DNA of 63,665 nucleotides, the filler included, from Craspedostauros australis (lineage: Eukaryota): the NCBI GenBank assembly GCA_030167865.1. It is 5 parts of 5 records of this genome, joined end to end, with 100 filler letters (N's around TTAATTAATTAA, not from the genome) between each part and the next. Parts side by side here need not be neighbours in the genome. Positions count along the whole stretch, not along the records: positions 1 to 20,036 come from JALAGF010005794.1; 4 more parts are not named here. One strand, given 5' to 3'. The stretch's first letter is position 1; each line of letters opens with the position of its first letter. Shown here piece by piece: positions 1-63,665 of the stretch. Both the position numbers and the translations under genes were made by a program. Under the pieces are notes generated by a model. The model was not told the origin of the DNA. It was given only the letters and a program-made list of their open reading frames with translations, and ran no database searches.

Positions 1-774
1 GCGTTAACCGAACATTAGCCAATCATGGTACTTTATTCTGCGTTGTTTTATTGTTCTTGTCGTCTTCATTGCTCCATGCTTGTCGCTGGGCTATCTCATT
101 TGCATTCCATTTCAAACCACGACGTCAAGGAGAACCACCGCAACACATCCATGTCATGGGATTACATTGCATCACATGCTTCCTCTGCATCATCCGCTTC
201 ATCCACACCACTCTACGTTTATGCTTTCCTCTGATCCACACCCACCTACAACAGCCAATTCATCCATACCCCACCCCACTGTACATCTTCTTGCCAAATC
301 AACAACAAGCCACATTCTTCCATCATTGATCCATCCCATCCTTTCGATTATCTCTCCACCCCTCGCCTCAACAACAAAAGTGACCATCCTGATGGGACTG
401 CAGCGCAGTCTCCCGCACCATCCACTTGCACGATACAACCACCTTCCTATGCCGACGACGTGAAGCAGCCACCAACCATCACATGGTGTCCCAATGTATT
501 CACGTTGGTGCAGTCTCCTCAGGACGCAGGTGTTGCCTACACGGAATGCAACAACAACGAATCCCGCACCATGTCTATCACTGATGGCTTACCCTGTACA
601 ACGCCGCCATCTACGGACCAGACGAACAACAAGAGGGCATGCCATTGCAAGAAGCCGCCAGCTCCTCCTACCTCAGTCTTCACAATTGTGAGGGTCGGTA
701 GCAACAGTAATCAGCCCACTTCATGGCCTGATCCCACCACCACTGTTGGCAAGACCATATAGCGTTTCTCTCCA

Positions 775-1524
775 ATGTACTACAAACTGAAGGGAAAGGT
801 GGACTGCTTGCCTTGGCTGCACATACTGCAACCATGCAACAGAATCCCCATGAATGTGATGACCAGGCTTCCAAACAAGCCATGGATACCACTCATTGGC
901 ACAGCATGGACACTCATCTGCAACGAACTACACCAGCAGAACTCCATGGTGTTGCTGAATATGCCACAAGAGTCCACATTGGCCAACCAATTCAAAAACT
1001 TCCTGGAGCTTACCAAAACACTCCTGAAGCGCACCCCTTGCTGCAGCGGCATGACGGAGAATATGAAGCAGTGGCTCGATGAGCTCACCACCCTGATACA
1101 GGAGCGCAAGGACTACGCCAAGGATTGTGTCACCTTGGAGCAAAGAATTCAAGGACGCAATAGCATCACCAGCAAGCAAAGGTCCCACATGCTCGCCCTG
1201 CGCCCTGCAATATCAAAGAAATAGGCTGGCAAAGCCGCGCGCAAACAAAAGGCAGCAGGAAGTGAAGAGAATGCCTCATCTTTCTGCATGTCATCCACCA
1301 CAATGAAGCCTGAGAAGAAGCCACGCGTGAGTATGGAACAGAAGATACAGAACACTGCAAGCCTCCTCAACAGGCTAAACAAAATCGAAACAAGCTCGCA
1401 GATTGGCTGCATGTGGCAATGCCTCCTGCTCCCACCCAAGCCGGACTTCATTCAATCATGGTGGTGTGGTCTGCTTCCCCCGTTCAGTACCAGCTGTGGA
1501 GGCAAGCGCACACATCCACAATAG
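775..1524 (+). pseudogene. Decayed coding remnant, possibly a transposon-derived Myb/SANT-like protein
   Basis: Broken ORFs (775..1224, 1288..1524) separated by a stop. The W...L...FK pattern (AWTLICNELH...STLANQFKNFL) followed by coiled-coil-like sequence loosely recalls Myb/SANT-like ORFs of DNA transposons. Confidence 0.25.
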
Positions 1525-2202
1525 CGGCAATGGCAACGGCAACAGAAATGGCAGCAAGGACAGGGACAGTAGCAATGACAATAACAACAACAGCAACAAC
1601 AGCCAATTCATCCAGCACATGTTGAATCAGCAACAGAAAATGCGCGATACATGCCACCGCTGGGAGGAGGATTGTGACAGCGTGGAGCGAGAGACTTCTC
1701 AGTTGCGCTACACCCAAGATAGGCTCTCTGCTGATATGAGGTCTCTTGCGGACCTCATGTTCCAAAACTACCACACCAGCAATGGCACTGTCAGCGGCAA
1801 TAGCAATGGCAACATCAACAGCCACCGCGATGGCAACGACAACCACGATGGCAGTGGCAGTGGCAGTTGCAACCGAAACAGAAACGGAAGTGACAGCGAT
1901 TCCATAATCACTGTCTCCCAACAAGATTCAGATTGCGGTGACAGGGAATACCACAGCGGCCATGATGGAGATCCTCCCCGAGTCACGAGGACGGAGTCCA
2001 CCGAATTGTTTACGAACATAGAGTGAGACAAGCATGATAACAGCAATGACGAAGACAAAGATGAAAGAACGGATGAAGCAGCTGCAACAATCAACAAGAA
2101 AAGGTCTGAACAAAACAGCCACCTCGAAAGAGAGAGAGAGAGAGAGAGAGATACATTAGCAATCTGCATTGGCATTATAATGAAGAGATGCGGCGGAAAC
2201 TG

Positions 2203-2932
2203 GAATGAAAGAAAGAATTGCAAATGGGGTAGAACGTAGTTGCAGTGGAAGACAAGTTAAACACAAACGCAAACGCATCCGCTAAGAAAAGACTGTAAAA
2301 TAGACGTAGCCAAGCTTGTCGGACAGCAGACACACATTAGCATGATTTTGTTGACGCAGGACACAAAACTAGAACAAGCAAGTACCACGATGCAAGTGGA
2401 GGTGCGCTAACACCCAGAACAAGCGCACAGAAAAGAACGAAGCAGATGGCGCCAGCCAACAACGCGATGAATTGTCGCGACACTCATAATTTGTGTCGTG
2501 GATACGTGTTCCAGCCAGTCAAACGCCAAAATTAAATGTCCTNNNNNNNNNNNNNNNNNNNNNNNNNNNNNNNNNNNNNNNNNNNNNNNNNNGAATGAAA
2601 GAAAGAATTGCAAATGGGGTAGAACGTAGTTGCAGTGGAAGACAAGTTAAACACAAACGCAAACGCATCCGCTAAGAAAAGACTGTAAAATAGACGTAGC
2701 CAAGCTTGTCGGACAGCAGACACACATTAGCATGATTTTGTTGACGCAGGACACAAAACTAGAACAAGCAAGTACCACGATGCAAGTGGAGGTGCGCTAA
2801 CACCCAGAACAAGCGCACAGAAAAGAACGAAGCAGATGGCGCCAGCCAACAACGCGATGAATTGTCGCGACACTCATAATTTGTGTCGTGGATACGTGTT
2901 CCAGCCAGTCAAACGCCAAAATTAAATGTCCT
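2203..2932. repeat. 340-bp direct duplication flanking an N gap (2203-2542 = 2593-2932)
   Basis: Identical sequence on both sides of the gap, typical of an unmerged contig overlap. Confidence 0.85.
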
Positions 2933-3021
2933 GAGGAGGACAGATAAATTATCTGTCCTCCTCAGGACAGTTGTGGGGAAAACATCGACAAGAAGCGATA
3001 AATGTCCTCCTCAGGACATTT
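2924..3021. repeat. Nested palindrome / inverted-repeat cluster
   Basis: Perfect 21-bp arms TGTCCTGAGGAGGACAGATAA (2927-2947) and TTATCTGTCCTCCTCAGGACA (2949-2969). A third copy, AAATGTCCTCCTCAGGACATTT, lies at 3000-3021. Confidence 0.9.
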
Positions 3022-4065
3022 ACGAAAACGCCCACACAAAATTTTCCTTACGGATATTTTCGTCAACAAGTTGATGCCACATCCATAGGAAAGCTCTCGC
3101 TCTCCACAGAGTGCGATCATTCTTCAGCGTCGTCACTTTTCGATTTGGCCACATCCTTGCTTTCATTTCCACGCAGCGGCTCCGGAGATGCACAAGAAAG
3201 TGAGAGAGGGAATGGGGAGACTGGTGATGATGATGACACCCAACGCGGCGAAGGGGGTTGAACGCTGGATCTTTTGTGCCTGGCTTGGCCTCCGGCAGAA
3301 CGGTGTCGTGATGGTTCGCAGTCACGACAACCTCTGCGCGCAGCATCGGCTGCATGACATCATTGGACGAAAGGAGAACTGTTGTCATTCTTCAATTTCT
3401 GTGTTTAAGGCAGTTCAGTGACGCAACAAGGCTGTCGACAATGATGCGTTAATGGTGGATCGTGAACGAACAGAAAGTCACCCAAACAAAACATGAGCAC
3501 AACAAGTCCGCTCAGAATGCCCACGCGCCGCGATCACTTGCGTGTGCGCCGAGGACTAATAAATTGCCCAACGTTTGTGACATCCACAACCCCGGACGCA
3601 CCATCGTGTCCATCTTGAGTGCGATCTTGTTTGCGAGATGTTGGGCAACACGTTTTGTGATGCCAAACAGCAGAAAGGAGAGCGCGCAACCGGCTCAGTC
3701 TGCTCAGGCAAGGCACCAAAGGCCACCTGGGTTCACGATCACCGCGAGTGGAGCAGATAGCGCTGAAACCAAGAGCGTGGCACGCACCTGAGCAGAGCGG
3801 CAGCGCAGCACAGAAGAGGAAAGGCGGAGAGAGGAACCGAGAGAGTGATGTCATACCAATCGAACCAAACGCATACCACACACATACAAATGCTACACTC
3901 GTACCACCGATAGTACCATAGCTACCGCATCAACATCATTAATATCATCAATATCATTGACCCCATTCACACTACCTCTGGAGCAGAGCTGCCGACATTT
4001 CATTACTGCCATACTGCCCTTCGCTCGTTGCGCACAAGAGCTTGATTTGAGCATTCGGCGGCGAC

Positions 4066-5988
4066 ATGGTCATCGCACTGAGAGGCACGCACAGCAGAGT
4101 GAAGCCTACCAGCTCCTCCATCGCGATGGATGGGACGATCACGACAGTTTCCTTGGTGGATAATAAGAGGGTGGTGACCACCCACACCATGACTCAGGTC
4201 AACACAAACGCGAGGAAGCCCACCACCCCCACGGGTCTGCGTCGCACGTTCGGGACAGACTTGGTCCATAGCGGCAGCATCTCAGGCAGCATGACCGGCA
4301 GCATCCGCAGCAGAGACTTGGACGACGACGACGACGACGAGCGGCGATTCCGGTCTTTGGAGCGGATCCTCGACATGCAGGAGCTGCCGGCGACAGGCTA
4401 CAACGTTTCGTTTCTGTACCCGGAGCGGTATTCCCACATCTACTCCAACCTCAAGTCGAGGAACCTGGACATCCACGGCAGGGATTGGGGGCGGCTCGTG
4501 GCGTCGGGCTACAACTGGACCACGTTGCAGCTGCTCGTGCAGAAGTTCACCCACATTCAGATCGGAACGGCGTGGTTGAGCCAGCACCAGATCCAGCACG
4601 ATGCGTTCAAGAAGTTCCTGCAGTTCGACAACGTCCTGCTGTACTTCGTCAACGACCAGGAGCTCGACCGCCGCACCTTCGTGCGACAGACCATCTCCAC
4701 GCTCAAGGGCCTCATCAGCCTGCTGCCCGCGCCGTTCGGACAAAAGCCGCTGCAGGTGGAGGCGACGATTCTGCTGCCGCTGCTGGCCAACGCGGCGGTG
4801 CAGGTCGAGACGCTGCGCGTGCGGCACTGCCAAATCACGGGCGTCGCAACGTGCAACTGGCTGTCCACGATCATGAACGTGTCGCTGACCGAGTGCTCCT
4901 TTCCAGATGGCGGCCGGCAGTTCTGGGGAGCCGCGACGCAGCGCCATGCATCGAGCATCCAGACCCTGGCGTTGCGCAACGTCGCGAATATGGACAGCGC
5001 GTTGTTGGCGCAGGCCATCCTTGGCATGGGACAATTGAAGGCGCTGTCGTTGGAACACGGAGATGCCGGCATGGATTGGAATCCCATCCTCAAGGCGGCC
5101 TCTGCATCCACGACGCTGCAGCGCATCTTCGTCAATGGAGAATACGACACGATGAACTGGTTGCGCGGCATCGTGATGCTGCTGCACAACCGCAACACGA
5201 CGCAGATCGGGTACCGGCTGCGATCCGCACGCATCTTCACGGCGGCGGAGAAGATGGCGATGAGCATGGGCATCCTGACGGCCGTGCAGCACAATCGGTG
5301 CATCCACTACCTCGACATCGACGCGGGACACGTGGTGCAGGAGGTGATGGACCGGCGCATCTTGCCCATCACGAGGACGAACAAGGCCAGGCCCGATGTC
5401 ATCGAGACGACCAACGAGGTCTTGGCCGATACGGACTACTCTGGACTCGCGGCCGTGCTGTGCCATGCGACTGTGCGCACGAATCCGGATCTCCTATTTG
5501 AGGTCGTGTCGCGCACGCATGAGCTGCTTGCCGATTGTCACGTGGCATGGGACTCATCGTCCGACGACGACGAGTCGGAAGTGGAGAGCAGTCTTCACGA
5601 GGAGGAGGCCCTGAATGATGTGGACGTGGACAGGGTGAGAGGCCGCCGTCGCAATCGCAGCTTGGACGGGAGCCGCAGTATCAGTATCAGCAGCGCCAGT
5701 CTGAGCATCAGCAGCGCCGGCAGCATCAGCAGCACCGACGACGAGGATGACGACGAGGATGACAGTCGATACCGGCGCAAGTACAACGCCAACCAGCACG
5801 CCATCCAATCCGAGATCCGGTCCTTCTTCAACAAGCTCCTGCCCGGCATGGTGACGTCGCGCACGAGCAACGCGGAGCTTGGGTACATCCACCAACGTTT
5901 GCGACGGGACTTTTCGCGAATACTGGACGATGCCTTTGAGGAGCTGGGGGATGGCGAAAACGTCTCGTGGAGGGATCGGGGTCGTTGA
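4066..5988 (+). CDS. RNI-like leucine-rich-repeat protein (diatom-expanded family); start uncertain
   Basis: 640-aa GC3-rich ORF with LxxLxL repeats (VETLRVRHC, IQTLALRNV, LKALSLEH, TLQRIFV, IHYLDI) and the C-terminal cap 'RILPITRTN...NPDLLFEVV'. Confidence 0.65.
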   Translation: MVIALRGTHSRVKPTSSSIAMDGTITTVSLVDNKRVVTTHTMTQVNTNARKPTTPTGLRRTFGTDLVHSGSISGSMTGSIRSRDLDDDDDDERRFRSLERILDMQELPATGYNVSFLYPERYSHIYSNLKSRNLDIHGRDWGRLVASGYNWTTLQLLVQKFTHIQIGTAWLSQHQIQHDAFKKFLQFDNVLLYFVNDQELDRRTFVRQTISTLKGLISLLPAPFGQKPLQVEATILLPLLANAAVQVETLRVRHCQITGVATCNWLSTIMNVSLTECSFPDGGRQFWGAATQRHASSIQTLALRNVANMDSALLAQAILGMGQLKALSLEHGDAGMDWNPILKAASASTTLQRIFVNGEYDTMNWLRGIVMLLHNRNTTQIGYRLRSARIFTAAEKMAMSMGILTAVQHNRCIHYLDIDAGHVVQEVMDRRILPITRTNKARPDVIETTNEVLADTDYSGLAAVLCHATVRTNPDLLFEVVSRTHELLADCHVAWDSSSDDDESEVESSLHEEEALNDVDVDRVRGRRRNRSLDGSRSISISSASLSISSAGSISSTDDEDDDEDDSRYRRKYNANQHAIQSEIRSFFNKLLPGMVTSRTSNAELGYIHQRLRRDFSRILDDAFEELGDGENVSWRDRGR

Positions 5989-6896
5989 GGAACGTGGGGG
6001 CGTAGTGGTCGAAGTTTGGGACGAAGTTACGGGTCTCTTCGTTTCAAGAAATGTTGTAGAGAGAGAGGGTCAAGTAATATGCGTATAGTAGGTACAACAC
6101 AAATGTTCTACATCTTCACAAGGAGTAATGCAGGGTTGAGTATGGTATGGTATGTTGTATTTTCTGTTTCAAGCTGTCCGCGCTCTGGATGCATCAATCA
6201 TTCGGAAGGCTCCATCACTCGCAGAGTTGAATACCATACGACGACATAGTCGTGGAGGACTTCAAAGTCAAGCGCACAACCGCTCCATGCATGTGTCAAG
6301 TGCATCTACCATATAGGTAGATGAGATGAATGAATGGAAGTTGGCAATGATGTTATAATAGGATAGTATGATACATGTCTCACTCAATCCCACGATGTGC
6401 TGTACTATCTACGATGAACGTTGTTGTTCTCGCATGCCACCCACTCAAAAGACACAAACGCTCTCTCTAGATTAGAATGGAACTTTCTATGTAGTTTTTA
6501 GACTACTATTCGTGTGTTGTTCGGTTGGCTTCCATCCACATGATCGTTTTTGAATGATTTTGAACATACCATTGTATTCAGAGATGAATAACGTCGAATG
6601 CGAAAGAACGTTACCGAACGCAAAAAATTGAACCGACAAAAGAAACGCAATCCATCACCAAAACGACCATGCTTCCGTGTTGTGTTTGGTTTGATGTAGC
6701 GTGGAACAGCACCAAACAACGCTCGGTTCCCACATGATTTGCGTGGTTGGCCGCGGCAAGACTGTATGATTGATTACAACACAATACTACACTCCACCGT
6801 GTCACTCTGCAATATAATAGCAAAGAACGGACAGATCACACCACGACAGACAGATAGAGACAACAACACAAAGAGAGACACGATCGTTGACGAACC

Positions 6897-9800
6897 ATGA
6901 CGCAGACCGACGCCGCTGCGCCATCCACGCCCAAATTGGCAGCCGCGAAGCGTCCAAACCCTGAGTTCTCCACGCCATCGCAGAAGACGGACGGAGGCCG
7001 CGTCTCCAAGAAGGTGGCTGCTACGACCCGCAACCGCTCGTCGGCCAAGCGCATCCTGTCGCGGTTGCTGGGATCGTGTGGGCCGACGACAGGCAGCAGC
7101 AAGGCCGCGGCCATCAGTCGTCTGTCAAGACGCAGCGCCACATTCAAGGCGGCCGTTCCCGATTCGCCCACTGTGGCTTGCGAGACGGTCGTTGATGAGA
7201 ATAAGGTCAATCGGAGTACCAGCGCGAGCACTAGTGTCAGTACTAGTGTGAGTACTAGTGTGAGCAACAACAACAACAATAGCAGTGACACTGGCAGTGA
7301 CAATAGCAGCGACAATAACAGTGACGACAACAACAGTGACAACAATAGCAGTGACAACAACAGCGATACCACCCAGAACACCGAACCCAACCAACCAACC
7401 CACGACGTCCGCGCCGTCGCATCCGCAGCAGCCAGCGCAATGGATAGCATGCCGTTGATGGTCACGTCTCCTGATGAAGAGATCACAATTCGAACAGTTT
7501 CCACAACAACGTCAGACATCACCGACAGCCTCATGAAGATCTCCATTCACAAGGAGTCGCCGCTGCCCAAGCAGCTCTTTTCGACCACTGATCAGGAGAA
7601 TATATCCAACTCCTGCAATGTGGCGTCGCCATCCACTGTCATGAACAACTCGAATCTCATCATTCCGACGCCCGACAAGTCGATCGATTATGACGGAACC
7701 ACGCAGCCTCTCCATGGGTTGCCGGGTATGGAGGAGATGCTGACGACGTCGCCGTTTGAAGATCATGAAGAAGATAGTGAGAACGGACAAGTCGATGATG
7801 ATGATGATGATGATGATGCCTTCCTTCCCGAGGACTTCAAGAAGGCCGTCATGGCAGATGAGGGACAAGAGTTGGAACATCCAGATGAAGCAGAATCAGA
7901 CGAAGATGAAGACAATCAACAGGATGAGGATGATCCAGACAACCAACAGCAACAGCAGCAGCAGCAGCAGCAAGGGCCGCAGCATGATGACGATCTCACA
8001 GTACCAACGTCTGCCACGACGACGACAGAAACACTGTACACGGAGAAACAGCTCCAAATCAGAATTGAAGAAGAAAGGCACCTGCTGCAACAGGAAATGG
8101 AGGCCGCCCACGAAGATCAGCTCAAGGACCTGCAGGACCAGGCCGAGGCAATGCTCAAGGAGCACGGTCAGCAATGGAAGGCAGAGTCCGACAAGGAGTA
8201 CCAGCGCATGCATCACAGGCTCAAGGAGGAGCAGAGCGCCTCGCTCAAGAAGAACCTAGACTTGGCCAAGAAGATCCTAGAGCTGGAAGACACCAAGGGC
8301 AAGCTTGCGGCGGCCGAAGAGACCAATGCCCAACTCGCCACGTTGCGGCAGGAACTTCACGATGCCAAGACCGCGGGACAGACGGAAGTGGCAGCACTCA
8401 AGGCGCAGATCGACCAACTCACCAACCACAACGAAACGGCATCCAACGAGGAACGCGAGAAGCTTCATGACGAATTGCACGCGTTGCGAGTGCAGCACAC
8501 GGCCTTGATTGCCGAGTCCAAGGCGACCAAGGAAGACCTCCAGGCCAAGGAGGCATCGCATGCGCAAGAGATGCAGCACCAAGTCGCGGAGACAGCAAAG
8601 CTCAATCAACAGTTGGACGCTCTCAAGCGCCAAAAGCAGGAGCAGCAACAGGCATTGCAAGCGCAGCTCGCCAATTACGAAGGTCAAGTTGCGAAGTTGC
8701 GCGACGACAATACGCGCATCCAAGAGGAACTGCAAGTGGCCCAGAAGGACAACGTGGCAACAGCCGTTTCGCACGATGACAAGTGCAAGACGTTGCAAGC
8801 CGAAATTGACGCGTTGAAGGAGCGCCTCGAACAATCCACCAACAGCTACACCGGTCAAGGCGCCGAACTCGAGCAGTGGAAGATGCAGGTCACGGCGCTG
8901 CAAGAGAAGATCGAATCGTCGGAGCACGTCAAGATCTGTCTGCAGGCATCGATCGGCGACCTCCAGAAGGCGCACAAGGACGAGATCGTCGCCATCCAGC
9001 AACAGTCGCGAGAGCAGCTGCAGAAGGTCCAAGGCGACTTGCAAACCCTGCAGACGTCGTCCAACGATGAGCGCACCCGGTTGCAGGGCCAACTGCAAAC
9101 CTTGCAGGAGGAGATGCGGCAGGTGCAGGCGGATCGCAACCAGGCCCTCAAGGCTGCGCGCGATGAGGCCAAGCAGGAGATGGAGCAGGCTCTGCAGAAC
9201 CTGGAGAATCAGCTGTCCAACATGCAGGCCGACGACTCCGTGCTGACGAAGAATCTCGCGGAGCTGCAGGCCCAGACGGAGGCCGACAGGAAGGCGTACG
9301 AGCAGCAGGTCGTGGGTGTGCGCATGGAGCACAGCAAGGAGATGGAGGAAGTGCTGGCGCAGCTCGATCTGGTGGAGGCCGAGCATTCCGAACGCATGCG
9401 GTCGAAGGAACGATCCATCACGGACAAGGACGCCGTCATCTCCGCGTTGGGGAACCAGCTCGCGGAAGTGCAGGTCACGCTGCAGAATGCCAAAGACCGG
9501 CAGGTGTCCGTCGAGGAGGAGCTGGGAGGCGTGCAGGCGAAGCTGAGCGACGCGCTGGGCGAGATCCAAGCCAAGAAGCAGGAGATTCAGCGGATGCAGA
9601 CGCATCACGAGCGCAGCATCGAAGAGCAGATGGTGGAACGCGATCGCGCCGTCGAGCAAGCACGCGATGAGATGATCGAACGCGCCGAATCCCAATTCGA
9701 GGAGCGCAATACCATGTACAAGAAATTGAAGATGGAGTATGACAACGCGTCTGCGATGAATCAAGAACTGGAGCAGCAGCTGGCGAACGCGGAGAAGCTC

Positions 9801-10217
9801 GCGTCGGATGCGCGCAAGGAATCGCAAGTGCGCGAGCTCGATTTGGCGGATCAATTGGCGCAAGCCAAGGCAGGTGAGTATTGTGGGAATATTGTGGTTG
9901 TGTCTATATGTACTGTTACATTCATTGTCTGGTTCTCTCACACGGCTTTCTTGTTTGTATCTTCAGCCATTGCCACATTGGAAGCCAGCGTATCACGCAA
10001 GACGAAGCAGCATCTGGAAGAGGAGGAAAGGCTCCACCAAGCTGAAGAGGCCCTGCGCCGGGAATTGGAGAAGGAGAAATCGACCTGCCGCAGCATCCAA
10101 TCGACGCTGGCGTCCGTGGTTGCCGAGAAGGAAAAGCTGAACCGCGAATGCGATGAATTAAAGGCCGTTTCGGAGGAACTCATGACGATGGTCGAGAATC
10201 ACCAAATACAGCCCTAA
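6897..10217 (+). CDS. Long coiled-coil protein with low-complexity N-terminus; exons 6897-9873 and 9967-10217
   Basis: E/Q/K/L heptad-rich ORF. A 93-nt GTGAGT...TTCAG intron (9874-9966) has an AT-rich composition that interrupts the coiled coil. Confidence 0.8.
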   Translation: MTQTDAAAPSTPKLAAAKRPNPEFSTPSQKTDGGRVSKKVAATTRNRSSAKRILSRLLGSCGPTTGSSKAAAISRLSRRSATFKAAVPDSPTVACETVVDENKVNRSTSASTSVSTSVSTSVSNNNNNSSDTGSDNSSDNNSDDNNSDNNSSDNNSDTTQNTEPNQPTHDVRAVASAAASAMDSMPLMVTSPDEEITIRTVSTTTSDITDSLMKISIHKESPLPKQLFSTTDQENISNSCNVASPSTVMNNSNLIIPTPDKSIDYDGTTQPLHGLPGMEEMLTTSPFEDHEEDSENGQVDDDDDDDDAFLPEDFKKAVMADEGQELEHPDEAESDEDEDNQQDEDDPDNQQQQQQQQQQGPQHDDDLTVPTSATTTTETLYTEKQLQIRIEEERHLLQQEMEAAHEDQLKDLQDQAEAMLKEHGQQWKAESDKEYQRMHHRLKEEQSASLKKNLDLAKKILELEDTKGKLAAAEETNAQLATLRQELHDAKTAGQTEVAALKAQIDQLTNHNETASNEEREKLHDELHALRVQHTALIAESKATKEDLQAKEASHAQEMQHQVAETAKLNQQLDALKRQKQEQQQALQAQLANYEGQVAKLRDDNTRIQEELQVAQKDNVATAVSHDDKCKTLQAEIDALKERLEQSTNSYTGQGAELEQWKMQVTALQEKIESSEHVKICLQASIGDLQKAHKDEIVAIQQQSREQLQKVQGDLQTLQTSSNDERTRLQGQLQTLQEEMRQVQADRNQALKAARDEAKQEMEQALQNLENQLSNMQADDSVLTKNLAELQAQTEADRKAYEQQVVGVRMEHSKEMEEVLAQLDLVEAEHSERMRSKERSITDKDAVISALGNQLAEVQVTLQNAKDRQVSVEEELGGVQAKLSDALGEIQAKKQEIQRMQTHHERSIEEQMVERDRAVEQARDEMIERAESQFEERNTMYKKLKMEYDNASAMNQELEQQLANAEKLASDARKESQVRELDLADQLAQAKAGEYCGNIVVVSICTVTFIVWFSHTAFLFVSSAIATLEASVSRKTKQHLEEEERLHQAEEALRRELEKEKSTCRSIQSTLASVVAEKEKLNRECDELKAVSEELMTMVENHQIQP

Positions 10218-10242
10218 TACTGTGATGTATTCCATTATATTT

Positions 10243-10665
10243 TCATGGACCACCCCAGTGTGGTGGTGGCCCCGTTGCGCTCCACGTCCAATTCTGCTTG
10301 TCACTGTTATCGCTGTCGTCGTCGATGTGTGGTTGCCGATTGGATGACAATGGCATGAAGGCCGCCGCAACCAGCGATTGGCGCAGTCTGGCCGAGACGG
10401 ACGACAGCATGGCCAGCGGATTCAACTTGTGTTGGTCTGCGGCTTGACAATGCCGTTCCTGCGACCATGCGCCGCTGAACGCGCAACGACGATGTGCGTA
10501 CTGCCCACATAGGATGCATCGCACGCTGTCGGCCCCGCGCATCGTCTCGTCGCAGGCGACGCATTGCACTGCGAATAGAACGCGCGTCGTTTGAAACGCA
10601 TGCTGATGCACGGGATGTCGACACGACGATCCACGTTCCATCGCTTCAATCGTGTCTTCTGCCAT
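10243..10665 (-). CDS. Short C1 (PKC/DAG-binding-type zinc finger) protein, possibly truncated
   Basis: HAF-x10-CVAC-x11-CILC-x4-HRRC matches C1 spacing. First ATG is at 10665 (140 aa). Confidence 0.55.
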   Translation of the reverse strand: MAEDTIEAMERGSSCRHPVHQHAFQTTRVLFAVQCVACDETMRGADSVRCILCGQYAHRRCAFSGAWSQERHCQAADQHKLNPLAMLSSVSARLRQSLVAAAFMPLSSNRQPHIDDDSDNSDKQNWTWSATGPPPHWGGP

Positions 10666-10680
10666 TTTTTTTTTGAAACT

Positions 10681-11013
10681 ATGGACAAACAAGCACAAGA
10701 GGTTGTGGATGGTTGCACGCCACGGCAACGCAAGGCCTTGATCAAGCGATTGAAGTACACGGCCAAGCCGTTGCTGTCGCCGTTGGAACGGAAGATGCTC
10801 AAGGTCTTGCGGCGGCAGCAGAATAGCGATAGCGATGTCGTCGTTACGTGGACGCGGGAGCCAGCGAAGGCCAAACCCAAGAAACGTCGCCAAAAGAAGA
10901 AGAACGATGCCTTGTTTTCAGGTTTGGGACAGAGCATGGAACAGTTGGCGCTGTGGTCGTCAGAGAACGTCAAGGCATTGCAGAAGACCGAGCCATCATC
11001 CATGATCGAATGA
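10681..11013 (+). CDS. Small basic hypothetical protein (110 aa)
   Basis: ATG at 10681, protein-like composition and an NLS-like KPKKRRQKKK. No family recognised. Confidence 0.35.
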   Translation: MDKQAQEVVDGCTPRQRKALIKRLKYTAKPLLSPLERKMLKVLRRQQNSDSDVVVTWTREPAKAKPKKRRQKKKNDALFSGLGQSMEQLALWSSENVKALQKTEPSSMIE

Positions 11014-11371
11014 GAGACATGCAAACGGAAGCGTGGTCACGGCAATGACAACAGCGTGGGCGTAGACAGTCAACATCATACCACAAGAGTAAAGCAGTAG
11101 TAGGACTCGACGGTAACACACTTACATACTCCGAGTCTACAGCGCTCGCCATTCGTACTTCAAGCTTGTAGTATATGGTGTAATGGCCTGCGGCCTACTA
11201 TAATATATTGTCTGTCTTGTCTATCGTAGAACATAATAATAATAGCGATCTATGCTATTACATTACACTCTACACGTACGTACGACTACTCATACGTACA
11301 CTGCCCGTAGTCTATTCGCATTTGTAACCTATTGTATGTACTCACCCCCTTCGCGTGCCCGTGCATCGGTT

Positions 11372-13486
11372 TCAACTCTCACCCATCCAACCTGGTTGGA
11401 TGATATTCATCACCCCGATGAAGATTGCCAGCAACAACGACAAGAAGGTGCCACCGAGATACAGCACCCCACCCATCGTGCTGCGAGAGGATTGCGACGC
11501 ATCGGTACCAGCGTCGTTGTGATCCACCTTCGCGCTCGCGCTCGTGTCGATGCCAACATCGACGTCTTCATCCAAGAAACCATCGCTGTCCTTCGTCGGC
11601 GCCCGCTCGTAACCGCGCTGCTTTCCCAACAGATCGTCCACCGAATGCGGCATGTACCCGATCACCAACAGGGGCAGCAGCTGCAACGCGCTCGTCAACA
11701 CCGTCAGCTTCGTCAATCCCGACAGATCACCGGCTTCCAGCGCCGGTTTGCTCACATCCCAAATGCCCAACAGCATCGTGCTCAACGACTCGCACAGCGA
11801 ATCCGCCACGTTCCACGTCGTCGTGAACAAGGCGTAGCTCGCGCCTTCGATGTTGCTGGGCACGAGGTTCACCATCAGCACGCAGAAGGGGATGTACTGC
11901 GATCCCAGCACGAAATCGCGCACGCCTTCGTCGCCCAGCGCAAACAAGAACGACGCCTTGCCCGCGATGAGCAGCAGCTGCAGCAACGAGAAGACGCCGT
12001 TGATCCAGATGCCGGCCAGGAACATGTACCGCCAGCTGTACCGATAGAGGACGCACTTGTACAGCACGACGCCGACGCACGTCATGATGCCGGCCGCGAA
12101 CGTCAGCGCGTTCAGTTGGTTGGGTGTGAAGAGGAGGACGGATGTGAGAAACTGCTTCCACGCGTCGTTGTAGACGTACGAGACGACGTAGATATAGACG
12201 AAGGCCATGGGTTGGTAGACACTGTGTGAACAGGCGGTGTGCCACAAGGATTGGAGGCGTTGGTGGAAGGTTCCGAATCCGTCCGCTCCCGCCGCATCGC
12301 GATGGACGTTGCGATCGTGGAGGTTGTAGAGAAATGGAATCAAGGTGATTGGGAGGCATGCGATCGCCGTGATGATCCATTGGGGTCCCGATGGCAAATT
12401 GTAGCACAGCGCGCTGATGGGCGTTGTGACGCCCATGCCAATTCCACGGCACAGATAGCAAAGCACCTGCAAGTTGCCACGTTGATCCTTGGGTTCGTAC
12501 TTGGCTTTTTCAGCGATGAGACTATCTCCCATAACATCGGCGAGCCAAATGCCCATGGCCCAGATGAAGACGGTGACGCAGAGCAGGGGCATGCTGGGTG
12601 CATTTGGTGGGACAATGACGAGTTCGTGCGCCGCGATTGGCATTGTTGCGGCATCATCTGCGTCACGCATTTCGGCATCATCGAATGATTGCGTTGCATT
12701 CAATGAAGCTTGCGCCTGTCGTTCCAAAGTGAGATCCGACAGCAGGAGCAACGAAAGCATGCTGATGCACGAGATCGTCCATCCGATGAACATGTAAGGT
12801 TTGCGACGGTAGCCGCAGATGGGCACGTTGTCGCTGAGGAAACCAAAGAAGATCTTGAAGCAGCTGGGCAGTCCCTTCAGCAACCAGATGGTGGCCTGCT
12901 GTGCTTCGGATGCGTTGAGTTGCAACGGGTAGACATTGATCAGCGGGTACAAGAGTCCTTGCACCAGGCCAACGTAGAGAAAGCAAAGCGGAATTCCAAC
13001 GTTGGAAGAACGCCACAGCTGTAACTCTCGCCGGTGCGCTTCGTTCTTGTGTTGCTGATCTTCCTCTTGTGGTTGCGGCTCGTCTTTGTCGTTGTGCCGT
13101 ACTGCTCGCAGTTCATTGCAGCGATCGTCCATATCAGTCGCATTCAACGAACGTCGGGAGCAGACAGTGCTGTGCAGTGCGCTTGTGCACGCCATTTCCA
13201 GTTCCGATTTGATCACAGCTGGCTTTTGATGGTCCAGATACTCCTGTTCATCATGGCCAGTTCCATCAATGGCATAGCGATGACGAGGATGCTGATCATG
13301 ACCTTGCTGATCAAGTGCCGCTGTCGCCATGTCCGAGCTGTCGCATTCGGTCAGATCCGCATCATCTCCGAACGCGCGGTGCTCCAAGTCATGATGCTGC
13401 GAGGGCGAATGCGGAGAAGGATTCTGAACTCTTGAGTACTGCATGACGATGGTGATGGGAGCCGTTGCTGCAAGTCCACATGTCAT
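11372..13486 (-). CDS. Folate-biopterin transporter (BT1/FBT family, MFS)
   Basis: Motifs LPSCFKIFFGFLSDNVPICGYRRKPYM, ADVMGDSLIAEKAKYEP..RGNLQ and EGASYALFTT, with many TM segments. Confidence 0.9.
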   Translation of the reverse strand: MTCGLAATAPITIVMQYSRVQNPSPHSPSQHHDLEHRAFGDDADLTECDSSDMATAALDQQGHDQHPRHRYAIDGTGHDEQEYLDHQKPAVIKSELEMACTSALHSTVCSRRSLNATDMDDRCNELRAVRHNDKDEPQPQEEDQQHKNEAHRRELQLWRSSNVGIPLCFLYVGLVQGLLYPLINVYPLQLNASEAQQATIWLLKGLPSCFKIFFGFLSDNVPICGYRRKPYMFIGWTISCISMLSLLLLSDLTLERQAQASLNATQSFDDAEMRDADDAATMPIAAHELVIVPPNAPSMPLLCVTVFIWAMGIWLADVMGDSLIAEKAKYEPKDQRGNLQVLCYLCRGIGMGVTTPISALCYNLPSGPQWIITAIACLPITLIPFLYNLHDRNVHRDAAGADGFGTFHQRLQSLWHTACSHSVYQPMAFVYIYVVSYVYNDAWKQFLTSVLLFTPNQLNALTFAAGIMTCVGVVLYKCVLYRYSWRYMFLAGIWINGVFSLLQLLLIAGKASFLFALGDEGVRDFVLGSQYIPFCVLMVNLVPSNIEGASYALFTTTWNVADSLCESLSTMLLGIWDVSKPALEAGDLSGLTKLTVLTSALQLLPLLVIGYMPHSVDDLLGKQRGYERAPTKDSDGFLDEDVDVGIDTSASAKVDHNDAGTDASQSSRSTMGGVLYLGGTFLSLLLAIFIGVMNIIQPGWMGES

Positions 13487-14225
13487 GAACTCTGCTGCCA
13501 GCAGGTGACGATGTTGTGAGAGCAGGTGGCCGCGTGATCATGTTGGTTGCCGGTTGTGTGGATCATCGCCATGGCGAAGATCGGCGATAGAAGGAACACA
13601 AACAACCAGTGTGTCCCCAGAACATCACCAACACAAAATAGTACCAGCATCATGGTTTCGTGTTGTTCTTTTTGTTCACTTCCTTGTTCTGATTACACGG
13701 GAATGTTCAGTCACGAACCATATCGTCGCCAAAAGCTGAATGGTCGCCATAAAAATCCCCAAGAGGTTTGTGGTGGCTATTCCCAATGAAGGCACCCTCT
13801 TCCGAAACCAAATGTCTGGCCGATCCTGCGCATTGGCCAAAGATCTCGTAGGTCAGCTCCGCACCAGCGAAATGCCATGCACTGCGGCAATCGAATCTGA
13901 TCGTGATCGTGGAGTAATACTCCCGTGGCTACTCTGCTGTCTCTCTCCAGAGAGAGAGAGCGCCATACAAAGCAACCATCAGGTCACACTCCAAACATGT
14001 TACCACTGTTCAGAAACATGGCCACCAGCCATCACAATGTGTGAACTCGACTTCGGAGTATTCGTTCTGTCCTACTGAACTCGTGATAGACCTTGATTGT
14101 GACCGCGTTCATCGCAGCCAGTGCTACATTTCACGTGCACTTACCTGATATTCATGACAGGTGAAGACTGGATTGCTTTCACTCTCGAGACCCACAGTTC
14201 ATAAAATGCAATAACAGCAACAAGG

Positions 14226-14267
14226 AAGTAAGCAAGCAAGTAAGCAAGCAAGTAAGCAAGCAAGTAA
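14226..14267. repeat. 12-bp tandem repeat (AAGTAAGCAAGC)x3.5 just upstream of the FAAL gene
   Basis: Seen directly in the sequence. Confidence 0.9.
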
Positions 14268-14313
14268 ACACTGATCAACAACACAGTACCATAGCACCCA
14301 CACTAACACCAAC

Positions 14314-17300
14314 ATGAACATGAACACCCGATCTATGACCACCGATGAAGAACATCCCGCCTCAGGGGATACTCATGACAACCTGACCCACGTTCCTCCC
14401 ACGCAAGTCACCCACGACAATCACGAAGTCGCCGACGCGGCTCACAACATCGAAGCTGGCTTGATCAAGCCCTCTTCTGCTCTATCCCAAGCTCATGCTC
14501 ATGTTCATGCTACAACCCATTCCAACAACTCTGAGCACGATCAAATCCAGCAATCCATCAAAGACAAGACCTTCCTCGAACATATCAAGTTCATCGTCGA
14601 ACTCAAGTCCGACACCGTCTTCTCTACTTGGTACGACGGCAAAGGTAAACCGACCAACAACTCCACTTTCCGGCAATTGTGGGATGAAGCAGGACACTGC
14701 GCACACCTCATCCGCAACAAGTGGGGCGTTAACAAAGGCGACCGTGTCGTTCTCTGCTACGACTTCGGACTTCATTTCTTCGCCGTCTTCTTGGGATGTC
14801 TCCGTGCAGGAGTGACAGCCGTGCTGGTCTACCCTCCAGGACCGCCGCTCGTCAAGTCGCTCACCAAGATGAACATGGTGATCGAGGATTGCGCTCCAGC
14901 ACTCATCCTCACCCAAACATCCATCAATCTCCTTCGAGCCGTCGATCGCGCCAACCCAGCGTCCAAGAGTCGTGCCATGTGGCCGAGTGGAGTGAAGTAC
15001 CAAGTCACGGACCGCATCATCCGTCACGATCCGTTCATCACCGACAAGAACAAGAGCAACCTCAAGCAAGACAAGAAAGGTTTCCTTTCCAACCTCATCT
15101 CTGGCCGCTCGTCATCGCCGCCACCTTCCTTCGATGAGCCAGCTACCAATGGTTCGGACCTCGCCTTCCTCCAGTACACGTCTGGTAGTACCGGCAACCC
15201 CAAAGGTGTCATGGTGACCCATGACGCACTCAGGGCCAACATCGAACTTATCCATGGCAGTTGTTTGACGTGCATCGAAAATGATCTCTGTGATAGAGAC
15301 AAAATGCCAAAGCGATTCACGGCATGCTCATGGCTGCCGCAGTACCATGACATGGGCCTGATCCAGCTGGCCATTGCGCCTTTGTCCGGTGCCTTCCGTG
15401 TCCACATGATATCACCGGTCTCATTCATTCGCAACCCGCTGCTCTGGATCGATCTCATGTCGCAGCACAAATGCCATTTCAGCGCCGCCCCTGACTTTGG
15501 CTACCGTCTTGCAACGCGCAAGTTCAACGAGGCGAAGAGCAAAGAGAATGGGAAAGTTCATCCCATCCCGAACCTTGACCTATCTAACGTGTATCATCTG
15601 CAAAATGCCGCGGAACCAGCACGGCTGGACACAGAAAGGCAGTTCTATTCTGCATTCTGCTCATACGGGCTGCGCGAGGAATGGTTTGTGGCTGGGTATG
15701 GACTCGCAGAGAATGTGGTTGGTGTGAGTTTCAATCATGGATTCCATCTGTCAGCCATCCGCGAAGGTGAAGATCTCCAGCCATTCGTAGCCATCGCTGA
15801 ACGCTGCAATCTGCACAGTTCGATCAACATAATCATTGTGGATCCAGACACCTGCGTGCAACGTCCAGACAATGTGACTGGGGAGATCTGGATCGCCGGA
15901 GCCTCAGTCGCAGCCGGGTACTACAACCAAGCCCAGCTCACCGCCGACACATTCCAAGCTGCCTTGAAGGAGGATCCATCCAGTGAAGACGCCAGCGGGA
16001 AGAGTGGCAACACCCAAGTTCCGGCCACGGCCTACCTTCGAACCGGTGACTACGGCTTCTACCAAGATGATTATCTCTACATCTGCGGTCGCAAGAAAGA
16101 CATCATCATCGTCAGTGGTGTCAACTACTACCCGCAGGATGTTGAGCATGCCGTAGAGGAGGCGTCGTCCGCCGTCCGTCCAGGCTGCGTTGCGGCGTTT
16201 TCATCAGATGAAACAGGCAACGACGGACAGCTGGAGATCGTCTTTGAGATCCGATCGACCCATGCGGACGATGCCGCGGCAGTCTGCCAACAGGTCAGGA
16301 AGGCGGTGATCGAACAGATTGGGTTGACACCGGCAACAGTCGCCGCCGTCAAAGAACGCACCATCTCCAAAACAACGAGCGGCAAGATCCAGAGACGCCA
16401 AAATCGACAACGCCTGCATGATGGGACGCAGAAGATGGTGCTGGACGTGATCGAGAAGTCGCACTTCTTCAGCACACAGAATGGCAACCTTGCAAGCCAA
16501 TCCAAGCGCCTCTCGTTGAGGGCATCCAGCATCCAGGATTTCCAAATCAGAGACATGGACTTCTACGAGGTTGTGAAAACCGTCACAGCATCAGAAATCA
16601 GAGGCAACGAGAAATGGGAAGATATTGGACTGTCCTCCATGATGGAGCTCGAGCTTCGACAATCTCTATCTCAACGGTACAACGTGACGATTCCTCCCAA
16701 CTGCTTCGAGATCTATCCATCAGTCGGCGACTTGAAGGCGTTCCTGGAAGCATCGGCTGGGCAGTCACTGCCAATCAAACTCTCATTTCTCAAACGGCTT
16801 GCCACCATCCCCAACGAGAAGCCGCTTTCTTCGACAGTGTCCACAGCCTTCCAGGTCATCGGCGCGATAATGATCCTCTTCATCTTCGCGCTCCCCATCG
16901 TCCCAGCATTCGAAGTTGGAAAGGCGATCGCAAGCAACGATGATTCTGGGTTCCTATCTCGGCAAGCGTGGGTGCTGTATCCCTTGGTCATCATAACCTG
17001 GGCTATGACTCTCACAGCGGAGGTGATTCTCGCCAAGTGGATCGTCATTGGCCGGTACAGGGAAGGACATACCAACTTGGCCAACATCTACTTCCTCAGA
17101 TGGTGGTTCGTCGACCGGCTGATGCACGTATGGGAGCAGTTCGTCGGTCGGCTGATCATGGGAACACCCGTGATGGTGCTGTTCTACTATTTGATGGGTG
17201 TCGACGTGCATCCATCATGCATCATCAACGCATGCGTGCGTGAATTCGACTTGGTGAAGATTGGCGAACATGCAACCATCTCCACCCCCATCCGATGCCG

Positions 17301-19014
17301 AGTTTTCGGCCCATGGAAGGACAAGGAGCAAGGTCCCAGCATGAGGTTCCGCCAGATTCAAGTCGGATCCCACGCATCAATCAGGGGCGCCTTACTTCCT
17401 GGTGCCAAGGTCGGCTCCAACTGCAAAGTGCAACCCATCTCGGTGCTGGCCGAGGGCGCTCAAGCCCCGTCCAACACCACGATCAGAGGCAATCCAGGAT
17501 TCATCGATCCTACCACAGCAGGCGCGGTGAGTGGTACTGATGCTCTTTGCGATGGTGATGGATCCAAGAACGCGGCATCAAACCCACGCACTCAATCTCC
17601 TGCCACTGACAGCAACGGCAGCAGTAGGTACGGGTGGATGGCATTGGGAACGATGAAGATGCTGTGGTTGTTTTTTGAGCTATACTTCGCCTTCGGCTGC
17701 TTCCTACTCGTGGATATCTTGATGGGAGGTGGTCATGCAGAGTGGAGATACACGGGGCTCCTCTCCTGGATATCCATCGCCATGCTCACATCCGTAGTCT
17801 TGCTGATTACGAGTATCATCTTGAAGTGGGCGCTGATCGGCAAGAAGCGGCCAGGTGCTGCACGGGCAGGTGTTCTGACAGACTTCGCCAACTGGGCATG
17901 CGACTATCACTTTCGCCTTGGAGCGACGCTGCTATTCGACCTCACATTCAACTCGGTGATGTGGAATCTTGTGCTGATGGCCCACGGCATGGACATCGAT
18001 ATCTCATCCAAGGTGGTGGCAGGTTGCTTCCCCCCATCCAAGCTCGATCTCGTCACGGTCAGAAGATCCTTCATCTCCTTTTGCAACATCGATGTTGAAG
18101 AGGATGGCGAATACAAGATGACCAAGGTTGAGGACAGCAGTGTCAGCATGAAGCTCACGTGCGCCCCCGGCGTGACGATCCAAAAATCATTGATCACTCC
18201 GGATACAGACGTCACCAACGACATGATCAATGACGACCATCATCCAAGGAACCATCCTCTCAGCTTCTGGCAGACCTTGCAATACCATACCAACACGACG
18301 CTGCTCTACGCTGTCGTACTCGTCGTGGCGGCGGCTAGCTTCATTCCATCCTATGAACTGTGGATGAACGTGATCAAACCACAAACATCGTTTGATGCGG
18401 TTCCGGTGGTCGTGATTTGCATCGTCATTCAGGACATCATCTGGCAAGGACTCTTGCGAGTTGTCGAGTCCATCGCACTGGTCGGTGGTGTCAAGCACGA
18501 GGTCCCTTGGAGCCTTGCGCTGTACGCGATCTACCAATCAGTCTGCAACTCGATTCATGATTGGTCTTTCGTTGCAGTGCTTTGTGGCACACCCATGATG
18601 AAATCGGTATTGCGGTTCCGCGGCGCCGATGTCCAAGGACGGTTGCTATACTTCGGATTCCGCGTCTACGAAGCCTCGTACATCACATTCGCAGATGGCG
18701 CTGTGATCGACGATTGCATCGTCAACGGTCACTCGGGTGTGTTCTCGAAGGTGACATTGGGAACCTCGTACATCGATGGTGTGATGCATCCATCGTCCTT
18801 CGTGCTGATGAGAAAGGGACCGGCGACTGCTCCAACTACGACTTCATTGGTTGAGCATGCCGCAGGGAAGATGATCACCGACAGCCAACCATCGGCCAAA
18901 GGCCAGGATTGCACAACGTCTGACGCACCAGTATCGCTGGAGGACGAAGATCGCGAATCCGCAGAGTCGCTTGCTCCAAGTGATCACTGTGGAGAGGAGG
19001 TGGACATCGTGTGA
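14314..19014 (+). CDS. NRPS-like membrane enzyme: fatty acyl-AMP ligase + acyl/peptidyl carrier + Pls/TIGR02353-like TM and beta-helix region
   Basis: FAAL motifs LAFLQYTSGSTGNPKGVMVTH, SWLPQYHDMGLI, GYGLAE, GEIWIAGASVAAGYY, YLRTGD, GRKKDIIIVSGVNYYPQDVE and KTTSGKIQR. Carrier motif WEDIGLSSM at about 16615-16641. Three repeated TM-pair + beta-helix units (AKWIVIGRYREG..YFLRWW, GTPVMVLFYYLMG, VKIGEHATI, LKWALIGKK, LCGTPMMKSVLRFRGADV). Confidence 0.85.
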   Translation: MNMNTRSMTTDEEHPASGDTHDNLTHVPPTQVTHDNHEVADAAHNIEAGLIKPSSALSQAHAHVHATTHSNNSEHDQIQQSIKDKTFLEHIKFIVELKSDTVFSTWYDGKGKPTNNSTFRQLWDEAGHCAHLIRNKWGVNKGDRVVLCYDFGLHFFAVFLGCLRAGVTAVLVYPPGPPLVKSLTKMNMVIEDCAPALILTQTSINLLRAVDRANPASKSRAMWPSGVKYQVTDRIIRHDPFITDKNKSNLKQDKKGFLSNLISGRSSSPPPSFDEPATNGSDLAFLQYTSGSTGNPKGVMVTHDALRANIELIHGSCLTCIENDLCDRDKMPKRFTACSWLPQYHDMGLIQLAIAPLSGAFRVHMISPVSFIRNPLLWIDLMSQHKCHFSAAPDFGYRLATRKFNEAKSKENGKVHPIPNLDLSNVYHLQNAAEPARLDTERQFYSAFCSYGLREEWFVAGYGLAENVVGVSFNHGFHLSAIREGEDLQPFVAIAERCNLHSSINIIIVDPDTCVQRPDNVTGEIWIAGASVAAGYYNQAQLTADTFQAALKEDPSSEDASGKSGNTQVPATAYLRTGDYGFYQDDYLYICGRKKDIIIVSGVNYYPQDVEHAVEEASSAVRPGCVAAFSSDETGNDGQLEIVFEIRSTHADDAAAVCQQVRKAVIEQIGLTPATVAAVKERTISKTTSGKIQRRQNRQRLHDGTQKMVLDVIEKSHFFSTQNGNLASQSKRLSLRASSIQDFQIRDMDFYEVVKTVTASEIRGNEKWEDIGLSSMMELELRQSLSQRYNVTIPPNCFEIYPSVGDLKAFLEASAGQSLPIKLSFLKRLATIPNEKPLSSTVSTAFQVIGAIMILFIFALPIVPAFEVGKAIASNDDSGFLSRQAWVLYPLVIITWAMTLTAEVILAKWIVIGRYREGHTNLANIYFLRWWFVDRLMHVWEQFVGRLIMGTPVMVLFYYLMGVDVHPSCIINACVREFDLVKIGEHATISTPIRCRVFGPWKDKEQGPSMRFRQIQVGSHASIRGALLPGAKVGSNCKVQPISVLAEGAQAPSNTTIRGNPGFIDPTTAGAVSGTDALCDGDGSKNAASNPRTQSPATDSNGSSRYGWMALGTMKMLWLFFELYFAFGCFLLVDILMGGGHAEWRYTGLLSWISIAMLTSVVLLITSIILKWALIGKKRPGAARAGVLTDFANWACDYHFRLGATLLFDLTFNSVMWNLVLMAHGMDIDISSKVVAGCFPPSKLDLVTVRRSFISFCNIDVEEDGEYKMTKVEDSSVSMKLTCAPGVTIQKSLITPDTDVTNDMINDDHHPRNHPLSFWQTLQYHTNTTLLYAVVLVVAAASFIPSYELWMNVIKPQTSFDAVPVVVICIVIQDIIWQGLLRVVESIALVGGVKHEVPWSLALYAIYQSVCNSIHDWSFVAVLCGTPMMKSVLRFRGADVQGRLLYFGFRVYEASYITFADGAVIDDCIVNGHSGVFSKVTLGTSYIDGVMHPSSFVLMRKGPATAPTTTSLVEHAAGKMITDSQPSAKGQDCTTSDAPVSLEDEDRESAESLAPSDHCGEEVDIV

Positions 19015-20036
19015 AGCTTGTGATCGAGTCGCAACAGTTGTGGTGACCGCATCGCCGACATCCACATCACCTCTCCATCAATACCGCCACTCATCATCAT
19101 GACGCACGTCAACGCTCGCACATGAAAGTGTTGGAAGTGACGTTGTGCAATGGTATGGCGCGATCGCAACAAACAAGAAGAATTGGAGGCAGAATGCCGT
19201 CATCCACCAATACCATTAGAATTGCAGTCTTATCAACATTACAAAGCGCGGGATTGGCAACATGCAGATGTTCATGGTGCCATACGATGGAGAGCATGGC
19301 GTGGTGCTAAACACAGTGCCGACGAGAGTGTTACCTGTCTCGTCTTTCCCATGTGTCTCGACCGTTGCCAATGCCATTGCCGATGCCATCAACAACGTCA
19401 TTGGCATTGCTTGACGAGTGAGCCGCCTGTTCCACGACAGGATGTCATTGTTCGTGGTTGTGTTGATGTGTTGGTTGTTGGCGACATTTCGAAAGGGAGA
19501 ATGATCTTCATCAATAACGTCCATTCAACCGTCTATTCCCATAGTGACTTCCAACAAACCACGCAGTCCTCGCTTCGCCGCGCATAGCAACCTTGTTGGG
19601 CTTATCTCCTCCTAAATACCGTTCCCACACGACGCGCCGGGTGGTGTTTCCGGGATCTCGCGGACTCGCCCACGCCGGAATTCCATCGCTCAAATTTCGC
19701 AAGAGAGGCGAACCGATCAGTATAGTACCCAACGTGAGGATTTGTAACGTGTGATGATGCATTGGTACTCGCACACGTAGCTTTGTACGTGGAATAGTAC
19801 TGGTAGTGGCAAGTGTCAGCCTTTCTCACTCGCATCCATGGCGTGCGCCTTCCCTCTACAACGCTCTTCCTACTACTCGCATCAACTGGTTGTCCTTGTC
19901 GTCAATCTCCATTTCATCAACTCAAATCGACTTCCATTCTCAACTCCACCTTCATCTCACAATCTCAAACTTTGCAAACTCTGCAACGTTCAATCACAGC
20001 AACAACCAGAGTATCAACACAACAACAAACAAACAA

Positions 20037-20136
20037 NNNNNNNNNNNNNNNNNNNNNNNNNNNNNNNNNNNNNNNNNNNNTTAATTAATTAANNNNNNNN
20101 NNNNNNNNNNNNNNNNNNNNNNNNNNNNNNNNNNNN
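20037..20136. other. Artificial scaffold linker (N...TTAATTAATTAA...N)
   Basis: A six-frame stop 12-mer at 20081-20092 inside Ns. The same linker recurs three more times. Confidence 0.95.
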
Positions 20137-20417
20137 CTGTGTGGGATGAGTTGGATGCTCTATGTGCATGGTATCACATTGGATATGCTGTACCATATCA
20201 AGGTACTTTGGAAATGGTTTGCGCGCAAGAGGTCAAAGAGAAGCCAGAGCACGCGCACATTTCAGCCGACGTCATCATGTCCAAGAATGTGACAACCAAT
20301 CAGACTTGAGGNGGACACCATTANTTTANCATATATNNANCTACCGCNCCTCCCAANNCACGGAACAGAATTCCAACGAACCGTGAGGAATCAAGNCGCA
20401 GCAACCTCAACGAACGG

Positions 20418-20597
20418 GAGTACTTTCGTCGAGTTTTGAGTACCTTCACCTACTCTGGAGTACTTTCGTCGAGTCTGGAGTACTTTCACCTATTCCTAAT
20501 TACTTTCGTCGAGTCTGGAGTACTTTCACCTAGTCCTAATTACTTTCGTCGAGTCTGGGGTACTTTCACCTACTCTCGAGTACTTTCACCTATTTTG
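20418..20597. repeat. Minisatellite, 9 x 20-bp units (alternating GAGTACTTTCGTCGAGTCTG / GAGTACTTTCACCTACTCT-type)
   Basis: Units counted directly. Confidence 0.9.
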
Positions 20598-20771
20598 TTT
20601 TTGAACCAAGATTTGTCTTGATTTGAATTTACAGACGTTAATTAACGTTATAGGTACTGCATGCAAGTATTCGGTTTAGTCAAACAGGCAATCCGAACAG
20701 NNNNNNNNNNNNNNNNNNNNNNNNNNNNNNNNNNNNNNNNNNNNNNNNNNCGCAGCAACCTCAACGAACGG

Positions 20772-21011
20772 GAGTACTTTCGTCGAGTTTTGAGTACCTT
20801 CACCTACTCTGGAGTACTTTCGTCGAGTCTGGAGTACTTTCACCTAATCCTAATTACTTTCGTCGAGTCTGGATTACTTTCACCTAATCCTAATTACTTT
20901 CGTCGAGTCTGGAGTACTTTCACCTACTCTCGAGTACTTTCGTCGAGTCTGGTGTACTTTCACCTAGTCCTGAGTACTTTCACCTACTCTCGAGTACTTT
21001 CACCTATTTTG
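20772..21011. repeat. Second copy of the minisatellite, 12 x 20-bp units, with the same flanks
   Basis: Units counted directly. Flanks are near-identical to those of the 20418 array. Confidence 0.9.
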
Positions 21012-21159
21012 TTTTTGAACCAGGATTTGTCTTGATTTGAATTTACAGACGTTAATTAACGTTATAACTACTGCATGCAAGTATTCGGTTTAGTCAAACA
21101 GGCAATCCGAACAGGACAATTGGCAGAGAAGTCGTAGCGACTCACGACTCAGCCTGATC

Positions 21160-22539
21160 GTGTTTCGTCGGTTTTCCCGTGTCTTGCTGGCGATCGGCGC
21201 TCTGTTTGTGGGATGGGAGTTCTTTGGATTTCAAATGATGTACTCCGGACCCTGCGACGCAGAGCGAAGAAGTAAACCATCCGGATTGAAGTCAGGTAAC
21301 ACATCGGCGATGGGCAACAGCGGACGTCCCAAAAGCGAGAATCTTGATTTCATCGTGGGAAGCGATGACAATCAGATCTTCGATCTGCAAGGTTTGCAGC
21401 CGAGAGTATGGGAGCGACGGTGGGATGGGAATTGGAGATCATCATCTTCACCATCGACATCTACTTCACCAGCAGCGGCAGCATCGTCATCAAAAGCACT
21501 ACCGCCATTGCCATGTTTCCAACCAAACAATGATATCGATTCAGAGAACTGGCGATCACGAACAAAAACGAAGAATGGGCTCGTCTTCATCAAGCCTACG
21601 AAGACAGGCGGTTCAACATTCGCGGGCATTCATCTACGCATCGCCAGGAATGTCGCCGTGCGACAGAGTCTGCCTGAGAACAAGGAAAAGAACAATCCCA
21701 ACTTCCCGACAATGTGCAAGGTGCGATTCGGGCACGGCGCGGCAAGCACGACCGTCCCAAATCGCGATCGAGCAGCATCTTTTCTATGGACGGTCATACG
21801 AAACCCCACCAAGCGTGCCATCAGTGGCTTCTTTCATTTCCATGTCTCCAGACGCAAGGTGGAACCGTCGGATGCAAACTTCCAAGACACCCTCATAAAG
21901 AATCCGCTGAACTTCAAGAGTGGCTATCTGCGATTGATGCAGCATCGGCAACCAGCGGTGCCGCCACGTATCCAGAAAAGTTCCATCAATCCAAACGTTT
22001 ACACCGTCGGCGCCATCATAGAGGATTTCGACTTCATCGCGATCACGGAACGCATGGAAGAATCCCTTGTCGTGCTGCAGTACCTCTTGAATCTCCCCCT
22101 CGACGATGTCCTTTACCTCAGCGCCAAGGTCAGCGGCGGATTCGACGACGGACGCTTCCAAGACACGTGCTTCCACATCATCCCCAGCTTCGTCACACCG
22201 GGAATGCGCGACTTCTTCCAACACAACACCACATGGCACCAGATGTCACGATGGGATCGATTGCTGTACGAAGTCGCCAATCAGAGCCTCGATCGCACCA
22301 TCGAGAAGATCGGACGCAAACGCGTCGATGCCGCCGTCATGCGGTTGCGTCATGCGTTGCGCGACATTCAAGATCGATGTGCCGACACCGCCGCCTTTCC
22401 TTGTTCGGTTGCGGGGGAACGGCGCAATGATACCGCTCATCAGTTGGATTGCATGTGGGTTGACATGGGTTGTGGCACACCCTGCATCGATCAGTATGTG
22501 AAAGAACGGGGCTTGTCGGACGTCCTGTGGGATGGATGA
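21160..22539 (+). CDS. Golgi-type sulfotransferase (galactose-3-O-sulfotransferase-like); start uncertain
   Basis: 5'-PSB FIKPTKTGGST, 3'-PB WTVIRNPTKRAISGFFHF, DFDFIAITERMEESLVVL and an N-terminal TM anchor. Confidence 0.8.
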   Translation: MFRRFSRVLLAIGALFVGWEFFGFQMMYSGPCDAERRSKPSGLKSGNTSAMGNSGRPKSENLDFIVGSDDNQIFDLQGLQPRVWERRWDGNWRSSSSPSTSTSPAAAASSSKALPPLPCFQPNNDIDSENWRSRTKTKNGLVFIKPTKTGGSTFAGIHLRIARNVAVRQSLPENKEKNNPNFPTMCKVRFGHGAASTTVPNRDRAASFLWTVIRNPTKRAISGFFHFHVSRRKVEPSDANFQDTLIKNPLNFKSGYLRLMQHRQPAVPPRIQKSSINPNVYTVGAIIEDFDFIAITERMEESLVVLQYLLNLPLDDVLYLSAKVSGGFDDGRFQDTCFHIIPSFVTPGMRDFFQHNTTWHQMSRWDRLLYEVANQSLDRTIEKIGRKRVDAAVMRLRHALRDIQDRCADTAAFPCSVAGERRNDTAHQLDCMWVDMGCGTPCIDQYVKERGLSDVLWDG

Positions 22540-23036
22540 GTGGAAGGATCGGGTGCACCATATGCGTATGCGTATGTACGTATGCGCATGTGGAGAAGAA
22601 ATGTCGTATGGTAAGGTAGAGTGCTACGGCTCCACCCCCTTGGCAGAAAAGAAGACTAGATATGGTCGCGGCAAATTGCTATTTGCTTAGGTTATGTTCC
22701 CACATAAACATACCTAATATAAATATTGCAATGAGTATATCTACCGCGACTTACATCGGAATCACAGAATTATCCACGATTCTCAATCAATCTCGTCTTT
22801 TCTTGTCGTCTTCATGAGAGCGGACACAAAACAAGCTGACCTGAGACAATCAACAACGCAGTCTGCATCGAAGAGCGAAGAGCGAAGGAGGTTGATCATC
22901 GGTTCATCCACAGATAGCTCGTAATGATTGTTGCAGGCAACTGCAGTTGAGATAGCAGCGCGGAATCATCCACCAGAAGACACACAATTAGACCGCGATT
23001 ACCTACTAACACGCTGCAGCTGAGACAGCATCCACG

Positions 23037-24416
23037 ATGAAGGAGAACACGAGAAGATCTCGCAGGGTTCCGGGAATTCCCACCAGCTGCAAGTACGCTC
23101 TCCTCCTTGCTGCCGTCGTCCTCTTCGTTGCTTGGGAATCCATGACAGTGCGCAACTTGGGCAGCCGTGACGACGAAGCTGCGCTGTGCGATGGCACAGA
23201 GATCAACGCGATGTCCGCAATGTGCACACCAGCAGAACGGCAACACGCCAAACCAAAGGCCGATTTCGTCAGCCTCCATCTCCAAGAGCACCCCATCGAT
23301 CTGCATGGCATCCAACCACGATTTTGGAAGCCGCGATGGGATTCAAAGCTCAATGACAATGCAGATGCTGGCAATAGCATGGAACAAGCTTCCGCGACTC
23401 ACAAATTGCCATTGCCTTGCGTCCAGCCTGACAACGAAGGACCCGACGACGATTGGATGACGCTAGCTGCCACGAGCACGGGCTTCATCTTCATCAAACC
23501 CAACAAAGTCGCCAGCACAAGCTTTGCCGCTGTCAACTTGCGCATCGCCCGCAACGCGGCACTGCGACAGGACCTGCCAAGCAACGACTACAACAGTCCC
23601 CACCATCGACGCATGTGCAAGGCCCGGTTCGAGCATGGCGCCGCGCGCGATCTGATTCGCCAACCGCGCGGTCAGTCTTTCCTGTGGACCGTCCTGAGAC
23701 ATCCGACGCGGCGTGCCGTCAGCCTCTTCTTCCATTTCCGCGTCTCGCGAACCAAGGTGGAACCGACCGACGAGAACTTCGAACGCATGCTGCGCAATGG
23801 CCTGCGGCCGCAGCTTGAGGATCATTATTTGGATTACATGCGGTTGCGGCCCAAAGGCGGAAACGACGATCCGGTTGCCGCGATCCGCGACATCATGGCC
23901 AACTACGATTTCATGGCCGTCACGGAACGCATGGACGAATCCATCGTCGTGCTGCAGTACTTGCTGAACCTGCCGCTGGACGACATGCTCTTCTTGAATG
24001 CCAAGGTCCACGGCGGATTCGACGACGCGCGATACAAGAATCGTTGCGTCCATATCGTGCCGAGCTTCGTGACGCCGTACATGCAATCCTTCTTTCGCAC
24101 GGATGAGTATTGGCAAACCACGATCCGATGGGACGAAGTCCTGCACGAGCTTGCGAACCAGAGCTTGGATTTGACGATCGAATCCATCGGACGGGAACGA
24201 TTTGACAAGGCCCTGTCGAGGTATCGCGTGGAGTTGAAACGGGCGCGCGATGCTTGTACGGAGGAAGCCGTATTTCCGTGTTCCGTGGGCGGCACGAAGA
24301 TGCCCGATGAGCTGACGCAGAAGGATTGCTTCGTGCACGACATGGGATGCGGCACGCCGTGCCTCGATCGTCATGTGCAGGCAAATGGATTGTCGCACGT
24401 GTACTTTGATGGCTGA
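23037..24416 (+). CDS. Golgi-type sulfotransferase, tandem paralog
   Basis: FIKPNKVASTS, WTVLRHPTRRAVSLFFHF, YDFMAVTERMDESIVVL and a type II TM anchor. Collinear with the upstream paralog. Confidence 0.85.
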   Translation: MKENTRRSRRVPGIPTSCKYALLLAAVVLFVAWESMTVRNLGSRDDEAALCDGTEINAMSAMCTPAERQHAKPKADFVSLHLQEHPIDLHGIQPRFWKPRWDSKLNDNADAGNSMEQASATHKLPLPCVQPDNEGPDDDWMTLAATSTGFIFIKPNKVASTSFAAVNLRIARNAALRQDLPSNDYNSPHHRRMCKARFEHGAARDLIRQPRGQSFLWTVLRHPTRRAVSLFFHFRVSRTKVEPTDENFERMLRNGLRPQLEDHYLDYMRLRPKGGNDDPVAAIRDIMANYDFMAVTERMDESIVVLQYLLNLPLDDMLFLNAKVHGGFDDARYKNRCVHIVPSFVTPYMQSFFRTDEYWQTTIRWDEVLHELANQSLDLTIESIGRERFDKALSRYRVELKRARDACTEEAVFPCSVGGTKMPDELTQKDCFVHDMGCGTPCLDRHVQANGLSHVYFDG

Positions 24417-24669
24417 TGTGCGGCAAACGACGGGTCCGCAGATTGAACCACTGTGCTCCAGTGGGCTGTAGCAATCGAATGATATGGACCTTTGAATAAC
24501 AGTAGGTTGCATAATATGTTGGAGACCAGGGTATGCTGTTGTGAATCCACGTTTAATACGCATTATGGTATCTGCTTGCATGTATAATATGAGTATGCAC
24601 TGTATACATGTGTAATACATTCACTGACACAAGTCAATACAGACCGAGCATGGATCGTTCGAGTACAGT

Positions 24670-26730
24670 TCACTTTGTCGAGACATCCAGTTTTTGTCGT
24701 TTGGCTGGTGTCGGCCGTTTCGTTGCATGATGATGCTCGTCATCCGAATCATCGTCGCCGTCCATGCCGGCCTGCCCTTCCGATACTTGCGCCGCGAGAT
24801 TCTTCTGCTCGATCTCTTCGACGAGACCGCGCAATGCCCTGGACGAATCGGATTCCTGACCGTTCTTGGGCAGGTTGGTGAGCTCGGTGGCCTTGCGGCG
24901 GTTCGTGGAGGATTCCTTGCGTTCGGCACCTTCCGATTCTGCCGTGTCGAGGACCTGCTCGTTGAGCCTGTGGATCATGTTGATGAAGAGGCGTTCGTCT
25001 TCGTAGAGACCTTCCTTGCCTTCTCGTAGGAGGTGCTTGGAGACCTCTTCGTAAAGGCGTTCGCAGCGCGTGATCATCTCCATGACGCGGGGGTAGCTGG
25101 TGAAGTTGGCCTTGTTGACGACGTTGGCCATGAATGCGTTGCGCGTGTCGTATCCCGTGACCTTGTCGTGCTTCTTGAGTATCTTGGAGAAGCTGCAGTA
25201 GGTCATGATGGCGAAGGTCTCGAGGAGGAGGAGGTCCTTGTAGAGACGGTATATGCTCTTGGCGAGGAGGGACCATTTCTCGTCGACCATGATTGAGTTT
25301 GGCTGCTTCATGATCTCCATCCCCTTGCGCACCCGTTCCTCGCGGATGATGAACTCCTGCTGGGCGCGGTCGAAGAAGTGCGATGCCTTTTTGAACTCCG
25401 CGTGCAGGAGCTTGAAGAATGCGATTTCGCCCGGTGATTTGCCGATGGTTCGTCTGGACGTTGTGACGGCCTGTGGTTGTCGCGTTGTTGCCACTGCCAC
25501 TGCTGCTGATGTGATTGCTGTTGTTATTGATGCCGATGCCGGATGTGATTGCTGGTGCTGTGGTTGTGCTTGTGACTGTTGTTGCTGATGCGTTTGTTGT
25601 TGTTGCTGTTGATGTTGCTCCTGTCCATGCTGCGAACCTGAGAATGTACTTCGTTTCAGAGACGCGCTGAAAGATAGGAGTGTTTCATGATGCTGCTGTC
25701 TGTCTGCCTTTTGTGCATTGTCCGTCGTTTTGTCTGCTTGTCTTAGCGCCGCCGCCATGGAAGAAGCAGATGTGATCGATGAATCGATGGAAGCCGCCGG
25801 TGATTCAGGACGCGGTCGTTTGGCTTTGCCTCCTTCTGTTGGAACTAGTGATGGCAATTCTTTGATCAGTTTCTGTCATCATGTGATGCGGTGACGTTGT
25901 TGTGCACATTGGATGCGTACAATTGGATGTATTCATTGGATGTATTCATTGGATGTATTCATTGGATGTATTCATTGGATGCGTGCATGGGTAGAAGAGA
26001 AATGAGACAGTCCGAGCATGGGAAAGGTGATTTGGTGAGAAATGGTCGTACCAGCAGAGTATTGCAAGTTGGAATGATCGAGAGAACGTAAACACAGCCG
26101 GCGTCGTCGAATGGTGTGATTGGGCGAGTATTGCGGCGTTGCGGACGATGCTTGGACCCATGGTCGTGGGTTGTCCGCCATTGCCGAGATCGTGTTCATC
26201 GTGTTTGTGCGACGAATCTCCACGATGGCGGGAGATTCGGGAGTGACGCGCACCGCATTTATTGGGATTCTCGAACGTGGAAGCTGCGTCTGCGCCCTTC
26301 TTCATCTGCGGTCATGTGCATGTGTGCGCATCCGAATGAAGAGGCTGCCGCTGATCATGTCCATGCGCATGGCCATGAGTGTATCTGGATGTTGCCATCG
26401 ACGACGATGAAGAAGACAATGCGTACTTGTGGAGCAATAGCATGATGACGACTAACTGCCGCCGCGATTCCACCATCATTGAAGAAGCAGCCACCACAAA
26501 TCCGAAGACGTTCCCACTGGAAGATGTCACCTCTGCATGACGTTCACGTTGCCTCTCCTGCTCTCACACATCCCATTGCGCATCATCGACAATGACGAAG
26601 GTGTTGTGACGAACACACAAAGCAGTTCCAGCATCATTCTTACCTTGAGCATCTTGTAGTTGGTCCAGTACGGAGCCCATTCTGGATCGGAGATGTCCAC
26701 CACCCGTTGCAGGTTCTTGCAGAACTTCAT
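24670..26730 (-). CDS. SPX-domain phosphate-sensing protein; exons 26730-26644 and 25872-24670 (about 429 aa)
   Basis: SPX N-terminus MKFCKNL..PEWAPYWTNYKMLK|KLIK is joined across a GTAAG...CAG intron. FFKLLHAEFKKASHFF and the lysine cluster FSKILKKHDK are present. Confidence 0.92.
25922..25981. repeat. 13-bp tandem repeat (ATTGGATGTATTC)x4.6 in the SPX intron
   Basis: Seen directly in the sequence. Confidence 0.9.
26213..26239. promoter_or_regulatory. Inverted pair of CGAATCTC motifs in the SPX intron (candidate PSR/PHR-type sites)
   Basis: CGAATCTC at 26213-26220 and GAGATTCG at 26232-26239. Confidence 0.5.
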
Positions 26731-27381
26731 TGTGCTCTGTCGCTATTGCTATCACTATTGCTATCTCTATTGCTATTGTGTTGATGTGGTTGCTATTGCG
26801 ATTGTGTTGATGTGACGGACTCTCTGCTGTGATCAATGGTGTACGACTCGAGTATGGCAAGACTGCTATTGTGCTATCTCCGCTGAATGGCTCCCTCGTT
26901 CTTCATCTGCGATTCTGTTGTGGATGATGTTTGCTGTTGTGTTATGATCAAGAGGAGTCGGAGGACGGTATCCAGTTGTTGTTGTTGCTGATGTTGTTGC
27001 TGATGTTGTTGCTGTTGGTTGTTGTATGCTCCCTCCGCCACTCGCTTTGCTCTTGCGTCCTTCCTGGCTTTCGCGTTTCGTTGGTTGTGCTTCCCGGTTG
27101 ACACCACAGAAAGCCGTGGGGCTTCTGTTTGTTTTCTCTCTCTCCTGCCAATACTCCTCGCTTTTCTTTGTTGTCGTGGTTGCTGTTGCGGTTGTCGCCG
27201 CGGTGACCGATGCATGCTCGTCTGTCTCCGTGTTTGCGGTGGACAAGGGGTCCTCCTTGTTCGTGTGTCTTTACTCCGCTACGCTTGGCGCGGCGTTTTC
27301 GCCTGTCCATCCACCAGCTTTATCACGGATCAACTGTTTAATTAACGAACCCTGGCGTCAAGGAGCGACGCCATTTGCGCC

Positions 27382-27456
27382 CACGTGTTTTGGTACCACA
27401 AAAACAGATTCTCCCAAGATTCCACACGCAAAGTTCTGTGGCGAATCTCCACGATG
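27382..27456. promoter_or_regulatory. Cluster of three GAATCT/AGATTC motifs plus a CACGTG box upstream of SPX
   Basis: CACGTG at 27382-27387, AGATTC at 27406 and 27417, CGAATCTC at 27442. Confidence 0.5.
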
Positions 27457-28159
27457 CTCATCATGGTGGCTATGTGATTGTTCCGCACGCAGAGGAGCGG
27501 AGTAACACCACGGAATGGAGCACGCGACGAATGAACGAAGGGATGGTTGGTGGTCGGTCGGTTGGCTTGGATGCAGATGCTTCGTCACGGTACGAGCATT
27601 GCTGGGATTGGAAATGGCAAAGTGCTCGTCGTTGTAGTCGTGTTGCTGTTGTTGCTATTTTTCCACCTTTATCATCTTGCTCTATGTCATGCTTTGAAAC
27701 GACGCCGGTGTGCCAATGCCCGTTCTCCGTTTCGGTACTTTGTCCGAAGACGGACGTGGCGGCACCAGCCCATCCAGAGCACCAACAGATGTGCTCCAGC
27801 TGCGATTCATGTTCGCTCTTTGAATCCGCGCGTTGGTGTCCATGAACCTTCCTGATTCTCCGCATCCACCAAGAGGTTCACCATTCCTTCTATTCTCTGT
27901 CGTCATTGGAGCCAGTCTCTTCGTCTGAAGAAGCCTGTTCGCGTTCCCATGGAATGCATCAGTTCTCTCCGTGTGTTTGTCCATGAACAGTGCGTCACGA
28001 TGAGCCAATCTGCCAAAGATTCTCCACAGGCTTTCAAACCTCTCAATCAATCAGTCAATCAATCAATCGATCGACAATTGAAGCAATCGACAATTGAAGC
28101 CATCCAGCCAGCCATCCACCCATCGATCGATCAATCCATCAATCCATCAAACAGAACAA

Positions 28160-29176
28160 TCAGTATTCCCGAAAGGAGCCCACCAACAGATCCTCCATCA
28201 CGTCATCGGTCACGACTTGGAAGGACATCTCCGTTGATCCCTCGCACAAGCCTTCATCATCGATGATCTTGACGGCGTGCAATGACACGATCTGATTGTC
28301 ATTCTCAAACAGCAAGCCTTCCAACGAATCGAACACGAACTTCGAGAGGTTGTCGACGTCGCTGCGGATGGGCTTCAATGCGACGGGCGCGTTGTCCTTC
28401 CGATTGCCAATTTCTCGGCGGCTACTCACGAAGTCGTGATTCGGACGGCGTTTGCGAAAGATGATCGTCACGGCGAGGTACTGGTCCTCCCCAAACAGTG
28501 TGGGCCGCGATTTGGCGGAGAGTTTCTTCCAGACCCCAAAGCCGGGCGTCGTCGCATCGTCGACCGCGAGCAGCTGCTGTTCCACGGCCTTGCAGAATGA
28601 AGCCTGGTACTTGGCAGATGGATTGTACACGTGACCACGCGCTGTGCGATGCCGATTCAGCGGGCGCGGCTCTCCTCGGATCTTAGTTCGGAAGAGCTGC
28701 GGTGAGTTCGCGCACTTCAGTATCGTCTCGTCCGCGCTGTCGATCCAATGGAACACCTCCTTTTCCTTCTTTGGCTTCGTCGTCTTTTTCTTTTTCTTGA
28801 CTGCTGCCTTCCTGCCTTTCTTCTGGCCTTTCTTCTTTGCCTTGATTTCGGGAAGAGACCGTGTCAGTTCTCCAGTTTCGGTGTTGGCGCTCATGTCACC
28901 ATTCAGCGTGGAGGCAAGCAGCCGGTGGGTTCTCTTGCGCTGGCTTGGCATCGACAGCGCGCTTCTTATCTCTCCCTGCTCCTGTCGTGGTCGGCACACA
29001 TTGTTGTGCTGCCAAGTCAACAACACACCTATTGACACGGACGACGACGACGGTGGCTTACTACTCCGCATGCGCGGCTGCGGAAGAAAGGGAGAAGCTG
29101 GCTGCAGCAACAACATCAGGATGCTGGCCAACTGAATCAGCTTGCTCCCGCTGGTGTTCCGTATCGTGCCCATCAT
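28160..29176 (-). CDS. RusA-family Holliday-junction resolvase with putative bipartite (plastid) presequence
   Basis: IRGEPRPLNRHR..GHVYNPS and the catalytic DVDNLSKFVFDSL..LFENDNQIV. The N-terminal hydrophobic stretch ends in ASP-F and is followed by an S/R-rich segment. Confidence 0.8.
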   Translation of the reverse strand: MMGTIRNTSGSKLIQLASILMLLLQPASPFLPQPRMRSSKPPSSSSVSIGVLLTWQHNNVCRPRQEQGEIRSALSMPSQRKRTHRLLASTLNGDMSANTETGELTRSLPEIKAKKKGQKKGRKAAVKKKKKTTKPKKEKEVFHWIDSADETILKCANSPQLFRTKIRGEPRPLNRHRTARGHVYNPSAKYQASFCKAVEQQLLAVDDATTPGFGVWKKLSAKSRPTLFGEDQYLAVTIIFRKRRPNHDFVSSRREIGNRKDNAPVALKPIRSDVDNLSKFVFDSLEGLLFENDNQIVSLHAVKIIDDEGLCEGSTEMSFQVVTDDVMEDLLVGSFREY

Positions 29177-29803
29177 CGCGCCGACGACTTGTGCGCAACG
29201 CCTCTCTTGTCCTCAACGCAACTCTGCTTGAACAGCCAAAACGACAGCTCCACCAAATGGCAACTGTTGTGGATGATGTTGATGATGCCGACATGAACAT
29301 CAGCGCAATCGCTGTCTCCTCTTGTCGCCGCACTCTCGTTGTTTTTGTTGGTGGTGCCAACGCGTGGCGTGGAATGGTGTGTTTGGATTTTCGCGGAGAT
29401 GGATCCGAACTGGTCTTCTCATCTGAGTCACGTTCTAGTCCTGTCTACATACTATTCTGTGAAAATAGAGAAGGAAAAGATGCGAGAAGTTCTCTGCAAT
29501 CGATGTAGTCAACCTAAATCGTGGTTCACAAAACACGAACAAAACGAATCCACGACACGAGTGGAACTTCGCACCAAATCGTTCTGCAACAAGCGTTGTT
29601 GTGTTCCGCAACCACCAGAACCACGTCTCAGTTGGTGCCATCATGATGTGTTTCTCTCTTGTTTGTGTGTGTTGCGGCACACGGAGCGTTGTGGATCCAA
29701 AACATGATGCGCGAGACGGGATGGTCACATAATCAAGCGAGATCGCATCATCAACTTCAAAGCAGCATCGACAGCAGTATCAAGAGCAGGAACGTGAACA
29801 ACC

Positions 29804-31240
29804 ATGACGATGGCATTGAGGGAAATGGTGGGAAAGATGGGCTTGCCGTTTCTGCGGCAGCACTGCGAATCGCAAGAGGACTTTGCGAACTGGCAGGAGG
29901 ACAGCAGCTCCACATGCGACGGATGGTCCACCACCGTCCGGCAGCCAACGAACAAGGGCCAGGCCCGTTTCCGCCGCCAGTTGGATGCCATTGCCAAGCG
30001 CCGATGGAAGGATATCATGGCGTGGGTCGCCTTCCACCCACACGAGGTTGCCACGCTGCGCGATGCCAAGAACCAGTCCATCCTGCATCATGCCTGCCTC
30101 TTCTTCGCTCCTGCAGAAGTCGTCGATTTCATCCTCTACGCGGCGCCGCAGCTCGTCGATGTCCCCAACGAGGATGGCGAGCTGGCCTTGCATTGGGCCG
30201 TGCGTCTCTCCACTCCGCTTCCCATCCTCAAGCTCCTGCTGCGCACGAACCCCAGCACCGCCTTCCAGCAGGATCATCTGGGCACCACTCCCATCGGTCT
30301 GCTGTGGGAGCGTCATCAGTCCCAGTGTCTCAGAACTTGGCGCAACGATAGTCGCAAACCGAAGGGCAAGCTGCAACTGCATGGTTGGAAGCGCATCCTC
30401 ATGGTGTACGAAGCGTCGCAGCAACACAGCGTCCAATCGAGCACGAACCGCGACATTGGCAGCCTCGTCGATGGCAAGGGAGAGGAGAACTGTGCGCTCG
30501 TTGGCCAGAGACGGCTCCGCATGCCCGTCAATGACGCTCGCATCACAAACAACGTGACAGCACCAAGAAAGGAGCATCCGGAGAATATGGCAGGCGCACC
30601 AGAGTTCCTGCCGTTGCACGCAGCAGCAGACCGGCCATGCCCGGCCGGGTTGTTCCCATTCTTCCTTGAGATCTACAAGGATCAAGCAAGGCGCAGAGAT
30701 TCGTTCGGTCGACTTCCACTGACGATCGCATGCCAAAACCCAACGGCCAATCGTTCCATGGACGTGGCCACCAAGATCGAACAGCTGCTGCAGGTATACC
30801 CCGAAGCTGTTGTGGATGTTGGTATTGCCAATCCTTCCAACGAAAAGGAGCACAATGCGTTCCCTCCATCGCCACTGTCATCCACATCGCCGCCACCTCA
30901 TCGCCATCGGTATCCGTTGCATGATGCGTTGGCAGCCAACGTGCGATGGGAAGATGGTCTTGAGGACCTGGTGCGCTGCACTCAAATGCACAACAAGGCG
31001 CATCCCTGCATCTTCAGCATTCTCGATCCACAGAGCGGACTGCCACCATTTGCGCTCGCCGCTGCATCAGCGAATTCTGTTGTGCCGGTATACTCGAAGG
31101 AGCGTGGAGGCCGCACTGTGACGACTTTGGCGAGCGGAGAAGATGGTGACGATGGTATAGATGGCAGGAAGAAGGGCGGCCTGCCTCAATTGAACACGGT
31201 CTATCGAATCTTGCGGGCTGATCCATCGTTGTTGCAGTGA
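29804..31240 (+). CDS. Ankyrin-repeat protein (diatom-expanded type)
   Basis: NQSILHHAC, GELALHWAV, GTTPIGLL, LPLHAAA, GRLPLTIAC, YPLHDAL, SGLPPFALAA and the terminal LNTVYRILRADP. Confidence 0.8.
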   Translation: MTMALREMVGKMGLPFLRQHCESQEDFANWQEDSSSTCDGWSTTVRQPTNKGQARFRRQLDAIAKRRWKDIMAWVAFHPHEVATLRDAKNQSILHHACLFFAPAEVVDFILYAAPQLVDVPNEDGELALHWAVRLSTPLPILKLLLRTNPSTAFQQDHLGTTPIGLLWERHQSQCLRTWRNDSRKPKGKLQLHGWKRILMVYEASQQHSVQSSTNRDIGSLVDGKGEENCALVGQRRLRMPVNDARITNNVTAPRKEHPENMAGAPEFLPLHAAADRPCPAGLFPFFLEIYKDQARRRDSFGRLPLTIACQNPTANRSMDVATKIEQLLQVYPEAVVDVGIANPSNEKEHNAFPPSPLSSTSPPPHRHRYPLHDALAANVRWEDGLEDLVRCTQMHNKAHPCIFSILDPQSGLPPFALAAASANSVVPVYSKERGGRTVTTLASGEDGDDGIDGRKKGGLPQLNTVYRILRADPSLLQ

Positions 31241-31814
31241 ACACAAAAAAGAGAGGGGAAGGGTGAACTTTGAGTGCATGAGAATTGCATGGTACGGGGA
31301 CATTCTCATCACGATGTAGCAATATTGCAATACTCTTACTATACATACAACCAATTTAACCTGGAGCAATGTAGCATTCCAGACCGTAACACACGTATGG
31401 AAAATGTGGTCCTAGTATAGCAGAGCACTGGGGATGGCACCCACATGATACCTCTCTTCTTGAGGTGAGAGATGAGAGCGCCAAGAACTTGATTCCTTGA
31501 TGTATCTTTTGGATTGTTCTGATTGGTCAGTTTTGGCGCCTTTTGTCGTTTCAAATCCTCCTCATCTTTTGACGTCGACCAATGACACACACCATCCTGT
31601 GTTGTTGTTGTTGAACCATCAACAGCCTTCTCAATTCAACTTGTACCACCAGCACAAACCGTATCACGAGTGATGGGCAACCGTGCCCGTAGTTGTGGTT
31701 GCCCACTGCAACCACACCATACGAGCATGACAGGACCAAAGCTCCAGTTCACCTGCACTCAACATCATCGCGTGCGCAACGACCGTACCGCCAGCCTGTC
31801 ACTAAACCGAGCAG

Positions 31815-33527
31815 ATGGGGACATCGTTGAAGCCATTGGCGGTCATCGTCATCACAGCAAGCGCTTGGTTCATCGTCACTTCCTTCATCCTCACAAGCAT
31901 CGCCATTGAAAGCACAAGCAACCATCTTCAGGACTATGATCATCGCGCGGTCAAAGATCCGCATCGGCTCGGGCATCGGCAAGATGACAAACGTGGCCCG
32001 ATCTCTGCCACCATCAATGGAAGCAGCGTGAATGTCCATGGAGAGCAGACCACACCACACGCAGCCACAAGTGCAAAAACAACGGCAACTTCAGGCACAA
32101 CCACGAGCAAACGCAACGACGAGCCGCTCAATATTCTGCTCCTGTACGCCGATGATTGGAGCTTCACCACACTCGGTGCGATGGGTAATCCCGTGGTCAA
32201 GACACCGCATCTCGACGATATGGCATCCAAAGGGATCCTCTTCACGCACAACTGCGTCACGACATCCATCTGCTTCGTCAGCAGGGCCAATCTGTACACA
32301 GGACAGTACGCCTCGCGACACCAGACCTTTCAGCCGTGGGAGAATTTGACCATGCTGCAACCGGACAACTGGAGGGATGCCTTGCACCCCCAACTCGTGG
32401 CGAACGGATATCACGTTGGGTTTTATGGCAAATGGCATCACAGCGAGGTGGAGATCCCACATGACGCAGTTCCGACGTTCACAGAGCATGCCTTCGCTCC
32501 TTGGGAGCATTACATCCAACTTGAGAATGGTGAGACGATGCACATCACAGAAGCCAACAAGCTTGATGGAATGCGGTTTCTGAAGGATCGTCCCAAAGAC
32601 AAGCCATTCGCTTTGACTATCAGCTTCTTTGCGACGCACGCGGAGGATGCCACAGAACAGCAGTACCGACCCATGAAGGAGACGGCGCATCTGTACGACA
32701 ATCAGACCATCCCGCATCCCAAGACGTACACGGAGAAACACTGGAATGATTTACCGCACTTCTTTGATGCGAACAACATGGCAAGAACGCGATTCCAAGA
32801 ACGGTACAAGGATGATGCTACCTATCAGGATATGATGACCAAGACGTACCGCATGGCATCCGAAGTCGACACGGCCTGCGGTGAGCTGATCCAGATGCTG
32901 GAGCAGCAGGGCGTTCTCAATTCCACTCTCGTCATCTTCACCACCGACAACGGCAACATGCACGGTCAGCACGGGCTGGCGGAAAAATGGTACGCCTTCG
33001 AAGAGAGCTTACGCGTCCCGCTCATCGTTATGGACCCCCGCATGCCGGCGCACACCATTGGAACGAAGAACTCTGATTTTACATTGAGCATCGACTTGGC
33101 ACCGACGATACTCTCCGCGGCCCAAATCTCGGTTCCGAGTCGCATGCAAGGTCGCGACATTGCCGAGTTGTACCGGAACGCATCGTCGCAGCCACAACCT
33201 GATGACCGCACGGCGGCGACGTTTCCACCATGGCGTCAAGAATTCTGGTACGAATTCTACACTCCGCCGTTGGCGTCGTTTGTGAAGAACCACAAGGCCC
33301 AGACCCGCTTGATGAAACGACGGCTGCCTTCCAACCTTGCCTTGATTCGGAAGGATCACAAATACATGTACTGGCCGGATCATCAGTACGAGCAGATCTT
33401 CCATTTGAAACAGGACCCGCACGAAGAATACGACGTGTACAACCAAACGCCGGCGTCGGTTGTGCTGGAATTGCGTGAGCGGATGGAGGCGTTGCGCGTG
33501 CGGGCGGTCGCAGGGCATCCGATGTGA
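31815..33527 (+). CDS. Formylglycine-dependent sulfatase (S1), membrane-anchored or secreted
   Basis: NILLLYADD, TPHLD, CFVSRANLYTGQY, GKWH, TLVIFTTDNG, EKW..FEESLRVPL, IDLAPT and DPHE. Confidence 0.92.
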   Translation: MGTSLKPLAVIVITASAWFIVTSFILTSIAIESTSNHLQDYDHRAVKDPHRLGHRQDDKRGPISATINGSSVNVHGEQTTPHAATSAKTTATSGTTTSKRNDEPLNILLLYADDWSFTTLGAMGNPVVKTPHLDDMASKGILFTHNCVTTSICFVSRANLYTGQYASRHQTFQPWENLTMLQPDNWRDALHPQLVANGYHVGFYGKWHHSEVEIPHDAVPTFTEHAFAPWEHYIQLENGETMHITEANKLDGMRFLKDRPKDKPFALTISFFATHAEDATEQQYRPMKETAHLYDNQTIPHPKTYTEKHWNDLPHFFDANNMARTRFQERYKDDATYQDMMTKTYRMASEVDTACGELIQMLEQQGVLNSTLVIFTTDNGNMHGQHGLAEKWYAFEESLRVPLIVMDPRMPAHTIGTKNSDFTLSIDLAPTILSAAQISVPSRMQGRDIAELYRNASSQPQPDDRTAATFPPWRQEFWYEFYTPPLASFVKNHKAQTRLMKRRLPSNLALIRKDHKYMYWPDHQYEQIFHLKQDPHEEYDVYNQTPASVVLELRERMEALRVRAVAGHPM

Positions 33528-33691
33528 TGCAATACATAGTTTGGTTACAGCAGGGGTGCGGTGGTGGAATCGACGCGTCAAGCCCCAGGCATGTACCATC
33601 CTCGTTTCCGAATTGAATACAGTATTCTCCAGAATAAAATGCGAATTGAGTGCTCCCTCTCTGAAGAGAGTTCTTCATTGTAGCCCTGTTG

Positions 33692-34603
33692 CTAATAATC
33701 ACCTGCAGCACCGCCATCATTCGCATCGCCGTCGCCCAGTAGATTTCCGATGCAACCATCGTCGATGGCATCCTGCGCCATTGCTTCCAGCTCCCGTTTC
33801 TGCTCCAGCCGTTCTTGGCGTTCCACCTCTGCCCGCTTGGCATCACCGAAGGCACCCTTGATGACTTTAGCGACGTCGTACTTCTGACCTTGAAAGTTGG
33901 ACGTCCCGTCCGTGACGTTTCCGCTTTGCAGCATGAAGTGATGCAGGACGATCGAGAAGCATGTCTCTGTGTTGAGCATGGAGTATTCCACACCGTGATC
34001 ATGCGCGCCGGAGAATTGATGTGGAACATGGCAGAATACATCGCAAAGCCGTGCCAGCGAGTCCGGAAGGCCTTTGGACTTCTTGCCAACGGCGAAGCAG
34101 ACGTTGCCGATGCCTTTCTGGATCGCGAATCTCCGATTGGTGACAGGGTGAGATTTGGGATAGGAAGCGACATCTTTGAATTCGGATGCAGATGTACATC
34201 GAGCTCGTTGTTGTTGTTGTCGCTGCGTTGAATTCTCGTTGTTTGTGTCTCCATCGTCGCTCTCTTCGTTGGCATCCACATAAATCATGTTGGTTGAGGC
34301 ATCTCGCCTTACGGAATGACCATCACCATCCGGACTGCCATAGACATCGCTGCCGCATCCGCCAAGGATTCCGCAGATCGTTATGCATTCCAACTCCTTG
34401 CGCAGAAACGCCAGCGCCTGATCATGGTTCGGAAATGCCACGATCTGCACGTGCTTCGACGCTCCATGTGACCCCTGCACGGCGCATTTCTCAAATCCGA
34501 CCGCGACGATGATGGGAATGCCGAACGCAGCGCAGCATCGCAGCAATGGTCCCCAGTTGCTGGATTTCGACGGGTTTTCAATCAGGACGAACGCGTGTCG
34601 CAT
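33692..34603 (-). CDS. SpoU/TrmH-family (SPOUT) RNA methyltransferase
   Basis: VLIENPSKSSNWGPLLRCCAAFG, FAVGKKSKGL..CDVFCHVP and SMLNTETCFSIVL. Confidence 0.75.
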   Translation of the reverse strand: MRHAFVLIENPSKSSNWGPLLRCCAAFGIPIIVAVGFEKCAVQGSHGASKHVQIVAFPNHDQALAFLRKELECITICGILGGCGSDVYGSPDGDGHSVRRDASTNMIYVDANEESDDGDTNNENSTQRQQQQRARCTSASEFKDVASYPKSHPVTNRRFAIQKGIGNVCFAVGKKSKGLPDSLARLCDVFCHVPHQFSGAHDHGVEYSMLNTETCFSIVLHHFMLQSGNVTDGTSNFQGQKYDVAKVIKGAFGDAKRAEVERQERLEQKRELEAMAQDAIDDGCIGNLLGDGDANDGGAAGDY

Positions 34604-35286
34604 CTTTCATGTCGTCTTGGTTTGGGGAGCTGAATTCGACGAATGGTATGCGGAAATGTGATTGGAGGCGATGATGACGATGACGATGGTGGCAACGATG
34701 ATGGCAACGATGATGTCCTTCGTGTGTGCCGCCAGCTCACTTCTCATGTTTCTTGTTGCGTGATGTTGTGTTGGTCGTTACATTTTGGCACCAATCCCGG
34801 TTTGTGATTCGGCCAGACCGTTTATAATCCAAATAGTAAATGTCATATACATTATTTTACCGCAGCTTTCGCATCGGCTAACCGGGACTCGGTTGTCTCC
34901 ATCTTGTTGAGGTCGATTGAGTCGAAGGTGATTGTTGTCACGACCAAAACGGTTGTGTTTTCGGCCACATTTTTGGCCACATCGAAGCCGAAACTCGTCA
35001 ACACAACGCCCAACAGAGAACCCAGCCCTTGTCGATGTTGGTGTTGATGGCCTCGCGAGCGCTTCGTGAACTCGTGATGGAGAGCAAACGGGATGGGATT
35101 GGCGAATGGTCCAACTGTTGCTCAGATGATGGAAACAAAAGAAGTGATCGCAGCACCCGTCACCGTTGTGCCATCCACTATCGATTTGATTGAGAATACC
35201 GTGCCATCGACAACAAAAAAGCCAGTCCCTCGTCTTCCCCATCAACGCCTTTGCAAAGCACAACTTCAGTTCGACAACGGCTCGTC

Positions 35287-36750
35287 ATGAACTTCAGCAC
35301 AAGGCAGCGTGTGCTCATCGTATCGTTGTTCTTTGTGTCGGCCTTGCTGCAGCAACATCGGCATCAATGCAAGGCCATCAAAGCGCGAGATGTGTGGAGG
35401 AACACTCATGGGAAGAGGAAGTTCCCAGGGAAGGGCAGCAAGAGCAGCAGCAAGAGGAGTAGCGGGAGTGGCAAAGGGAGCAAGAGCGACAGCTCAGGTG
35501 CGAGCACAAGCGCAAGCAGCAGCGATTCAAGTTCCAGCAATGACGTGTCGTTCTTTCCGATCATTGACATGCCGACGACTGGAACAACAACAACAACAAC
35601 AGCTGCTACGACAGCAGCACAGGGGAATACAACTACAGCTGCAACTACGAGTTCAAGTTTGAGCTCAAGTTCGAGTAAGAGCAAGAGTGCAGGCAAAGGG
35701 AAAGGCAAGGGCAAGGGCAAGGGGCAAGATGAGAGCCGCAGCACAAGCGGAAGCAAAAGCTCGAAATCGGACACAGCAAAAGTCAAGGGCAAAGGGGGGA
35801 ACAAGATGACCAAAAAGAGCAGCAAGTTCAAACCCAAATTCAAGAGCAGCAAGTCGAGGGGACAAACTCCGTCGATATCGCCGTCACATTCACGTTCCGT
35901 CAGCCCAACCTCCTCGGCCTCCATGCTGCCGAGCGAATCACCGACCTTCACGACGACAATCACAACAAGTCCATCATCAATGAACTTCCCATCTCAGTCA
36001 CCCACAACACGGACATCCAATGAACCATCCATGATGCCATCTGCGGCGTCATCTATGAACGGTATGGCGAATCCACCATCGTCATTTCCATCGCAGCAGC
36101 CGTCGCAAGCGCCAAACTCGAATCCAACATCCGCTCCAACCCAACCGCCCACAATGCTCCCGACGCAAAGACCAACTCCAACGCCAACCGCTATTCCAAC
36201 TGAAACACCAACTGCAACGCCAACCACTATTCCAACTGCAATACCAACCGCTATTCCAACTGTGATGCCAACGACACGGCCATCTCGGTCGCCATCAACG
36301 GCACCATCTGAGCAACCCACCTCCATGCCAGTCACAGGCTGCGATCCAACTGAGTTGAGAATCCTGAACTTGTGGTTGATCGACGCCGATCGCGATATCC
36401 GTTTGCGTACCATCATGGATGGCGATGTCCTGTCTCTCGCGGAATTGAATGCAACCTTCGCCGCCACGAGCTTCAGCTTCGAGGCTGAGGCCAACTTGCT
36501 GGTCGGCAGCGTCGTTTTCGATAGCACCCGGATATCAGGGACTGGACCGCCGGATACGCGCAATCAGTTGGAGCGCAGTCCCCCGTTTGCTCTCTTTTCC
36601 GATAACGCCGGCGACTTTCAGGCGGTGCCGGATCCGTTGGGTGCCTGGACTGTGGAGGCGACGCCGTTCTGCAGGAACGACGGGAGGGGGCGGGCGGGGA
36701 CGTCTTTGGAATTATCCTTCATGGTGGTGGAGGCGACATCGACGATATGA
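35287..36750 (+). CDS. Secreted Lys/Ser/Gly-rich, Pro/Thr mucin-like protein with a C-terminal globular domain
   Basis: Hydrophobic N-terminus, GKGSKS/GKGKGKG blocks, PSxxPS/PTxxPT repeats and a C-terminal domain of about 130 aa. Confidence 0.75.
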   Translation: MNFSTRQRVLIVSLFFVSALLQQHRHQCKAIKARDVWRNTHGKRKFPGKGSKSSSKRSSGSGKGSKSDSSGASTSASSSDSSSSNDVSFFPIIDMPTTGTTTTTTAATTAAQGNTTTAATTSSSLSSSSSKSKSAGKGKGKGKGKGQDESRSTSGSKSSKSDTAKVKGKGGNKMTKKSSKFKPKFKSSKSRGQTPSISPSHSRSVSPTSSASMLPSESPTFTTTITTSPSSMNFPSQSPTTRTSNEPSMMPSAASSMNGMANPPSSFPSQQPSQAPNSNPTSAPTQPPTMLPTQRPTPTPTAIPTETPTATPTTIPTAIPTAIPTVMPTTRPSRSPSTAPSEQPTSMPVTGCDPTELRILNLWLIDADRDIRLRTIMDGDVLSLAELNATFAATSFSFEAEANLLVGSVVFDSTRISGTGPPDTRNQLERSPPFALFSDNAGDFQAVPDPLGAWTVEATPFCRNDGRGRAGTSLELSFMVVEATSTI

Positions 36751-37472
36751 CAATGGTTCCGTGGGAAGTTGAAGCAAATGGGATGACATGAAATGAAATG
36801 GGGTCAGATACGTGGCATTCCACGTTGTGCCAGGGAGTGCATCGTCATGTTTGTATGTTGGGTAGAGTACACGGATTGACTGCCCAGAGGGAAGTCGATC
36901 ATCTCCGGCTGGTTGCTATCCAGGAGAGAAAGTGCCCCAGCCTGGCGCGAGTACAAGTAATATAGCTGCTGCGGCGGACTCATCACACGATAGAGTACCA
37001 GCGCACAATATTTTTGCAATGGCCTTCGTGTCTTTACCTTAGAGTGGATGGCAATGGAGAATGGACCGAGAGGGCAGCAACTACAGCGATCACGTGGTTG
37101 TTTGTTTGGCCGCAGTGCCCGTATCTAGTCTCGCCGTTTTAGACTGCGAATTGTTCTTGTCGTGTCGAGACTGTTCGCCTTCCACGTGGCAACGATCACC
37201 GGACTGCGACAGAAACCAACCAATTCGCCATTTCGCAATGGTGCGATCTGTCGCGATGTGATGTGCTTTGGTTTGTCGGAAGATACACGCAGAGGAAGAC
37301 CGAAGAGGGCAGAGCAGAAGAGATCTGCAGGTACACACTTCGCAGCCTCTCTTCTGCGTATTGTGGTAGGCATTGGCATTGGAGGCAGCGCACAAGCAAT
37401 CACAGAGGCAATCGAGCCGCTCATTCATTCGTCGATCCATCAGGTGCATTGCGATCGTTCATTCATACGGCA

Positions 37473-39411
37473 ATGAGGCCATCATCGGCAGCAGTCCTCA
37501 CATCGTGGAATACCAACGACCGTGCCGCAGCTTCTGCGCCAAAGGTTCTCGCGCTGAGTTCCATGACTGCATCCATGGTGCTGTCACTGACGCTCGCACT
37601 GCTGTGTGCACCAAATGCAGCGCAGGCATTCACAGCAGGCCAAGCATGTGCTTTCATTGCCACGCCGAACAGGCGGAAACCGTTGGCAGGAGCAGCGTCC
37701 TTGGCATCGCGTGGATTGTTCCAGCGTGATGGGACAGGCAACCGTATCATGAGCAGCAGCAGGAGCAGCAGCAGCAGCTTGGCATCGTCCGCTCCATCAG
37801 ACAACTTCAAGGGAGGCGACTTCGGTGAGGATGAAGCAGAAGACGACGACGACGATGATGATGATGAACTCCAAACGGAGGATCCGTACAAAGCGGTTGC
37901 AGCATCCGAGTTCGAAGACGCCACCGACAGCGGCAGCAACAGGAACCAGTCTTCGTTGGTCTATCAACCCAACATGCCCATGTCCAGCGACGGAACCCCG
38001 ACCACCAACGTCGATTGGGGCGGCGCTTTGGGCATGTTGCGACAGCGCGTGGACGATGTGGAGAGCGGCAAATCACAGGACCCCGCTCACGTCCTCTTCC
38101 GCGACATCTCGTCGCAAACGCCCAACATGCTCATAGGCAGCTTCATCACATCGGCCAACCCGCAGGTCGTTCAGGCCATGTCCTCCGCCGTCACATCCTT
38201 GCTCGGCGGACTTGGCAATCCCGCGACCGGCATGGAGACCATCGTGCGCGCCAGCGGCGAGAGGATCGGATCCCTCTGCTTCCAGCTCCAGATGACGGGA
38301 TACATGTTCCGCAACGCCGAGTACGTCATGGCCCTGCGCGACGTCATGAACCTCAAGGGCACGGCCACCATGTCGGACTACAAGGAGGCCTTCGACCGGT
38401 TGGACGCCGACCAGTCGGGATTCATCGACTCGGAAGAGGTCAAGGATTTGTTGGATGACGTCTACGATGGAAATACCCCGCAGTACGAGGTCGACACCTT
38501 CGTGCAGTTCTTTGATTCCAACCAGGATGGCAAGATTTCGTGGGAAGAGTTTGAGAAGGGTTTGGGAGAAGCAGCGGAGACCAGCGAGAAGCACGATGCG
38601 GCGCAGGTCCTGCTGGGCTCCACCTTCGGTCGGACCATGGACGATGAGGATGAGGATGAAAATATCGAGCTCGAAGCGAATGTATCCGGTGAGTTATGTG
38701 AAGTATTGTGATGTGGTGTGACGTGACGTAATGTGACACGTATGGGAGTGTGTTGTTTGTTGTGCTGTTTGTTGTGCAGTTTGTTGTGCAGCTGGATACA
38801 TTGATCAGGGATGGAGTGTGTCAGCTGTTCCTACTTTGCCCAAAACTCACACCATATCCCCGAAATGCACGTGCACGTGCAAACGAATTGACATCACAAT
38901 CGCAGGAATGATCGAGGTGGAACTGGGAGACGGCAACGTGGTGGAAGTGGAAGCCAATGAGTACATTGACACTCTGAAAGAGGAGGCGCGCGCATTGAAG
39001 GCGGCGTTGCGCAAGGAAAAGTACGGCGAATCGAGCGATGCCATCGACCTGAGCGATCCGACATCGCCGGGATTCGTGCCACCGTCGGGTGCCGGACCCA
39101 ATGAGGTTGGCGGCAACATCGCCGAGTACATTGCCTCGCGCAAGGGAGATGTGAAGAGTCTGACGCAGAACGTTTCGCCGGAGGTGATGGAGACCATGAA
39201 GCGGCTTGTCGACTTTGTGCTGGAGGGTGGCGATTCCGGCGATGGCAGCGGCAACCCATCCGGCAAGCCCATGACGGCTGGAGAGAAGGCCAAGATGGAA
39301 ATGGCGATCCCAGGTTCCGCCCTCCAGCAGCTGGCGTTGTGGCAGTTGGTAATCGGGTACAAATTGCGAGAAAGCGAGGCGACCGGCGATTACCTCAAGC
39401 TGCTGGAATAG
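37473..39411 (+). CDS. Plastid-type DUF760 protein with two EF-hands; exons 37473-38688 and 38906-39411
   Basis: AQA-FT presequence, LQMTGYMFRNAEY and LWQLVIGYKLRESE (DUF760-like), EF-hands DADQSGFIDSEE and DSNQDGKISWEE, and a GTGAGT...CAG intron at 38689-38905. Confidence 0.82.
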
Positions 39412-40178
39412 GATCGAGCTTGGATGCACGCAACTATGCACGTAGCTGTAGTGATAGCATGTGGTAGAATGTGGCACATGCGCGTAACACAGTAGATCGT
39501 CAGGCATGTGCGAGTACAACAATTGCGATGATAGTGATCGAGCCATTTAGATGTTACAAAAAGTACAGCAGAGTCCTGGTTTCAAGTGTTTACTTGTTCA
39601 TGGGCATGGTAGTAGAGTATGTGGCCTCTCTTGAGATCAAAACGACAGAAGACCCTGCGATGATGCCACACTTGAAATGAGAAGAGAAAGACTGACCTCT
39701 GCGACGAACGTACAGCATCATGGTGACTGCACCGCAGCTTGTTGCACTCTACGAATACGCGTAGCCATACGAACATCTTCAAATACACACATTATCATGT
39801 TCATCATTCATTGAATTCCCATTCTACGAGTAAGTTTGATTCAGTGTTGAGGTTGAATGCTACCAATTCGTGATGCTCTCTTGCTTTTGCTTGTGTAGTA
39901 TAATATTATCCATTGCTCTACTTCAAAATGGAGTGCATGCTTCATGATGATGTTGAGCGTGCTACCCTAACGATACGATACAAGCGCACGCATTGCTATT
40001 TGCAGCAGTTTGGGGTGGCTTGGTTGACTTATGAATTCCATGAGTTCCATCCAAGCATCTCTCCATTCAAGCGTCCGCGATTGATGGACATGGACCGCTC
40101 TCCATACGACTCCACTTGATGGCACCGCTGTCGAGTTCTTGGGGCATTTCGCCATGCAATGCTCTGCCATGCTCTGAT

Positions 40179-40538
40179 CTACCACGTCGACTGACCATCC
40201 CAGCCGCCATTGCCGTCGCTGTTGCTATCGACGCTCTCCGTGAGAGTCTGATCCACAACGAGCTTCTGCTCGTACATCTCCTCCGTGGGCTTGGTCTCCA
40301 CGACCTTGCCCAGCATGTTGTTGATCTTCTCCGTGACCTTGTGGCAGTCGCCGCCCTTGACGCCGCGCACGACCTCCTCGACGCGTCCATCGGGGAAGAT
40401 CTTGAATTCGATCTGCTCCAATCCCCCGATGCCCTCGTTGGCGACCGACAGCGCGGAACCGGCGTTGCGCGGCATCATGGGCGCGAAGGCGGTGGCGGTG
40501 CTTGCCACAGCGGCTGCGATCAGTAGTCGGTTCATCAT
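40179..40538 (-). CDS. DUF2997-like small plastid protein
   Basis: ATA-FAP bipartite signal and IEFKIFPDGRVEEVVRGVKGGDCHKVTEKI..LGKVV..KPTEEMY. Confidence 0.8.
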   Translation of the reverse strand: MMNRLLIAAAVASTATAFAPMMPRNAGSALSVANEGIGGLEQIEFKIFPDGRVEEVVRGVKGGDCHKVTEKINNMLGKVVETKPTEEMYEQKLVVDQTLTESVDSNSDGNGGWDGQSTW

Positions 40539-41215
40539 CGTCTATAACAGAATATGATGCTAAGGTAGAGTAGTCGTATGTGTTGCAAGTTGTGTGGCTT
40601 CAAGTTGTCAGTTCCTTCGAATTGTGTTCTGTTGTGCAGAAAGTACCATCTGTTTGTGTTGTGGCTGTTGTTGTTCGTTGGCACAAGTCATTGAATTCTG
40701 TCGAAGTATTCTGGGAGACGAAGAAGATCGTGACGTCACGAATATCCACGTTTTCTGCGGGAACGAAACATCCAATGTCGTCATGTTCAGACAAACATAC
40801 ATCATCACGATCTCGAAACGAAAAGGAAGGAAGAAGAGGCAAGAGTGAGGACGATGAACGAATGAATGGTTCTCATGGCAGTTACGACCGTGGCGACCCA
40901 CGATGACCACGACGATCTGCGATGGCGGCGATGTGCGGCATGTTTGGGAATTGCCTCCACAAACAACACAAGAAGGGGAGAAACAGAGCCAAAAAGAAGG
41001 GATGAAGAGGATCGCACCCCACACATCATCATCTCTGCGATCACCATTGTCAACAACCTTGCAACTGTGATAACAAGACAACAACACGACAGATCCCAGC
41101 TCACGACGGCTCGCAGCAGTACTCCCCGAACATAGCCGGAGTATTCGTTCAACACTTCGAAAGTGGTCCCACTCCTCCTCCCACCATCACGCCAACGACC
41201 GCTCGTGCTTGAAAG

Positions 41216-42927
41216 ATGACGACCAGCGCCGTTCTCGTATCGAGCTTGTTGAGAAGGCGGTCCGTGAGCGCAGTCTCGGCGGTTCCTCTCCAATGCCTCT
41301 CCAACACGGCGGCAGCGACGAGTTCTGCATCTCGCAACATCGCTGATCGCAGAAATGCCGCCGCGAGACAGCACGGACGATCGTATCACACCGGCAGATC
41401 GTTCTTGCGCCACACGGCGTTGCATCGCATCCGCAGCAACAATGCCACCGCCGATCGGTGCCGTCTCATGTCCTCGGCGTCCAAGCGAGATTTCTACGAC
41501 GTGCTGGGCGTTCCCAAGGGAGCCGACAAGGCGGCAATCAAGAAGGCATACTTCAAGCTTGCCAAGCAGCATCATCCCGACACCAATCAGGTCAGTTATT
41601 GCTTCTGGGCATTGCGTCTGGGCATTGCGTCTGGGCTTTGGGAGCTGCTCTTTCTTCTGCTCCGTATCCATCGATTTCTTCTTTCGTCGTTTGCATTTCT
41701 TGCACTGATTGCATCCATCGGCTTTCAAACGAGCAGAGTATGATATTCTTCACTTCGCTGTATCATGCGAACTTCACTTTCTTTCGTTGTTCTCACCAAA
41801 TCTTACTCCACCCGACTCTATCCACTCTATCACATTCCAATTGGCATTGGTATTGGTATTGACATACTCTCTACTTTGTCTCTGATGGACCGCAGGGAAA
41901 CGAAAAAGCAGCAGAAAAGTTCAAGGAGGCCACCGAAGCGTACGAGGTGTTGACGGATGACGAAAAGAGACCGCTCTACGATCAGTTCGGCCATGCGGGC
42001 GTGGACCCCAACTTCCAAGCCGGCGGCAATCCATTCGGCGGAGGCGGCGGTGGCTTCGACTTTGGCGACGGATCCTTCCACTTCACATCCTCGGGGCCGG
42101 GCGGTCAGATCGATCCGGAGGACCTGTTCGATGCCTTCTTCGGTGGTGGAGCACGTCGGCAGCGCGGACCACGCCGTGGCGCCGACTTGCAGATGAACGT
42201 GCATTTGACCTTCCAGGAGGCAGTGTTTGGTGCCTCCAAGGATGTCAACCTCAGATACCAGGTGGTGGATCGTTCGACGGGCAAGGCGGAGATCAAGGAA
42301 CGCGAGGTCACCGTGGAGACCCCGCCTGGCATTGACGATGGCATGAATTTACGGCTCAATGGCCAGGGAGCGGAAGGCGATCCAGGCGCCCCGCGTGGCA
42401 ACCTCATCGTGCAGGTGGTCGTGGACAGGGATGACTACTTCATGCGCGACGGAGCCAACGTCCACGTCGAAGTACCGATCTCCGTCACGCAGGCCATCCT
42501 CGGTGGCACCGTCGACGTCAAAACGCTGCAGGGCGAGGTAGAGATGAAGATCCCCAAGGGCACGCAACCCGATGCCAGACTCATGATGCGCGGCAAGGGC
42601 ATCCAGAAGCTTCACAGCGGGGCGAAGGGCAACCAGATCGTCCATCTCAAGATCCAAATTCCCACGGACATCACGGCGCGACAGGAGGAGCTGTTGCGGG
42701 AATTTGATGAAGATTCCGCAAAGCCAGGCATCACCGGCAAGATCGCGGAGGCCGCAGAGTCGGCATTCTCCTCCATCTTTGGCAGCAAACCCGACAAGCA
42801 GAACAAGAAGCGGCGGCGGCGGAAGGACAGCGATTCGAAGTCGAAGGATGATGATTCCACGAAGGCGACGGATTCGGATAGCGATGATGAGTCCAGCACG
42901 GATGGCAAGAAGGAACAGGCGGTGTGA
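41216..42927 (+). CDS. dnaJ: DnaJ/Hsp40, probably mitochondrial; exons 41216-41590 and 41896-42927
   Basis: R/S-rich presequence, J-domain DFYDVLGV...HPD|...AYEVL..YDQFG, G/F region and C-terminal domain. Intron at 41591-41895. Confidence 0.9.
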
Positions 42928-43653
42928 GCGGATGCAACGTATGATTATTGGCAGAGTCGCATGATACCACACAATCATGGTGCAGTATTTTGCATCATTT
43001 GCTTCTGCATGAACTTGTCCATCGAACAGTCTCAAGAATGATATGTCATGATTAACAGACGCAGCATTAGAGAGTATTCCCACAATAGCAAGGAACAGTC
43101 AAGTAGATCATGATGCTCTGGCATTGTGAGAGTGACGAAAGCACACTGAGCACCCTGAATAGTCATACGACAGCGACGAATCAGGAATGTGGTTCTCCCT
43201 TTGTATTCGTCTCTCTCTCTAGCCAAAGAAGCCATTCTATGGGCGATGAATCCGATTGGAGTGAGTTGTCTCCCTTGAATTGCCGGAAGTTTGTCAGTTC
43301 TGTTCACCTTTTGTTCTTGGGACATTTCTCGCATCACAAAGTCAGCCGAAGACGGATCGCGTCGTACAAAACAGTTGGCACAGAACAAAATTCGGTTGTT
43401 GGTGTTGTCATCGGCGTTGCAGTTGACACATCCGCATCATCATCGATGTTGCCGTCCTTGTTGTGGCCGCCATTCACCTCATTATCTCCACAATCACGAT
43501 CACAATCACAATCACAACTCCGAAGAGCAACAAACGCAATACCTTTCACGATCAGCATCATAATCGTACCACACAACAGCCAACGTCTTCATCATCCAGT
43601 GATCGGTGATCAGTGAACAATCATCAATCATCAATCATCGCTGTTCATTGTGT

Positions 43654-45687
43654 ATGGTGCTATTACACCGCCGGTTCCTCAACAACGGAAGAGCATCAAG
43701 AACAGACGACATGATGCCCAACAAGATGGGCATTCGTATTGGCATGTCCGATGGCACGGTTCGTGAAATGACCATCGGCAGCAACACGTTCTCATTGGCA
43801 AGGCAATCCGTGAAGAGCAGAAAGATGGCCACTGCGAGGCAAATGAAGACAGTGCTCACAATGTTACTTTGTGCTGTCGTTCTGCGCTCCATCAACACGA
43901 GCAGCAACAGCAGAAGCGCGGATAGTGCTTCTGCAAAGACTCATTGGTTCAATCACATGCCAATGTCGGTAGATGCCTTCGTCATACAGCACACGCCCAT
44001 CACATACACACCGCAGCATCGCAGGCACCTTCACAGAAGTCAGCATCAATCGTACTCTTACCCGCAGCTGCTACCGCTGCAGCAACGATTTTCAAACAGC
44101 CATCTTCATTCACATCACCCTTTCATTCCGAAGGAACGGCAAGGGCAAAGGCGGAGGTGGCTCGGTCAGGTGCAGGCGCAATGGCAGTCACAATGGCAAC
44201 TGCAGTCCCAGCTCAACTCCATGCCACCGCGAACCGCCTTCGAGGGCAAGCCATCGGCACCCGGTTGGAAGCGCGGGCAGTTGGAGAAGCTGACTGACTG
44301 GGCCGTCAACGACGAGGCCAACCGTCCCATCATCTGCGAGTACGAACCCAGCGGCTGGTGGCTCTGGACCAAGTGGAGGGGGACGGTCCTTTCCATGATC
44401 TATCCCTCCGTCTTCCTCAATCTTGGCTTCAGCGTCCTTGTGGATCAGGTCGTGCATCATCTGTCGGAATCGACGTGGCCCTTGTCGGCCATCCCACCGG
44501 CACAAGACCCCTTGATTCAGCAGCTGTCCGGTGCCAATTCCCTGTGGGAATACCAACTCACGCTGTCGACGTTCATACTGACCTTCTTCACCTCCCAATC
44601 CTACAGCCATTGGAGGACGGTGTACCTGACGGCCCGTAGCATCCAGGGCCGCATCAACGATGTTTGCATCCTCCTCACCATGGGGGCCCAGCGCGTTCCT
44701 GATACGACGCGCGGCAACGGCACGACATATTCCCCAGAGGCCGAAGACCTCGTCAAGACTTGCACGCGCTTGATCCGCCTCAGCCACACCTTCTTCTGGG
44801 CCGCCACGCCGACCCTGTCCAACGGGGTGGGGGATGGCGGCGCCAAGGACGACAGTCTTCCGCGTGCCGACGGCAATGCCAACCTGCGCTACAGCGCCAC
44901 AGATCTCGACGATGACGACAACGCCATCGGCCCTGTCCTGCTCAGCGTTGAAGGCCTCAAGGGATTGGCGCGTGCCGGTCAGCTGACGGATGACGAAGTG
45001 CAGGCGCTGCTGTCATCCGGATTGCCACCTTCACAATACGCGTACGTGCTGCTCGAATGGGTGGGGCTGCATGCGCTCGAGGGATTGGAATCCGGTATCA
45101 TCCGCGGCACGGCCGGGCTCGAGGAGAATCTCTTTCGTCAGATCACCGCCCTGCGAGCGGAGTACTTCAACATTGGGGACTTCGCGGCCGGACGCATGCC
45201 GCTGGCCTACGTGCAGCTCGTGCAGGTGCTGGTGGATTCGTTGGTGGTCTTTGCGCCCGTGGCGCTGTATCCGGATTTGGGCACGCTGTCGATACCGCTT
45301 ACGGCCTTGCTCACTTTGTTTTACAAGGGGCTGCTGGAGCTGTCGAAATCGTTCCTGGACCCCTTCGGCAACGAGGGCTATCCCGGCCAGAACATTCGCG
45401 TGGACGTGCTGGTGTCCGAGCTCAACTTCGGTGCCGCGAGTAGGTGGGTCACAGCTGGTGAGCATGTGCCGCCACCGCCTCCGATTCCCACCAACCGTCG
45501 CAGCAAGAGCAGTGGCCGGCGTAGCAGTGGCAGCAACATGAGTAGTTTGCCCCGGACAGACTACATTCAAGGGGGCATGCGCTCCTACGACGATTACAAC
45601 GAATCTGGCTACAATTACAGCTTTGCGGGCGATCGGGCGCCAAACACGTCAAGGGATGGGTTGCAATCACTGTCAAGAGAGAGATGA
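43654..45687 (+). CDS. Bestrophin-family anion channel; start uncertain
   Basis: TFILTFFTSQSYSHW, IQGRINDV, RMPLAYVQLVQVLVD and GLLELSKSFLDPFGNE. Confidence 0.82.
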   Translation: MVLLHRRFLNNGRASRTDDMMPNKMGIRIGMSDGTVREMTIGSNTFSLARQSVKSRKMATARQMKTVLTMLLCAVVLRSINTSSNSRSADSASAKTHWFNHMPMSVDAFVIQHTPITYTPQHRRHLHRSQHQSYSYPQLLPLQQRFSNSHLHSHHPFIPKERQGQRRRWLGQVQAQWQSQWQLQSQLNSMPPRTAFEGKPSAPGWKRGQLEKLTDWAVNDEANRPIICEYEPSGWWLWTKWRGTVLSMIYPSVFLNLGFSVLVDQVVHHLSESTWPLSAIPPAQDPLIQQLSGANSLWEYQLTLSTFILTFFTSQSYSHWRTVYLTARSIQGRINDVCILLTMGAQRVPDTTRGNGTTYSPEAEDLVKTCTRLIRLSHTFFWAATPTLSNGVGDGGAKDDSLPRADGNANLRYSATDLDDDDNAIGPVLLSVEGLKGLARAGQLTDDEVQALLSSGLPPSQYAYVLLEWVGLHALEGLESGIIRGTAGLEENLFRQITALRAEYFNIGDFAAGRMPLAYVQLVQVLVDSLVVFAPVALYPDLGTLSIPLTALLTLFYKGLLELSKSFLDPFGNEGYPGQNIRVDVLVSELNFGAASRWVTAGEHVPPPPPIPTNRRSKSSGRRSSGSNMSSLPRTDYIQGGMRSYDDYNESGYNYSFAGDRAPNTSRDGLQSLSRER

Positions 45688-46763
45688 TGCCGCGAAGGTG
45701 GGTGGATGGATGGTTAGATGGTTGAATTCAGAAGAGAGCCGGGAGGAAGTCGAGGAGGACTACTGTACATGCTATTACGCACACAACGCGAGCGTGCGGT
45801 GAATCACGCACGTGGCGACGGTCGCATACAATCAACAATGGTGTTGTGCTATCACAAGGATCGCACAAGTATGGTACAGGTACGGTCGTCCCAACCACGG
45901 CACTGCAAATACGCACTTGGTGGATGAACGAATGAGTCAAGCACTGACTCGTGGTATGTAGCAATACATGGATGTATGGATGTGGGGATGGGCAATAACT
46001 GCATGGATCTTCCCACCTTCTGCGAATTCCGACGGACGCTATTGGAATGTTGAATGCGCCGCAGAGAGCGATGAACAAACAGCGCATTCCGCCCACGCAT
46101 CGTACTGGACTACATACGAACATACAAGCATGGATGGAATAAGTCACAAGCACAGGATTGCAAACCGCTACACATACGACTACTCTATACCTCTTCGTCA
46201 TACCTCCAGGATGCCGACTCGACCACCCTGCCCCGACGCGCCTCGATCTCAGCGCAGAGTACGCATGAATTCTTCCTTGTGCGAGACATATGCCACGATC
46301 GCGAATACAATTCCAGTCGTGGTGCACGGTCATACCCCAATCGTGCAATGCCGTTGCCTCCGATGATGTCCGTCCTTCGTACGAAGCTGCAAACACATGA
46401 ACGCGCAACCACCAATCACACGCATACACGACTGGACAGGACATGCGCGGGCTTCCGCGCAACTCGCAAGATTCCATGTGTACGTGGTAACGACATAGAG
46501 TCGCAGCACTTTTAAGGAATTTCGCATTTGGGCTTTTGGTCTTCGCAGTTCAAGCTGTACGTTGCGTGGGAGGTAAACTCCGAAGACCCAACGTGAACCG
46601 CGAAATCTTTGCGGACGAAGTTTTGTGCGGTGGGTTTGTGAGGGAGGTCCCGCTGAACCACGGCAAGGCACGGAGAGCAAAACAACACCACAGACCGTTC
46701 CACCCTCCGCAGCCACAAAAGCCAAATCGGTCGTAGTAACTCGTAATCGAAAAAGCCGCAACA

Positions 46764-48661
46764 ATGGGAAAGGAAAAGGTCCACATCTCTCTGGTCGTCA
46801 TCGGCCACGTCGACGCCGGTACGTGCAAGGGAACGATTGGATGTGTTGAAGATGGCACGCTTTTGAGGTTTTGAAGCGGCAAAATCCGGCTGGGTTGGGT
46901 TGAGTTGAGCTGCGTGGGATCGAGAGGAAGTAGCCTGTGCGTGGGATGTTGGAACAACAGGCCATGGTGGAAGACCGCATCGTGGATGGGTCATGGAGGT
47001 GATGGCGCCTTGGTTGAGTTGAGTTGCATGCCATGGCGAGCACGTATCCATACGTGCAAGCGGTCTTCCTTGACAGAGAGGCGACAATGGGAGCCAGGCG
47101 TGCGGCGCAAGCAATGCTGCAAGATGATCGCAGAAGGCATGCAGCTGCAAACAAGGATCGACGATGACCGGACAAATTCCGCACGCGCAACTGATCCTCA
47201 GTGAGCGAGCCGCCAGCGTTCCAAACATCCAGCAGCTCGTTCGAAACTCAGACTGCGACCATTGACGAACCCAGCCAGCCAAGCATCGACCACCTTTCCA
47301 ATTGCAGTTGACCATTCCCGAGCCACAGTGCGCGCGAAATGATGTATGACGCACCATATCCCACTTGCGAACAATCGCTCACCATAAACCCCCTCTCATT
47401 TGGCTCGATCATTGGCTCATTGACGAATTGTATCAACCAACCAACCAAACAATACTGCTTCATCTGCAATCGTAATCGCATCTGCAACCACAGGAAAGTC
47501 CACCACCACTGGTCACTTGATCTACAAGTGCGGAGGTATTGACAAGCGTACCATCGAGAAGTTCGAGAAGGAAGCCGCCGAGCTCGGAAAGGGATCCTTC
47601 AAGTATGCCTGGGTCCTTGACAACCTCAAGGCCGAGCGCGAGCGTGGTATCACCATCGATATCGCCCTCTGGAAGTTCGAGTCTCCAAAGTACTCCTTCA
47701 CCGTCATCGACGCCCCAGGACACCGTGATTTCATCAAGAACATGATCACCGGTACCTCCCAGGCCGATGTCGCCGTCCTCGTCATTGACTCCTCCCAGGG
47801 AGGATTCGAGGCCGGTATCTCCAAGGACGGACAGACCCGCGAGCACGCTCTCCTCGCCTACACTCTCGGAGTGAAGCAGATGATCGTCGCCATGAACAAG
47901 ATGGACGACAAGACCGTCAAGTACGCCGAGTCCCGTTACAAGGAGATCAAGTCCGAGGTCTTCACCTACCTCAAGAAGGTCGGCTACAAGCCAATGAAGA
48001 TCCCATTCGTCCCAATCTCCGGATGGGAGGGTGACAACATGATCGACAAGTCCACCAACATGCCTTGGTACAAGGGCCCATACCTCCTTGAGGCCCTCGA
48101 CAACGTCAACCCACCAAAGCGCCCAACCGACAAGGCCCTCCGTCTCCCACTCCAGGATGTCTACAAGATCGGTGGTATCGGAACCGTTCCAGTCGGACGT
48201 GTTGAGACCGGTATCATCAAGCCAGGTATCCATGCCATGTTCGCCCCAGCCGGCATCGTGGCCGAAATCAAGTCCGTCGAGATGCACCACGAGTCCCTTC
48301 CACAGGCCGTCCCAGGTGACAACGTCGGATTCAACGTGAAGAACGTCGCCGTCAAGGACCTCCGGCGTGGATTCGTCGCCTCCGACTCCAAGTCCAGCCC
48401 AGCCGCTGGTGCCTCTAGCTTCGAGGCTCAGGTCATCGTCATGAACCACCCAGGACAGATCTCCAACGGATACTCCCCAGTCTTGGATTGCCACACCGCC
48501 CACGTCGCCTGCAAGTTCAAGCACATCAAGGAGAAGATGGACCGTCGTTCCGGAAAGGTCCTTGAGGCCGATCCAAAGTTCGTCAAGACCGGAGATGCCT
48601 GCATCGTCGAGCTCGAGCCAACCAAGCCACTTTGCGTCGAGACCTTCACCGACTTCCCACC
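46764..48661 (+). CDS. EEF1A: Translation elongation factor 1-alpha (3' end lost in gap); exons 46764-46818 and 47494->48661
   Basis: [43 protein letters not shown] and NKMD, with strong codon bias. A 675-nt intron lies at 46819-47493. Confidence 0.97.
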
Positions 48662-48761
48662 NNNNNNNNNNNNNNNNNNNNNNNNNNNNNNNNNNNNNNN
48701 NNNNNTTAATTAATTAANNNNNNNNNNNNNNNNNNNNNNNNNNNNNNNNNNNNNNNNNNNN
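48662..48761. other. Artificial scaffold linker
   Basis: TTAATTAATTAA at 48706-48717 within Ns. Confidence 0.95.
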
Positions 48762-51604
48762 TGAGCTTGGTCGTCGGCCTTGGCGTTGCTCACCATGTTC
48801 ACTCCGCACACGAAACCGCTCTGCGTTGCCATGATGCGGTCGAAGCTGATGCGCACGCTGCCTTTCTTCAGGCTGATCACGATGCCGCGGTTGCTAATGT
48901 CGAAACCATTCTCGAGAGCTTTATTGATGCTCAGTAGGTTCACCCACAGCTTCGGCACGTACTTCACTGACTTGAGCACAACGATGGATGTCTTTCCATT
49001 CTTCTGCATGACGGTCATGCGCTTGTCCCCGACCTTGGTTGCCTTGAGGAAGCGCCCGCTTCCGATCTTCACGTCCTGATCGGAGACACGAATGTTGGTC
49101 ATTCCTTCGTCGCTGTTGGTGAGGTGGCATGATGCGCCCGAATCCCCCAACCAGGTGTTGGTCTCGTAGCTGTCCGGTGCGATGGAAGAGCGTCTTGCGC
49201 TCACATGGTCCGTGTTGCCGACCACCATGGCTACCTCGTGCTGGTCTGTGCGTTCAGAGTAGATTGGTAGCACCCAGTGCTCCGGCTTTGGGCTTCTGAC
49301 CCCGCTGTCGCTTTGGTGATGGGTCCAACGAATGGAGTTCGCGGCATGGAGGGTCATGCATGAAATCAGATCGCTGGGGAAGGGTTGGAAGTAACGAGAT
49401 TCCAAGCTGTTGTTGATGTTGCACGGGTTGCGACACACACCCAATGTGGTGATCATCCCGATCTCGTGTAGCTTGAAGTACACCNNNNNNNNNNNNNNNN
49501 NNNNNNNNNNNNNNNNNNNNNNNNNNNNNNNNNNTTCGGCACGTACTTCACTGACTTGAGCACAACGATGGATGTCTTTCCGTTCTTCTGCATGACGGTC
49601 ATGCGCTTGTCCCCAACCTTGGTTGCCTTGAGGAAGCGTCCGCTTCCGATCTTCACGTCCTGATCGGAGACGCGAACGTTGGTCATTCCTTCGTCGCTGT
49701 TGGTGAGGTGGCATGATGCGCCCGAATCCCCCAACCAGGTGTTGGTCTCATAGCTGTCCGGTGCGATGGAAGAGCGCCTTGCGCTCACATGGTCCGTGTT
49801 GCCGACCACCATGGCTACCTCGTGTTGGTCTGTGCGTTCAGAGTAGATTGGTAGCACCCAGTGCTCCGGCTTTGGGTCTCTGACTCCGCTGTCACTTTGG
49901 TGATGGGTCCAACGGATGGAGTTCGCGGCATGGAGGGTCATGCACGAAATCAGATCGCTGGGGAAGGGTTGGAAGTGACGAGACTCCAAGCTGTTGTTGA
50001 TGTTGCACGGGTTGCGACACACACCCAATGTGGTGATCATCCCGATCTCGTGTAGCTTGAAGTACACCGTGCGCGGCTCGATCTGTAGCTCGCGGTCTTG
50101 AGTGTGGGTGGCTACAGCATCGTAGCACAATAGGGCGAGTTCGTTTCGCACCTCATTGGCTCGGAGCACGTTGCTCAACGATGCTCGCACAGCATTGCGG
50201 AGGGAACCAGCTCTTTCGAGTCTGGTGCGTCGCTCCGCGCGCTCTTCATCGTTGGTCGGCACATTGCCACTTGGCTCGTTGTGGAGCTGGNNNNNNNNNN
50301 NNNNNNNNNNNNNNNNNNNNNNNNNNNNNNNNNNNNNNNNGAAAGGAACTTGGGGGCATTCCACGCACCATGCGTAGAGTGGTCCTCGCTTGAGGCACAG
50401 AGGGCACCAGGCCGTGTTGGTGGTGAGCCCTGTCGAGTTCCCGATCATGCGGTCCACGCGAGAGAGTTCTGGAGCGAAGTTGAACACTGGACGGCGAGCC
50501 GTTCCTTCTTGATTGGCACCGCCCATGTCGTCGTCCACGTCTTCGGTGTCGGTGGCCCCTTCGTTGGTGAGGCTTGCGTCGTAGTAGGATTCTTGTCCTA
50601 GGTTGGAGTTGCTCATCTTGTTGTTGACGTTGTGTGGTCTCAAAGAAAGAATGGGAGATGTGTCAGTCTGTTCGACGATGGCTGCAAAGGCGACGTCCTC
50701 CATTACCTTGGAGTCANNNNNNNNNTTGCTGTCGTTGTCGCGTGTTTTCGCCTCGCCTGTGTTCACAGACAAGTTGGTCACATTTTCCAATTCGTTCGTG
50801 TTTCCCGAGGTGGGCACACAAATTAATTCGTCTGTCACCACAAGAGCTACATCGTTATTTCCTTCCATTCCATCAGTCGCCACGTTGGCCGAGTCTGCCT
50901 CCTTCATGGCTGCCTTCAGCTTGAAGCACTGTAGGATCTTGTGTCCCTTCTTACCGCAGTACTTACACTCCCCATTGAACTTGGGCTTGCTGTTGTTGAC
51001 TCCTTGGCCACTCTTCTTGTTCTTGCCGTTGTCTTTCTTGGGGGCGGAGCGGCAGTCTGCCTTCTTGTGGCCGTAGGCGCCACAGTTGCGGCAGTGACCT
51101 TTGAAGCCTCCTACTGCAGCGAATGCAGTCTCTTCCCTGTTGCTGTTGTTCTCACGTCTGTTGCCGCCGAGCTTGAGGTGTCGGCCGTCGTAGGTGGCAC
51201 TGACAGCCTCGCGGATGTCTTCGAGGGTCATGGTGTCTTCCATACCATCGAACTTGAGCTCCAAGAGCTTGACGTCCGTCTCGTATTCCCTTCCGAGGGC
51301 GTTGAGTACGAGCATGTGGTACTGTTGCATATCCATCTTGATGCCAGTACTACCGAGGCGATTACGCAGCACTTCCATCTCAGTTAGGAACGTGTCTGGG
51401 TGCTCACCTTTCTTCAATCGCATCCCGTTGAGTTGAGCCAACAACTTTGCCTTCATAGGCGCAGTACGTTGCTCATAGATGCGTTCAAGGGCCTTCCACG
51501 CCTTGCGTGGGTCTCCACTTTCAGTGGGCCCGCCCTTGGTTCCCACCACAGCCATGAAGGCGACATTGCCTTCCGTAGTTTCATGGTTGATCGCCATGGC
51601 CAGT
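48762..51604 (-). mobile_element. Ty1/Copia LTR retrotransposon gag-protease fragment
   Basis: Gag GDPRKAWKALERIYE, two CCHC knuckles (CRNCGAYGHKKADC, CKYCGKKGHKILQC) and protease WLGDSGASCHL..VKYVPKLWVNLLSI. Confidence 0.92.
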
Positions 51605-51704
51605 NNNNNNNNNNNNNNNNNNNNNNNNNNNNNNNNNNNNNNNNNNNNTTAATTAATTAANNNNNNNNNNNNNNNNNNNNNNNNNNNNNNNNNNNNNNNN
51701 NNNN
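51605..51704. other. Artificial scaffold linker
   Basis: TTAATTAATTAA at 51649-51660 within Ns. Confidence 0.95.
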
Positions 51705-54700
51705 TCGGTTCTTAGTTGAACTTCAACTCTCCCTCTCAGTGTTGTGTCGTGACAAGACGTAGATTTCGAAGAAAACTCCATCCTTGGTGTTGCTGGTTTT
51801 ACCAGCCCATAATCTGCTTGCGCAGATACTCGAAGAGAACGANNNNNNNNNNNNNNNNNNNNNNNNNNNCGGGTTGTTCGGTTGTGGCGATGTGTGTGAT
51901 GCAAATGAACCCTGCCTTGACCCAGTACCAGAAGAAGTGCCACTTGGTCAGGAAGTGTTTAGTGCGTGCCGTAGGTTGATGGTTGGTGGCGAGCGCAATA
52001 CATCCCTGGTTGTCCTCAAACACCGTACATTGGAGCTGCGTGTGTAGCGGCATGCTTGTGCCGGCGTTGTCGATGACTTGGCGGATGAGCTGTTGGATGG
52101 GGATGAGTGCACGCATAGCCAAGGACAAGGCCGCGTATTCCGCTTCCATGGTGGAGAGGGCGATCTCCGTCTGGAGCTTTGACTTCCAGATTAGCGGGCA
52201 CCCATCCAATGTGATGAGGTATCCGGTGCGGGAAGTGACGGAAGTTGCGCTCGTGTCGTCTTCGCGCTTGTAGAGTCCGGCGAAGTCGGCGTCCACGAAA
52301 CACTTGAGGTCGAGCTTGCCCGTAGGATTGATGATCGTACCCATGCTCTCGGTGCTCTTGAGGTAGCGCATGATTCGTTTGATCGCTTTTCCATGGGAGC
52401 GGCGCGGGTCGTGCCCGAAGCGAGCGGCTTGAGAGACGGCGAAGGCGAGGTCAGGGCGCGTGTTCGTTGTCAAGTAGAGCAACATGCCGACGACGGAGCG
52501 ATAGTTCCACTTCTCGTCGAAGAGTGGTCCGCCTGCGTCCTTTCCGAGTGGAATCTGTGTCGTTGGTACGGGGCATGGGCTGCAGTTGGTCATTCTTGTG
52601 GCAGCGAGGACCTTTTGAATAAGTCCTGGCTGGCGGAGATGAATGCAGTCCGACTTGGGGTCCCTGAGTAGCTCAATCCCCAGAAACTCCGTGAAGCTGC
52701 CTTCCCGAGTGAGCTCGAACCCACGTTTGCGCATCGACACGATGAATGCGTCCGCCACCTTCTGCGTTTTGGACGCGATGCCAGCGTCGTCAACGTAGAG
52801 CACAATCATGATCTCCGGCTTGATGAACAGACACTGTTCCTGATCGCATGCCTTGAATCCTTCGCCGAGGAGTGCCTTGATGAGGTGATCATACCAGAGG
52901 CGGGGAGCGATAGTCAAACCGTACAAGCTTTTGTTGAGCTTGAGGCACGTGTTGGCGCCCTTGCTGGATTTGAATCCGCGAGGGAGACAGAGGTAGACGG
53001 GCTTGTGGATCTTGGCCTGGACGAAGGCGTTGGTGAAGTCGATAGAGGTCGTGGGCCAACCCATCACGATGGCGGTGCTCAGGAAGATACGGACAGACGA
53101 CCATGCCACGACGGGAGCGTAGGTGGAGGCGTCTTCTTTCATAAGATCGCCTCGACAGCACCAGCGGCCCTTGTATTTCTTGATGGTTCCATCTGGGAGG
53201 CGCTTGCGACGGAAGACCCACGTCCCAGGGTAGACTGGGTCGAAGATGCGGGTTCTGTCCACTTCTTCCCAGGTGCCCTTTTCGGTGAGTTCCTTGATCT
53301 CCTTGCTTGCAGCTTGCATCCACTCTTCTTTGTTGTTGTCCTTGAGTGCTTCATCGAAGGAGAGGGTGTCTGGATCGTTGGTTGATGCTTTGTAGGCTGT
53401 TGAGCGTTCAGTAACGTCGAAGTCGCCGCCTGTGACGAAGTAGCTCATCATGTGGTTGTCCACGTAGATAGGGTAGTTGGTCGTGTCCGAACTGGGTTCG
53501 ACGAGTGATGCAGCGTAGGCGTGTTGCTCGATGTTGGCCCAGTCAGTTGACGGGATGATGTTCTTGGTGTCTAGGATCGTCGTTGGGTCGACACGCAGGA
53601 GCGAATGTGGTGGTGTTTTGTTGTTCGAATTTCGTGTGTTGGGCTCTGTCAACAGAGGTTTTGCGTTGAAAGGCCACAAACCCAGAGCAAATTCGTTCAC
53701 ATCGCGTTCATTCGGCAACGGCCATGGTCCAGGACGCAGAGTGGTGATCTGGCGTCGGAACAGTTCGTACATCAGGCGAGCACGAGGGTGATGACCAATC
53801 TCGGTCCACACCGACTGTGCTCGCTTCCACAGGGTGCTAGCGGTTGTGTTGCTCTTCGGTGGGAGCACACCCGCACGTAGCGAAGTCTCGATATCGTCTT
53901 TGTGCCATCCGCCCCTCTTTGCGTGTCGCAGAAAGTCCAGGGCGTCGAAGTCAGGGCTTGTGGCGCCAGTGCGGATGAATTCGCTAAGCTTGTTGATGAG
54001 CTTCTCTACTGCGTAGTTTGTCAGTAGGGTCCTGTTGCTCTCGCTGCAGATGAGTTGGTTAAGACCCTCGTCGAAGTACGCCGTCATGTCGTTGTAGAGA
54101 TCCTCGTAGACCTCATCGAAGTCGACGAGGCCTTCGTCGTTCATGGTGTCGGGGTCGGGGACCCACCAATCGGCCATGTTGATGCAGGCTTCCGTTTTGC
54201 GGTTGTCGTGCTTAGGTTCAAGTGGCGGGAGCGAATGGTTTGGGGCGCGAGGATTCAAAGTCTTGAAACGTAGTCTCAATCGACGTAGTAGGTAGTGGGC
54301 GTCCACCTTGAATTGGTGAAGATCGATGGAGAGAGAGTCGGTGCCTTTTCGTTGGAGGGGTTCAATCGTTTTGAGACAGTCGAGAATGGCGTGTGAGAAT
54401 TTCATCAGAGAGGGTGAGTCAGGGTGCAATTGGAGCACTGTCTCATCGTGTTCGTCCTCATGCATGCTGGCTACCGCTGGGCAGAAATAGTACTCTTCGG
54501 CGTCCTCGTCGTCCAGCCACGCAGCTTTGCCTCCCAAGCGTTGGTAAGTGAAACGCAGGGGTTGCTTGCGCGCTCGCGTGCTCCGCGGCCTCTGTGTTGG
54601 GACTGCTTCGTCTGTGACGGGGACTGGAGAGGATGTTCGCGTGTGGACTGGGGATGCTGGTTCTTGCTTCAAGGTGATCGGCGGTACCGGTGTGGGTTCC

Positions 54701-56550
54701 GGTCGTGGAATCCGTGGAGTTGATTGCTCTGCTGGTTCGATCTCTGGCGAGTTCTTTGCGACTCCCTCAGTTGGCCGCACTCGTGGTACCTCTCCCTCTG
54801 AGGCTTGCATCCGAGGGGCCGTAGGGTCGTTGAGGATGTCAACCATTGGCGGAGTTACCGGGAGCTCTTCACTTGGAGGCACCGGATCCGTTCCCGCTTC
54901 ACGCCTTTCGGGTGGTGATTGATGTTTAGCTGGCGGAGAAGTTCCTGGAACAGGAGCGTCGTTGCGTCGCAGGCGTTCCTGATCGACGGCGTCCGACGCG
55001 AAGGTATCCTCTTGTTCCATGGCTTCCATATCGTCTTCGTCGAATGGGTACTGAAACGTCGTGTCTCCAAACATTCGCGTCCATTCATTAGACTGATAGT
55101 CGGGCAAGTGTTTGGGGTCCGTTGATATGGTGGCGAACCAGTCGTCGAACACAGCATGAAACTGCGGCGTGATGGATCCGGTCCGCAATGACAGTACCAG
55201 AGGGACCGTGGACGCGTGCTTTGTTGAGAGACCCATGTTCACGTATCGTTCGCCTCTTGGTTCCCAGCGCGGGATCTTGCGTCCATCAGCCAGCGCTTTG
55301 TTCAGTACATAAACGGGGCTGCCCCACACATGCAGGTTGTGTAGTTGCTTGAGCGGAAGGCGGATACGGGCAAGTATATCGTAGGGGGTTAGCCCTGTTG
55401 CTGGGTTAGGGACGCGGTTGTAGATGTAAGCCGCGTGTACCACGGCCATTGGCCACAGTTGCGCATCGAAGATGTCTGGCCAGTGGATGCTTTGGTGCAT
55501 CATCATGGTCCGAGCCATTGACACGATAGTTCGGATGCTTCTTTCAGCTATCCCGTTGTGGTGATGCGCCCCTACACCGGCAAACCGGTGGACCTGATGG
55601 AAAGCCTCGAGGTGTCTCGTGTATTCTGGCGATGTGAATGTAGTTGCGTTGTCCGAGAGGTAGGATCTGACGGGTACGCCTACATCGCGGCACATAAGCT
55701 CGAACTTCTCTTTTGCTTCTAGAGTAGCATGAGTCGTGAGGGCGGCCACTGGTTCCACGTGGATGTAACCTGAAGCATGGTCTACGAAGATGGCTCCTCC
55801 CTTGTGCATGTCGGTTGGGTCGCCTTTTCCTCGTCCTGAGAAGAGGCGTCCTGGTGTGCGTCCGATGAAGTGGTCAACGGATACTTGTTGGCCAGGGAAC
55901 AGGTGATCGGTGCGTAGGGCTCCTTGTCTGTCACGGACAACATGCTGAGTTATACCTGGTGATGGGCGTCGGTGCAGTTTTCCGAACTGACACGCAGCGC
56001 AGAGGGGGAGGCTCATCACTTTGGCAGCTGCCGTGTGCATCTTCTTTGATGCTTCGGACCCTGTGAGCACACCCGATCGCAATAGGAACTTCACTCGACC
56101 GAAGGATAAGTGTCCGAGGCGATAATGCCATCGAAGGAGTTCTTTTTGCGGTTCGGATATATTCACGTTGTGTTCCGAGACAGTTGAGACGATTGAGGAG
56201 AGTGCCGATGGAAGGTCGTGGATGTTGTCCGAGCCATATCCAGTTGAGGTGGGGAGCTTCGTCGTCTTCTTGTAGATCGCGATGATTGCGTTTCGGTTGT
56301 CGCTTCCCTTAATTCCGCTGAGTTTGCAGGAGGTCTTGTCAAAGGTGATGGTCTCACCAGGGTATTCTTCCAAGAGGCTTGACGTGCTGATGAGCTTGAC
56401 GCGTGATTGAGGCACATGGAAGGCGGGTAGTCGTAGCGTACGCGGGCTGCCCGTCACATCCAGAACGTGCCACTCCACAGTCCCGAGCGCTTTCACTTGG
56501 ATCTTTTTCAGGAATCCATTGAGAAAAGTCGGTTTTGGAGGAGCGTTTGG
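51705..56550 (-). mobile_element. Copia (CoDi-like) pol: integrase-RT-RNase H, with PPT and start of the 3' LTR
   Basis: ORF to the stop at 51799 with WHYRLGH..CAAC, VSVDH, FVDHASG, SDN, HHNGIAER, IDFTNAFVQ, KSLYGL, YVDD, DADFAG and EDNQGC. PPT GAGAGGGAGAG at 51737-51727, followed by TG at 51725. Confidence 0.95.
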
Positions 56551-56650
56551 NNNNNNNNNNNNNNNNNNNNNNNNNNNNNNNNNNNNNNNNNNNNTTAATT
56601 AATTAANNNNNNNNNNNNNNNNNNNNNNNNNNNNNNNNNNNNNNNNNNNN
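56551..56650. other. Artificial scaffold linker
   Basis: TTAATTAATTAA at 56595-56606 within Ns. Confidence 0.95.
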
Positions 56651-57727
56651 AGAAGCATCAACTGTGCATGCAGGATGAGCCATGCACTTGTATTCTTGCA
56701 GACAGATGCCTTCACATATGTAGTCTCTTTTGGAAGTAGAGTGCCTGTCCATTTGTTGCTCAATCGTGTGTACTGGTGGTAGTACAGACAATTCGGTCAC
56801 CGGTCAATGGGGACATGAAGGGAAAATACCAATTTTCAGCAATTTTTCAGTGACATCATGGTATATTGCAACTTTGACTGTCCAGATCTCTCTCTTTTTG
56901 CAACTTGTGTGTGCCAATCAACGCATGATTCTTGTCTCTTCGTGTTGCTTTCTGTCCAAACAGCAGCCACCGCTCAAAAATACGAACGATAATGCCAAAA
57001 ATTGAGTACTTTGATACGTGATCTACTTGCGTTGTTGGCAACGAGGAGGAGCGTTGGTTTCTTGTGTGTGGCAATCCACTCTCTACTCTGAACACAACCA
57101 TTCAGAAACTCGTTGACAAGACCACCAATCGACACTGCCTCCTCCCTCCCTTCCAACTCAACTTCATCTGTGGAGCAATTGTGTAGCTCATGCAGCAGTG
57201 GGACCGAGAGTGAAAGAAGAAGCATGCCATGCCAAGAACCCAAGCCATGCCAACAAACAATCCTCAACAACAAATATACTTCAACACAACAGTCCCCCAC
57301 CCTCTCATACTCAACTGTGCCATACTTGGCATTCAACAAACACCCATCCATCCATCCATCCATCCCTGTCACACCAATGTGCCTGTAGAGATATCATTGA
57401 CACCTGTGTTGAGATGTACATTCGTGTATGTGCATCGTTCACCCGTTATTCTCTCATACGCACTTGGACGGTACAACTACATTCGTGTCAATAGTATGAT
57501 GTGATTCGTCAGAATTACAGTGGAAATGGAACACACGAAAATGAGCAAGATTTCTGGAGGAAATTTGCAATCGATGATTTCTGAGAGAATTAGAAATCTC
57601 GTCCGTCCATCCATCAATGGTACCAAGAGAATCTCGAGGTACTTCCCAACTAAACCTCAGATGACGATATCATCTGNNNNNNNNNNNNNNNNNNNNNNNN
57701 NNNNNNNNNNNNNNNNNNNNNNNNNNC

Positions 57728-59460
57728 TGACGTCGACAGGATGTCATCATGTCACCACGTCGACATCTGTCTCCAAGTCAGAACAGGAGGCAAAGATCCG
57801 ATGACCGAAGAGGATCAGCATCATGGATACAGAAGGTGAACTTCAAATGGTAAGTACTCATGGAGTAGGAACCAGTAGTGAATGTACGGAGTGTGGAATG
57901 CGGAGTACGCATCAAACACGGAGTATCGTGTAGCACGAGCACACGATGTTGAGAGAGAGAGAGAGAGAATACAGAGAGGAGCGAGAGAGCATCTCGCGTA
58001 CCGACTCATAGTCAGAGACCAAATCTACGAAACAGATTGAAGCGCCAAGAGCATCGGGCAAGAGAACGGGTGTACACCGAGCGGATTGGAGTAGCCAAGT
58101 AATGAAATAGCAAATGAATGACTATCAACCAACACCACCTTCCACGATTGTAGGCTTCCAATCATGGAACTTGCCAACAATGGTGTCCACAGAGCTGATG
58201 GGGCTGTGTCTTTGTGGGACGTTTGAGTGAAGGAGGAGCAGCGTGATGGCGATTATCATCCAGGCATTAGTAGCCGTGACGTACCACCCGTGCTCGACTC
58301 CGAGGATGTAGACTTGAAAGGTCACGAAAGAAAGGAAGGATCCAATCACACAGCTGAGGTAGTTGAAGAAGGTGAAGAGGTTCCAAACAAATGACCACCA
58401 TTCCTTCTCGTTTTGGCTTGTGGTGGCTGTGAAGCAGGTCCAAGCGGCCATGTCGACGACTAGGTGATTGGGCTTGGCGTTGTTGTTGCCTTTACCTTTC
58501 GGCTTGAAGTTGTCTTGATGACTCTCGGTGTTATGTGAAAGACGCCAGCAACGACACTTCGCGCACCACATGAACGTTTTGTCATAGACAAGCTTGCGCT
58601 GCGGCTCACCCGCCTTGGGTGGCGTGGATGCCCAGCCTTGGTTCGGTTTTTGATTGTTGTTGTTGTTGGTGGACTTCCTTGGTTGATTCTTCTTCTTCAC
58701 GTTGTTCCTTCCAAAGCCTTTGTGTTGCTCGAGGATGTTGGCTTTTGGATGCTTGGCTACATTGTTGAAGTACGTTTGCCTGGGGATGTTGCAGTCCTTG
58801 ACACGTCTAATGGCGTGCCAGCGGTCTCCGCGTACTTCGTTGTCGTACGAAGACTGCACTTTGTTGCAGATTGCCATCCAGGTGAGGTCCTTGGCTGCGA
58901 GCTTTGGAAGAGCGTGTTGGTATGTGAATACGGGGAGACGCTTGAGGATTTCCTCAAGGTCATCCTTTGTCGGAATGTGTGTACTCGGATGTATATGCAT
59001 CAGTCACACTTGCGCGCCATCATCCAGAATATTTGGTGGCGGAATCACGACACAAAACTATGACGTCACAGGAATACCATCGCTGTACCACGAGGATACT
59101 GCGATACTACGACGACAGGATACCGCAATACCAGCGGATACCACAGTATTCACCACACGTGACGTCACATCAAGACCTTAACTACCAGGTCTACAGGAAT
59201 GAAATATGTTGTGAATATTCCATCAGATTCGATCAATCATCAGATTCAACAAAACCTGAGAACGGAACAACAACGAGACAACGAGAGAGAAACAACAATG
59301 TTGACGATCAAGTCAACATCAACGAGCAACATGAGAGCAATGTGCATGGAGGTGCAAGAGGATTGCACCAAGCAATGAGAGCAAGGAAGAGATGGATCAA
59401 GAGAACATCTTGATCATCTCATTCTCCACGCTCGCTCATCAACAATCAATAGCAACAACA
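57728..59460 (-). mobile_element. Internally deleted LTR-element remnant carrying a Copia gag C-terminal fragment (ORF 58125-59000); limits approximate
   Basis: PKAGEPQRKLVYDKTFMWCAKCRCWRLSHNTESH is a CCHH motif of the kind seen in diatom Copia Gag. Purine-rich GGAAGGTGG is followed by TGTTGG at 58134. Confidence 0.55.
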
Positions 59461-59526
59461 GTAACAGTAACAGTAACAGTAACAGTAACAGTAACAGTAA
59501 CAGTAACAGTAACAGTAACAGTAACA
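59461..59526. repeat. Microsatellite (GTAACA)x11
   Basis: Perfect hexamer array. Confidence 0.97.
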
Positions 59527-60638
59527 GAAACACTTTGAGAAAGAGTGTTGACTACTACTGATTCTCTGTGCGCGGAGCCTTCCAACACATGATTGATGCT
59601 GGAGAGGCTTGGGTCCTTCAGGTCTGCAGGGACGGTCTTGAAGGCTTGGGTCCTGTCTCCTGGGCTCCTCTTGGGAGGTGGCCGATTGGAGAGCTGGAGG
59701 CGGTTGGTGACAGGTATCTTGTAGAGGTCTAAGAACTTGACAATCTTTTGCGACTGTTAATCTAATAGAGCCCAAACGTAATGACTGTTGTCTTGTTGGC
59801 TGTTGTTGGCTGTAGGGCAGAGGCTTGATTGACAAGTGGGTCCGAACGAGAGTCTTCTGTTCCACAAGTAGTCAATTGAGAATACTGGTAAATGGTGAAG
59901 AAACGTGCGGATTTTGAGTGTTGTTGCTATTGATCTTCTCCATGGGGTGGATCTCCAATGTTGCCCTAAAGGATCTGCTGTATGGGTCACGTAGCTTGAG
60001 TACTGCGGATGGGGTCCGTTCACCAAGTTGGTTGCGAGGTGATGGACGCTGGCATGTGTTCCATGGGTTGTCATCCTCACCATGTTTGCTTGTATTCGTG
60101 CGTTGGTGTTTTGGCAATGTGATGGGATTGGTGACTTGGTTATCGGAACCCTTCAACATGTCTGACACAGGTCGCCAAAGATCTGCTTCAATGATCCGGA
60201 TCAGTTCCCAAACGTGGGTTCGGATGAGGCGCGCAATCGATCTACTGGAATGCTGTTGAGTCGAGTGGTTCGTAGTGTCCTTCACTAAGGTAGATACTAG
60301 TTTAGCTCTATTTATCGTTGCTGCGGCAAGGGATCATCGGGGAGCGGCAGCGGTGGCGTTGTTTGGAGAGAACGGCGGATGTTGGTGTCGGACTGTCTGC
60401 AACAGTCGGCTTTCCATTGAAATCAGGGCCAAAATAATAAAAATGAGCACGATGACTGATCATCATGATGTCTATTTAGATATTCCCACTGTGCCGTACA
60501 AATGCTAGCACGACATGCATGCTGACGACAGCGCCACCCCACCATCAACGGCCGTCCTCGCACGAAGTGTAACACCCTCTGATCCGTTGCTATCGCCCAG
60601 ATTTTCCGGTGCTACCCTCTTCTTCAATTTCGCCTCCC

Positions 60639-63353
60639 TCAATCCATCCAACGATTAAGGTCTGCCATTGTAATCGTAGTGCCATACTTATCATGGCGTG
60701 CGTGCGGATTCCAAGTATCATCCAACATCGTCATGTACTCACTTAGCATGGGCGAACGATCGACCGGAAATGACACCAACAGCGGTTCATTAGGACCATG
60801 GATCGGTTGCTCAGCGGGACATGTCTCTTTGCGACTCATCACGCAATACCATCGATTCTTGCCAAATGGCAGGTCCAATGCATTTTCTGCCATTCTCAGC
60901 TTCTTTACGTATATCTCTGGCAGGTCTTCATCGCGTGCACAGAAGCAATTCTTGGCAATGGTGCAGATGGTGTACACTTGTAGGTCTTTGAGTTGACCAT
61001 TCGCATCTCGCTTGCCACCGACGAACGAAACGGATCCATCCATGAGATCGCTATCCTCTTGCACCACAGTGGTGAGCAGTGAGCAGAAAGAAATAGAAGG
61101 GATGTTGGAGCATGCAGCTCTGAGGCTGAGAAGCGAGCCCACTACTTCCTTATCGATCACCAAGGTATCTCCTGACCTTCGATCTGAATCATCTTCAACT
61201 TGAAGATCCTCCATATTTGTACAGGTTGTTGCTTCGCCAGGACTTATCAGGTACCTTGGCGGTTGATGCTCGGCGTCTTCAACGTTGCTTTCACTTTCAT
61301 ATCCATCGCTATCGTCTTCGTCGGCTCTTGATATTCGCATCGGGCATCTGTGGAAGTGTGTGGACTTCATCGCAAGATCGGAGACCGCCGACACCGGGAT
61401 TACTCCTCTGAGTCCATCCCACAACTCCTCTCCCTCGCTATCAGCGTGGTCGATCGACGTAGGTGAGACGTACATGTTGAGTGTGTCCATCAAGATCGAC
61501 TTGACGTCCTTCCGGACTTCTTGCGCAACGGTCATGGCTCCTCCGATGGCGCAGCTGATGAGCTGCGGGGCCAACGCTTCAAAAGCCAACGGCTGGATAT
61601 CAAAGCGGGTGCGTGGATGGTCCCATGTCTTTCCACGTTGCACCAACCAGATGCAGAGTAGCTCCATTGCCTTGTCAACTTGGAATGGTTGTGGTACCTG
61701 GATGGTGTACTCCTTGTTTGGGTCTGGCCCTAGTCCCCACATTATCTCCGATGACGGAAACCGGACCGGTGTCACCAGGCCAGAGTCTTCAACAAGGCGG
61801 CGCATTGGGATCGTGTTCTTCTCGAATGTAGCGAACTGGATACCATAATCCAAGCTGGTTACGACTCGAACAATCTCATCTACATGGCCGGTCATCGTGA
61901 ACTCGCGCTGGAAGAGGAGAGTGGCAAGTGTCTGCGACGCCATCTGGATGAGTGTTTCTGGGTCCTTCCGCAGCTCTTTCATGCTGCCACAACCCATGAA
62001 TTTCTGGAGGACATTCCAAACAATCGTTTCATGATCCCTTTGGTTCTTGAAGAGGAAAAATCTGTCGGATAGAAAATCCAGGAGGATGGACTGCATTCTC
62101 GGATTGGTCGCCATGGGACCAAAGAGAGGATGTTTGGCCACCTCATCGTACTCGGGGATGCGTGCTCTCTCTCCCCCTTCCTTGGGGTATTTCTGTCGCA
62201 GATACCCGTAGAGTTGTTTCTCCACCGCTAGTACGGTTGGTGTGTGACACTCATAGTGATAAGAGATAGATCCTATAGCGAAGTTGTGAACGCCTGCACC
62301 CGCAATGGAAAATGCCACCTTGAGGTTGGACTTCACTCCATCGTTGGGGAGCTCACCCTCGCATTCGTTCATGATGTATGCTCCAAGGACATCGCCAAAA
62401 ACCCTGTATTGGTGGATGATCGCTTGGACAAGGTTTGGGCACTTCGATGCGTTATCAATGCCGAGAATGACTGTGACATCGTCCTTGTCGTCGGGTTCAT
62501 GGTTCCAAAATGCGACGGAGCGTGAGATGGTGTTGATAACCTGCTTCGAGTATACAACACAGGCATCCAGAGATGCTTTGAGCTTGTTTCGGGCGAGAGT
62601 GTGCCGTTCCTGGATGTCTACCGATTCTTTGATATCACCATCGGCCTCAAGTAGGAACGCAATGGGCGCATCCCTCGAGAATGCACTCGCCGCGAGCTCG
62701 ATGGTCTTGCCAGTGCCGATTCCGGAATCGTAAAGTAGCACCTTATTCTGGTCACTCCATGGTTTTCGTTTCTTGATGAAGACTTGATCTGGAATCAGTG
62801 ATTCAACTCCTTTGTGCCACACCGAGATTGTCCCAACGTAGTATGAGTGGCCTCCAAATGCACTCTCACAATAAATTCTTTTGAGACCACTGTGCCGTCC
62901 ACATTTCTCGCCCAGCTCTTGGTGGAGCATGATGCCAAGGCGACCATAGAGCCTGTTTGGATTCTTTCCGCGAAGATAGCACCAAACTCGAACTGCCGCG
63001 GCCTCCCGATAGATCCAAGACCGGAGTGGATCATCCCAGTATTCTCCTGTGCTTTCGCGACGCTCAAGGTTGAACTCCTGTCGCAGGGTCGAATTGTATT
63101 GGTTGCGTTCGGTCGACGACGCCAAGAGGTTCGCGATTGTTCTGGTGTGCCACAGTCTCTCGTACACTACCTGCCACTCCTTCCATGCTCGTCCCCTGAT
63201 GTTCATCTGCGTCGCCAAGCGCTTGTTCAGCTCCGTCTTTCGTAGATCCTTCTTCCAGAAAGCGGCGTCATCAAAGACCGGTCCCCAATTGAGCTTATCA
63301 AACGACACTGGCGTGGTCGATGCTGTCGGAGCCGCGGTGGTGTTGGATTGCAT
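60639..63353 (-). CDS. 904-aa protein with a divergent P-loop NTPase region (Crinkler/RHS-like architecture possible)
   Basis: Intronless ORF with a Walker A-like VLLYDSGIGTGKT and a Walker B-like VILGIDN. Confidence 0.55.
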   Translation of the reverse strand: MQSNTTAAPTASTTPVSFDKLNWGPVFDDAAFWKKDLRKTELNKRLATQMNIRGRAWKEWQVVYERLWHTRTIANLLASSTERNQYNSTLRQEFNLERRESTGEYWDDPLRSWIYREAAAVRVWCYLRGKNPNRLYGRLGIMLHQELGEKCGRHSGLKRIYCESAFGGHSYYVGTISVWHKGVESLIPDQVFIKKRKPWSDQNKVLLYDSGIGTGKTIELAASAFSRDAPIAFLLEADGDIKESVDIQERHTLARNKLKASLDACVVYSKQVINTISRSVAFWNHEPDDKDDVTVILGIDNASKCPNLVQAIIHQYRVFGDVLGAYIMNECEGELPNDGVKSNLKVAFSIAGAGVHNFAIGSISYHYECHTPTVLAVEKQLYGYLRQKYPKEGGERARIPEYDEVAKHPLFGPMATNPRMQSILLDFLSDRFFLFKNQRDHETIVWNVLQKFMGCGSMKELRKDPETLIQMASQTLATLLFQREFTMTGHVDEIVRVVTSLDYGIQFATFEKNTIPMRRLVEDSGLVTPVRFPSSEIMWGLGPDPNKEYTIQVPQPFQVDKAMELLCIWLVQRGKTWDHPRTRFDIQPLAFEALAPQLISCAIGGAMTVAQEVRKDVKSILMDTLNMYVSPTSIDHADSEGEELWDGLRGVIPVSAVSDLAMKSTHFHRCPMRISRADEDDSDGYESESNVEDAEHQPPRYLISPGEATTCTNMEDLQVEDDSDRRSGDTLVIDKEVVGSLLSLRAACSNIPSISFCSLLTTVVQEDSDLMDGSVSFVGGKRDANGQLKDLQVYTICTIAKNCFCARDEDLPEIYVKKLRMAENALDLPFGKNRWYCVMSRKETCPAEQPIHGPNEPLLVSFPVDRSPMLSEYMTMLDDTWNPHARHDKYGTTITMADLNRWMD

Positions 63354-63665
63354 CGTGAGTTCTTGCGAGCAAGGCTATTGTTGCTGTTGCTGCTGCTGCT
63401 GCTCTTGATCCACTCTCCACCTGGGCTGCGCGTGTCTGTGCAATGTATCGGGTATCCAAGTTGCCTTTGAAGCCTCTTTATGATGCTTTCAGTTGCTCTC
63501 TGATATCTCCAACCAAAACCTGAGTGCCGTCGGTACTTTGCCGTCGCTTTGTGGTGCCTCAAATGCTGTGTTGCCTCCATGTCATCGCGTCGCCTCTGTC
63601 ACCGTTCCCTTGCCTTTCTTGCTCGTTCGTTCCACGCTCATGTTCATGTTCACGAGATCTTCCAC

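Follow-up and report, generated by a model that had tools for sequence, protein, structure and literature searches.

A FAAL-Type Adenylation Domain Joined to a Carrier and a Pls-Like Membrane Terminal Domain in Craspedostauros australis: A Putative Acyl-Transfer Protein of an Ochrophyte Family

Introduction

The epsilon-poly-L-lysine and delta-poly-L-ornithine synthetases (Pls and PosA, respectively) are built from an amino-acid-type adenylation (A) domain (TIGR01733), a carrier domain, and a terminal domain in which six transmembrane (TM) helices, arranged in three pairs, accompany three soluble units of LbH type. Their product is an isopeptide-linked homopolymer of a diamino acid. To our knowledge, the only role known for terminal domains of this type is the polymerization of cationic amino acids, in bacteria and a few fungi.

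FAALs also activate their substrate by adenylation, but the acyl group is then passed to a carrier and not to CoA, and a FAAL-specific insertion between motifs A5 and A6 is one of their features. Bacterial examples include FadD32, FAAL28/FadD28, a Legionella protein (3kxw), and a PKS-loading domain (7r7f). Stramenopiles, including oomycetes and Bicosoecida, have FAAL-ACP proteins of about 750–800 aa, which contain a FAAL and PP-binding core without a terminal domain; other diatom FAALs are of the same kind. The LbH fold is found in acyltransferases such as PerB, QdtC, and the serine and maltose O-acetyltransferases, soluble homotrimers in which an amine or hydroxyl is acylated from a thioester (with CoA or free ACP as donor). 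Acyl-ACP serves as the donor for two further LbH enzymes, LpxA and LpxD.

According to the available part of a 2026 survey, no other eukaryotes have as many FAALs as diatoms, and Seminavis robusta has 16 of them (PMC12820801). The words Pls and hexapeptide are absent from its main text as available, and its supplements (file 5 in part) contain no mention of TIGR02353, NRPS_term_dom, LbH, or hexapep. Our literature search found no paper on a FAAL-carrier-Pls-like architecture. Here, we describe such a protein from C. australis (GCA_030167865.1), encoded within the window, that is, the whole stretch of 63,665 nucleotides that was analyzed (five joined parts with filler between them).

Results and Discussion

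Organization of the ORF

A single ORF encodes a protein which consists of a FAAL-type adenylation domain, a carrier domain, and a Pls-like membrane terminal domain, in this order (table 1). Assuming uniform codon use, the chance of a stop-free run of 1566 codons is approximately 1e-33. In agreement with the initial annotation, which had described 4.7 kb without an intron and without recognizable C, KS, TE, or R domains, none of these domains was detected in the ORF at Pfam E ≤ 0.1, and no intron is needed, as the ORF is colinear over its full length with 19 relatives in a family alignment of 20 sequences. The N-terminal extension is not conserved among these relatives, and hydropathy analysis revealed no hydrophobic signal peptide in it. 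Because it is encoded by a single intronless ORF, the protein could be tested directly by heterologous expression.

Table 1. Features of the ORF and Their Positions in the Window
Feature	Position	Strand	Evidence and remarks
Whole ORF	14314..19014	+	1566 aa plus stop; colinear alignment with 19 relatives
N-terminal extension, aa 1-84	14314..14565	+	His/Thr-rich; unaligned within family; hydropathy
FAAL-type adenylation domain, aa 85-720	14566..16473	+	Motifs YTSGSTGNPKG, YGLAE (A5, 15697-15711), GEIW (15880), LRTGD (16036), GRKKD (16087), TTSGKIQR (A10, 16372-16395); A3 motif LQYTSGSTGNPKGV at 15169-15210
Carrier (PP-binding) domain, aa 759-811	16588..16746	+	Pfam PF00550; GLSS, aa 772-775, at 16627-16638; predicted phosphopantetheine site Ser775, codon 16636-16638
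TM hairpin 1, aa 838-907	16825..17034	+	Hydropathy, AF2; superfamily-conserved Q847
Soluble unit 1, aa 908-1075	17035..17538	+	KWxxxGR, RWWFVDR, REFDL motifs; GNP cap; two helices and left-handed beta-helix
TM hairpin 2, aa 1114-1177	17653..17844	+	Hydropathy, AF2
Soluble unit 2, aa 1178-1312	17845..18249	+	Diverged; KW (1171-1172), W1194/D1197, GMDID, PPSKLDL kept; shorter beta-helix
TM hairpin 3, aa 1326-1384	18289..18465	+	Hydropathy, AF2
Soluble unit 3, aa 1385-1500	18466..18813	+	Most diverged; without KW motif; beta-rich model; invariant G1425, G1437, G1489
C-terminal tail, aa 1501-1566	18814..19011	+	Acidic; low confidence, pLDDT < 50

Adenylation and Carrier Domains

All ANL core motifs (A3, A5, A7, A8, and the A10 Lys) are present in the adenylation domain, and the motif coordinates bear out the full FAAL set that had been placed at about 14570-16430. 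Pfam analysis assigned aa 114-537 to AMP-binding (E = 1.7e-55) and aa 596-697 to a DIP2-like C-terminal subdomain. FAAL models accounted for four of the top five NCBIfam matches (PRK05850, 1.5e-84; FadD32, 1.7e-82), and among the top 15 PDB sequence matches there were only FAAL entries and a PKS loading domain of FAAL type (7r7f, 1e-71; 3kxw, 7e-70; FadD32, FadD28, FadD23, and 3pbk were also matched). FAAL structures gave values from 1e-71 to 1e-41 in this search, compared with 2.8e-14 for the FACL FadD13. The YGLAE, GEIW, and TTSGKIQR motifs are the same in three annotated bacterial FAALs, and are unlike those of amino-acid and FadD7-like A domains.

Phylogenetic analysis of A domains separated all 58 FAAL-type rows from the six outgroup rows (SH-aLRT 99) and placed the C. 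australis protein inside a diatom clade of 22 rows (SH-aLRT 99). The stramenopile FAAL-ACP proteins, which are 32–37% identical to it, formed a clade of their own (13 rows, SH-aLRT 100); this quick tree, with only three bacterial rows, gave no support to the backbone connecting the FAAL clades of bacteria, oomycetes, and algae. The initial annotation had named a grouping with acyl-CoA ligases as evidence that would speak against a FAAL. NCBIfam, the PDB search, and the tree all place FAALs closest, and at the sequence level the domain belongs with them and not with acyl-CoA ligases or A domains of amino-acid type.

Unlike the bacterial FAALs, which are its closest matches by sequence, this domain shares one chain with its carrier and a membrane LbH domain, and it missed every curated FAAL cut-off (PRK05850, 284.3 bits vs. 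775; FadD32, 277.5 bits vs. 975), these models being built on bacterial proteins. In addition, the FAAL-specific insertion between YGLAE and GEIW is about half as long (~14 aa, compared with 24–28 aa in three bacterial FAALs), with an A5-A6 spacing of 56 aa, compared with 66–70 aa in three bacterial FAALs and 42–43 aa in six non-FAAL A domains. In some family members the insertion is nearly absent (spacing 44). Exclusion of CoA is thus not assured. Such features, together with the at least nine named Seminavis proteins (see below), which suggest substrate diversification, would be consistent with a domain that is FAAL-like by descent only and activates a short, aromatic, or amino acid for a non-lipid product. 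We consider this unlikely: long-chain FAALs are consistently the best matches, the core motifs are the same as those of bacterial FAALs, and the amino-acid adenylation model TIGR01733, which has a cut-off of 317.4 bits, scored just 122.1 bits, far under the FAAL models.

The carrier domain with a GLSS serine was found exactly where it had been annotated. Its PF00550 score is narrowly above the gathering cut-off (23.2 vs. 20.8 bits), and Ser775 is invariant in all 20 sequences of the family alignment. One relative (P0150) has a fused PPTase.

Terminal Domain

Kyte-Doolittle analysis indicated six TM helices in three pairs (838-873/887-907, 1114-1139/1146-1177, and 1326-1351/1358-1384). Two AF2 models, with pLDDT of 83.8 (pTM 0.86) and 90.7, have helices and a beta-rich module after each pair. 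The order of these elements is the same as that of the PosA AlphaFold model described in the available part of the PosA paper (PMC10522769). Thus, hydropathy, our models, and that paper agree with the previous description of the protein as an A-T-(TM pair + soluble)x3 layout of Pls/PosA type.

The similarity to Pls proposed for the C-terminus is also evident at the profile level. TIGR02353 matched with an E-value of 1.2e-19, the best stretch corresponding to profile positions 24-209 of 695, and hhalign comparison of unit 1 with Pls units 1, 2, and 3 gave probabilities of 100, 99.7, and 99.7% (best E = 5e-40). The corresponding values were 97.4–97.8% for unit 2 and 94–97% for unit 3, both recognizable only via profile comparison or fold. 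The TIGR02353 score is 70.2 bits, compared with a cut-off of 423.1 bits and 577–620 bits for true Pls/PosA members (n = 4). As this score is so low and the A domain is not of amino-acid type, the protein is, by these sequence measures, not a formal member of Pls/PosA.

Single-unit structure matching covered units 1 and 2 and placed both with LbH acyltransferases (Z 12–12.8 and 8–8.7, respectively). The unit 1 model aligned with PerB (4eab; Z 12.8, rmsd 2.9, 99 aa) and MAT (3igj; Z 12.2, 145 aa), and the unit 2 model with 3ect (Z 8.7, 132 aa). Searches by sequence found no solved Pls terminal domain: the C-terminus of the ORF gave weak hexapeptide/gamma-CA matches (E ≥ 0.02), and a true Pls (P0045) matched A/T-domain entries only, its residues 10-498 corresponding to 7wew, an epsilon-PL synthase chain of 509 residues. 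Of the three hexapeptide/beta-helix-like units in the initial annotation, the TM pairs and the fold or profile homology stand; a hexapeptide signal at the sequence level was restricted to unit 1, where Hexapep_GlmU remained below its threshold (17.7 vs. 23.3 bits).

All 14 residues hand-picked as conserved across four classes are kept in the C. australis protein (P0001): Q847, K908, W909, G913, R914, R929, W930, W931, G962, D979, L980, G984, G1059, and P1061. We know of no catalytic residues in Pls-type domains onto which this conservation could be mapped as chemistry. Unit 1 is the best conserved and probable catalytic unit, judging from the profile and residue comparisons. Divergence is strong in units 2 and 3, and the KW motif is missing from unit 3; the pseudo-trimer may therefore have a single working site or a changed role.

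It might be argued from the degenerate units 2 and 3, the very low TIGR02353 score, and the existence of free stramenopile FAAL-ACP proteins (~750 aa) without a terminal domain that this region is non-catalytic and only anchors a FAAL-ACP to the membrane, or acts as its regulatory scaffold, with the acyl group going to another enzyme, or that the gene is decaying. Such explanations appear very improbable, given that the 4.7 kb ORF is intact, unit 1 retains every cross-class residue examined, the structure models are confident, and many residues in units 2 and 3 are invariant among 20 relatives at 25–47% identity.

Proposed Function

It is reasonably likely that the protein is a self-contained, membrane-anchored acyl-transfer enzyme of an ochrophyte (mainly diatom) family, which would form a fatty acyl-AMP, load the acyl group onto its carrier, and carry out N- or O-acylation at the membrane. 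All steps are drawn from homology. The FAAL-type domain would adenylate a carboxylic acid, with a fatty acid as the most likely substrate, and the acyl group would move to the phosphopantetheine arm at Ser775 of the fused carrier and not to CoA. Three TM hairpins are predicted to hold three cytosol-facing modules, each of helix and left-handed beta-helix, with the conserved residues on unit 1. The Pls/PosA-like terminal domain might then take over the acyl thioester and acylate a separate acceptor at the membrane on its amine or hydroxyl, and the N- or O-acylated product would be released. This is the chemistry of the LbH acyltransferases, which differ from the proposed enzyme in being soluble homotrimers supplied by CoA or free ACP, whereas here three unequal units in one chain with TM hairpins would be served by a carrier in cis. 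The neighboring genes gave no hint of the acceptor.

The layout is also that of the homopolymer synthetases Pls and PosA (PMC10522769, available part), conservation extends over all three units in the 20 relatives, and FAD oxidase domains of paralogs could tailor a chain. The protein could accordingly be imagined as a true Pls-style polymerase, which would load a bifunctional acid (a hydroxy- or amino-fatty acid), condense it iteratively to a polyester or polyamide, and extrude the product at the membrane. Several observations make this a poor candidate. There is no sign of a bifunctional substrate for the FAAL, and the terminal domain belongs to a clade apart from the bacterial polymerases. 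Furthermore, its units match one another far more weakly than do those of Pls (units 1-2, 3e-10; 1-3, 1.6e-9; 2-3, 1e-4; compared with 1e-36 to 6e-48 among Pls units). A plain fatty acid, for its part, is not polymerizable, and a homopoly(diamino acid) like that of Pls/PosA would be an unlikely product of a FAAL-type loader.

We know of no product for any member of the FAAL-carrier-Pls-like family. The initial annotation had suggested an acylated cell-wall/EPS component, a polyester, or a lipo-amide, all of them putative products. A rather doubtful possibility would be that diatoms and other ochrophytes have private membrane assembly lines for lipids. In these, the Pls-like pseudo-trimer of beta-helix units would be fed by a FAAL or FAAL-PKS and would either polymerize functionalized fatty acids to an extruded polyester or polyamide, or N-acylate a diatom-specific acceptor, such as long-chain polyamines or wall/EPS components. 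If this were true, one gene would in either case make an algal surface or signaling lipid of a new class.

Family Members and Origin

The initial annotation had treated the ORF as a single-gene system. This needs to be qualified, as the ORF is one member of a multi-paralog diatom/ochrophyte family with representatives in Chaetoceros and others, including eight named Seminavis proteins (at least nine when P0273 is added). In relatives, the FAAL occurs on the same terminal domain together with a PKS KS (P0204) or an FAD oxidase (P0009, P0037, P0077, and P0087), and an alpha/beta hydrolase is also joined to it in P0077. These fusions fit the expected appearance of a module for off-loading or transfer of acyl thioesters. 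The couplings with FAAL, KS, and FAD oxidase across the family point to a general membrane device for acyl off-loading or transfer, and to diatom lipids or lipo-conjugates without known biosynthesis. Here, a Pls-type membrane module is coupled to fatty-acid activation, with a PKS KS module and FAD oxidases added in relatives, throughout a eukaryotic family expanded in benthic diatoms. The architecture offers an explanation for part of the diatom FAAL count given in the available part of the 2026 survey (PMC12820801).

In the terminal-domain tree, the FAAL-linked proteins formed a clade whose sister is a second eukaryotic class (SH-aLRT 96), apart from bacterial Pls. Members of this second class (P0055, P0065, and P0074, from Stephanodiscus, Nitzschia, and Microdochium) have the same three-part plan, with a FadD7-like A domain which resembles acyl-CoA synthetases (PRK05852-like) and TIGR02353 scores of 195–225 bits; our searches found no characterized protein among them. 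It had been suggested that the protein is a Pls in which a FAAL replaces the amino-acid A domain. The FAAL and the Pls-like layout are confirmed, but the protein is not a simple swap into a bacterial Pls: its terminal domain lies in the separate FAAL-linked clade, and its TIGR02353 score is far under the cut-off. It also differs from Pls and PosA in its diverged units 2 and 3 and its eukaryotic host.

A split bacterial cassette of a FAAL and a T-PlsC gene was also considered as ancestor. Actinomycetes commonly have a stand-alone T-PlsC gene (about 820 aa): of 600 pattern matches, 597 could be confirmed, and 80 loci were retained for a check of neighbors, defined as stop-to-stop ORFs that begin immediately downstream of T-PlsC on the same strand. 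A diatom FAAL profile gave 69 matches to ORFs in these loci, all of them weak (23–57 bits), and none of the five ORFs scanned with Pfam was of FAAL type. Such an ancestor was rejected for this actinomycete sample. Among the five scanned ORFs, the three downstream neighbors (L001, L019, and L013) are NRPS-type A-T proteins with AMP-binding_C, of which one also has a TE and another a fragment of a C domain; L074 is a separate A-T ORF, and L046 is a full A-T-hexapeptide Pls-like ORF.

Domain Architecture of the FAAL-Carrier-Pls-Like Gene

The FAAL-carrier-Pls-like gene of Craspedostauros australis is real, conserved, and testable. Its product (P0001) combines a FAAL-type adenylating domain with a carrier in cis, whose serine is conserved, and with an LbH pseudo-trimer in the membrane that is homologous to Pls; unit 1 of this pseudo-trimer retains the conserved residues of the superfamily. 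The gene is a single, uninterrupted open reading frame of 1566 codons, and no ORF longer than 195 aa overlaps it on either strand. The initial annotation had placed the gene, its adenylation motifs, and the GLSS accurately; the adenylation motifs extend from 15169 (LQYTSGSTGNPKGV) to 16395 (TTSGKIQR). It had also reported no recognizable C, KS, TE, or R domain, and a Pfam scan of the ORF detected none, nor any domain other than those tabulated below. The claimed lack of introns held as well: the ORF is colinear with 19 relatives in the alignment, so that no intron is required.

Features of the FAAL-carrier-Pls-like gene and its surroundings
Feature	Protein (aa)	Window (nt)	Strand	Evidence or remark
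FAAL-carrier-Pls-like ORF		14314-19014	+	
AMP-binding	114-537			Pfam, E 1.7e-55
PF23024, DIP2-like/FAAL-type C-terminal subdomain	596-697			Pfam
PP-binding	759-811			Pfam, 23.2 bits vs cut-off 20.8
GLSS	772-775	16627-16638	+	
TM pair 1	838-873/887-907			hydropathy
Hexapeptide matches	1009-1057			Pfam, sub-threshold
TM pair 2	1114-1139/1146-1177			hydropathy
TM pair 3	1326-1351/1358-1384			hydropathy
BT1-family (folate/biopterin-type) transporter		11372-13486	-	just upstream, opposite strand
Gal-3-O-sulfotransferase-like ORF 1		21160-22539	+	PF06990, E 4e-14
Gal-3-O-sulfotransferase-like ORF 2		23037-24416	+	PF06990, E 5.5e-4; tandem with ORF 1
SPX-domain ORF		24670-25857	-	downstream
RusA endodeoxyribonuclease ORF (338 aa)		28160-29176	-	PF05866, E 3e-9
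Sulfatase		31815-33527	+	PF00884, E 5e-38
Copia-type LTR retroelement pieces		48710-56496	-	gag (PF14223), Pol beta-barrel (PF22936, twice), gag-pre-integrase, RVT_2
Copia-type ORF (1565 aa) with RVT_2		51799-56496	-	

Adenylation and Carrier Domains

FAAL models headed the NCBIfam ranking of the adenylation domain (PRK05850, 1.5e-84; FadD32, 1.7e-82; PRK12476; PRK09192), although the curated cut-offs of all leading FAAL models lie far above the query (284 bits vs 775). The best 15 matches among PDB sequences were FAALs or FAAL-type loading domains, including 7r7f (1e-71), 3kxw (7e-70), FadD32, FadD23, 3pbk, and FadD28; the acyl-CoA ligase FadD13 reached 2.8e-14 at best. YGLAE, GEIW, and TTSGKIQR have the same letters in three annotated bacterial FAALs, whereas Pls A domains have YGPTE/GELx/SGKVDR instead and FadD7-like A domains have YGMTE. 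FAALs are known to contain a specific insertion. Judged by the A5-A6 spacing, this insertion is present but short in the query (56 residues, compared with 66-70 in three bacterial FAALs and 42-43 in six non-FAAL domains); the spacing is mostly 55 in the query's family and 44 in some members. In the carrier domain, Ser775 is unchanged in 20/20 aligned family members, and the residue before it is variable.

Terminal Domain

The spacing of the TM pairs is that of P0045, an annotated Pls/PosA protein. The C-terminal 756 residues matched TIGR02353 with an E-value of 1.2e-19, mostly within profile positions 24-209; the score of 70 bits compares with a cut-off of 423 bits and with 577-620 bits for four true Pls/PosA proteins. 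Units cut from the alignments made in this analysis were compared by hhalign (profile-profile). Diatom unit 1 matched Pls units 1, 2, and 3 at 100, 99.7, and 99.7% (E 5e-40 to 2e-25), unit 2 matched the Pls units at 97.4-97.8%, and unit 3 at 94.4-96.7%; diatom unit 1 matched diatom units 2 and 3 at 96.8% and 96.3%, and the Pls units matched one another with E-values of 1e-36 to 6e-48. By these profile comparisons, each of the three diatom units is a homolog of the Pls units, with units 2 and 3 far diverged. Fourteen residues were selected for their conservation in four classes, namely the FAAL-linked, FadD7-like, and Pls proteins and the T-PlsC proteins of actinomycetes (stand-alone carrier plus Pls-like domain); P0001 has all of them (Q847, K908, W909, G913, R914, R929, W930, W931, G962, D979, L980, G984, G1059, and P1061).

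AF2 models were obtained for residues 745-1515 (30 alignment rows; pLDDT 83.8, pTM 0.86) and 1104-1510 (pLDDT 90.7). In both, each unit runs from a long helical hairpin through a strand and two helices to a beta-rich module. The AlphaFold model described for PosA has the same order: its six TM helices are bent, its three left-handed beta-helices have five turns each, and the packing is approximately three-fold symmetric, resembling that of sugar-nucleotide acyltransferases (PMC10522769). LbH acyltransferases were among the Foldseek matches. Single-unit VIA fold matches, which cover units 1 and 2, related unit 1 (residues 910-1074) to PerB 4eab (Z 12.8, rmsd 2.9, 99 aa) and maltose O-acetyltransferase 3igj (Z 12.2, 145 aa), and unit 2 (residues 1167-1312) to 3ect (Z 8.7, 132 aa).

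Distribution and Fusions

A terminal-domain search found 29 proteins at E <= 4e-87 (30-41% identity), including eight from Seminavis robusta and one from Chaetoceros tenuissimus by name. PF00501 is present in 26/29 and PF23024 in 18/29 of them, and the NRPS-type PF13193 in none; of the other 44 matches (E 5e-30 to 6e-6), most are Pls-like and 36 have PF13193. An exhaustive representative search gave 1072 matches at E <= 1e-3, 97 of them at E <= 1e-30. Of the best 150, the 58 new representatives with a length of 1000 aa or more were scanned with Pfam; the FAAL-type tail PF23024 occurs in 23, PF13193 in 12, and neither in 23. No bacterially named match of this search has PF23024; such matches bear PF13193 or are stand-alone T-PlsC proteins. 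The nearest ESM Atlas cluster has 53 members, 94% from Eukaryota, with Bacillariophyta commonest.

Several relatives are fusions. P0009, P0037, P0077, and P0087 join a FAAL to an FAD-dependent oxidase, with an added alpha/beta hydrolase in P0077 and a tandem pair of FAALs in P0087. P0204 (2920 aa) is a PKS hybrid (FAAL-T-KS...ACP-PlsC), P0150 has a PPTase fused to an amino-acid-type protein, and P0207 a WW domain fused to a Pls-like terminal domain; P0129, from a eukaryote transcriptome collection, has the more canonical FAAL-T-hexapeptide form. The KS- and oxidase-containing relatives suggest that the terminal domain is a general off-loading module for acyl thioesters.

A third architecture, found in diatoms and the fungus Microdochium, combines a FadD7-like acyl-CoA-synthetase-type A domain with a carrier and a Pls-like domain (P0055, P0065, P0072, and P0074, with 195-225 bits on TIGR02353, below its cut-off; P0069, assigned by the type of A domain and by position in the unit-1 tree). 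No product for this class was found in the literature searched.

Stand-alone carrier plus Pls-like proteins (~820 aa) are common in actinomycetes (Streptomyces, Amycolatopsis, and Pseudonocardia). The T-PlsC pattern was confirmed in 597/600 matches, and 80 loci were kept (e.g., L001, 7001-9495 and 9422-12016). Most have a same-strand ORF immediately downstream that weakly matches an adenylation profile; three such neighbors scanned by Pfam are all NRPS-type A-T, one with a TE. The T-PlsC protein and its adjacent adenylation ORF are a split Pls-like system, of which we know of no description.

Evolutionary Origin

Both trees were quick IQ-TREE runs with SH-aLRT support only. In the A-domain tree (64 rows), the query lies inside a 22-row diatom clade (99), to which the Chrysoparadoxa fragments are sister (99); the Pelagophyceae fragments branch next (96). 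A second FAAL-PlsC group forms a distinct clade (99), and the backbone joining the FAAL-PlsC clades, oomycete FAAL-ACPs, and bacterial FAALs (3 rows) is unsupported. In the unit-1 tree (58 rows, arbitrary root), a branch with support 99 sets off all 34 FAAL-linked domains, which are sister to seven FadD7-like ones (96) and stand apart from 13 bacterial/amino-acid-type Pls rows and four actinomycete T-PlsC rows. A recent A-domain swap into bacterial Pls does not fit these trees. What they do fit is a single, old joining of a FAAL to the FAAL-linked terminal-domain branch, with later diversification.

Proposed Mechanism

An acid and ATP would give acyl-AMP, from which the acyl group would pass to Ser775 as acyl-S-Ppant; the LbH assembly would bind an acceptor, whose amine or hydroxyl group may then attack this thioester, and the product would be released at the membrane. 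Because the N-terminus of the query lacks a signal peptide and its TM elements are all hairpins, the FAAL, carrier, and three soluble units should all lie on one side, presumably cytosolic, as proposed for Pls. Since a plain fatty acid lacks a second nucleophile, single acyl transfer is more likely than polymerization, except with a hydroxy- or amino-acid as substrate.

No description of the FAAL-carrier-Pls-like architecture was found in the literature searched. Public databases list family members under automatic names, for example "fatty-acid--CoA ligase FadD21" or "non-ribosomal peptide synthetase". A 2026 survey counts 2.9 diatom FAALs per genome and 16 in Seminavis and mentions FAAL-PKS for Bacillariophyta; "Pls" and "hexapeptide" do not occur in its main text, nor TIGR02353, NRPS_term_dom, LbH, or hexapep in the searched part of its supplements (PMC12820801).

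Genomic Context

The window is eukaryotic nuclear DNA and also contains DnaJ and bestrophin. No obvious partner gene, such as a PPTase or thioesterase, was found near the FAAL gene in the window. Two sulfotransferase-like ORFs and a sulfatase lie 2-15 kb downstream in window coordinates, and from these genes the neighborhood may serve sulfated glycan or lipid metabolism. RusA is a Holliday-junction resolvase of bacterial/phage type, and a RusA domain of this type is present inside this eukaryotic window.
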